This document shows, piece after piece, positions 1 through 28,268 of a stretch of DNA of 28,268 nucleotides. The stretch is from NCBI GenBank assembly GCA_964643815.1, contig CAZXUP010000002.1:1-28268 (forward strand), given 5' to 3'. The notes under the pieces are model-generated. The model had not been told where the DNA came from. It ran no database searches and saw only the letters and a list, made by a program, of their open reading frames with translations. Position 1 is the first letter of the stretch; each line of letters starts with the position of its first letter. A program made the position numbers and the translations under genes. This DNA is from an uncultured Vampirovibrionales bacterium (GTDB lineage: Bacteria > Cyanobacteriota > Vampirovibrionia > Vampirovibrionales > Vampirovibrionaceae).

Positions 1-349
1 CCATCGGCGATGCCTTGTACGCGCTGCGATGCAGATGAAAAATGAGCGCAAAAATAGCCAGCAGCAAGCCGTATTTAAACAGCAAAAAGCCCGGCTCTCC
101 AAACTGAACCAGCAGTTGATAAAACGTGAACCCCGTCAGCCACTCATGATCAATCCAGCGGGCGTTGGGCGCCGTAAACGAGAAAACATCGTGATAGGGG
201 AATTCGCCATTCTGAAAAAACAAGGCGCCGATTGAAAGCCGTCCCCACAGGTCGGGGTCTGGAAACTGGCCACTGACGATAAACAGCACCGCCACCAGCC
301 AGGCTGCCAATAACAGTACAAGGTGTTTCAATCCCGAAATGCCACTCAT
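1..349 (-). CDS. GT-C-like multi-pass membrane protein, 5' part only (runs off the left edge; absent from the ORF track)
   Basis: Manual translation from ATG at 349: MSGISGLKHLVLLLAAWLVAVLFIVSGQFPDPDLWGRLSIGALFFQNGEFPYHDVFSFTAPNARWIDHEWLTGFTFYQLLVQFGEPGFLLFKYGLLLAIFALIFHLHRSAYKASPM..., open to position 1. TM1 is followed by DPDLW...D-x-FSFT...W-x-x-HEWL, a pattern typical of putative GT-C-fold glycosyltransferases. Confidence 0.75.
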   Translation of the reverse strand, partial: MSGISGLKHLVLLLAAWLVAVLFIVSGQFPDPDLWGRLSIGALFFQNGEFPYHDVFSFTAPNARWIDHEWLTGFTFYQLLVQFGEPGFLLFKYGLLLAIFALIFHLHRSAYKASPM

Positions 350-494
350 TGCCTTATTGTAAAGGAGCTTAGCAGTTATGGACAAGCCAAAAGCCTATTT
401 ACCCGAAACACTTCAGGATGCTATGCTGAATTGCCTACTTCAGGTTTTAGTCACGCTTGGCGATATCTATTAAACGATCCTATCGGAATATGCC

Positions 495-1063
495 TTGAGA
501 CGTCCATCCTTCAGGAAAAAACCTGCTTTTACGCTGGCAGAATTGCTGATATCCCTGGGTATTCTGGGTGTTATTGCCATGTTTACCATTCCCAAGATAA
601 TGAACGTCCAACAAGATCAGCGAAACAAAAGCATCATGAAGGCTCATATCTCCACCATGGCCGGTTTAGTTCAAGCCGCAAGACTTTCCGGCGACTTTTT
701 GAGCTATCAGGCGGGCGAAGCGTTGCTAACCCAGCAAAGCATTATCAAGCGGCTCAATTATGTCCGCCAATGCACCGCTGTCGGTCCGGGGAGTCCTGCC
801 TCCCCCTGCTTTCCGGGGATTACGCCTTTCTGATGGCCGATGGCTCGTTTTTGGCGATGACCTCGGCGGGCACCACGCCACAACGATTTTACCTGTACGT
901 CGATGCCAACGGGAGCGCCGGCCCTAATCTGGAGGGACAGGACCGTATTGTCGTCCGCTATTTCCTGGAGGACAGGGTTGACAAGCCTACTGGACTACAC
1001 AGGCAGGACGGCTCATCGGCAGATGCCCTCAATAGCCCGCTTTACGATGCGCTATGGCAGTAG
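495..1063 (+). pseudogene. Type IV pilin/pseudopilin-like protein split by a one-base (-1) frameshift near 788-818
   Basis: Frame 495-833 (TTG start) has a basic leader plus A|FTLAELLISLGILGVIAMFTIPKI (N-methylation motif, E5 present). The overlapping frame (ORF 323-1063) continues as DYAFLMADGS...YVDANGSAGPNLEGQDRIVV, a C-terminal motif typical of these pilins. One extra G in GGGG 815-818 would fuse them into ~190 aa. Confidence 0.8.
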
Positions 1064-1273
1064 CAGCCTTGTAACCCGTTCGGCAAGTCTCAAATAAAAT
1101 CTGCCGGAACGGGTTAAAATCCGTAACGTCGTATGCTATAGTGCCAATACAAGTGTGTGTACCTTGACAATTGAGTTCCTGAAAGTCAGCGTATCCATAA
1201 GGCTATCTTTTGTCTTGATTGGGGCCGTTCCTTCCCCAAGCCCCTCCCTATCTCAGGCAAAAAACAGCTTTAT

Positions 1274-1685
1274 GGGGCCGATTTGGATTTGACAGGGCGA
1301 ATACGGAAGCAAACTGCGTGTCGGGGGGCTGTTCCCCGTAAAAACAAGCACTTTGACAAATGCCAAAAGCAATGTCATCGCCGTAGACTTCTCCAAAAAA
1401 CAGCTCAAAGCTGCTTAATAGGAGAAGTTACCCTCAATATACCGAGGGTGGCCACCCCTTGTAGCCAGCATGCCGCTACACCGGGTCCCTGATGTATGCT
1501 AGCTGAAACCTGATGGCAATACGGTGAAAGCGAATCTCATTGCCAAGCCCGGCGGGGTTAAACGCTTTGATGGGTCTTAGGTCCGGGAGCGGCCATGGCG
1601 CATCGAGAACCAATCGCTCTCTACGCATGTAGACGTTTGCCGGCGTACGTCTTGGACGAGAGTTCGAATCTCTCCGGCTCCACCA
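1274..1685 (+). ncRNA. ssrA: tmRNA (one-piece, 412 nt)
   Basis: 5' GGGGCCGATTTGGATTTGAC and 3' GAGAG-TTCGAAT-CTCTC-CGGCTCC-ACCA. Acceptor stem GGGGCCG/CGGCTCC has the G3.U alanine determinant and encoded CCA. Helix 2 pairing (GCAAAC/GTTTGC, TGCGTG/TACGCA), PK1 and an internal tag ORF are all visible. Confidence 0.97.
1362..1418 (+). other. tmRNA proteolysis-tag reading frame (A)AKSNVIAVDFSKKQLKAA*
   Basis: Resume codon GCC follows ACAAAT just after PK1. 18 codons end GCT GCT TAA TAG, inside helix GACTTCTCC/GGAGAAGTT. Confidence 0.88.
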
Positions 1686-1718
1686 AAAACCACAAGGCTT
1701 TCCAGCTTTGTGGTTTTT
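1685..1718 (+). terminator. Intrinsic terminator of ssrA
   Basis: AAAAACCACAAGGC-TTTCCA-GCTTTGTGGTTTTT hairpin (one G.U) ending in a T run directly after the CCA. Confidence 0.8.
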
Positions 1719-1875
1719 AGCTTAGAGAGGTCTGTGGATCACTGATGGCTCAGTTATGCGAAATCCCGTAGAAAACACATCTTATTTAAGACGCTATTTT
1801 CCACAAAATATGCGGTGGATCTTTAAAGCAAAATATGTGCTTACTAGAGCGAAACTAAACACCCACAGGAAATCT

Positions 1876-1903
1876 CTCTTAGAGGAGAGCTGCTCTCCAA
1901 GAG
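1876..1903. terminator. Hairpin between ssrA and the convergent priming transferase gene; possible terminator
   Basis: GGAGAGC-T-GCTCTCC perfect inverted repeat, extended by CTCTT/AAGAG. No clear T tract. Confidence 0.35.
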
Positions 1904-1949
1904 CACAGTGGACATCCTGCTAAACATCATTTAAAAGAAACAGCGTTGT

Positions 1950-2696
1950 TTAAACCGCTTTTCCGCCCAACACCACCGGAATCGTCTTCAGCAAAATTTT
2001 GAAGTCCATCCAGAGGCTCCAGTTTTTGATGTAGCTGGAATCCAGCTTGACGACCATATCAAAATCATTAATCGTGGAACGCCCGCTCACCTGCCACAAT
2101 CCCGTCAATCCGGGCAAGGTGCTGAACCGGATGTAATGCCAGGGCTGATAGGTTTCCACTTCCCGCACAATCGGAGGCCTCGGACCCACCAGGCTCATCT
2201 CGCCACGCAGCACATTCAATAGCTGCGGCAATTCATCCAGGCTGTATTTGCGCAGAATGCGTCCCACCCGGGTCATTCTGGGATCGTTGGTCATCTTGAA
2301 CATCACGTCATTGGTTTCGTTGAATTGCAGCAGATCCTTCAACACTTTTTCCGCATCCACACTCATGCTGCGAAATTTGTACATATGGAAGCGCCGACCA
2401 TCAAAACCCACTCGCTCCTGCTTGAAGAGCAAAGGCCCTTTGGAATCCAACTTGATCAGCAGCGCGATCAGAAGCAGCAACGGCGAAATCAAAATCAAAC
2501 CAAACAAGCTGGCCGTAATATCAAACAGACGCTTTATGCTCCACTCCCAAGTAGTCATGTGAGTAGATTCGAGGGTTTGTTGCCCTGGTTGAGTTTCTTC
2601 AGCCAACTCATCCCGCTCATGCCTCAGGTACTTCGCCAGGTTCGGCCTGGAGTCTCTGGAATTTGGAGAATTTTGAAAATCTAAAATCGCGCTCAT
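1950..2696 (-). CDS. Priming undecaprenyl-phosphate glycosylphosphotransferase (Bac_transf; short single-TM ExoY/WcaJ-C-terminal type)
   Basis: KRLFDI, one TM helix, KFRSM, DPRMTRVGRILRKYSLDELPQLLNVLRGEMSLVGPRP, PGLTGLWQV. Confidence 0.95.
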   Translation of the reverse strand: MSAILDFQNSPNSRDSRPNLAKYLRHERDELAEETQPGQQTLESTHMTTWEWSIKRLFDITASLFGLILISPLLLLIALLIKLDSKGPLLFKQERVGFDGRRFHMYKFRSMSVDAEKVLKDLLQFNETNDVMFKMTNDPRMTRVGRILRKYSLDELPQLLNVLRGEMSLVGPRPPIVREVETYQPWHYIRFSTLPGLTGLWQVSGRSTINDFDMVVKLDSSYIKNWSLWMDFKILLKTIPVVLGGKAV

Positions 2697-3182
2697 GCAA
2701 TTCTAACGTCGTCGGTCAATAAGTTCGTTTCAGTACAAGGTGACGCGCCCAAGCAAGCCACAATAAAGCGCCAAGGTGAAAAACAACAAAAAAGGCACTC
2801 CCTATAGTTTTCACAGATCAGCTTTTATTTCAAGTTTTAATCTTAAGTACAACAAAGTTGTTATAAACAATCGCGAATCCTCCTCCTTCCCAAACGCGTC
2901 GAAACTCCTTAAAAACAACCGGTCAAAGGGTTTTTAACAACAGGCCAATATACCGGATTATTGAAAAATCAGAATACCCCACCCCAAAACACCTAAAAGC
3001 GTGTTTTCAATTTGGATGTAACAATTCGCTCACATTCCAGCGTTTTTAGACAATAACCTTTACCCATTCGACTTTGCATAGCCATACGCTGGACTGAGTA
3101 AATAAAATAGTTGCCTTTATCTTCTGAGTCCGAATACCGAGCACGTTCATCATCATTTTTTTAATAGGTAAGGATAGTACGC

Positions 3183-3806
3183 ATGGCTATTGTATTAGAG
3201 AAAAAACACGCATCTCTTCCCACCTCGTTCATCACCGATCAAATCGGCATGACCATTGATACCTTGACCAAAATGGTCTCCAACGAATTGCTGATTCACC
3301 AGATCAACATGGTCGCCGACTTGGCCGTCCAGGCCTACCGCAACGGCAACAAACTGCTGATTGCCGGCAACGGTGGCAGTGCCGCGGATGCCCAGCACAT
3401 TGCAGGCGAACTGGTCAGCCGTTTCTTCTTTGACAGAGATGCCCTGCCTGCCATTGCGTTGACCACGGACAGCTCGATCCTGACCGCCATTGGTAACGAC
3501 TACGGTTACGAAAACCTGTTCTCCCGCCAGATTCAGGCCAACGCCGTCAAAGGCGATATCTTCATCGGCATTTCCACCTCGGGCAATTCCCCCAACATCA
3601 TCAAGGCCTTTGAAGCCTGCCAGGAAAAAGGCGTGATTACCGTCGGCCTCGCCGGGCACACGGGCGGCAAAATGGTTGACTACTGCGACCACTGCATCAA
3701 GGTCCCTGCCACCCTAACCCCGCGTATTCAGGAAGCGCATATCCTGATCGGCCATATCATCTGCTCGATTATCGAAGAAGCCATTTTCGGCAAAAAGGCG
3801 CGCTAA
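3183..3806 (+). CDS. gmhA: Phosphoheptose (sedoheptulose-7-phosphate) isomerase
   Basis: GNGGSAADAQHIAGELVSRF, NDYGYENLFSRQ, STSGNSPNI, RIQEAHILIGH. AAGGA Shine-Dalgarno upstream. Confidence 0.96.
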   Translation: MAIVLEKKHASLPTSFITDQIGMTIDTLTKMVSNELLIHQINMVADLAVQAYRNGNKLLIAGNGGSAADAQHIAGELVSRFFFDRDALPAIALTTDSSILTAIGNDYGYENLFSRQIQANAVKGDIFIGISTSGNSPNIIKAFEACQEKGVITVGLAGHTGGKMVDYCDHCIKVPATLTPRIQEAHILIGHIICSIIEEAIFGKKAR

Positions 3807-3809
3807 GCC

Positions 3810-5003
3810 ATGCAGGCGGTCATCCTGGCCGGTGGCCTGGGCACACGGCTCCGCAGCTCTGTGCCCGACTTGCCAAAGCCGATGGCGCCCATCGCCGGTA
3901 AGCCTTTTCTGGAAGCTCTGCTGATGACCCTCAAGGCTGAGGGAATCACGGATATTCTGTTGCTAACAGGCTACAAAAGCGAAGTCATCAAAGCGCATTT
4001 CGGCACCGGCGAGTCACTGGGGCTATCCATCGACTATAGCGATGAACCTGCCCCGCTTGGCACAGGTGGCGCTCTATTGCATGCCTGGGATAAAGTCGAT
4101 AATGAGTTCCTACTGATCAACGGCGATACTTTTTTCGACTTCCAGTACGACTTGCTCGTCGATTTTGCCCAAGAGCGGGATCTCTCGGCCGTGATGGCCC
4201 TGCGGCTTTCTGAAGATATCAGCCGCTATGGCGTGGTTGATTACGATGACACGTACCGGATTAACGCGTTTGTCGAGAAAGGCACCTTGCCCGCCCATCA
4301 AGTTGACGGCTTCATCAATGGCGGGATTTATTATTTCCGCAAAAGCATCCTGAATACGTTTTACACCCGGTGGCAAAACACGCCGCTTTCGATCGAACAG
4401 GATGTTTTCCCTCAACTCATCGCACAAGAAAAACTGTTTGGCCTGCCCGTCGGCGGCAAATTTGTGGATATTGGCATCCCGGAATCCTACGAATATGCCC
4501 AGACGGCCATCCCCGAATGCCTCGCCCAAAAACGGAAACCCGTCCTGTTTCTGGATCGGGATGGCGTCATCATCCGGGATACGAACTACGTTTTCGGCAC
4601 CGATGTCGAGTTTTTGCCGGACGGGTTTGAGCACGTGGAAAACGCCAACCGCTTGCGCCACTGGGTGTTGGTCATCACCAACCAGGCCGGTGTCGCCAAA
4701 GGGCACTTTGCAGAATCCGATATCGACATCACACACCGACACATTGATGCAACCTACAGGGCCAAGGGTCTGAAAATTGACGACTTCTTCTACTGCCCGT
4801 ATCACCCGGAAGGCACCGTCGCGGATTACCGAAAACTGTCGCTCTGCCGAAAACCTTTCCCCGGCATGCTGTTAAAAGCCGCCGAGTCGTATCGGATTGA
4901 TTTCAGAAACGCCTTAATGGTCGGAGACAATCCACAAGTGGATCGCATTCGCCTGCCCTATCTGAAAAGCACCATCGTGCCAAATCAGAAGGTCTTGGCC
5001 TAG
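3810..5003 (+). CDS. Fusion of heptose-1-phosphate guanylyltransferase (HddC-like NTP transferase) and D,D-heptose-1,7-bisphosphate phosphatase (GmhB, HAD)
   Basis: N-terminal LAGGLGTRLR...PKPM...EPAPLGTGGA...NGDT...FVDIGIPESY. C-terminal FLDRDGVI, TNQAG, CPYHP...CRKPFPGM, MVGD. Confidence 0.92.
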   Translation: MQAVILAGGLGTRLRSSVPDLPKPMAPIAGKPFLEALLMTLKAEGITDILLLTGYKSEVIKAHFGTGESLGLSIDYSDEPAPLGTGGALLHAWDKVDNEFLLINGDTFFDFQYDLLVDFAQERDLSAVMALRLSEDISRYGVVDYDDTYRINAFVEKGTLPAHQVDGFINGGIYYFRKSILNTFYTRWQNTPLSIEQDVFPQLIAQEKLFGLPVGGKFVDIGIPESYEYAQTAIPECLAQKRKPVLFLDRDGVIIRDTNYVFGTDVEFLPDGFEHVENANRLRHWVLVITNQAGVAKGHFAESDIDITHRHIDATYRAKGLKIDDFFYCPYHPEGTVADYRKLSLCRKPFPGMLLKAAESYRIDFRNALMVGDNPQVDRIRLPYLKSTIVPNQKVLA

Positions 5004-5024
5004 TTAGAGTGATATCTGACACCT

Positions 5025-5104
5025 TTGTCATTTCCGCGAAAACGGCCAGCAAGCTGGCTTTGGATAGGGTTTTATTGTCATTCCCGCGAAAGCGGGAATG
5101 ACAA
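5025..5104. repeat. REP/dRS3-like palindromic element (one perfect copy plus one degenerate half copy) between convergent genes
   Basis: Perfect hairpin TTGTCATTCCCGC-GAAA-GCGGGAATGACAA at 5075-5104 containing ATTCCC-N8-GGGAAT. Degenerate copy TTGTCATTTCCGCGAAAACGG at 5025-5045 followed by GCCAGC-AA-GCTGGC. Confidence 0.7.
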
Positions 5105-5161
5105 ACCAGACGAAATTTGAAAAAAGTTTGCTTCCGGATGTCGGTTGGCTCTGAAGTGAGC

Positions 5162-6202
5162 TTATCGGCTCCAGCTGGTCAATCCATGCTCCGTGAACTG
5201 GAAGCGGCGGAACTCTCCGCCAAACTGCTTCAGCGCTTCAATCACCGGATAGCGGGTATTGCCGGGGCAGTAGAACATCATGAATCCGCCGCCGCCCGCG
5301 CCGGAAATTTTTCCGCCGGTCGAACCCGCCTTCATCGCCACGTCATAAAGCTCATCAATCAGCGGGTTGGTGATTTCCTGGGCCGCGTTCTTTTTGTAGC
5401 GCCAGCCAAAATCCAGGATCTCCCCGATTTCATGCATCCGACCCTTCAAAATCACTTCCTTCATCAGGAAGGCTTGTTCTTTCAAGCGGTGCATCGCTTC
5501 CAGCGTCTGCTTGTCGCTCTTCAACACGTTGTGCGTTTGCGCTTCGATGATTTTGGAGGAAAGACGGCTGGTGCCCGTGTAATACAACAGCATGCTGAAT
5601 TCCAGTTCGTGAAACGATTCTCGTTTGATTCGAAGCGGGTTCACAATCACGTTTTCGCTCTTTTGGAATTCCATGAAATTCATCCCGCCAAAGGCAGCGG
5701 CATACTGATCCTGTTTGCCACCCGCCATGCCGAGATCAACCCGTTCGATTTCCCAGGCCAGGTGGGCAATGTCATACTCGCCCAAGGGCAACTTGTGCCA
5801 CTCTGCAAACGCACCCAAGATGGCAACCAGCAATGTGGATGATGTGCCCAGGCCGGAACCCGCCGGGGCATCGACATACGTGGATAACTTGAATGGAGAC
5901 GGCTTCAGATTGAAATCTTTGACCAGACGGTTGTACGCCCCTTTATGCAACGCCAGAAGACCATCCGTGGGAAGCTGATCCGTTACGTCGGATTCCCAGA
6001 TCTCGTTACGATCCATCGACTCAAAAATAATCTTGCCGCCGCCCTCAGCGTCATCCATTGGCTCCAGCGTCGCATAGGCATACATGCTGATGGTGGCATT
6101 AAGAATGGCGCCGCCATAGAGTTCGGAGTATGGACTGGTATCTGAGCCGCCACCGGCCAAACCGATGCGGAGGGGGGCTTTGGAACGAATAATTGTGCTC
6201 AA
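5162..6202 (-). CDS. hddA: D-glycero-alpha-D-manno-heptose-7-phosphate kinase (GHMP kinase)
   Basis: RSKAPLRIGLAGGGSD, PAGSGLGTSS, GGKQDQYAAAFGG, GGKISGAGGGGF. TTG start. Context of gmhA/hddC/gmhB. Confidence 0.93.
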   Translation of the reverse strand: MSTIIRSKAPLRIGLAGGGSDTSPYSELYGGAILNATISMYAYATLEPMDDAEGGGKIIFESMDRNEIWESDVTDQLPTDGLLALHKGAYNRLVKDFNLKPSPFKLSTYVDAPAGSGLGTSSTLLVAILGAFAEWHKLPLGEYDIAHLAWEIERVDLGMAGGKQDQYAAAFGGMNFMEFQKSENVIVNPLRIKRESFHELEFSMLLYYTGTSRLSSKIIEAQTHNVLKSDKQTLEAMHRLKEQAFLMKEVILKGRMHEIGEILDFGWRYKKNAAQEITNPLIDELYDVAMKAGSTGGKISGAGGGGFMMFYCPGNTRYPVIEALKQFGGEFRRFQFTEHGLTSWSR

Positions 6203-6235
6203 GTTTGTGATCCGCCGTGAGTGGTTATCTAAACG

Positions 6236-7102
6236 TTATCTAAACAAGAGTTTGCCGGGTGTCAGGGACTCGATGGAGAATCCGTTCACCGCATAGGAAA
6301 CCAGAACGTTGAGAGAGAACGGAATATCTTCCAAAAGATAACGCCGGTAAAATTTTTGCGGATTGGACAACAGGCGAAACACCCATTCGAGGCCAAGCTT
6401 GCCAATCCATTTGGGAGCCTTCTTTTGCTCGCCTGCGATAAAGTCAATTGAGCCGCCACACGGAAATATCAGCGTCGCATGGATAGCATGGAGATGCTTG
6501 TCAATCCACAGCTCTTGCTTGGGAGCGCCCAGCGCGACAAACAAGACGTCTGTCTGCTTCGCATTGATCTCCTGAATGATGGCCTGATTGGTCTGCTCCT
6601 CCTGAAGCTCTTTAAAGCTGGGGGAGTAGACGCCCACAATCCGAGCATCGGGATAACGGGCCTCTATTGTTTCCTTGGCTCGCTGGGCAACGCCGGGGCC
6701 AGCGCCCAAAATGTAGATATTGTACTGATGCGTACCGGACAGTTTGCATAGATCGTAGACCATGTCACAACCCGGAATACGTTCTGGTAAAGCTCTTCCG
6801 GTCAGCTTGGACAACCAGACGACCGGCATGCCATCCGCAAAAACAAGATGGGCATGTTGCGCCGCCTGGTGAAACGCCCCGTTGGCAATCGTCATCCGGA
6901 GCAGATCGGTATTAATCGGCAAGCAAAAAGTTTTTTCCCGACGTTTCAACCGGGCCAGCAACTCTTGCTGAAGACCCTGGTAGGAAAGAGCCGGAAAAGA
7001 CAGGCCCAACAAGGAAAATTTGGCGATGGAATTATCTTCGGAAAGAGGCGAGGCGGGAGAATGCGTCATTCTAAATATCATCTTTTTATGTCGTCGATAC
7101 AT
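6236..7102 (-). CDS. WecB/TagA/CpsF (GT26) family glycosyltransferase; real start may be Met at 7069
   Basis: FADGMPVVWLS, RIPGCDM, FVALGAPKQELWI, GGSIDF, PKWIGKLGLEWVFRL...RRYL. Confidence 0.93.
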   Translation of the reverse strand: MYRRHKKMIFRMTHSPASPLSEDNSIAKFSLLGLSFPALSYQGLQQELLARLKRREKTFCLPINTDLLRMTIANGAFHQAAQHAHLVFADGMPVVWLSKLTGRALPERIPGCDMVYDLCKLSGTHQYNIYILGAGPGVAQRAKETIEARYPDARIVGVYSPSFKELQEEQTNQAIIQEINAKQTDVLFVALGAPKQELWIDKHLHAIHATLIFPCGGSIDFIAGEQKKAPKWIGKLGLEWVFRLLSNPQKFYRRYLLEDIPFSLNVLVSYAVNGFSIESLTPGKLLFR

Positions 7103-7658
7103 GAATCGGGAGAAATCGGGATGGATATACTTCGCTGTCTGGAAGGCTTCCAGGCAATAAAGCGCCTATTTGGATTACGGTGGAACAAAAGCAAGGTGAG
7201 ACACAAAAATAAGTTTCGATTGCCGGATCACGTTATCATCATGAATCGCCAATCAAGTACTACAAAGAGTATAGATAAAAAAATCGTTCGTCAACCGGCA
7301 GATTCACGTCGTTTACACGCATCCTCCAGCCTGTCTCATTACCCTTCATAAATATTTAAACAGCCGAAAATTGTAAACATCTAAATTTCCACAGTGGCAA
7401 CGATCTCTGACTATTATCCAATTAAATTTATGAGTTTTGTAAACTTTCAGTCAATTCCACGCATTTTCACTTTCAGGATTGTTTTGAGTGTAAGTAAGCA
7501 AGAGAAGTCTGCTGTACTTCTTCTTTCAAATTTATCCCTCTCATTCACATCACCATTCATTCACCTCACTGTTCTCTCTCTGTACTAAACGAGAAACCAC
7601 GCCGGTTACGTTTGGGTACGTTTATATCGTCAGGCAGCTAACATATGAAAGCGACACA

Positions 7659-9896
7659 ATGACCGACACTCTCAACCTCACCAACGCCCTTGGCATCATT
7701 CGGAAAAAACTCCGCCTTATCTCCCTTGTTACCCTGATCGTGTTTGGTTGGGGCCTCCTCTATGTCGCCACCATGTACACGCCAAAATACGAATCCAAGG
7801 CGCGTCTCTGGATTAAGCAAATCAACCAGATTCCGTTGGTGGCCCAGATGTACGACCCTAACAGCAATCCATTGGCCCCGGTTGCCCAGGCTGGTAACCC
7901 GATTTTGACCCAAATGGAGATTTTGAAGTCGACTCAGACTTCGAAAGAACTGACCCAATTTATCAACACCCACTATCCCGAGGAAAATCCTACCGGCAAG
8001 CTGATCGATATCAACGACTACATGGACCTCAAAAACAAGGTCGGCACCGATATCATCGAAGTCCACTTCAACTGGAGCAAGCCCGAATTAGCGCAGCTTT
8101 TCCTCAAGAAGGCTCTGGAAACATACCAGGCCACTGTGACTGAAACCAACAAGGGAATCAGAAGAAAACGCCGTGAGATTATCGATCATAAAATTGTGGA
8201 AATCGAAAAAGATCTGGCGGACGTCAACCAGAAAATCAAAACCTACAAACAAGCCAACCGCATCATGACCCTGCCGATTGAAGGCGAGGAGCTGGCCCGC
8301 AGAAGAGGGGATACCGAAGCCCTTCTGGCTAAAGTCACGATGGAAAAACAGGGCGCTCTCAATAAAGCCAATGAGCTTGCGCGGCAGCTAGGGCTGAGCG
8401 GTACCCAGGGTCTCAAAAACACCGTCATCTCGTATGAGAATGTCTCATTGCTCCAGTTAGAGCAAAGTCTCAGCACCAGCATGCTGGATTATCTGGAAAA
8501 AAGGGAAATCCTCTCGGATGAGAACCCGAAACTCATTGCGCTTAAAAACAAAGTGGACTACCTCAAGAAGCAGATTCAGGATCTCCACGGCATTTACGTC
8601 AATGAAAGCCTGAAGAATAATCCGCTGACAATCTCGGATCCTGTAAAATCGGGCATGGCTGAAGAAATGGCTGCCAGCCAGGGCGAGTATATCGCACTAC
8701 GCGCCCAGGAAAATTCCCTGAGAGGAGTTTTGAGCCGGATTGGCGCCCAATATAAGCAGCTTCCGGAAAACGAATACAGTCTCAATCATTTGATGGAAAT
8801 GAAATTCGTGCTGACTGAAGCTTATAAATCGCTCAAAACCCAGCAAATTGACGCCCATTTGAATGAAGCCGAAGTGATGAGCAACATTTTTGAAGTGGAT
8901 ACACCCACCTTCGAAGAAGAGCCTGTTCCCTTGACCCAGCTTCACTATCTCATCCTCTCGCTTCTGGCCGGTGGCGCTTTAGGTCTGTTTGTCGCCATCC
9001 TTCAGCAACAGCTTGAAGATGTTTGCGAGCAAGCCAACGAAGTGGAAAACATCACCGGAAAGCCCGTGGTCGGTCGCCTGCCTTGGGTCAGGGATTTGCC
9101 ACCTTCTACAGGCCTGCCGTCTTTCAATCCGGCATATAACAACATCGTTTCCAACCTGCGTGTTCAGTCCGCGGACAAACGCTTGCAAACGCTGGTGTTT
9201 ACCTCTCCGCTGTCCGACACCGCCCGGGAATACAGCTTTGTTTACGGCATCGCCAACCAATTGGCCAGCCTGAACTATCGGGTGGCTTTGGTGGATAACG
9301 ACTTCCGGAATCCGACCTTCCTGAGCCAGTTAACCCAACCTTTCAGCCACAGCGCCACCTTGTCCGACGCGTTGTACGCCATTGAAAAACACAGCTACAA
9401 TGGCAATGGAAACGGCAATGGCGCCTCTAAAAATGGCAAAAAGACGCTTACCGCCGTCGGCGTGCTCGAAGCCGTATCCAGCAATGGACAGGCTTTGGCC
9501 GAAGCCGTCTACAGCAACGGTAATGGCAATGGAAACGGCACAGCCTCCTTCCGGGTTGAATCCTACGCCCATAAAGTGTCGGATAGCCTGCACGTATTCG
9601 GCAACATGAACTCGCTGGAAGATCCGTACAAATACTTCAATTCACAGGCCTACAATACCTTCATCGAAAAGCTGAAGGCCGAGTACGACTGGGTCATTGT
9701 CGATGCTCCAATCGACTATTCCGCACCCGAGTTTCCGATCATCGCCAGATTGTCGGACGGCGTGATGCTGATGGTCAATTACCAGATCAAAAAGGCCAAA
9801 CTGAAAGAAATCATGTCTCTTCTGCAAGAATGGGATGTCAACTTCCTGGGTTCCGTTGTGCGAGAAGAAGGTGTCCTGGAAAGCGTCAGAATTTAA
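7659..9896 (+). CDS. wzc: Wzc/GumC-type polysaccharide co-polymerase with a degenerate tyrosine-kinase-like C-terminal domain
   Basis: N-terminal TM plus PKYESKARL, long coiled-coil region, second TM, then a P-loop-like domain with Walker A' VDNDFRNP and Walker B VIVDAP. Walker A position reads TSPLSDTAREYS. Confidence 0.88.
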   Translation: MTDTLNLTNALGIIRKKLRLISLVTLIVFGWGLLYVATMYTPKYESKARLWIKQINQIPLVAQMYDPNSNPLAPVAQAGNPILTQMEILKSTQTSKELTQFINTHYPEENPTGKLIDINDYMDLKNKVGTDIIEVHFNWSKPELAQLFLKKALETYQATVTETNKGIRRKRREIIDHKIVEIEKDLADVNQKIKTYKQANRIMTLPIEGEELARRRGDTEALLAKVTMEKQGALNKANELARQLGLSGTQGLKNTVISYENVSLLQLEQSLSTSMLDYLEKREILSDENPKLIALKNKVDYLKKQIQDLHGIYVNESLKNNPLTISDPVKSGMAEEMAASQGEYIALRAQENSLRGVLSRIGAQYKQLPENEYSLNHLMEMKFVLTEAYKSLKTQQIDAHLNEAEVMSNIFEVDTPTFEEEPVPLTQLHYLILSLLAGGALGLFVAILQQQLEDVCEQANEVENITGKPVVGRLPWVRDLPPSTGLPSFNPAYNNIVSNLRVQSADKRLQTLVFTSPLSDTAREYSFVYGIANQLASLNYRVALVDNDFRNPTFLSQLTQPFSHSATLSDALYAIEKHSYNGNGNGNGASKNGKKTLTAVGVLEAVSSNGQALAEAVYSNGNGNGNGTASFRVESYAHKVSDSLHVFGNMNSLEDPYKYFNSQAYNTFIEKLKAEYDWVIVDAPIDYSAPEFPIIARLSDGVMLMVNYQIKKAKLKEIMSLLQEWDVNFLGSVVREEGVLESVRI

Positions 9897-9899
9897 AAG

Positions 9900-11438
9900 A
9901 TGAAATCTGCCGTCCTCAGTATAGGAAAAGCCGCGCTGGCTGATGAACGGGTGCTTATAGCCCTCGGACTCGCCTTCCCGCTGTTGTTCTACCTCATTCT
10001 GCCCGCGCTGCAAATTGATGTCTTTGGCAAAATCTTTTCTCTCAACCTGTTACTGGTTGGCATCTTCCTGCTGGTGGGCGGCAGCTTCTTTATGTACCTG
10101 ATCTACCGGGGCGGCCCCAAATATTTCGTCATTCCGATTTGTGTCCTCTTTCTCTACCAGACCATGTACCGGACCATCAGCCTTTACCTTCCGTTTTTGA
10201 ACATCAACTTCAAAACGATGGTACTGCTGCTGATTTCGCCGGTTATCATCTTTGTTTTCGTCAAATACAAATTCAAGCCTCGCCTGTTGATGCCTTATCT
10301 TCCCGCACTCTTCTTCTTTGGCATGAACGTGCTCTATACAATGCTGGGGTACATGCATGCGCCCAACAGCACGTACAACCCCGAACAATATACGCACAGC
10401 GCCAACGCCATTATCCCCCGCTCATTCGGCCACGAACTCACCGTGTTTTTGACGTTTATTACCATCGCCATTTACATCGCCTGCAACATTTTCCATTTCC
10501 AGAAAGACAAGGCGATCAATATATTTAACAAGTTTCTTGCCACGTTTTTGCTCACAACATCTGTTTTTTGCGTGGGGATGTATTTTCTGGAAGACATCCG
10601 AATGATTAACATCCTGGCCGGGGTCAAACGGCTTGCCGGGCTTAGCTCACACACCAACGTTTTCGCATTCTTCAACGCCTGCATGATCCTGTATCTCGCG
10701 CGCATTTTTTATCTCAAGGATGAAAACCATAGTACAAAGTTTAAAATCCTCTGCGCCCTGGCCATTATTGCAGGTGCCATCGCAACCCTTTTCACTTACT
10801 CCCGCAGTAACTGTATGCTCCTGTGCATGATGTTCGCCGTCAATATATTGTTGCTATCCAAGGATAAGATGAAGGCGCTGATTGGGGTTTCCTCGCTGGC
10901 CCTGATTGGGTTTTTTGGCATATTTTTCCTGCAAACCCTTGGAACTATCGATATCTTCGACACCATTGCCAGCCGGATTGGAGACGATAGCAGCAGCGAT
11001 TTTCGTCCTAAAACATGGGAATACCTCTACTCCCAAATCCAGTGGGATTGGAGGATCTTCGTCGGGCAAGGCATCGGGGCCATCAGCTCCGTTCTGTTCA
11101 ACTATTTCTCCAGCCGCTACTACGTCAATAACGAAGCCATCATCTATCACCCTCACAACGTATACTTCCAGGTATTTTTTGATTATGGCATTCTCGGCTT
11201 TCTGTTCTACTTTGGGCCATTGTTCTACCTGCTCTATTTTGCGCTCAAAAGAATCCGACTCAATAATGCATTCTGCATCAATGCCATCTTCCTGATTGAG
11301 TTGATCATGTTCGCCCTCATCACCTCCACGGTCGATGCCTACCTGTTCAACCTGGAAGTTATCCCGTTCTGGATTATGGTGACAAGCCTCTATACCCAGG
11401 TTATAGCGGATCACAAGATTCCGGTGGAAAATACCTGA
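9900..11438 (+). CDS. Wzy/O-antigen-ligase family membrane protein (likely the polymerase)
   Basis: Many hydrophobic TM segments, RLAGLSSHTN, TYSRS, a periplasmic loop with R...W and G-x-G-x-G (GQGIG), HPHNVYFQVFFDYGILG. Confidence 0.85.
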   Translation: MKSAVLSIGKAALADERVLIALGLAFPLLFYLILPALQIDVFGKIFSLNLLLVGIFLLVGGSFFMYLIYRGGPKYFVIPICVLFLYQTMYRTISLYLPFLNINFKTMVLLLISPVIIFVFVKYKFKPRLLMPYLPALFFFGMNVLYTMLGYMHAPNSTYNPEQYTHSANAIIPRSFGHELTVFLTFITIAIYIACNIFHFQKDKAINIFNKFLATFLLTTSVFCVGMYFLEDIRMINILAGVKRLAGLSSHTNVFAFFNACMILYLARIFYLKDENHSTKFKILCALAIIAGAIATLFTYSRSNCMLLCMMFAVNILLLSKDKMKALIGVSSLALIGFFGIFFLQTLGTIDIFDTIASRIGDDSSSDFRPKTWEYLYSQIQWDWRIFVGQGIGAISSVLFNYFSSRYYVNNEAIIYHPHNVYFQVFFDYGILGFLFYFGPLFYLLYFALKRIRLNNAFCINAIFLIELIMFALITSTVDAYLFNLEVIPFWIMVTSLYTQVIADHKIPVENT

Positions 11439-11515
11439 TAATCTGTCTGCCTCACGTTAACGATAAAAATCAATGTTTTTGTTTTGAGATTAAGTTGTAA
11501 GACTGGAAGTACCAA

Positions 11516-12604
11516 ATGGCTAAAAAGAACCGATTGATCTGGATGATTAACCTGCGCGGGCTGATGATGGTCCTGGTCGTTATCTTCCATGTGACTCAGC
11601 AGTATTCCGCCGGGTGGACCCAAAAGTTCATGACCCTGAACTCCGTGGTGCTGCCGCTGTTCTTTTTCCTGTCCGGCATGATGCTGAAAACTAATATGCC
11701 GACAGGAGACTTCCTGAAAAACAAGGCCAGCCGAATCCTTCTTCCTTATCTTTTCTTTGCCGGGCTTTCGTACGGAATTTATCTCCTCAGAAAACTGATC
11801 AGCCCCACCTTTATGGCAGGCAGCGACCCTCTCCAACTGTTTTTAGGAATATTTTACGGTACAAACATATCAGGCTGGTTCCTGAATGTTCCGCTGTGGT
11901 TCCTCCCCTGCCTGTTCATCATGCAATGCCTCACCTACTTTTCCGCCAAGTTCAAAAAACCGGTCTTCATCGGTCTTTTAATCCTCTGGGCGGTTATCGG
12001 CTACCTGTTGGAAAAGTTTGTCTCCTTCCCCTTGCCCTGGTCCATGAATCACGCCTTTTCGGATGTCATTTTCGTGGGAGCCGGCTACCTGATGGCGAAA
12101 AAGCTCTGCGCCTCCAACTACCAGATGTCCGGGATTGCCACGACGGCGGCAATAGTAACCTGGGCCCTGACCTCCGCGCTGGCCATCACATTGACGTTCA
12201 ACAGCATCCCGTATGTTTTACTCAAGTACGTTGCCGGAATGACGGGCGTGTTGTGTCTGATTGGTATTTTCCAGCGCCTTCCCAAAATCTCTTACCTGTC
12301 CACTGTCAGCAAAAATACGCTTGAAATTCTGGGGCTTCAATCCATTGCCTTTATGCTGACAACCAGCTTACTGCGCAAAATATTCCACATTCCCGTAAAC
12401 AGCGTTATCGAAAGTCTCGTCAATGTAGTGCCTCCCCTGCAAATTTACCTTGTCATCATGGCTTATCTGTTTGCCGGGCTCATCGGTCCTATTTGGATGA
12501 CCAGGCTCTATAACGCGCTTCGCCCCAAAGCAATCCAGCTTTTCAATCAGTTAAAAAACACTTTCAAACGTCCCATCCACTCCACCAGTGCCACAACTCC
12601 ATAA
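11516..12604 (+). CDS. Acyltransferase family 3 (polysaccharide O-acyltransferase)
   Basis: RLIWMINLRGLMMVLVVIFH, LPLFFFLSG, RILLPY, LWFLPCLF, multiple TMs. Confidence 0.9.
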   Translation: MAKKNRLIWMINLRGLMMVLVVIFHVTQQYSAGWTQKFMTLNSVVLPLFFFLSGMMLKTNMPTGDFLKNKASRILLPYLFFAGLSYGIYLLRKLISPTFMAGSDPLQLFLGIFYGTNISGWFLNVPLWFLPCLFIMQCLTYFSAKFKKPVFIGLLILWAVIGYLLEKFVSFPLPWSMNHAFSDVIFVGAGYLMAKKLCASNYQMSGIATTAAIVTWALTSALAITLTFNSIPYVLLKYVAGMTGVLCLIGIFQRLPKISYLSTVSKNTLEILGLQSIAFMLTTSLLRKIFHIPVNSVIESLVNVVPPLQIYLVIMAYLFAGLIGPIWMTRLYNALRPKAIQLFNQLKNTFKRPIHSTSATTP

Positions 12605-12728
12605 ACGACCGACAACTTGCTTTACATTTGGTAATGTCTGTAAATTTCTCCATTAGAACGGTTTTTCCCTAGTTACATACTGTGCACCCAGTGTCTATAC
12701 AGGTGCTGAAACCAGGAAGGTAAAATTT

Positions 12729-13892
12729 ATGCTCTCATTCTTAAAGTCACCCCTACCCCGTCTCCTTGCGCTTGGATTGATTGCCGCAGCAACTGTCTCC
12801 AATACGCCTGTTCTTTCCGAGGAGAACACGCTGCCGGAAATGGACAAGACCGAACTCCCTAAAATCCTGACCAGTATCAAGTATTACACTTCACGAAAAT
12901 ATATCCTGGGTCCCAACGATATTATCAGCATTACCGTGGCGGATGGTCCGGAATTTAACCAGAAGGGTGTCCGGGTGCAACCCGACGGTAACATCGTTTT
13001 GACGGGAATTGGACCTATTAATGTTTCCGGGATGACCGTCGAAGAGCTTTACGCAACCCTGGTTGATCACTACAGGCATTACCTGAGAGATCCGAAGGTT
13101 GCCATCAACCTGGATAGCATGAAGCCTTTTATCGTTTATGTGTCCGGCGCGGTCGTCACCCCCGGAAGTTACGAACTTGAGGCTGACACTTCAAAATATC
13201 AAGCCGCACCCGATCAGAATCGGCCGGATATCCAGGTTATACGCAAAACCCCCTTGTTAAGCAACGTACTGGTCGCCACCGGCGGCCTTACCTACCGGGC
13301 TGACCTTGAAAATATCAAAATCGTCAACGCCCATGAAGGCACCGAAATGCATGTCAACCTCCTGGATCTCATCAATAAAAACGATACGGCACAGGATATC
13401 TACCTGATGCCGGGTGATAGCATCCAGGTGCCCGAACTTCCGCTGGCCAAGGCCGCTCATGGCGAGACTTACGCCAAATTCTCGAACACCTCCTTTGCCC
13501 AAAAGCAAATCCCGATTCGCGTGTACGGCTACGTGAATTCGCCGGGCCTGGTCAGTCTGAACACCTCACAGTCCAACCGCTTGAACTCAGCCATTGTCGC
13601 GGCGGGAGGTTACTCACTTGCCTCTCCCTACGCACCAAACAAGGTATATGTAAGCCGGGTTTTGGAAAATGGGAAACTGGCGACCCTGAGCGTTAATCCT
13701 AAAGACGAAGATATGACACTGATGCCCAATGATGTGGTGTATGTTCCTGAAAAAACTCGCCCCCAGGTCGCAAAAGCATTCGACTATATGAGCCGGATCA
13801 TTGCTCCTATCAACGCCACGGCGGCGTCATACAACAACTGGGCATTGATGTTCAACCCAACCAGAAGCCAATTCCAGCCGCCATCTTATTAA
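12729..13892 (+). CDS. wza: Wza/OPX polysaccharide export protein with SLBB domains
   Basis: YILGPNDIISI...VQPDGNI...GMTVEEL (Poly_export), repeated VYVSGAVVTPG / VYGYVNSPG and LMPGDSIQVP / LMPNDVVYVPE, C-terminal amphipathic helix. Confidence 0.9.
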   Translation: MLSFLKSPLPRLLALGLIAAATVSNTPVLSEENTLPEMDKTELPKILTSIKYYTSRKYILGPNDIISITVADGPEFNQKGVRVQPDGNIVLTGIGPINVSGMTVEELYATLVDHYRHYLRDPKVAINLDSMKPFIVYVSGAVVTPGSYELEADTSKYQAAPDQNRPDIQVIRKTPLLSNVLVATGGLTYRADLENIKIVNAHEGTEMHVNLLDLINKNDTAQDIYLMPGDSIQVPELPLAKAAHGETYAKFSNTSFAQKQIPIRVYGYVNSPGLVSLNTSQSNRLNSAIVAAGGYSLASPYAPNKVYVSRVLENGKLATLSVNPKDEDMTLMPNDVVYVPEKTRPQVAKAFDYMSRIIAPINATAASYNNWALMFNPTRSQFQPPSY

Positions 13893-13922
13893 ATAACCCA
13901 CTATCAGAAAGAGCGTAATACG

Positions 13923-15464
13923 GTGGAAAGCACACTTGATTACGAACGAAAGAAACTGAATTCCGGCATCTTTTATTCGACGATCAAGTATGGCGTCAAT
14001 ATTATTTCCGGCCTTGCCTACTCGGTCCTGATAGCCCGTCTATTCGGGGCCGAGTTGGTCGGAATGTTCTTTCTGCTGATGACCTTTATCGGCGTCTTCA
14101 ACATCGTCACCAATCTGGGCGAACAAGGCGGACTGGTTCGGATGGCGAACAAATACAAACAGCAGGATCAGGGCGTTACCGCGCTACTGGCCCTGTTTTT
14201 TCTCACTTCGCTCCTGTTTACGCTCATCCTCATGCTCCCCTTCGGGCTAATCGTCCAACAGTTGCTCACCAACGTCTATCACAAGCCCCACCTCATCCTG
14301 CCATTCTGGATTTTGTGCCTCAGCTACACTTTTTTCAACAACACCAGCGCCATTCTCAACAGTATTTTTGTGGCGTTTCAGGAAATGAAATACTCCCTCA
14401 TCCTGGAAGTCATTTTAACCGCCATCAAAATATTGGGCGTTCTGGCGGCTTATGTCCTTGTCGGGAAATCCGTCATGGCTGTCGTCCTCATTCAGGTCTT
14501 GATTGATTTGTCTCAACTCGTTCTGTTGCTCGCCTTTCTGGGAAAAATTATCAACCTGACGTTCACTTTTTCCACCGAATTATTCCGTCAGGCAGCACGA
14601 GACTTGAAAGAAGTGCTTCTGTTTGGACTCCGCCTGATGCCCAAAAATTACAATTACCTCATTACAGAATACATCGATCGATCCCTCATCCCGGTCTTTA
14701 TCACCAGCATTTCCCTGCTGGGCCTCTATGTGACGTCTTACCAGATTTTTTCAAAAATCGTCGCCTTTTCAGCGGTTTTTTGCAAAATGCTGTTTCCCTC
14801 GTTCTCGCGTTTAAGCCTGCAAAGCAACACCGATGACATGCTGACGCTGTATCGCGACTCCATTCAGAAATTATCGATTTTGATGGTATTTATTGTCGCC
14901 CTTGGGGCTGGCTTTGCCAAGCTCATTATGGGCGCCTTCGGGCCAGAATTTACGCAAGCCGGTGTGCTGCTGATGCTGTTGCTGCCCGGTCTTCTGGCGG
15001 AAGTCTTCAGCGTGAGTTCATCGACCTTGCTCCAGGCGCTGGATCGTCCGGGACTTGTGTCTCTCTATTCATTCGCAGGCGCCGGCGTCAACGCCCTGCT
15101 CAACATCTCGCTCATTCCGGTTCTCGGTATCGAAGGAGCCGCCTTAAGCAATACGCTGGCTCTTATTCTGATGGCCATCTGCTTTTACGCCCATGCCTGC
15201 AAAGTGGTGGGACAAAACTTATTGAACACAGACCAGGTACTGATGCAGCTCAAACTACTGGCTATCGGCGGGTTTCTGTTCCTGTTCAGCACGCTCATTC
15301 AGGAAACCCCACTACCTGTTCCGGCGCTCTGGATACCCGTCTGGGCCGTCATTCTTCTGTTTATTTATCTGATCCTGATTCATACGTTCAACATTTACAA
15401 TCTTCATCCCCTTCTTGTGAAACTACAGGAAAGAACCAAACAATGGCAACGCGCTTTACCGTAA
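13923..15464 (+). CDS. wzx: Wzx flippase (MOP/polysaccharide biosynthesis family)
   Basis: GTG start, many TMs, ARLFGAELVG, NISLIPVLGIEGAALS, position within the operon. Confidence 0.9.
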   Translation: MESTLDYERKKLNSGIFYSTIKYGVNIISGLAYSVLIARLFGAELVGMFFLLMTFIGVFNIVTNLGEQGGLVRMANKYKQQDQGVTALLALFFLTSLLFTLILMLPFGLIVQQLLTNVYHKPHLILPFWILCLSYTFFNNTSAILNSIFVAFQEMKYSLILEVILTAIKILGVLAAYVLVGKSVMAVVLIQVLIDLSQLVLLLAFLGKIINLTFTFSTELFRQAARDLKEVLLFGLRLMPKNYNYLITEYIDRSLIPVFITSISLLGLYVTSYQIFSKIVAFSAVFCKMLFPSFSRLSLQSNTDDMLTLYRDSIQKLSILMVFIVALGAGFAKLIMGAFGPEFTQAGVLLMLLLPGLLAEVFSVSSSTLLQALDRPGLVSLYSFAGAGVNALLNISLIPVLGIEGAALSNTLALILMAICFYAHACKVVGQNLLNTDQVLMQLKLLAIGGFLFLFSTLIQETPLPVPALWIPVWAVILLFIYLILIHTFNIYNLHPLLVKLQERTKQWQRALP

Positions 15465-16399
15465 TCATCTGCACCTACAACCGGGCCAGCTATCTGAATT
15501 TGTGCCTGAACGCCCTGGCGGAGCAAACCCTGCCGGGGGATGCTTATCGCCTTTTAGTAGTCGATAACAATTCCACCGACAACACGGCGCAAATTGTTCA
15601 GGCGCATCAACAGAAAAACCCACGGCTTGAATATATTTTTGAAGCCCATCAGGGATTATCCCATGCCCGTAACCGGGGCATGAGCGAATCAGACAGTGAG
15701 TACCTGTTCTTTCTGGATGATGACGCCATCCTCTCGCCGGACAGCCTGATGACCTTGCTGCAATACCTGGCGGAAAACGAAAACGTGCTGATCGTCGGAG
15801 GCCGCGCTCAAATCAAATACCTGGAAGGCAAACCGGCGTGGGTGACCCCCAAGGTGGAAGCCTGGATGGGATCGTACAACTACGGCAGCGAAGAAATCGA
15901 AGTGAACAACGCAACGATCAAACAGAAAAAAGTCCGCTTGCCTATCGGTTGCTGCTTTATCGTGAAACGTTCTTTATTGGACGAGATGGGTGGCTTCAAA
16001 CCGTCACTGGGCCGGATTGGCAAAAAAATGCTGGCAGGCGAAGAAACCCTGATTGCCCTGAAAGCGCTGGAGAAAAACGGAAAAATTGTTTACCACCCCA
16101 ATGTATACGTCGATCACATGATTGAACCACATTGGGTTGATCAGGATTTTTTGCTGAACAAAACCTACTTTTACGGCATTTCCGACATCAACGTACAATT
16201 TTTAAGCGGAAAACGCATTTCTGAAATCGTGAAATACCTCGCGTTTCGTTTGGTCTTTCTCGCAAAAAATTTGGTCGATTTAACCCTTTGCCGGATTCAA
16301 AACACACCCCAACGAGCCTTTGAAGTCAGGCTTTTGTTCAACTTCAACCGTGGCATTTATGCAGGCTTATTTAGCCGTTTGGGGTCCACCTCGCCATGA
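15443..16399 (+). CDS. GT2 family glycosyltransferase
   Basis: VIICTYNRA, VVDNNSTD, GLSHARNRG, FLDDDA, GGFKPSLGR...GEET. Overlaps wzx by 22 nt. Confidence 0.93.
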   Translation: MATRFTVIICTYNRASYLNLCLNALAEQTLPGDAYRLLVVDNNSTDNTAQIVQAHQQKNPRLEYIFEAHQGLSHARNRGMSESDSEYLFFLDDDAILSPDSLMTLLQYLAENENVLIVGGRAQIKYLEGKPAWVTPKVEAWMGSYNYGSEEIEVNNATIKQKKVRLPIGCCFIVKRSLLDEMGGFKPSLGRIGKKMLAGEETLIALKALEKNGKIVYHPNVYVDHMIEPHWVDQDFLLNKTYFYGISDINVQFLSGKRISEIVKYLAFRLVFLAKNLVDLTLCRIQNTPQRAFEVRLLFNFNRGIYAGLFSRLGSTSP

Positions 16400-17343
16400 C
16401 GCGACCGACCCTCAGTATTGGCTTATGCACCTACAACCGGGCGGATTTTCTACCCGAAGTGCTTGCCGCGCTGAAGGCTCAAACCCTGGAGCCAAGCCTG
16501 TACGAACTGGTGGTAATTGATAACAACTCGAAAGATGAGACTCGCCGGGTCGTCCAGCAATTTGCAGAAGCCAATCCGCAACTGAGGGTTCGGTATTTCT
16601 TTGAAGAGAAGCAAGGGATTTCTCACGCGCGCAACCGGGCGTATCTGGAAGCAAACAGCGACTATGTTGCTTATATTGACGACGATGAACTCGCTCAACC
16701 GGATTGGCTGGAAAGCTACCATAACGCCACTCGGGAACATCCAGGCATCGCCATCTACGCGGGCCGAATCCGCATTTTCTACCCCGGCGAAAAACCGGAC
16801 TGGGCCTCTGACTATGTCGAAAAATGGTACGGCCAATATGATTTTGGCCCCGTGCCCGTTGAAATTACGGAAGAAACCATTGCCCAGGGACAGGCCGCGT
16901 TGCCCAATGCGGGAAACATGGCGGTTCGTGTTGAGTTTCTGAAACGCATTGGCGGCTTTGATGCGAACCTGGGACGCAAGGGCAACCAGATGCTTGGCGG
17001 TGAAGAAACCAGGATTGCACTGACGGCTTTGGAGCAGGGCGAGCGGATGCTTTACTATCCGGCCTCCCTGATTGATCATGTCATTTTTCCAGAACGGTTA
17101 TCACTAGAATTTCTGAAAGAAAAACACTTTATGCAGGGACGCTCTTACAGCAAACTGTATCGCGCCGAGTTGGTCCGTCGTGGGCTTCCACGGTTGCTTG
17201 CCGGAAAAATCGTCTACTGGAGCAGATTACTGCCCGGTATTTTTAACCGGCAGCATCATACCCAACTCAAAACAAAACTACAGTTCACGTTTGAACGTGG
17301 GCTAATGGCAGGCCTTTTAGCGAGAGGTCCGCATCATGCCTGA
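16396..17343 (+). CDS. GT2 family glycosyltransferase (paralog of the preceding gene)
   Basis: IGLCTYNRA, VIDNNSKD, GISHARNRA, YIDDDE, GGFDANLGR...GEET. ATGA start/stop overlap. Confidence 0.93.
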   Translation: MTRPTLSIGLCTYNRADFLPEVLAALKAQTLEPSLYELVVIDNNSKDETRRVVQQFAEANPQLRVRYFFEEKQGISHARNRAYLEANSDYVAYIDDDELAQPDWLESYHNATREHPGIAIYAGRIRIFYPGEKPDWASDYVEKWYGQYDFGPVPVEITEETIAQGQAALPNAGNMAVRVEFLKRIGGFDANLGRKGNQMLGGEETRIALTALEQGERMLYYPASLIDHVIFPERLSLEFLKEKHFMQGRSYSKLYRAELVRRGLPRLLAGKIVYWSRLLPGIFNRQHHTQLKTKLQFTFERGLMAGLLARGPHHA

Positions 17344-18358
17344 ACCATCGCCGCTGATTAGTATCATCATGCCCGCGCACAACACAGAGACCTATATCGC
17401 GGAAGCCATTCGTTCGGTGTTGGAACAACCGGTCACTGATTTCGAACTCATCATCATCAACAACGGCTCGACGGATCAGACCAGTCAGATCGTGAAGCAG
17501 TTTGACGATCCGCGCATTCACTTGCTGGAAACCGAAAAACTCGGGCCTTCAGGCGCCAGAAATGTCGGGCTTACCCAGGTTCAGGGACGTTATGTCACGT
17601 TTTTGGACGCGGATGATGTCTATCTCCCGGAAACCCTGACATTTTTCATCAACACCTTCCAGAAACACCCCGAGCTGGATCTGATTTATGGCGGGCATGC
17701 GCTCTATTGCAACGCTGACTTGCGTCCCATCGCCAATTCAAAAAAACGTATCAAAACCAGCCAGTCGCTCGAAACATTTGCCAACCGTTTTCCGGCTGCC
17801 GCCCTCTTTGAAAATACAATGGGTTCCCAGCTATCATCCATTATGATCCGCACTGAAACAGCTCGGCAGATCGGCCTGTTTGACACAACACTGACCATTG
17901 GCGAAGACTTTGAATGGATTTTACGACTTCTAGGCGTCGCCAAAACCCGTGTTTTCCTCAATCGGTTTTCCATTTATTATCGCTGTATTTCAACCAGCCT
18001 GATGCGCTCTCCGGAAACCCTACTCAAAAGAATTGAAGGAAGCCAGAAAATCATTTCGATTATTTGTCAGCATGATTTCAAAGATATCCAAGTGAATAAA
18101 AAACGGGCTTATTATGCCGCCAGAAAATGGCTGGACCTCTGCGACAACATGCTCGGTAATGGCTATCAACCATTGGCTGTTCAAATGCTGCGTCAGTTTT
18201 ATCAAGAATCCTACTTTCCAAAGCTACCGTTTTTTATTCGACTCTGCAAACTTTCCGTGAAAATGGTTTTATCCAGTTTAAAGCTCCGACAAAACGCAAT
18301 GCCGGAAACGAACCAACCTGCATTCCGCACCAGAACATTAGCCACCAATATTGAGTGA
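17336..18358 (+). CDS. GT2 family glycosyltransferase
   Basis: SIIMPAHN...YIAEAIRSVL, NNGSTD, GPSGARNVG, FLDADD, GEDFEW. Confidence 0.92.
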   Translation: MPEPSPLISIIMPAHNTETYIAEAIRSVLEQPVTDFELIIINNGSTDQTSQIVKQFDDPRIHLLETEKLGPSGARNVGLTQVQGRYVTFLDADDVYLPETLTFFINTFQKHPELDLIYGGHALYCNADLRPIANSKKRIKTSQSLETFANRFPAAALFENTMGSQLSSIMIRTETARQIGLFDTTLTIGEDFEWILRLLGVAKTRVFLNRFSIYYRCISTSLMRSPETLLKRIEGSQKIISIICQHDFKDIQVNKKRAYYAARKWLDLCDNMLGNGYQPLAVQMLRQFYQESYFPKLPFFIRLCKLSVKMVLSSLKLRQNAMPETNQPAFRTRTLATNIE

Positions 18359-18364
18359 TCGATA

Positions 18365-19447
18365 ATGACTCAGCCGACCGATACCCCACTCATCTCCATC
18401 ATTATGCCCAGTCATAATGCGTCCAAATATATTGCCGAAACCATCGATTCGGTGCTGGCGCAAACCTGCACCAACTGGGAGCTGCTGATTTGTGATGACG
18501 GTTCGACGGACAATACCCAAGAGGTGTTGCAGCCCTATCTGGCCGATCCCCGGATTCGGTACATTCCGCTTGAAAAACAGCCTTCGGTTTACCGGGTTCG
18601 CAATATCGGGTTCTCCCATACACGCGGCGAATTCATCGCGTTTCAGGATGCGGACGATCTGTACTATCCCAACAGCCTGGAAGTGCTCGCCAACGTCCTC
18701 ATGAACAAGCCATCCATCAAGGCCGCTTATGGTTTCTACACCTGCATGGACGCCCAGGGGAACCTTGTGAGCAACCATGGCGTCAACCTGATTTTGCAAG
18801 AAGACGGCCAGTATGCAATCCCTGTCGATTCCAACCACGGTTGGAAGAGCATCATGGCGGGCCGCTGCGTTTCCGTTCTGCAAAATTGCATGCTCCGACG
18901 CAGCTTTATGGAAGCCATTGGCCCCTTCTTTGACGAAGCGACCCATTATGCCGATGTTCAGTTTATCCTGCGCATGTTCATTCAGGATATCGAAGCCATT
19001 GAAGCCGTTCCGGCGTACACGCTGCGTTATCGGCTGCACGAAAAAAGCAGCACAAAAGACCCGAATCAACTGGCGCGCATGCTGGAAAGCCGACTGAAAG
19101 TCGCCAACTGGTTGTACACGCAAAACCATCTGCCCACCGAACTGAACGGCATGAAACGATATTTTTATCTCGTCACCTATTTGAGAACGGCGCGGTTGCA
19201 GCTATTTGAATCCCGTCCGGAAAAAGTGCCCGCAATTTTTATGCTGGCATTGCGCAACCCGCGTGTATCCAAGCTGGATTGCATTGTCCAATTTACACCG
19301 TTGCTGATACTGGCCCTGGTGCCAAACACGCTGTATAAATTCCTCTTTAATACGGCAAAAGATGCCGTCAACTTGTACGGGCATCTTTTGACACGAATGA
19401 GTCAGGCTTTCAGGCAGAACTTCAAGCTTGGCGCCGACTGTTCATAA
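18365..19447 (+). CDS. GT2 family glycosyltransferase
   Basis: SIIMPSHN...YIAETIDSVLAQT, DDGSTD, RNIG, FQDADD. Confidence 0.92.
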   Translation: MTQPTDTPLISIIMPSHNASKYIAETIDSVLAQTCTNWELLICDDGSTDNTQEVLQPYLADPRIRYIPLEKQPSVYRVRNIGFSHTRGEFIAFQDADDLYYPNSLEVLANVLMNKPSIKAAYGFYTCMDAQGNLVSNHGVNLILQEDGQYAIPVDSNHGWKSIMAGRCVSVLQNCMLRRSFMEAIGPFFDEATHYADVQFILRMFIQDIEAIEAVPAYTLRYRLHEKSSTKDPNQLARMLESRLKVANWLYTQNHLPTELNGMKRYFYLVTYLRTARLQLFESRPEKVPAIFMLALRNPRVSKLDCIVQFTPLLILALVPNTLYKFLFNTAKDAVNLYGHLLTRMSQAFRQNFKLGADCS

Positions 19448-19454
19448 AGTCGGC
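19433..19454. terminator. Hairpin at the junction of the convergent GT2 and GH16 genes
   Basis: GCCGACT-N8-AGTCGGC stem overlapping the GT2 stop codon. No T tract. Confidence 0.3.
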
Positions 19455-19476
19455 AGCCTGTAGCAACTGCCTCGCC

Positions 19477-20250
19477 CTATTTATCCTCCTGATAAACACG
19501 GATATAGTCGATTTCCAGATGGTTCGGAAAGACCGTCGAGCTATCCGGATTTCCAGGCCACTTGCCGCCAACGGCCAGGTTGGCGATGAGGTACATGGGC
19601 TCGTTGGGCACATTCGTCTGGGTGCGGAAACGCTCGACGCCATCGATATAGTAAACCAGCAGATTGGGCTGCCAATGGACCCCGAAGGTATGAAACCCCT
19701 TGGAGAAGTCAGGCCCGATATAATTGCCGCCAACCTGCTTCATCACCCCATTGATTGAGGCATGAGACGTCATATAGACCTTCGTGGGCATGTGGCCCAG
19801 CGCTTCCATAATATCCACCTCCGGCGGCCATTTGCCGCTAGCCGGCAACAACCAGAAAGCAGGCCAGTATCCTTTGCCTTTCGGCAACTTGGCGCGCATT
19901 TCAAAATATCCGTATGTCTGGGAAAACTTGTTCCAGGAAGCCAACATGCCGGATGTGTATTTATAGTCATTCACCGTTTTCTTATCAGCCCGGATTCTGA
20001 CCGTGTTGCCGGTAAACTCAAAGGCATTATCCACGTACCACTGCAACTCGTTATTACTGGGCGTGGTTCGGCGCCCCCAGGGAAACGTCGTATTCCACTT
20101 GGTGGTATCCACGGCCCGGCCATTGAATTCTTCGCCAAATGTCTGCCTCCAACCACAAGGCGGGCTTCCTGCAAGCGCTATTGAGCTATTGGCCACCAGG
20201 AATACAAGAATAACCAACGCCATCAAATTCTGTTTCATAGAACGCATCAC
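19477..20250 (-). CDS. Secreted glycoside hydrolase family 16 (beta-glucanase/ExsH-like glycanase)
   Basis: N-terminal signal peptide (..ALVILVFLVANSSIALA), FSQTYGYFEMRAKLP, WPAFWLLP, catalytic E-x-D-x-x-E in WPPEVDIME, FHTFGVHW, NLAVGGKWPG, IDYIRVYQ. Confidence 0.93.
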   Translation of the reverse strand: MMRSMKQNLMALVILVFLVANSSIALAGSPPCGWRQTFGEEFNGRAVDTTKWNTTFPWGRRTTPSNNELQWYVDNAFEFTGNTVRIRADKKTVNDYKYTSGMLASWNKFSQTYGYFEMRAKLPKGKGYWPAFWLLPASGKWPPEVDIMEALGHMPTKVYMTSHASINGVMKQVGGNYIGPDFSKGFHTFGVHWQPNLLVYYIDGVERFRTQTNVPNEPMYLIANLAVGGKWPGNPDSSTVFPNHLEIDYIRVYQEDK

Positions 20251-20557
20251 TCACCTCATAGACGCCTAAGGGAATCCCGGATTTTCTTTGTTAAGCAAAG
20301 TTACAGAATCTCAAACCACTACTCAAACGACCAATCACATCGTTCTGTCTTGAGAGCTGTCTCTGGTATGAGTAGACACAGTTTAGTGCAAGCTGAGTAA
20401 AAATAACAGTATTTACATATTCAAGAAATATACAAAATACATACCGCCTGAATGCTTTACTTGTTGTTACAGAATATGAATTCTGCGCAATTTTCGGCTT
20501 TCAGGCTGCTTTTACTGATTAACATCAACGCAATCTGTCTGTCCAACAGGGAATACA

Positions 20558-21613
20558 ATGACTTCTTCTCGAGAGCAATGGCTTGATATTATGAAAGGCT
20601 TGGCCATCCTGCTGGTGGTCATCGGACATATGTTGCGTGGGTTTACCGCCGCAGGCTTGCACCCGGAATCTCAAGACTATTTTGACTATATCGATTTTAC
20701 AATCTACAACTTTCATATGCCGCTCTTCTTCATGCTTAGCGGCTATCTGTATTCGCGTAATGAGCAATTGAATACGTTGGCCGCATATCCGGACTTTGTT
20801 TTAAAGAAGCTGGTCCGCCTTGGCATTCCGTACATTATTTTCTCCCTCATTCAAGGCTCCATTCGACTTTGCATGAGCGGTCATACCAATCAGGCTATCA
20901 CTGGCAGCACTTTGCTCTCCATTTGGTATGAGCCTTTTGATCAATTCTGGTTCCTTTACGCATTGTTCATCATTTTCCTGATCGTCCCGCTGTTGGAACG
21001 ATTGGTTAAAAATACCCCATTCATTTTCCTGAGCCTGTTACTGCTGGAAATCACAGCGCCGCTCATCCGCACCGAGATCCCGATGATCGATCTGTTTGTA
21101 GCGAATGTTTTTTATTTTTACTGTGGCAGCCTTCTCCTGCGTGTGTCCGGCGGGCAGCCCTTCCAAACGCCTGTATTAATTGGCGGCTCAATGCTCTACC
21201 TGTTTTTCAACCTGCTGTTCTACAGCCGTCCCAACGTCCCCTGGATTCTGTCCGAACTGCTTGCCCCGAGCTTCCTGGCAAGCACGGGCATCATCTTCAG
21301 CCTAACCGTCACCCGGTTTTTACTGCTGAAAGTGAATGCACTCAAAACGCTGTTCAATTGGCTTGGATTGTACTCGTTTGAAATATTCCTGATTCATTCG
21401 ATGGTATCCGCCTCGGCGCGCATTGCGCTCAGCAAAATATTCCACACCGATGACTTGATGTTGCATGTCATCTTCGGCCTCGGACTTGGCATCCTCATCC
21501 CCATTCTCGTAAGCCTGGCTGCCAAGAAGTGGCCCCCGCTTGAATTTACGTTTTACCCCGGTAAATACATTCGCTTCAGAAAAAAGCAGGTCTCACCGGC
21601 TCTGGGTACCTAA
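20558..21613 (+). CDS. Acyltransferase family 3 (second O-acyltransferase)
   Basis: REQWLDIMKGLAILLVVIGH, FHMPLFFMLSG, RLGIPY, FWFLYALF, SFEIFLIH. Confidence 0.92.
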   Translation: MTSSREQWLDIMKGLAILLVVIGHMLRGFTAAGLHPESQDYFDYIDFTIYNFHMPLFFMLSGYLYSRNEQLNTLAAYPDFVLKKLVRLGIPYIIFSLIQGSIRLCMSGHTNQAITGSTLLSIWYEPFDQFWFLYALFIIFLIVPLLERLVKNTPFIFLSLLLLEITAPLIRTEIPMIDLFVANVFYFYCGSLLLRVSGGQPFQTPVLIGGSMLYLFFNLLFYSRPNVPWILSELLAPSFLASTGIIFSLTVTRFLLLKVNALKTLFNWLGLYSFEIFLIHSMVSASARIALSKIFHTDDLMLHVIFGLGLGILIPILVSLAAKKWPPLEFTFYPGKYIRFRKKQVSPALGT

Positions 21614-22391
21614 CTACTCTTCCGCCAGGCGTGACAACTCCAAATCAATCCGCATCTCCCGCGCACCGGGAAATCGTGATTCCACAATAAACTTCAGGCG
21701 GGCATCACTATCGGCAGTATCTCCCCCTTTCTCTGCTTGAGTGTGCGATGGCAACGGGTGTTCAGTCAGAAACCGCCGCGCATAGTCTTCCAGATTTTGC
21801 GCGTCCAGATGAGCATATGGACTTACACGACCATTATGCTGCTGCATCTGCGACAGGAACGCTAACTGGCGTATAAAACGCCAATAAATAGGTAGAAGCT
21901 TTGCTATAATCATCCGCCGCGTTTTCCGCCTCAAAAAAACAGACCCGCATACCTTGGTGAGCAGCATCAGTCACGCCTCTTTCCGGGGCTGGCTGCGCCG
22001 TATTGATGGTAATCAGTTCCGGACGAATTTTCTCCCTGAATACACGTTTCGCCAACTGTATCTCGCCCTGGGTCAGATGCCGATCACCTGCAAGCAAAAA
22101 CCGTTGTGCGCACGGATTGTGGTGAGAAATATCGGGTATAAAAGGCTGGCTCGGTTTCGTCGGTACTGTCGAAACACAACCGGACATCCACCCGAGACAA
22201 ACTCCCAAAACAGCTTTTAAAAACGGAGTCGCTCCAGGCCTGCGACGGCTTTCTGGCCGGGACAATACATTTTCCGCACCGAAAAACAACCGAATGTTCG
22301 CTGATTCAGCGCGACAGACAGAAGCATAAGGAGACTGGTGATTTTGTAAAACGCGTTGCGCAGGAAGTGTTTTCATGACGGCCAGTTTCAA
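21614..22391 (-). pseudogene. Putative lipoprotein resembling 'Rhs/Vgr-related'/DUF4157-like HExxH proteins, split by a frameshift near 21870-21890; zinc motif degenerate
   Basis: ORF 21834-22391 has a lipobox-like LGWMSGC and RHLTQGEIQLAKRVF...DDYSKAS. Overlapping ORF 21614-21967 continues FIRQLAFLSQ at the position of the usual F-I-H-E-x-x-H-V-W-Q. The switch maps to the T4 run (AAAA 21875-21878 on +). Confidence 0.55.
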
Positions 22392-22505
22392 TAAACAGAG
22401 TCGAGAATTGCCTTAAACCCCGTTAACGAAAAAACATGCTAGCCAATCTCAATATTTTTCAATGCTTCTTAACAGAAGGGGGTAACTAACCCCTTACGGC
22501 ACGTA

Positions 22506-22524
22506 TGTCATGGCCGGAATGACA
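22506..22524. repeat. Possible remnant of the same REP-like family as 5075-5104
   Basis: TGTCAT-GGCCGGA-ATGACA shares the TGTCAT/AATGACA arms. A nearby hairpin AAGGGGGT-AACTA-ACCCCTT lies at 22476-22495. Confidence 0.3.
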
Positions 22525-22549
22525 GAGTCGGGTTACGTATCATTATTAG

Positions 22550-23176
22550 CTACGGGTGCGGCTTTTCAGCGCCACTCATCATGTGCTGAGCCATCATGAT
22601 ACCGGCGGTACCGACCAGGGCGCCGCCCATAAAGCTGCAAACCGCGGTGGAAGCCAGCATGGTGCCGCCCATTGCGAGCGCCGCCGGTGCGTTATCTCGT
22701 AGAATGCCGCCCATTTGCTGAACCGCCTGCCTGGCGCCCGTTCCCATATCACGCATGATTTGCATCATGGGTTGAGGGCTTTGAAGCGCGGAAGTCGCAT
22801 ATTGCATGACTGGTAGCTGCATTACTGGCGGTCGCATAGCCATATAGCCCGCGTTACCACTGTTGATGCCATTCCACATACTGCCAAACAGTCCGGCGGA
22901 AGCCTGCCCCAAACCAGTCAAGGCAGATTGGCCGAACGAAAACATATTTCCGGCAAATTGGGTCATCGGGGCCATCCAGTTGCCCCATCCCGCACTCGGA
23001 GCAGGCGCCTGTGAAAATAAAGTCATTTGAGGCTGAGCGCCATAACCATAAGAAGCTTGCACGCCATACGAGGAAGGCAGCATGTTTTGCGCAAGCGGGG
23101 TTATCGAATACGCCGCAGGCTGTTGCATCATCGTGTATTGGGGTCTGTACGCAAAAACACTATTCAGCATCATCAT
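22550..23176 (-). CDS. Hypothetical low-complexity Met/Gln/Gly/Ser/Ala-rich protein (~208 aa) with a hydrophobic Gly-rich C-terminus
   Basis: ORF track gives 22550-23224. AGAGGA Shine-Dalgarno precedes ATG ATG ATG at 23176, suggesting this start. Long open frame with strongly biased composition. Confidence 0.7.
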   Translation of the reverse strand: MMMLNSVFAYRPQYTMMQQPAAYSITPLAQNMLPSSYGVQASYGYGAQPQMTLFSQAPAPSAGWGNWMAPMTQFAGNMFSFGQSALTGLGQASAGLFGSMWNGINSGNAGYMAMRPPVMQLPVMQYATSALQSPQPMMQIMRDMGTGARQAVQQMGGILRDNAPAALAMGGTMLASTAVCSFMGGALVGTAGIMMAQHMMSGAEKPHP

Positions 23177-23347
23177 GCAATTCCTCTGCTCTATTGCTTG
23201 CCTAAAGGCAGACCCTTTGAACACATCACAGGGTAATCAGCCTATTTAATATCATTCTGATATATAAAATAAGGCTTCCAGAAGTCATAAATTGCCTATA
23301 ATATTACAAATACGTTACATTAATTCCAATCCAGCAAGGACGTAAGC

Positions 23348-23902
23348 TCAGTATTGCAAGCCTCTTTGGCGAATTCCCCGGGCAAGACCCGGAATCATTT
23401 TGCTTTTAAACGTCTGAATCATATCGATTTCCTCACTGGACAAGCCTCCCGGATGAGATGAAGGCATCTTTCTCACCCTGGGAAACGGTTTACTGCTGAC
23501 AACCCCATGAAGTCGCCGTCGGTTGGCCTCCGCCTGGCAAACAGGGATTTTATAAGCAAAGGCATCCGCCGCAACATGAAAATCCTCCAGCACAATCGCC
23601 AGCCGTTCAGCCCGTTCTTCCAGTCCGGTTGTTTCACACAGCTTTTTAGCGACCCGGATGGCCAGATTCAAGCGAACCCAATAGGCAACCCCCGGATGCC
23701 GCAAGCCTTCCATCATCGCCAGCCGCACATGATGCCCCGAGAAGGCTGGCTGGCTCCCCTCATTTCCCCGGGGAGCCAGGCGGTAAATTTTGAGAAACGA
23801 GCAACGGCTATCGGCATCCATCGCTTCCAGGATTGCCAGAAAGCGTTGCGCTCGTCTGTTTTTACCCGCCTGGCTTGTCATCCCCTTCCTCACTCTCTTC
23901 AT
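23348..23902 (-). CDS. Hypothetical protein, probably co-transcribed with the flavodoxin
   Basis: 184-codon ORF starting 6 nt after the flavodoxin stop (TAA TGAAGG ATG). No recognisable motif. Confidence 0.55.
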   Translation of the reverse strand: MKRVRKGMTSQAGKNRRAQRFLAILEAMDADSRCSFLKIYRLAPRGNEGSQPAFSGHHVRLAMMEGLRHPGVAYWVRLNLAIRVAKKLCETTGLEERAERLAIVLEDFHVAADAFAYKIPVCQAEANRRRLHGVVSSKPFPRVRKMPSSHPGGLSSEEIDMIQTFKSKMIPGLARGIRQRGLQY

Positions 23903-23908
23903 CCTTCA

Positions 23909-24373
23909 TTAAGCGCTAATGGGCTGTTGCAGACCCAGTGCATTGATAACCCCCTGCAGCCACTGATCGGAAGCCGCGTCATACTCCCAATCGCATTCCT
24001 GCATCGGAAAAACACGCTTTGCGCCCTGGCTTTCCAACGCTTCGTCAAAGTCCTTGCCGCACTTGCAAAAGGCCGGGTACGACGTATCGCCCAATGCACA
24101 GACACTAAAAGAGACGCCGCTGAGATCGACTTTCTGGGTTTGCAACTCACCCAGCAGATCGTAGGCGTTGGACGGCGGGTCCCCATCGCCCCAGGTGCTG
24201 GTGACAATCAAGACCCGGCTGTAGTTTGCCAACTGCGCCAGTTTGATATCGGCCATATCAATCGACTGAGCCTGAAAGCCCTGCGCCTTCAGTTTCACTT
24301 CAGCCATATCCGCCACACCCTGGGCATTGCCGGTTTCAGAACCCCATAGAATCGCAATCGTATCACTTGCCAT
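23909..24373 (-). CDS. Short-chain flavodoxin (MioC/CysJ-flavodoxin-domain type)
   Basis: WGSETGNAQ (FMN phosphate loop), TSTWGDGDPP, ALGDTSYPAFC. AGAGGA Shine-Dalgarno. Confidence 0.95.
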   Translation of the reverse strand: MASDTIAILWGSETGNAQGVADMAEVKLKAQGFQAQSIDMADIKLAQLANYSRVLIVTSTWGDGDPPSNAYDLLGELQTQKVDLSGVSFSVCALGDTSYPAFCKCGKDFDEALESQGAKRVFPMQECDWEYDAASDQWLQGVINALGLQQPISA

Positions 24374-24463
24374 CTGTTTGTTCCTCTTTCGTGTTCAATG
24401 TCATAAAAAAGCCGCGGCCGCCGCATGCACAGCCACACTGATATCCAAAAGACAATTCGAAGA

Positions 24464-24522
24464 ATAGCCTATTGAGAATTATTATCAATTGCCAGTATAG
24501 CCTATTGAGAATATTTATCAAT
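24464..24522. promoter_or_regulatory. Two tandem Fur-box-like operators within 26-bp direct repeats (33-bp period)
   Basis: ATAGCCTATTGAGAATTATTATCAAT (24464-24489) and ATAGCCTATTGAGAATATTTATCAAT (24497-24522), 24/26 identical. Cores TGAGAAT-T-ATTATCA and TGAGAAT-A-TTTATCA differ by 1 and 2 bases from the 7-1-7 Fur consensus TGATAAT-N-ATTATCA. Confidence 0.75.
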
Positions 24523-24639
24523 AAGCTTTCTCAAAGAACATCATTTTTTCCTCTGAACACAGTAGAGCACCCTCTCTCGAATCGAACTCAACGATTCAAA
24601 TAGTTCGCTGTATGATGAATGGGAGAGGAGGATGATTTT

Positions 24640-25752
24640 GTGCAGACGATTTCCAAAACAATTCACCCCAGGGAGTACGATGACGTAAAAACCGTGGTGG
24701 AAAACGTGCAGAAGGGGAACCTGCAACACGCCAAAGCGCTGTTACAACAATTAAACGCCACCGCATCCAATCGGGATTCCGCCGCCGCCATCCAGCAGGC
24801 CTTTTTTGTAAACGCGCTTGCCAAAAGGGTTTCGGAACCTTCCGTTGAAAGCCAGAACCTCTATTTGCAAGGCGATGAGGGGCAGCAAATCAAAATGTTC
24901 AATTTCATGGCCGAAAAGTTTCCGGTTGTGAAAGCCGCACAGGAAATCGCCAACCAGGTTCTGGTTTCCCAACTCAAACAAAACCACCCCAATCAAAGCC
25001 TGACGATTTTGGACATTGGCATCGGCACCGGCCAGCAAATGATCAGTCTGCTCGAAACCATTCATCGGGAAACCGATTTTGCACGACCGATTACCATTAT
25101 TGGCATTGAACCTGCCGCAGACAGCCTGGAATTGGCCGAGAAGCGCATTAGCGGATTGAATGCGCAAGCACCGGCGCCCATCACCTTTAAAGGCATCCAC
25201 AAAACCTTTGAAGCCGTGGATGAAAACGACTGGGCCACAATCCGGCAAACCGTCGAAGAAACAGGCAGCCGGATTTACATCAACGCCTCGTTCGCCTTGC
25301 ATCATATTCAACCCGTCAGCTTGCGCGAAACATTGTTCTCCCGTCTTAAAAGCTTTAATCCGCTGGCGTTTACGCTCATCGAACCCTATGCGGATTATAT
25401 CAACCCGGATTTGCAAACCCGCTTCAACAATGCCTGGCACCATTACGGATTAACCTTTAAGGCCATTGATTCGATTGATGCGCCGACGGAAGATAAAAAT
25501 GCCGTCAAGAGAATTTTCTTTGGCCGGGAAATCCAGGATGTGCTGGCCCACGATCAGCTTCGGGTTGAGCAGTTTGAAACCGCCGAGATGTGGCTTGAAA
25601 AACTGCAAAAAGCCGGTTTTACCCCTATCGATCTGAACGCCGGAACAACCACCCAAAACGCGTATCCGCTCATCAGCATCAGCCAACGCTCCCATTATCT
25701 GGGCCTGGATGTTGAAGGCTATCCGATTGTGGCGGTGCTGTCGGTTCAGTAG
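24640..25752 (+). CDS. Bacterial GRAS-domain protein (Rossmann-fold SAM methyltransferase-like); GTG start at 24640 preferred over ATG at 24619
   Basis: P-x-x-K-x-A-x-x-x-ANQ (PVVKAAQEIANQ), VHIID-equivalent LTILDIGIGTGQQ, ITIIGIE, INASFALHHI, PFYRE-like PLAFTLIEPYAD...RFNNAWHHYGLTFKAID, SAW-like RVEQFETAEMWLEKLQKAGF. GAGGAGG Shine-Dalgarno lies ~7 nt before the GTG. Confidence 0.88.
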   Translation: MQTISKTIHPREYDDVKTVVENVQKGNLQHAKALLQQLNATASNRDSAAAIQQAFFVNALAKRVSEPSVESQNLYLQGDEGQQIKMFNFMAEKFPVVKAAQEIANQVLVSQLKQNHPNQSLTILDIGIGTGQQMISLLETIHRETDFARPITIIGIEPAADSLELAEKRISGLNAQAPAPITFKGIHKTFEAVDENDWATIRQTVEETGSRIYINASFALHHIQPVSLRETLFSRLKSFNPLAFTLIEPYADYINPDLQTRFNNAWHHYGLTFKAIDSIDAPTEDKNAVKRIFFGREIQDVLAHDQLRVEQFETAEMWLEKLQKAGFTPIDLNAGTTTQNAYPLISISQRSHYLGLDVEGYPIVAVLSVQ

Positions 25753-27264
25753 TCAGAAAGGCATATTTGCGCAGGCCCGTTTCCAATCCGCGCGATAGGC
25801 TGCGGGCAGTTTGCCAAACCATCGCAAAAACGCGCCCGGTGCAATCAATTCGTAGACGGCATCCAGCGGCTTAACCTCTGTCACACTCACACGCTTTTGC
25901 ACATGCCATGGCCGAAGCGCGTTGGGATGCTCCAACCCGGCAATGGCCAGCAGTTCGTAAAACTCCTGCGTGGTAATGGCATGATAGTGATAGGCTTTTT
26001 GGGCGGTTCCATCAATATCCAGCAGATTGGCATAATGGCTGTCCTGCGTCGCAATGCCTTTCAGGCAGGTTCCTTTATAGCATTCCAGTTGCTGATCGCA
26101 TCCGATTGACAGCAACATTCCCCGCGCCGTCGAACACACATCCGCGCCTCTGGCCAGCTTGGAGATCATGTCTTTTTCCGTAAACACACGACCGGACACG
26201 ATAATCTTGATGGCATCCCGCAAGTTGCAACCCACCAATGCGTTGTGCACAAAGACAATCGCGTCATTGAGCGGCGTGCCGGTAAAACCCGAAGCCCCTT
26301 TAGAGGCCGCCGCGGTTCCCGCCTCCATGCCGTCAATGGTAATAAAGTCCATCACAATGCCTGTTTTGAGCATGGCCTTGCAAATGGCCAGAAAATAATG
26401 ACGATGGCTGATTCCCAGTTTAATGCCGATGGGCTTGCCGTCACTCCGTTCGCGTAGCTCCCGAATAAAATCCAGCAATTCGATGGGCGTGGCAAAACAC
26501 GTGTGTCGGTCTTTCAACACGGCCTCATCCGCGTCTTGAATCCCCATCATATTGGCAATGGCAGGCAGCATGCCCTTAGCAGGCAAAATCTTACAAGGTT
26601 CTACCCCCTGGGAAAGCTTCACTTCGATCATTTTGACGTTTGGGATACGCACCTTCTTTTGAAACGCAACGGGATCGAAATCGCCGTTCTCGTCCCGACA
26701 ACCAAAATAACCGGTTCCCAACTGCCAAACCACATCACCCGCCCGGTTGGATTCCGGGTAACGTCCATCGACCAAATCCTCCAAAAAAGCACCAAAGTTG
26801 AAAGAGGGGTCTCCCATATCCACGTCCGTACCAAAATGATAGGTGCTGATGCCCGCCTCCCCCGTGTTCTGGAAAAAACCTCCCAGAAACGCGGCTTTGT
26901 TCAGCGCCAGAATCGCGTTTCTGGACAAGGGGCCAAAGCTGAGGGCCGAACAGTTTAAAACCGAAGCATTGTACGGTTGCTTACAATCCGGCCCGCCGAT
27001 ACGAACCTTGGGCAAATCTTTGGGCAGGGGCTTTTTAAAGTAGGCCGGTAACAGAGATTCGTACCCAACCGCCTCCACATCCGCTTCCGAACCAAACACC
27101 TCGGGCAACCGAAGACCGGATGCCCGCTCCCCGATCAGCCGGGCCGTGCTTTCCGGAACAGGCCCCTTCCTGCTCGTCTTGATTGGCGGAACACTATAAA
27201 AGCCGCCAGGAATCAAACTACCCAGCGTGGAGACACCTATGATCTTATTCCGCACATCTGTCAC
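25753..27264 (-). CDS. Stand-alone FMN-binding glutamate-synthase-family (Glu_synthase TIM barrel, Fe-S) protein
   Basis: LNCSALSFG, NTGEAG, VWQLGTGYFGCR, MIEVKLSQG, KPIGIKL, DFITIDGMEAGT, three-Cys cluster GCDQQLECYKGTCLKGIATQD. No glutamine amidotransferase domain. Confidence 0.88.
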   Translation of the reverse strand: MTDVRNKIIGVSTLGSLIPGGFYSVPPIKTSRKGPVPESTARLIGERASGLRLPEVFGSEADVEAVGYESLLPAYFKKPLPKDLPKVRIGGPDCKQPYNASVLNCSALSFGPLSRNAILALNKAAFLGGFFQNTGEAGISTYHFGTDVDMGDPSFNFGAFLEDLVDGRYPESNRAGDVVWQLGTGYFGCRDENGDFDPVAFQKKVRIPNVKMIEVKLSQGVEPCKILPAKGMLPAIANMMGIQDADEAVLKDRHTCFATPIELLDFIRELRERSDGKPIGIKLGISHRHYFLAICKAMLKTGIVMDFITIDGMEAGTAAASKGASGFTGTPLNDAIVFVHNALVGCNLRDAIKIIVSGRVFTEKDMISKLARGADVCSTARGMLLSIGCDQQLECYKGTCLKGIATQDSHYANLLDIDGTAQKAYHYHAITTQEFYELLAIAGLEHPNALRPWHVQKRVSVTEVKPLDAVYELIAPGAFLRWFGKLPAAYRADWKRACANMPF

Positions 27265-27320
27265 TATACGCGTCTCATCTCTCCATCTTTATCAGGATGA
27301 GGCAGAATGCGAAACACAGC

Positions 27321-27340
27321 AATAGGACTTTAGTCCTATT
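27321..27340. promoter_or_regulatory. Perfect 8-4-8 inverted repeat between the kinase and the FMN enzyme genes (operator or terminator)
   Basis: AATAGGAC-TTTA-GTCCTATT, adjacent to a T run on the + strand, 57 nt upstream of the glutamate-synthase-like start codon. Confidence 0.5.
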
Positions 27341-27342
27341 TT

Positions 27343-28268
27343 TTATATAGACAATTCGAACTCCGGCTTGAAGGGAACTTGCCGTACCGTACTCCAATCC
27401 AGCGGGATCGAAATGGTAAATATGCTTCCTGCGCCAGGAGTAGACTGGATTGAGAGCACCCCGTTGTGAAGTTCGATGATCTTCTTGGCCAGAGAAAGCC
27501 CCAGGCCTGTTCCTTTCATATAGTTCGAGTGCTCTTGCCGACCTTGTTCAAAAGGCTCCAGTATCCTGTCCAGGTCCTCCTCGGGAATCCCAATCCCCTC
27601 ATCCATCACGGCAAAGCAGTACTGTGCGCCTTTGGGATAGCAATGCAGCGTAATCAGGCTGCCCTCGGATGAAAACTTGTGCGCATTGGACAACAGGTTA
27701 CACAATGCCTGTTTCAGGCGTAGAAAGTCTCCCCGAAAGCTTCTGGGGCTATCCGGATCGATAATGACTTGCAAGGTTTGCTTTCTTTGACACAGCAACG
27801 GCTCTACCAGGGCAACCGCCTGCTCGGACAACTCGCTAATCGGAACCATGTCAAAGACCAGCTTGAATTTCCCGGCCTCTATCTTGGAAACATCCAGCAA
27901 TTCATCAATAATTTGCAACAAGTGCCGCCCGCTGGCATGAATGAGCGAAAAATACTCTCTCAGCTTGTCGTCCAAAGGCCCCAGCATGCCATCCAACGCA
28001 ATATTGGAGCCGGTAATAATCGTGTGCAATGGCGTTCTCAATTCATGCGACATGCTGGTCAGAAAATTGCTCTTTTTGCGATTGGCCGTTTCCGCCATAT
28101 TTTTGGCCGCCCGCAAGTCCTCTTCCATCTTCTTCCGCTCGGTAATATCCCGAATCAACCCCAACACCCCCTGGATATTGCCCCCCACGTCTTTATACGT
28201 GGACTTGACCGCCAGATACGTTCTTTGCCGGCCATCCACCGTCGTCAACGTGTCCTCGACCGAACTGG
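27343..28268 (-). CDS. PAS/PAC-containing sensor histidine kinase, 3' part only (start lies beyond the right edge)
   Basis: PAC end GVLGLIRDITERKKME, H-box MSHELRTPL, LDVSKIEAG, N-box NLLSNAHKF, G1 DEGIGIP, G2 GTGLGLSL. The frame stays open to 28268 (SSVEDTLTTVDG..). Confidence 0.95.
   Translation of the reverse strand, partial: SSVEDTLTTVDGRQRTYLAVKSTYKDVGGNIQGVLGLIRDITERKKMEEDLRAAKNMAETANRKKSNFLTSMSHELRTPLHTIITGSNIALDGMLGPLDDKLREYFSLIHASGRHLLQIIDELLDVSKIEAGKFKLVFDMVPISELSEQAVALVEPLLCQRKQTLQVIIDPDSPRSFRGDFLRLKQALCNLLSNAHKFSSEGSLITLHCYPKGAQYCFAVMDEGIGIPEEDLDRILEPFEQGRQEHSNYMKGTGLGLSLAKKIIELHNGVLSIQSTPGAGSIFTISIPLDWSTVRQVPFKPEFELSI

What the first reader, a model, noticed from the sequence alone, without database searches (positions are those of the whole stretch)
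23348..28268. Candidate iron-responsive small-molecule synthesis/signalling module: flavodoxin + GRAS methyltransferase + atypical FMN/Fe-S oxidoreductase + PAS kinase
Seen in the sequence: a flavodoxin and a GRAS-domain gene diverge from two Fur-box-like repeats; the GRAS stop abuts (0 bp) the stop of a stand-alone Glu_synthase-fold gene with an altered substrate loop; that gene follows a PAS histidine kinase on the same strand. Established: flavodoxins replace ferredoxin under iron limitation, GltB-type FMN/[3Fe-4S] barrels take electrons from ferredoxin or GltD (no gltD in the window), and bacterial GRAS domains are predicted small-molecule methylases. Inference: flavodoxin feeds electrons to the FMN enzyme, which together with the GRAS methylase makes or modifies an unknown metabolite sensed by the kinase. 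I recall GRAS genes lying near glutamate-synthase-like and kinase genes in other bacteria but cannot verify this here.
Basis: partly seen in the sequence, partly recalled or inferred. Interest (0 to 1): 0.8.

Follow-up and report, generated by a model that had tools for sequence, protein, structure and literature searches.

The report
GRAS methylase, flavoenzyme, kinase cassette
An uncultured Vampirovibrionales bacterium carries a conserved gene set (a plant-GRAS-like methyltransferase, a remodelled glutamate-synthase-like flavoenzyme and a sensor kinase) that probably makes a methylated keto or amino acid, whereas the iron-regulated flavodoxin next to it is only a neighbour.

Summary
All four genes, the 0-bp stop-to-stop junction, the altered Glu_synthase loop and two Fur boxes are present.

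GRAS and the stand-alone Glu_synthase-fold gene are adjacent in 13 of 14 Vampirovibrionia loci, two of them as an operon. A PAS kinase lies nearby in 12 of 14 and DUF3291 in 11 of 14. Contig C131 continues the window and supplies the kinase N-terminus, a NarL-type regulator, DUF3291 and an aromatic O-methyltransferase.

The flavodoxin is linked in this genome only (1 of 14). Paired Fur boxes, flavodoxin and orf184 recur as a separate unit elsewhere in two relatives, and both boxes overlap promoters facing the flavodoxin. The boxes are genuine: the same 15-mer precedes feoB and similar sites flank fur.

In other phyla the Glu_synthase partner is replaced by:
- a HisC-like aminotransferase (Bacteroidota, about 29 of 31 loci);
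- a ScyB-like tryptophan dehydrogenase (two cyanobacteria);
- a D-2-hydroxyacid dehydrogenase (one Paenibacillus).

The shared chemistry is a 2-oxo acid. I therefore propose that GRAS methylates a 2-oxo acid or its amino acid, and that the flavoenzyme, which has lost the conserved Lys and Arg motif residues, aminates or deaminates it. The substrate, the product and iron control of GRAS are untested.

The parts
24640..25752 (+). GRAS-family class I SAM methyltransferase, 370 aa from GTG 24640 (an upstream ATG at 24619 would give 377 aa). Core gene of the cassette.
25753..27264 (-). Soluble stand-alone Glu_synthase-fold FMN/[3Fe-4S] protein (503 aa) with remodelled active-site motifs. Conserved partner of GRAS in Vampirovibrionia.
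   Evidence: PF01645 E 4.7e-54. The Cys triad GCDQQLECYKGTC aligns with the GltB CX5CX4C cluster motif. Lys to Glu with a 2-residue deletion in the GAKPG loop, Arg to Met/Leu, and GGTGA to AGTAA in all 10 GRAS-linked orthologs but not in the paralogs. Adjacent to GRAS in 13/14 loci.
27343..28268 (-). C-terminal two thirds of a REC-PAS-HisKA-HATPase histidine kinase. The N-terminus lies on contig C131:1-615(-).
   Evidence: Pfam. 8-nt contig overlap, an unbroken reading frame and homology continuity with the G013 kinase. Reciprocal best hit of the kinases beside the pair in G004 and G013.
27321..27340 (.). Perfect 8-bp-stem hairpin between the kinase stop and the GltS-like start. Possible terminator or processing site.
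   Evidence: A consensus match only.
24473..24520 (.). Two Fur boxes (24473-24487 and 24506-24520), each inside a roughly 30-nt direct repeat. They belong to the flavodoxin promoter and are not shown to control GRAS.
   Evidence: The identical 15-mer lies upstream of feoB, and two sites flank the fur start in the same genome. Paired boxes occur upstream of the flavodoxin orthologs in G021 and G022. Both overlap minus-strand -35 hexamers.
23909..24373 (-). Short-chain flavodoxin (CysJ-FMN/MioC-like). An adjacent, independent iron-stress unit, not a conserved part of the cassette.
   Evidence: PF00258 E 6e-31. NCBIfam. Orthologs in 20/41 relatives, none of the listed matches on the GRAS contig.
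23348..23902 (-). orf184, a conserved hypothetical gene downstream of the flavodoxin in the same operon. Part of the flavodoxin unit.
   Evidence: No Pfam or NCBIfam hit. Homologs at 42-46% identity lie directly downstream of the flavodoxin in G021 and G022. The protein atlas gave no lead.

Best explanation
The window holds one end of a Vampirovibrionia-specific small-molecule pathway cassette that sits beside a two-component system.

Core (shown by comparative genomics): a GRAS-family SAM methyltransferase, a soluble FMN/[3Fe-4S] protein derived from membrane-anchored glutamate-synthase-like paralogs, DUF3291, and a cytoplasmic REC-PAS histidine kinase. A NarL-type regulator, an aromatic-type O-methyltransferase and a VOC/glyoxalase protein are frequent accessories. 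In this genome the regulator, DUF3291 and the O-methyltransferase lie on contig C131.

Inferred mechanism: GRAS methylates a 2-oxo acid, most likely at C3 and probably one with a neutral or aromatic side chain, or else the cognate amino acid. The FMN/[3Fe-4S] enzyme interconverts that 2-oxo acid and its amino acid by reductive amination with ammonia and a low-potential donor, or the reverse. In other phyla the same step falls to an aminotransferase, a tryptophan-dehydrogenase-like enzyme or a 2-hydroxyacid dehydrogenase. DUF3291 and the O-methyltransferase tailor the product further.

The two-component system most simply controls expression of the cassette; sensing of the product is possible but not shown.

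The Fur boxes, flavodoxin and orf184 form a separate iron-stress operon that happens to abut GRAS here. The flavodoxin could still act as a general electron donor.
For: Linkage:
- The GltS-like ortholog occurs in exactly the genomes that have GRAS (10 of 11 GRAS-bearing genomes among 41 relatives) and is always adjacent.
- In 14 unique loci: GltS-like 13, DUF3291 11, kinase 12, O-methyltransferase 5, VOC 4.
- Two deep-branching loci have GltS-like then GRAS on one strand, 21 nt apart or overlapping.
- 31 of about 56 subfamily representatives list the same longest-contig length as a GRAS representative, which I take to mean they share a contig.

Partner replacement:
- Bacteroidota: GRAS followed by a HisC-like aminotransferase in 29 of 31 loci, often overlapping.
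- Leptothoe and a Leptolyngbyaceae MAG: GRAS followed by a ScyB-like tryptophan dehydrogenase (527 bits) with unrelated flanks.
- Paenibacillus: GRAS followed by a D-2-hydroxyacid dehydrogenase 5 nt downstream.
- One melainabacterial MAG also has AlaDH directly upstream.

Enzyme features:
- The SAM motif is intact.
- The Cys triad is kept while the conserved Lys and Arg motif positions are replaced clade-wide.
- The C131 O-methyltransferase matches aromatic natural-product O-methyltransferases.
- SAM C-methyltransferase plus aminotransferase pairs acting on 2-oxo acids are an established route (PMC4742848, PMC10502145).

Fur and flavodoxin independence.
Against: - No biochemical data exist for any bacterial GRAS protein.
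- About 30 of 66 GRAS loci with enough flanking sequence (Gemmatimonadota, Myxococcota, Nostocales, Proteobacteria) have no 2-oxo-acid enzyme nearby.
- The partner associations amount to roughly four independent events, two of them small.
- Most Vampirovibrionia pairs are convergent, not operonic.
- The assignment of the lost Lys and Arg to 2-oxoglutarate binding rests on my recollection of the GltS literature, not on a check made here.
Confidence: 0.55

Rival explanations
1. First reader's model. An iron-responsive module in which Fur co-regulates flavodoxin and GRAS, the flavodoxin is the dedicated electron donor of the FMN/[3Fe-4S] enzyme, and the kinase senses the product.
For: - The genes are adjacent here, and GRAS and the flavodoxin share a 245-nt intergenic region holding two genuine Fur boxes.
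- GltS-type FMN/[3Fe-4S] domains take electrons from low-potential carriers (PMC8097209).
- No GltD-like gene is nearby; the only one in the assembly is on C148.
- One relative (G004) has a 2-mismatch Fur-like site between its kinase and GltS-like genes.
Against: - Flavodoxin is linked in 1 of 14 loci.
- The closest flavodoxin orthologs keep paired Fur boxes and orf184 on other contigs, with co-directional upstream genes.
- Both boxes overlap -35 hexamers of promoters pointing at the flavodoxin, and no plus-strand promoter-like site was found.
- 8 of 10 relatives have no Fur-like site near GRAS/GltS.
Confidence: 0.12
2. GRAS is an amino-acid or amine N-methyltransferase, like EgtD or histamine N-methyltransferase. 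The neighbouring aminotransferase, dehydrogenase or GltS-like enzyme merely supplies the amino acid, giving an N-methyl amino acid or a betaine.
For: - The best non-GRAS structural matches by Z are histamine N-methyltransferase (17.3) and EgtD (17.0).
- Three of the four partner types make amino acids.
Against: - The Paenibacillus partner is a 2-hydroxyacid dehydrogenase, which handles 2-oxo and 2-hydroxy acids, not amines.
- The Z plateau is flat, with SgvM and MppJ at 16.2.
- Foldseek ranks SgvM and MppJ first among non-GRAS hits.
Confidence: 0.18
3. GRAS works in signalling rather than metabolism. It would be a protein methyltransferase or a ligand-binding adaptor acting on the adjacent two-component system, foreshadowing the regulatory role of plant GRAS. 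The FMN/Fe-S protein would be a redox or nitrogen sensor input.
For: - Kinases or regulators of different families flank GRAS in Vampirovibrionia, Bacteroidota (Y_Y_Y kinase plus LytTR), an OmpR/HAMP lineage, Nostocales and Methanoperedens.
- Two-component domains are about twice as dense within 4.5 kb of GRAS as further out.
Against: - The enrichment is modest, and 61 of 80 loci have no two-component gene within 3 kb.
- Tight, often overlapping operons with metabolic enzymes and the accessory O-methyltransferase, VOC and DUF3291 genes look biosynthetic.
- TerB fusions and stand-alone copies need no kinase.
Confidence: 0.1
4. The adjacency has no functional meaning. It reflects inherited synteny within one clade.
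For: Most pairs are convergent, and the loci come from related genomes, so they are not independent.
Against: - GRAS proteins of the clade are only 32-46% identical, yet adjacency survives rearrangements between convergent and co-directional forms.
- The kinase moves between sides and flanking genes differ.
- The phyletic patterns of GRAS and the GltS-like ortholog match in 40 of 41 genomes.
Confidence: 0.05

Closest known systems
SAM-dependent 2-oxo-acid C3-methyltransferases working with an aminotransferase (StnQ1/StnR and MarI/MarG for beta-methyltryptophan; MppJ, SgvM, GlmT, MrsA; PMC4742848, PMC10502145)
   Same: - Gene pairing of a SAM methyltransferase with an enzyme that interconverts an amino acid and its 2-oxo acid.
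- A two-domain build, with a helical N-terminal cap on a Rossmann core.
- Foldseek ranks SgvM and MppJ directly after plant GRAS.
- Bacterial GRAS has invariant His residues that could play the part of the His244/His296 pair that binds the metal in SgvM.
   Different: - A different sequence family: PF03514, not Methyltransf_2 or a UbiE-like family.
- Here the aminating partner is an FMN/[3Fe-4S] protein, which is not known for any such pathway.
- Metal binding and the substrate are untested.
Bacterial GRAS domain proteins predicted to be small-molecule methylases (Zhang, Iyer and Aravind 2012, Bioinformatics 28:2407; cited from memory, full text not held)
   Same: The same family, with SAM-binding residues intact. 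This protein is a clear member.
   Different: That work, as I recall it, proposed gibberellin-like substrates and gave no substrate class from gene context. Here the context points to 2-oxo and amino acids and to a clade-specific FMN/Fe-S partner.
Synthase (FMN/[3Fe-4S]) domain of the glutamate synthase large subunit GltB and of Fd-GOGAT (PDB 1EA0, 1OFD, 7MFM; PMC8097209)
   Same: PF01645 barrel, conserved CX5CX4C cluster motif and FMN-barrel motifs.
   Different: - Stand-alone, with no amidotransferase, central or GXGXG domains and no adjacent GltD.
- The GAKPGEGG loop, the conserved Arg, and the SPP-H and GGTGA motifs are replaced in the whole GRAS-linked clade.
- No canonical GltB was found in this 94%-complete assembly.
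Fur-repressed flavodoxin operons (cyanobacterial isiB; Bacillus subtilis ykuNOP; from general knowledge)
   Same: A flavodoxin behind near-consensus 7-1-7 Fur boxes that overlap its promoter. The same box lies at feoB and fur.
   Different: The boxes are duplicated in tandem at a 33-nt period, and the operon carries an unknown 184-aa partner gene.

Membership tests
GRAS domain family (PF03514), class I SAM methyltransferase fold | Significant match to the family profile over most of the domain | tested here: met
   E 8.4e-40, residues 25-348 against profile positions 7-338 of 374.
GRAS domain family (PF03514), class I SAM methyltransferase fold | GRAS fold: helical cap plus alpha/beta core, as in the plant structures | tested here: met
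GRAS domain family (PF03514), class I SAM methyltransferase fold | Intact SAM-binding motif I (D/E-x-G-x-G-x-G) and an acidic residue at the end of strand 2 | tested here: met
   D125, G127 and G129 are invariant, G131 is nearly invariant, and the GIEP motif (P158 invariant; E157 invariant in the 16-sequence alignment) is conserved. SAM binding itself was not assayed.
2-oxo-acid C-methyltransferases (SgvM/MppJ/MarI/GlmT type) | Genomic pairing with an enzyme that interconverts an amino acid and its 2-oxo acid | tested here: met
   Aminotransferase, ScyB-like dehydrogenase, 2-hydroxyacid dehydrogenase or GltS-like enzyme next to GRAS in four lineages. Absent in about 30 other loci.
2-oxo-acid C-methyltransferases (SgvM/MppJ/MarI/GlmT type) | Membership of the same sequence family, or a specific structural neighbourhood | tested here: not met
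2-oxo-acid C-methyltransferases (SgvM/MppJ/MarI/GlmT type) | Metal site (a His pair) that binds and enolises the keto acid | tested here: inconclusive
   H221, H222 and H268 are invariant in 58 homologs. Their position relative to the SAM pocket could not be measured because no coordinates were available.
2-oxo-acid C-methyltransferases (SgvM/MppJ/MarI/GlmT type) | Methyl transfer to C3 of a 2-oxo acid | not testable with these tools
   Needs an enzyme assay.
Glutamate synthase (GltB synthase domain) | PF01645 barrel with the [3Fe-4S] Cys triad | tested here: met
Glutamate synthase (GltB synthase domain) | Canonical substrate-site motifs: the GAKPGEGG Lys, the conserved Arg, and SPPxH | tested here: not met
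   Lys replaced by Glu or Ala with a 2-residue deletion, Arg replaced by Met or Leu, and SPP lost in all 10 GRAS-linked orthologs. Paralogs keep them.
Glutamate synthase (GltB synthase domain) | Amidotransferase domain, or a partner GltD or ferredoxin-docking context | tested here: not met
   The protein has a single domain. The genome gives only a marginal GATase_2 hit, and its one GltD-like gene is unlinked on C148.
Fur regulon | Fur box consensus, recurring at iron genes of the same genome | tested here: met
   (feoB and fur itself).
Fur regulon | Box placed to control GRAS or the GltS-like gene, and conserved in relatives | tested here: not met
   The boxes overlap flavodoxin-directed promoter-like sites. 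No Fur-like site near GRAS/GltS in 8 of 10 relatives, and only 2-mismatch sites in the other two. The boxes travel with the flavodoxin.
Two-component system | Kinase with HisKA and HATPase domains plus a cognate receiver and output regulator nearby | tested here: met
   The kinase spans the window and C131. The REC+GerE regulator is at C131:840-1451.

The most novel reading that the evidence does not exclude
Bacterial GRAS proteins are an unrecognised family of 2-oxo-acid methyltransferases, probably acting on arylpyruvate or indolepyruvate. The Vampirovibrionia cassette would then make a methylated, aromatic amino-acid-derived signal or secondary metabolite. That cassette comprises GRAS, a glutamate-synthase-derived FMN/[3Fe-4S] aminating reductase with a rebuilt substrate site, DUF3291 and an aromatic O-methyltransferase, sitting beside a REC-PAS kinase and NarL regulator that would control it. 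This would give the first substrate class for the bacterial ancestors of plant GRAS/DELLA regulators, and a new reaction for the glutamate synthase fold.
Probability: 0.25. Interest if true: 0.8.

Novelty: new variant of a known kind. Interest (0 to 1): 0.6.

Why it matters
- **An open substrate question.** Plant GRAS/DELLA regulators descend from bacterial methyltransferases whose substrates have been unknown since the family was recognised in 2012. I found no paper characterising a bacterial member.
- **A concrete, cheap test.** The gene contexts point to 2-oxo acids and their amino acids, with indole-3-pyruvate and arylpyruvates as first candidates. Simple two-gene units are available for expression: GRAS plus aminotransferase, and GRAS plus a ScyB-like dehydrogenase.
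- **A possible new enzyme.** The work defines a soluble glutamate-synthase-fold subfamily of about 56 cluster representatives that keeps FMN and the [3Fe-4S] ligands but has lost the conserved Lys and Arg motif residues. This is probably a new low-potential amino-acid/2-oxo-acid oxidoreductase.
- **A caution on reading adjacency.** The attractive iron link turned out to be a neighbour effect.

Tried and rejected
- **Co-folding of GRAS with the GltS-like protein.** The verdict was "no support, and no evidence against". It is not used either way.
- **Structural neighbours as a substrate clue.** Foldseek put SgvM and MppJ right after plant GRAS. Rescoring gave a flat Z plateau shared with N-methyltransferases and cap methyltransferases, so I do not count it as support.
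- **Rfam scan and folding of the flavodoxin leader with its terminator-like hairpin.** No family matched and the z-score was -1.8, so no riboswitch or sRNA claim is made.
- **Protein atlas for orf184 and PDB search for DUF3291.** Neither gave a lead.
- **Reading Zhang et al. 2012.** The paper is not held, so its content is cited from memory only.
- **Looking up GltS active-site residue roles.** Only the general mechanism was found, so the residue roles stay unverified.
- **Sequencing runs.** Only DNA metagenomes hold the window, so no expression evidence exists.
- **Scytonemin-cluster reading of the cyanobacterial GRAS/ScyB-like pair.** Rejected, because no scyA- or scyC-like neighbours are present.
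- **Glu_synthase linkage as a general property of bacterial GRAS.** Rejected, with 0 of 73 non-Vampirovibrionia loci showing it.

Full report
**1. What is in the window**

The window is contig C2 of a 2.8-Mb, 388-contig assembly that is 94% complete. The nearest named relatives of its proteins are Vampirovibrio and Melainabacteria MAGs.

Gene calling and Pfam/NCBIfam scans give:
- orf184, 23348-23902(-), with no family match;
- a short flavodoxin, 23909-24373(-);
- a GRAS-family protein, 24640-25752(+);
- a single-domain Glu_synthase (PF01645) protein, 25753-27264(-);
- a PAS-HisKA-HATPase kinase, 27343-28266(-), which runs off the contig.

The two stop codons at 25750-25755 abut with no base between them.

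The 245-nt flavodoxin/GRAS spacer holds two 7-1-7 Fur-box matches, each inside a roughly 30-nt direct repeat. They are the only two matches in the window, against 0.06 expected by chance. The rest of the window, 7.6-21.6 kb, is an exopolysaccharide cluster.

**2. The Fur boxes are real but belong to the flavodoxin**

Genome-wide the pattern occurs 13 times, against 4 for the reversed control. The identical 15-mer lies upstream of feoB, and two sites flank the start of a fur gene.

In the window each box overlaps the -35 hexamer (TTGATA) of a minus-strand promoter-like site that points at the flavodoxin. No plus-strand site was found for GRAS.

Flavodoxin orthologs occur in 20 of 41 relatives, and none of the listed matches lies on the GRAS contig. 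The two closest orthologs, in G021 and G022, keep an orf184 homolog directly downstream. They also keep a pair of Fur boxes about 30 nt apart upstream, on contigs other than the GRAS contig and behind co-directional genes.

Within about 10 kb of GRAS/GltS, 8 of 10 relatives have no Fur-like site. The two that do have only 2-mismatch sites: G004 has one in the kinase/GltS spacer and one inside GRAS, and G031 has one about 1.3 kb from the GltS-like start.

So the Fur boxes, flavodoxin and orf184 form an independent iron-stress operon.

**3. GRAS and the Glu_synthase-fold gene form a conserved pair**

GRAS is present in 11 of 41 relatives. The full-length ortholog of the PF01645 protein (at least 47% identity) is present in 10 of them and in no genome without GRAS. 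It is always next to GRAS.

Adding four metagenomic contigs gives 14 unique loci:

| Gene near GRAS | Loci |
|---|---|
| GltS-like, adjacent | 13/14 |
| PAS kinase within about 4 kb | 12/14 |
| DUF3291 | 11/14 |
| NarL-type regulator or stand-alone receiver | about 6/14 |
| Aromatic-type O-methyltransferase | 5/14 |
| VOC/glyoxalase | 4/14 |
| Flavodoxin | 1/14 |

Eleven pairs are convergent. The two deepest-branching pairs (G004 and G013) read GltS-like then GRAS on one strand, 21 nt apart or overlapping.

Among about 56 cluster representatives of this GltS-like subfamily, 31 list the same longest-contig length as a GRAS representative, which I take to mean they share a contig.

The kinases of G004 and G013 are reciprocal best hits of the window kinase. 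Other loci use non-orthologous PAS kinases, and the genome has roughly 30 kinases, so chance proximity is unlikely.

**4. The cassette continues on contig C131**

The end of C2 and the start of C131 share 8 nt. The kinase reading frame runs straight across the junction. The G013 kinase aligns to C131 up to residue 205 and to the window from residue 204.

C131 then encodes:
- the REC-like and PAS N-terminus of the kinase;
- a REC+GerE regulator (840-1451, +);
- DUF3291 (1569-2111, +);
- a Methyltransf_2 O-methyltransferase (2089-3138, -).

The closest solved relatives of the O-methyltransferase are aromatic natural-product O-methyltransferases such as CalO6, MmcR and COMT. This order matches G004 and G013.

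**5. The FMN protein is not a glutamate synthase**

It aligns with the GltB synthase domain and keeps the CX5CX4C [3Fe-4S] motif. I compared it with paralogs from the same and related genomes, which keep the canonical motifs and carry an N-terminal membrane segment. All ten GRAS-linked orthologs differ from those paralogs in the same ways:
- they are soluble;
- KLSQGAKPGHGGILP becomes KLSQGVEPxKx--(M/L)P, so the Lys is lost and two residues are deleted;
- the conserved Arg in IAxIR becomes Met or Leu;
- the SPP of the SPPxH motif is lost (the His is kept), and GGTGA becomes AGTAA.

As I recall the GltS literature, that Lys and Arg hold the two carboxylates of 2-oxoglutarate. I could not verify this here.

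The assembly has no canonical GltB, and its one GltD-like gene is unlinked.

**6. What GRAS sits beside in other phyla**

A scan of one genome per species returned 80 GRAS loci. No Glu_synthase-like gene lies within 10 kb of GRAS outside Vampirovibrionia.

A maximum-likelihood tree gives three well-supported clades.
- **Vampirovibrionia clade.** 10 of 11 rows have the GltS-like neighbour.
- **Bacteroidota clade.** GRAS is followed by a HisC-family class I/II aminotransferase in 29 of 31 loci, usually immediately and often overlapping. About 13 of these loci also have a Y_Y_Y/His_kinase sensor and a LytTR regulator.
- **Mixed clade.** Two cyanobacteria have GRAS followed by an ELFV dehydrogenase that scores 527 bits on the tryptophan dehydrogenase ScyB model. 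Their flanks are unrelated and no scytonemin genes are present. One Paenibacillus has a D-2-hydroxyacid dehydrogenase 5 nt downstream.

One melainabacterial MAG adds an alanine dehydrogenase directly upstream of GRAS.

About 30 loci (Gemmatimonadota, Myxococcota, Nostocales, Proteobacteria) show no such partner.

The four partner types are unrelated in sequence and share only one chemical species, a 2-oxo acid. SAM C-methyltransferases that methylate 2-oxo acids and work with an aminotransferase are an established route to beta-methyl amino acids (PMC4742848, PMC10502145).

**7. Structure**

Bacterial GRAS proteins share invariant His221, His222, His268, Glu248 and Asp277. SgvM binds its keto acid through a zinc held by two His residues. 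I could not map the GRAS residues in space.

**8. Two-component link**

Kinase or regulator genes of different families lie beside GRAS in several lineages: Vampirovibrionia, Bacteroidota, an OmpR/HAMP lineage where regulator, kinase and GRAS share a strand, Nostocales and Methanoperedens.

Across the 80 loci, two-component domains are about twice as dense within 4.5 kb of GRAS as at 4.5-9 kb. Only 19 loci have one within 3 kb.

The simplest reading is transcriptional control of the cassette. Product sensing is possible but untested.

**9. Verdict**

*Shown:*
- the genes, the junction and the Fur boxes;
- the conserved set of GRAS, GltS-like, DUF3291 and kinase genes;
- the clade-wide remodelling of the FMN enzyme;
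- the independence of the flavodoxin/Fur unit.

*Inferred, with my probability for each:*
- 2-oxo-acid or amino-acid chemistry: about 0.55;
- C3-methylation specifically: about 0.3;
- an aromatic substrate: about 0.25;
- regulation by the adjacent two-component system.

Co-folding of the two proteins gave no usable verdict. No expression data exist. Earlier notes of this scan report GRAS-like genes beside an aminotransferase in a Fibrobacterales cluster and after dapA in another genome. I did not test those notes.

Noticed in passing
window 24413-24437 (-), in the flavodoxin 5' leader: A terminator-like GC-rich hairpin followed by a T-run lies between the two Fur-overlapped promoter-like sites and the flavodoxin start. 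It could be an attenuator or the end of a short Fur-controlled RNA of about 50-80 nt. Rfam found nothing and the fold z-score is only -1.8.
   Followed up: partly
window 23348-23902 (-); L104:1999-2544; L105:873-1469: orf184 is an Arg-rich 184-aa protein with no Pfam, NCBIfam or atlas match. It is conserved directly downstream of the Fur-regulated flavodoxin in at least two relatives, so it is probably an unknown iron-stress protein. In G021 a further 141-aa ORF sits between the boxes and the flavodoxin.
   Followed up: partly
G000 contig C131:1-3138 (locus L133): C131 joins the window's right end through an 8-nt overlap and a continuous kinase reading frame. It carries the rest of the cassette: the kinase N-terminus, a REC+GerE regulator, DUF3291 and an aromatic-type O-methyltransferase. 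Beyond these lie glycosyltransferases and a CmcI-like methyltransferase.
   Followed up: yes
G000 contigs C57:12119-12133 and C48:4480-4591: The same Fur box lies upstream of feoB, and two boxes flank the start of a fur gene, which implies autoregulation. This gives a first sketch of the Fur regulon of this uncultured lineage.
   Followed up: partly
G000 contig C117:5834-7612 (locus L120): A second stand-alone PF01645 protein of 592 aa has an N-terminal membrane segment and canonical GAKPGHGG, Arg and SPP-H motifs. This type is widespread in relatives without GRAS. A third type carries the insertion that the GRAS-linked clade also has (query residues 147-174) and looks like that clade's ancestor.
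   Followed up: partly
Loci L053-L099 (Bacteroidota), for example L064, L068, L072, L074, L075, L081: A recurrent four-gene unit: a Y_Y_Y/His_kinase sensor, a LytTR regulator, GRAS and a HisC-like aminotransferase, plus small conserved ORFs with no Pfam match (clusters c7, c9, c11).
   Followed up: partly
Loci L035, L036, L044, L046, L087 (Gemmatimonadota): A PaaA/PaaC-like di-iron oxygenase subunit gene lies 1-4 kb upstream of GRAS. An unknown protein of about 257 aa with no Pfam match (cluster c6) lies downstream in 7 loci. This may be another aromatic-compound context.
   Followed up: no
Proteins P0063, P0068, P0083, P0088, P0094, P0099, P0102: Metagenomic GRAS proteins fused to an N-terminal TerB domain (PF05099).
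   Followed up: no
Locus L029 (Candidatus Methanoperedens): A GRAS homolog in an archaeon, flanked on both sides by histidine kinases. This is likely a horizontal transfer.
   Followed up: no
Locus L022 (DATNPJ010000038.1): The record is labelled Coleofasciculaceae cyanobacterium. However, it is the same contig as G015, which is placed in the window's own family, and its GRAS and GltS-like proteins group inside the Vampirovibrionia clade. The taxonomic label may be wrong.
   Followed up: partly
window 22550-23224 (-): A 224-aa ORF with no family match. I did not examine it.
   Followed up: no
window 7659-21613: An exopolysaccharide cluster: Wzz-like, Wzy_C, Poly_export/SLBB, flippase, four GT2 glycosyltransferases, two Acyl_transf_3 proteins and a GH16 glycosidase. 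It is unrelated to the finding.
   Followed up: partly

Follow-up and report, generated by a model that had tools for sequence, protein, structure and literature searches.

What does a GRAS-family gene do in a bacterium of the order Vampirovibrionales: does it encode an enzyme of the cell itself, a sensor, or a plant-like protein aimed at an algal host? We addressed this question for a stretch of DNA of 28,268 nucleotides (the window), which is the entire contig C2 of a metagenome-assembled genome (2.8 Mb in 388 contigs, 93.7% complete). An earlier note had described in it a plant-type GRAS domain with intact SAM-binding motifs, and had named Vampirovibrionia/Melainabacteria as the probable host lineage. 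The host assignment agrees with the names of the GRAS-bearing genomes of the same family and order, which are Vampirovibrio sp., Vampirovibrionales bacterium and Candidatus Melainabacteria. The stretch is present in three DNA metagenome runs from one study, and no RNA dataset was found among its listed holders.

The gene lies within an intact open reading frame on the forward strand (24619-25752), in which an in-frame ATG at 24619 offers an alternative product of 377 aa. Translation most probably begins with the GTG at 24640, since a GGAGG element precedes it at 8-nt spacing, the public gene call also gives 370 aa, and the N-termini of homologues align at this point. Residues of the GRAS protein are nevertheless numbered in the 377-aa frame throughout. 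The features of the locus and the residues discussed below are collected in the table.

Table. Features of the GRAS locus in the window, with positions in the numbering of the window.
Feature	Position	Strand	Remarks
Flavodoxin gene	23909..24373	-	PF00258, E 6e-31; divergent from the GRAS gene
Shine-Dalgarno GGAGG	24627..24631	+	8 nt ahead of the GTG start; read from the sequence
GRAS-family SAM-dependent methyltransferase gene (predicted)	24640..25752	+	370 aa from GTG 24640
Motif I, D132-I-G-I-G-T-G138 (VHIID equivalent), glycine-rich SAM-binding loop	25012..25032	+	D132, G134 and G136 invariant; G138 in 47/49 homologues
E164, acidic residue ending strand 2	25108..25110	+	E in 44/49 and D in 5/49 homologues; G in DELLA
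E198, acidic residue after strand 3	25210..25212	+	invariant, 49/49; R in aligned DELLA
N222-A-S-F-A-L-H228-H229, strand 4 end and His-His pair	25282..25305	+	N222, H228 and H229 invariant
Dedicated glutamate-synthase-like FMN/Fe-S protein (GltS-like), 503 aa	25753..27264	-	PF01645, E 4.7e-54; tail-to-tail with GRAS, abutting its stop codon
PAS-HisKA-HATPase sensor histidine kinase	27343..28268	-	Pfam HisKA, HATPase_c, PAS_4; cut by the contig end

The product of this gene is a genuine member of the GRAS family, an observation confirmed by profile, sequence and structure comparisons together. It matched PF03514 (GRAS) at E 8.4e-40 over profile positions 7-338 of 374, its 137.3 bits lying above the cut-off of 27, and a whole-genome profile search gave the same result. 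Generic class I methyltransferase families matched only weakly (UbiE/MenG-type, E 1e-4 to 0.035), and none of the NCBIfam models came near its cut-off. When phmmer was run against PDB sequences, the GRAS domains of plant DELLA, RGA, SCL3, SCR, NSP2 and SCL7 were retrieved, with a best E of 1.5e-18 over residues 26-346. Along this HMMER alignment the VHIID, LH/PFYRE and SAW-region blocks are collinear with those of DELLA, including the aligned pairs ILDIG/VIDFG, N..F.LH/N..F.LH, RF/RF and R.E..ET...W/R.E..ET...W. An AlphaFold2 model built with 49 homologues (mean pLDDT 91.8) begins its fold 16 residues into the protein and consists of five N-terminal helices followed by a seven-stranded Rossmann-type core. 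This arrangement of helical cap and alpha/beta core superposes on GRAS domains of known structure. Neither a signal peptide nor an extension or added domain is present in the protein.

The retention of the SAM-binding site, which the earlier note had contrasted with its loss in many plant GRAS proteins, was assessed in 49 bacterial GRAS homologues with 30-85% identity to the window protein, and the contrast held. The protein carries the class I motif I pattern D/E-x-G-x-G-x-G after strand 1 and an acidic residue at the end of strand 2, which spans residues 158-163 of the model. In the HMMER alignment LTILDIGIGTG stands against plant VHVIDFGLKQG, and IIGIEP against LTGIGP. D132, G134 and G136 do not vary among the homologues and position 164 is always acidic, whereas the DELLA site is altered. 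By analogy with class I methyltransferases such as CysG, where the equivalent residue is Asp77 (PMC11408123), E164 is inferred to be the ribose-binding position, and E198 would correspond to the adenine-binding one. Strand 4 comprises residues 218-224 in the model, and the His-His pair that follows it is a candidate metal or substrate-carboxylate site. Further invariant positions include E255 and H275. Judging by these alignments, retention of the SAM motifs is a trait of the whole bacterial branch, beyond the window copy alone, and the GRAS protein is very probably an active SAM-dependent methyltransferase.

The relation of this copy to plant GRAS proteins is less special than first proposed. 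Catalytic-type GRAS proteins of bacteria have been described as predicted small-molecule methylases (Zhang, Iyer and Aravind 2012, Bioinformatics 28:2407, as cited in PMC4279901), and the plant family is thought to stem from a single transfer out of soil bacteria (review, PMC12448838). Relatives at 41-46% identity are already named 'GRAS family protein [Vampirovibrio sp.]' in NCBI, and all best matches listed by our homology searches were bacterial. When 1.84 billion cluster representatives were searched with a profile, 341 clusters matched with E <= 1e-30 and 1640 with E <= 1e-3. With one peptide pattern, which missed four of ten known GRAS carriers, at least 169 GRAS genes were found in species-representative genomes; they span Bacteroidota (mainly Saprospiraceae), Nostocales, Paenibacillaceae, Burkholderiales, Myxococcota and one Methanoperedens archaeon. 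A search for longer GRAS proteins brought up a single fusion, from bacteria, and nothing from plants. When 79 GRAS proteins, all bacterial, were placed in a tree, the 11 Vampirovibrionales sequences formed one clade (SH-aLRT 100). This clade falls in a group that mixes Cyanobacteria, Bacillota, Proteobacteria and Myxococcota, with no one sister resolved.

As a weaker proxy for a tree that includes plants, we compared scores against the plant-derived Pfam model and plant PDB chains. The window copy reached 137 bits with PF03514 and ten copies from other taxa 116-144 bits, those of Brevibacillus, Roseateles and Methanoperedens scoring higher than the window copy. The best plant PDB matches had 70 bits both for the window copy and for that of Brevibacillus, and 65, 50 and 47 bits for those of Roseateles, Nostoc and a member of Saprospiraceae, respectively. 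The marks of a plant-type GRAS protein, namely a degenerate SAM site, an N-terminal regulatory region and a streptophyte lineage, are absent from the window protein, which keeps its SAM positions, has no N-terminal region and falls inside a bacterial clade. The label 'plant-type' should accordingly give way to 'bacterial catalytic type'. On these comparisons the window protein is an ordinary bacterial member, no nearer to plants than other bacterial copies.

The order contains Vampirovibrio chlorellavorus, a predator of Chlorella. Together with the clear DELLA similarity, which ranks high among the five bacterial copies scored, this gives some ground for the proposals that the protein is a mimic delivered by a predatory Vampirovibrio-like cell into its algal prey, or that the lineage was a donor or recipient in the transfer of GRAS between bacteria and streptophytes. 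We consider both extremely improbable. Plant-likeness is equalled or exceeded by the Brevibacillus, Roseateles and Methanoperedens copies, and the family is widespread in bacteria; the special evolutionary significance suggested for this copy finds no support. The SAM motifs are constrained as in free-living soil and water bacteria. Within the order, a search of 41 genomes, the own one among them, found GRAS in only 11; of the 40 relatives, the carriers are 7 of 24 genomes in the window's family, three of five in a second family and none of 11 in a third. A literature search for the GRAS domain together with Vampirovibrio found no paper linking them. Finally, the protein has neither signal peptide nor extra domain, its fold starting near the N-terminus, and its gene is embedded in a conserved module of enzyme and kinase genes, so that an internal enzyme fits better than an injected mimic and the host-directed role is not sustained.

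That module is the most informative part of the locus. The GltS-like gene that abuts the GRAS gene has homologues with 46-61% identity adjoining GRAS in nine of the ten related GRAS-bearing genomes (10 of 11 when the own genome is counted). Across 80 GRAS loci from many phyla it stands beside GRAS only in Vampirovibrionales, the pairing being absent from the 74 other GRAS loci outside this order. When the 40 related genomes were searched, the nine best full-length matches all came from GRAS-bearing genomes and all lay beside GRAS. Weaker matches (42-48% identity) represent a general paralogue that occurs in genomes with and without GRAS and, in the own genome, on contig C117. The tree separates the ten GRAS-adjacent copies as a clade (SH-aLRT 100) from nine paralogues, and within this clade the order of branching matches the GRAS tree, since one deep pair and three inner groups recur in both. 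GRAS and the GltS-like gene have thus been inherited, and apparently lost, together. The two proteins probably form a functional unit.

The gene order within the pair is less uniform. GRAS and the GltS-like gene are arranged tail-to-tail in eight of the ten loci, and in six of those their 3' ends overlap or abut. The two deepest-branching loci are instead arranged head-to-tail, with the GltS-like gene followed by a co-directional GRAS gene and with stop and start codons touching or nearly so. The convergent arrangement in eight loci implies separate promoters, and could even mean opposed expression of the two genes.

The GltS-like partners have been altered in a consistent way, with the substrate loop remodelled. 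The GRAS-linked copies retain the cluster motif Cys-x5-Cys-x4-Cys and GIATQ. In all ten of them, however, SQGVEPxKx--LP stands in place of SQGAKPGHGGILP, NTGEAG in place of NTGEGG and DGMEAGTAAAS in place of DGxEGGTGAAP, while the nine paralogues are canonical at these places. The canonical GltB loops Q-G-A-K-P-G-x-G-G and G-E-G-G are thereby missing from every GRAS-linked copy, whereas all nine paralogues have them. None of the NCBIfam models reached its cut-off with the GltS-like protein. Since loop residues typical of glutamate synthases are lost, the partner may not handle a 2-oxo acid at all.

The third element of the module is the sensor kinase gene, which lies upstream of the GltS-like gene in the same direction. 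Homologous kinases are found no more than two genes from GRAS in eight of the ten related loci, and REC-GerE regulators come next in the two deep ones. The sole GRAS genome that lacks the GltS-like flavoprotein has a kinase-REC-DUF6875-GRAS operon. The lineage-specific linkage of GRAS, the GltS-like protein and a PAS kinase may be new here. On the other side of the GRAS gene, flavodoxin was tried as a further partner and rejected, no flavodoxin homologue being present in the ten related loci; in the own genome the flavodoxin could serve as electron donor to the GltS-like protein.

Two-component genes recur beside GRAS in Vampirovibrionales, Bacteroidota and Methanoperedens, which suggests sensing of a metabolite, or control of the genes by it. 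The same persistent linkage would also fit a non-catalytic GRAS protein that senses a ligand and feeds the adjacent histidine kinase, much as most plant GRAS proteins function without catalysis, and fusions with TerB and CBS domains in other bacteria point the same way. Against such a sensor stand the positions G136, E164 and E198, which were lost in plants and are kept across all 49 bacterial sequences at 30-85% identity; with all of them retained, SAM binding is hard to avoid, although SAM may be bound without turnover. We regard a purely non-catalytic role as quite improbable, and a methyltransferase that works alongside a two-component system is the reading developed below.

In other phyla the neighbours of GRAS differ. 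Of 49 Bacteroidota loci, 43 encode a HisC-like class I/II aminotransferase of ~385 aa directly downstream of GRAS and in the same orientation. The gap between the two genes has a median of ~30 nt and is at most 135 nt in all but three of the 43. It belongs to PF00155 and scores 234 bits with TIGR01141, which is under the cut-off of that model. The Bacteroidota GRAS gene is often directly preceded by genes for a LytTR response regulator and a large histidine kinase. The fusion mentioned above is a protein of 735 aa that joins GRAS (residues 28-322) to Aminotran_1_2 (404-732); it was seen on three contigs, and its cluster comprises seven member sequences. For one Paenibacillus locus, a D-2-hydroxyacid dehydrogenase gene was noted 5 nt after GRAS. 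Outside Bacteroidota and Vampirovibrionales the contexts vary, and include GNAT, phosphotriesterase and ADP-ribosylglycohydrolase genes as well as the TerB or CBS fusions.

Gene linkage is evidence of a shared process and says nothing of the substrate, and the literature searched yielded no biochemical data and no known substrate for any bacterial GRAS protein. The identity of the partners nevertheless offers a lead. The reactions of aminotransferases, of glutamate-synthase FMN domains and of 2-hydroxyacid dehydrogenases all take place at the same atom, C2 of a 2-oxo acid, which most simply points to a 2-oxo, 2-hydroxy or 2-amino acid as the substrate of GRAS. This assignment to a 2-oxo-/amino-acid-type class is tentative, and we hold it with slightly less than even confidence. 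A terpenoid or gibberellin-like acid was reportedly proposed as the substrate of the GRAS family in 2012, and GRAS might methylate this or another class of small molecule, such as a quinone or lipid, in which case the GltS-like flavoprotein would serve as a reductase of this scaffold instead of an enzyme that forms amino acids. The weak UbiE/MenG-type matches, the lost glutamate-synthase loop of the partner and the heterogeneous neighbours in other phyla would all accord with such a substrate. However, the conserved GRAS neighbourhoods examined contained no terpene synthase, P450, prenyltransferase or polyketide gene, and the aminotransferase operon and fusion of Bacteroidota point to amino or oxo acids. 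We judge a substrate of another class unlikely, though it keeps appreciable weight.

The reading that we favour on balance is that of a competent GRAS small-molecule methyltransferase in a three-gene module, with a 2-oxo, 2-hydroxy or 2-amino acid as substrate. The GRAS protein, with its N-terminal helical cap and Rossmann fold, would bind S-adenosylmethionine and methylate a small molecule, presumably a 2-oxo-, 2-hydroxy- or 2-amino-carboxylic acid, whose carboxylate may be gripped by H228-H229 after strand 4, possibly via a metal. It is inherited as a unit with the diverged glutamate-synthase-like FMN/3Fe-4S oxidoreductase and the cytoplasmic PAS histidine kinase. The methylated product would be made or consumed jointly with the partner enzyme; the neighbouring two-component system would either sense this product or control the genes. 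A broader proposal, doubtful as it stands, is that bacterial GRAS proteins in general are metal-assisted 2-oxo/amino-acid methyltransferases which make or remove a signal read by a two-component system, and that in Vampirovibrionales the HisC-like partner has been replaced by a re-tooled GltS-like flavoprotein. If this were true, the pocket kept by plant GRAS proteins would descend from a binding site for an amino-acid derivative.

The gene by itself adds little, as bacterial GRAS proteins were described in 2012, occur widely and already carry this annotation in Vampirovibrio, and the window copy gives no special clue to the acquisition of GRAS by plants. The useful result is the gene context: two independent conserved partnerships and a fusion narrow the search to 2-oxo/amino-acid chemistry. 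This chemistry becomes testable in culturable carriers of GRAS, among them Emticicia, Paenibacillus, Brevibacillus and Nostoc, and finding the substrate would help to say which ligand the conserved pocket of plant GRAS proteins originally accommodated.

Compared with known systems, the window protein itself shows no difference from the bacterial GRAS proteins of PF03514 (Zhang, Iyer and Aravind 2012, as cited in PMC4279901), having the same stand-alone size of ~360-380 aa and the same intact set of Rossmann SAM motifs. Plant GRAS co-regulators (DELLA/RGA, SCL3, SCR, SHR and SCL7; PDB 9O4J, 6KPB, 5B3H and 5HYZ), in contrast, have N-terminal regulatory regions and act by protein binding, and in DELLA the residues G136, E164, E198 and H229 of the window protein correspond to K, G, R and T, respectively. 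The GltS-like partner shares PF01645, the Cys cluster motif and GIATQ with the FMN domain of glutamate synthase (GltB; PDB 7MFM, 1EA0 and 1OFD), but is a stand-alone protein of ~500 aa without the amidotransferase domain and with three catalytic loops altered.

The best non-GRAS structural neighbours of the GRAS model are CysG and BelI (PDB 9FCL and 9FCE), at a score tied with many other methyltransferases; they share 16% identity with it and lack a GRAS-type helical cap. Both enzymes methylate the C1 carboxylate of 3-alkylmalates and have a His-His-Asp metal site, of which both His residues lie just after strand 4 (PMC11408123). H228-H229 of GRAS is placed like the His-His of this HHD motif, a likeness of sequence position that covers two of the three ligands. 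The alpha-keto-acid C-methyltransferases SgvM, MppJ, MrsA, GlmT and MarI share with GRAS the two-domain build of a helical N-domain and a Rossmann domain, and in SgvM H244 and H296 hold the metal that binds the keto acid (PMC10502145). Foldseek TM-scores of the GRAS model to SgvM and MppJ were 0.35-0.46 with large rmsd, and fold rank was dropped as evidence of chemistry once re-alignment had put these two level with many methyltransferases. In pathways to beta-methyl amino acids, keto-acid C-methyltransferases are typically teamed with an aminotransferase, a pairing that is paralleled by the GRAS-aminotransferase operon and fusion of Bacteroidota.

The coding regions of the GRAS methyltransferase gene and its glutamate-synthase-like (GltS-like) neighbour are arranged convergently and abut in the window (25750-25755). 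Their 3' ends either abut, as here, or overlap by 6-53 nt in six of the eight convergent loci, namely the window, L011, L024, L025, L026 and L028. With no space left for terminators between these ends, the two mRNAs must, judging from the gene layout, overlap at such loci.

The window's genome carries two stand-alone GltS-like FMN/Fe-S genes. The paralogue on contig C117 retains the canonical loops QGAKPGHGG, GEGG and EGGTG; all three are altered in the GRAS-linked copy, a pattern shared by ten genomes. Only one Vampirovibrionales GRAS locus, L016, lacks the GltS-like gene; its gene order kinase-REC-DUF6875-GRAS forms an apparent operon. The MAG with locus L024 (DATNPJ010000038.1) bears the submitter's title 'Coleofasciculaceae cyanobacterium'. 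Since its GRAS and GltS-like genes nest within the Vampirovibrionales clades and the genome search places the MAG in the window's family, this NCBI label is probably wrong. Among other bacterial GRAS proteins, fusions to aminotransferase, TerB and CBS domains were recorded.

Features of the window, related loci and fused GRAS proteins
Feature	Location	Strand	Remarks
Two ORFs between acyltransferase gene and flavodoxin	window 22550-23224; 23348-23902	-, -	
Terminator-like element	window 24413-24437	-	GC-rich hairpin, then T-run; within flavodoxin 5' leader
Repeat pair	window 24461-24525		~30 nt each, near-identical, 33 nt apart; flavodoxin/GRAS divergent spacer
GltS-like gene, GRAS-linked	window 25753-27264	-	
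GltS-like paralogue	G000:C117:5834-7612		
DUF6875 protein gene	L016 (G006:C3) 9153-9854	-	directly upstream of GRAS
GRAS + aminotransferase	P0131		735 aa
GRAS + C-terminal TerB	P0100, P0122		~520 aa; many clusters
GRAS + C-terminal TerB	L070:5059-7455		799 aa; Myxococcales MAG
GRAS + two CBS domains	L094:5878-7485		536 aa; Myxococcota

On the other side of GRAS, neither of the two ORFs lying between the acyltransferase and flavodoxin genes matched Pfam, and the ten related GRAS loci contain no homologue of either. One of the pair is rich in Met/Gln/Gly and nearly charge-free.

The terminator-like hairpin sits between promoter-like sites and the flavodoxin start codon (24373); it could act as an attenuator or simply be a coincidental match. 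Both spacer repeats, of sequence TAGCCTATTGAGAAT[T/A]ATT[A/T]ATCAAT, overlap promoter-like pairs on the minus strand (TTGATA-16-TATACT and TTGATA-16-TATTCT) that point toward the flavodoxin gene. These repeats look like Fur-type operators, which would control flavodoxin rather than GRAS.

Follow-up and report, generated by a model that had tools for sequence, protein, structure and literature searches.

The window, by which we mean the whole stretch of 28,268 nucleotides analysed, carries on its minus strand a gene for a soluble protein of 503 residues related to the FMN/[3Fe-4S] barrel of glutamate synthases (GltS). This ORF (25753–27264) begins with a GTG codon and had been located by the first-pass annotation, which gave no strand. 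The sole domain recognised by Pfam in the GltS-like protein is Glu_synthase (PF01645), spanning residues 103–444 with E 4.7e-54 and 184.4 bits against a cut-off of 20.4. The NCBIfam model of the glutamate synthase large subunit, NF008730, gave 55.9 bits against a cut-off of 1047. In accordance with the first-pass annotation, the protein contains neither an amidotransferase domain nor an N-terminal transmembrane segment, PF01645 being the only match and the hydropathy low. The central and GXGXG domains of GltB and Fd-GltS are likewise absent, and its 503 residues compare with about 1500 in those enzymes.

The GltS-like gene faces a gene for a bacterial GRAS-family S-adenosylmethionine (SAM) methyltransferase of 377 residues (24619–25752, plus strand). 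The two genes are convergent and their stop codons, TAG and TGA, abut with zero intergenic bases (25750–25755). The GRAS assignment rests on PF03514 (137.3 bits, cut-off 27, E 8e-40). A predicted SAM motif, ILDIGIGTGQQ with IIGIEP, was identified in its sequence, and residues D132, G134 and G136 are invariant across 36 diverse homologs. The nearest solved structures are the GRAS domains of plant DELLA, SCR and SCL3. Divergent from the GRAS gene and 245 nt away from it lies a gene for a short-chain flavodoxin of 154 residues (23909–24373, minus strand), recognised by PF00258 (E 6e-31) and by NCBIfam flavodoxin, MioC and CysJ-FMN-domain models. This flavodoxin, a candidate electron donor, was found in the window alone among the loci inspected.

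On the other side, 78 nt upstream of the GltS-like gene, is the C-terminal part of a response-regulator/PAS histidine kinase, comprising the end of a PAS domain, HisKA and HATPase by Pfam (27343–28268, minus strand). The final 8 nt of the window (28261–28268) are identical to the first 8 nt of contig C131 from the same genome (L165:1-3138), and the kinase runs in frame across this join, where its PAS domain is split. Beyond the kinase come, on C131, genes for a GerE-type response regulator, for DUF3291 and for an LaPhzM-like aromatic O-methyltransferase, and loci L059 and L061 have this combination by their GRAS/GltS-like pair too. The O-methyltransferases of these two loci and of the window's genome are nearest to phenazine and other aromatic O-methyltransferases (6c5b with E 4e-83, CalO6, MmcR, PhzM). 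The 78 nt separating the kinase's stop codon from the start of the GltS-like gene contain a perfect palindrome with an 8-bp stem, AATAGGACT TT AGTCCTATT (27321–27340), possibly a terminator or an operator. Overall, our scan for promoters and terminators gave no excess above shuffled expectation.

Most of the window (1–21613) is devoted to polysaccharide biosynthesis and export, with Bac_transf, SIS, NTP_transferase-HAD, GHMP kinase, WecG, Wzz, Wzy_C, Poly_export, Polysacc_synt and GT2 genes, two Acyl_transf_3 genes and a GH16 glucanase. Four ORFs of 117–224 residues between the acyltransferase and the flavodoxin (21614–23902) had no Pfam or NCBIfam match.

Cofactor motifs and loop 4

The AF2 model of the GltS-like protein, built on an alignment of its clade, has a mean pLDDT of 86.4. 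The seven top-ranking structures in a Foldseek search were glutamate synthases, including 1ofd (a 2-oxoglutarate complex), 1ea0 and 7mfm, and these were followed by FMN-dependent alpha-hydroxy-acid oxidases. By sequence and fold together, the best matches are Synechocystis Fd-GltS (1OFD/1LLW), Azospirillum alpha-GltS (1EA0) and Bacillus subtilis GltA (7MFM). At about 20% identity, the GltS-like protein shares with these enzymes the (beta/alpha)8 FMN barrel, the C-x5-C-x4-C triad and the EIK-x-x-QG start of loop 4. C389, C395 and C400 pair with Cys1102, Cys1108 and Cys1113 of 1ea0; the segment carrying this [3Fe-4S] ligand triad (residues 388–408, 26041–26103, minus strand) aligns with GCIMVRQCHSNTC of that chain and the cysteines are invariant in 40 clade members. 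As this fold and these cofactors are already known, the protein does not represent a new kind of system.

The substrate-facing part of the barrel differs from that of glutamate synthases. We aligned the GltS-like protein and a profile of 40 clade members with every solved GltS chain (7mfm, 1ea0/2vdc, 6s6s, 1llw), and sequence and profile alignments agreed. Where the solved enzymes read K-x-A-QGAKPGEGGQLP, the start of loop 4 in the GltS-like protein (residues 215–229, 26578–26620, minus strand) is rewritten as KLSQGVEPCKILP, so that KLSQGVEPCK--ILP faces K(M/V)AQGAKPGEGGQLP. Two residues of GEGG are missing, and the lysine of the AKP motif, residue 972 of chain 1llw, is replaced by Glu222. Just downstream, the first arginine of MLRRS, residue 992 of the same chain, is replaced by Met240 (26545–26547, minus strand). 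Two further glycine motifs carry alanine in place of glycine: NTGEGG reads NTGEAG at residues 133–138, and GGTGA reads AGTAA within DGMEAGTAA at residues 311–319. The lowest confidence in the model falls on residues 221–250 and 311–330, which are the loops bearing the changed motifs (pLDDT 58–76 for the substrate loops).

The retained cysteines and FMN-barrel motifs, the rewritten loop with glutamate in the place of the AKP lysine, and the NTGEAG and DGMEAGTA variants had all been described in the first-pass annotation and are confirmed by these alignments. The pocket has changed more than that description suggests, for it has also lost the loop's second basic residue. Lys972 and Arg992 are presumably the residues that contact 2-oxoglutarate in the Fd-GltS and Azospirillum structures; the alignment places basic residues at both positions, and we found no statement naming the 2-oxoglutarate contact residues of GltS in the literature searched.

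The clade with the rewritten loop

Relatives were taken as the nearest 120 clusters in a collection of 5.8 billion proteins. The 56 nearest (P0002–P0057, where P0002 is the protein of the window) all carry QG[VLIMAT][EQA]P together with the two-residue deletion, at 44–76% overall identity across the clade. Where the source gives a name, the organisms are Coleofasciculaceae, Vampirovibrio or Melainabacteria, that is, Cyanobacteriota including Vampirovibrio-like bacteria. From P0058 on (about 45% identical), every protein among the 120 clusters is canonical, with the QGAKPGHGGILP loop (QGAKPGHGG) and the arginine. Glu222 is retained in 96% of the 51 full-length clade members aligned; in the set of 40 members K216, S218, Q219 and G220 are invariant, and E222 and P223 reach at least 90%. 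As judged from these alignments, the rewritten loop defines the clade, beyond what chance would give, and its near invariance indicates purifying selection on the new pocket.

The pocket was then compared between 51 clade members on one side and 61 canonical stand-alone proteins plus two true GltB FMN domains on the other. Twelve positions are fixed in both canonical groups and fixed otherwise in the clade: M108L, G137A, A221V, K222E, the two-residue deletion, R240M, S250L, G315A, G318A, G363E, A392Q and N398G (canonical to clade).

The canonical stand-alone proteins belong to the nearest family, the YerD-like, membrane-anchored "FMN-binding glutamate synthase family protein", which is 44–49% identical to the GltS-like protein and likewise single-domain. 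Its nearest members (P0058–P0061) have in common with the GltS-like protein an insertion at about residues 145–175. Unlike the clade, this family possesses an N-terminal transmembrane hairpin, an RRNFP motif, the QGAKPGHGG loop and the arginine, and at the one locus checked it has no GRAS neighbour. The columns of the RRNFP..GH motif, which follows the hairpin, are gaps in the clade, and the GltS-like protein carries neither the QGAKPGHGGILP loop nor the arginine. The N-terminal maximum of Kyte–Doolittle hydropathy over 19 residues reaches 1.6 in 60 of 61 canonical proteins and in none of 52 clade members, whose values are 1.28 or less. QGAKPGHGG and the arginine are present in all 61 membrane-anchored stand-alone sequences (100%). 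Since this nearest paralogous family has no amidotransferase domain and keeps both basic residues, the loop change is not explained by lost coupling to a glutaminase.

Both types can occur in one genome. The only other PF01645 gene in the genome of the window (contig C117, L017:775-2553) encodes a canonical protein of 592 residues of the membrane-anchored type; with these two genes, the PF01645 search found no large GltB in this genome, which is estimated to be 94% complete. GCA_041697335.1 also holds a rewritten (P0005) and a canonical (P0059) protein. Among 401 sampled genomes of the phylum, the rewritten type occurs in one and GRAS in two; both are thus rare, and the numbers are too sparse for co-occurrence statistics. 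A scan of contigs with the single protein as query, based on query-specific peptide patterns, returned canonical-loop relatives from other phyla only, and these supplied canonical sequences.

Association with GRAS methyltransferases

Ten loci with clade members were inspected, namely the window and nine further ones. A GRAS gene adjoins the rewritten-type gene in nine of the ten, the window counted, which answers positively a check proposed in the first-pass annotation, whether GRAS-adjacent homologs share the QGVEP-type loop. Seven of the nine adjacent pairs are convergent, abutting or overlapping except for a 49-nt gap in L001; in the relatives L002, L004, L060 and L163, the 3' ends overlap by 4–53 nt. 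Given this arrangement, the transcripts of the two genes must overlap, and antisense interference or shared termination at the junction is possible. In the two most divergent members the GRAS gene is co-directional with a 21-nt gap, and a GerE-type response regulator, DUF3291 and the same type of O-methyltransferase lie alongside. The remaining locus, L162, has DUF3291 and no GRAS gene within 6 kb, and no GRAS neighbour was found for the canonical paralog P0059, from the same genome as L001. In addition, 31 of the 56 clade clusters, among them that of the window, have a longest contig of exactly the length recorded for a GRAS cluster, and about 26 further pairs lie on a common contig.

Other genes recur around the pair. 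A PAS histidine kinase and response regulator flank it in nine of the ten loci (eight of the nine outside the window), and DUF3291 is adjacent or close in seven of the ten, as well as being present on C131. Glyoxalase/VOC, Flavodoxin_2/FMN_red, OYE and SnoaL_2 genes occur in some clade loci. A complex predicted between the GltS-like and GRAS proteins scored 0.01 and was given no weight for or against an interaction. In the literature we searched, which did not include the 2012 article by Zhang, Iyer & Aravind about GRAS proteins of bacteria, we met no description of the re-specified pocket, of the lost anchor or of the nearly obligate partnership with GRAS.

Within the length range searched, 285 clusters of the 5.8 billion proteins match GRAS. 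A tree of 91 bacterial GRAS proteins, calculated by a quick method, splits according to gene context, and the GltS-linked GRAS proteins form one clade with an SH-aLRT support of 100. In a large clade, a HisC-like aminotransferase gene follows GRAS in at least 17 loci. In a cyanobacterial clade, GRAS is followed after a 47-nt gap by a ScyB-like tryptophan dehydrogenase (NF035922, 527 bits; L076:7001-9278 and L077:7001-9279). The latter score lies just below the 600-bit equivalog cut-off, and the gene is outside any scytonemin cluster. Three unrelated types of enzyme of 2-oxo acid/amino acid metabolism (HisC-like, ScyB-like and GltS-like) therefore occupy the same place beside GRAS.

The ScyB-type enzyme, from a sister GRAS clade, interconverts an amino acid and a 2-oxo acid; it differs from the GltS-like protein in its unrelated ELFV dehydrogenase fold, its dependence on NAD(P) and its co-directional orientation with GRAS. 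In beta-methyl amino acid cassettes, keto-acid C-methyltransferases are paired with aminotransferases. Such cassettes (MrsA/MrsB, MarI/MarG, MppJ, GlmT, SgvM) resemble GRAS and its partner in combining a SAM methyltransferase with a 2-oxo acid/amino acid enzyme; they differ in that their partner depends on PLP, in place of the FMN/Fe-S enzyme seen here, and in that GRAS belongs to another methyltransferase family. MarI, MppJ, SgvM, MrsA and GlmT are alpha-keto acid SAM C-methyltransferases (PMC10502145).

Other bacterial GRAS genes have neighbours of a different kind. In a deep clade (L105, L109, L113 and about 20 other metagenome loci), a SpoIIE-type PP2C phosphatase gene always lies 500–600 nt downstream. 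At other GRAS loci (L122, L124, L125, L138 and L093) a weak SpoIIAA-like gene is found upstream; these neighbours suggest a context of partner-switching signalling. At L081:5384-8715 (genome G026), two TerB-domain genes come after GRAS, as does a cyclodipeptide-synthase-like ORF whose match is weak (E 1e-4, below cut-off), and TerB-GRAS fusions are represented by P0186, P0191 and P0217. The SpoIIE (23 loci), TerB and phosphotriesterase (PTE) contexts rule out that every bacterial GRAS protein has an amination partner.

Proposed reaction and rival explanations

The core reading of the first-pass annotation, that the gene probably encodes a different enzyme from a glutamate synthase using 2-oxoglutarate, gains support from the clade-defining loop, the K972E and R992M replacements and the unchanged pocket of the anchor-bearing family. 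We consider it likely that the GltS-like protein is something other than a glutamate synthase and has a functional tie to GRAS. Because the GRAS neighbour is nearly constant, the protein is probably a hitherto uncharacterised reductase whose substrate is another small molecule, one that is methylated. By analogy, a C=N or amino-acid-type reaction in partnership with the GRAS methyltransferase is somewhat favoured, and its most likely form is a flavodoxin- or ferredoxin-driven C=N reductase or deaminase acting on a GRAS-methylated 2-oxo or amino acid. For any named substrate the probability is much lower. With the two basic residues of loop 4 now Glu and Met and the loop two residues shorter, the substrate should be neither 2-oxoglutarate nor 2-iminoglutarate. 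The associations with tryptophan dehydrogenase, HisC-like and phenolic O-methyltransferase genes suggest that it is perhaps aromatic. Gene context leans towards a 2-oxo or amino acid of non-acidic and perhaps aromatic character more than towards the cationic or amine substrate guessed at in the first-pass annotation. The LaPhzM-like O-methyltransferase and DUF3291 of the extended cluster would suit a quinone or heteroaromatic compound no less than an amino acid.

In GltS, 2-oxoglutarate lies before the FMN, ammonia converts it to 2-iminoglutarate, and FMNH2 delivers a hydride with electrons arriving via the [3Fe-4S] cluster (PMC8097209). We infer the electron donor, reaction type and substrate class of the GltS-like enzyme with this half-reaction as the analogy. 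The enzyme would descend from the synthase (FMN) domain of a glutamate synthase, with its substrate pocket re-specified. A low-potential carrier, either flavodoxin as the obvious candidate or ferredoxin, would pass electrons to the [3Fe-4S] cluster, from which they would reduce FMN, and a C=N bond, or with lower probability C=O, would accept a hydride from FMNH2; in reverse, the enzyme would oxidise an amine to an imine. Its substrate would be an imine or oxo acid devoid of the acidic group for which the missing Lys/Arg pair would be the binding partner, and methylation by the GRAS enzyme would fall on the oxo acid or amine of the same small molecule. The common molecule would most likely be a 2-oxo acid/amino acid pair that is non-acidic and may be aromatic, and the reductase would fill the role of the tryptophan-dehydrogenase-like or HisC-like partners beside other GRAS methyltransferases. 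The PAS histidine kinase and GerE-type regulator may control this module, or the module may feed them. A wider proposal is that the reductase and GRAS make or remodel a methylated signal derived from an aromatic amino acid, which the PAS kinase and GerE regulator sense or control, and that bacterial GRAS proteins generally act on 2-oxo/amino acid metabolites with interchangeable amination enzymes; this we regard as speculative and, on balance, doubtful.

Other explanations have to be weighed against a re-specified reductase. The protein might still be an ammonia-dependent glutamate synthase whose loop 4 drifted once coupling to a glutaminase was unneeded. Loop 4 is the element joining the two active sites of GltS, and the genome of the window, with its two PF01645 genes, appears to lack a large GltB. 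We consider this very improbable: the membrane-anchored family, equally devoid of a glutaminase, keeps QGAKPGHGG and the arginine in 61 of 61 sequences, the near invariance of the new loop speaks for re-specification and not for drift, and a canonical paralog is encoded in the same genome. A role as a redox or metabolite sensor, in which the FMN/Fe-S barrel would report to the adjacent PAS kinase, would account for the kinase and response regulator by the pair in nine of ten loci and would agree with the general occurrence of bacterial GRAS genes among signalling genes (LytTR regulators, SpoIIE phosphatases). The retention of catalytic-type motifs and of a tightly conserved pocket, together with the intact SAM-binding motif of the GRAS partner, makes such a role improbable, and we know of no sensor role for this fold.

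Alternatively, the enzyme could reduce or oxidise an aromatic, quinone-imine or N-heterocyclic compound and belong, with two methyltransferases, ABM-like DUF3291 and VOC or flavin reductases, to a set devoted to tailoring or detoxification. The frequency of DUF3291 (seven of ten loci, and C131), the kinship of the O-methyltransferases of the window's genome, L059 and L061 with phenazine/aromatic enzymes, and the glyoxalase/VOC, Flavodoxin_2/FMN_red, OYE and SnoaL_2 genes at some loci are consistent with this. Such extra genes differ from locus to locus, whereas GRAS is the only enzyme partner in nearly all of them and its sister clades accompany an amino-acid dehydrogenase or aminotransferase, and we therefore rate this explanation as unlikely. 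It is compatible with a GRAS-partnered reductase of 2-oxo or amino acids provided that the substrate derives from an aromatic amino acid.

Stand-alone proteins with a glutamate synthase domain are very common, with at least 7874 matches among 8000 scored candidates, and to our knowledge none has an assigned reaction. A re-specified pocket together with a fixed methyltransferase partner thus makes the clade described here a tractable entry to a first function. The "glutamate synthase" label attached to its genes by annotation pipelines is probably wrong for reconstructions of nitrogen metabolism in Vampirovibrio-like bacteria and cyanobacteria. Plant GRAS regulators (DELLA, SCR, SHR, NSP) are thought to derive from the bacterial branch of their family, which is small, and the identity of the molecule methylated by a bacterial member would inform a long-standing debate, that over small-ligand binding by plant GRAS domains. 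If the proposed methylated signal molecule is real, a function would be assigned for the first time to a stand-alone GltS-domain protein, and the bacterial ancestors of plant GRAS regulators would for the first time be placed in a biochemical context.
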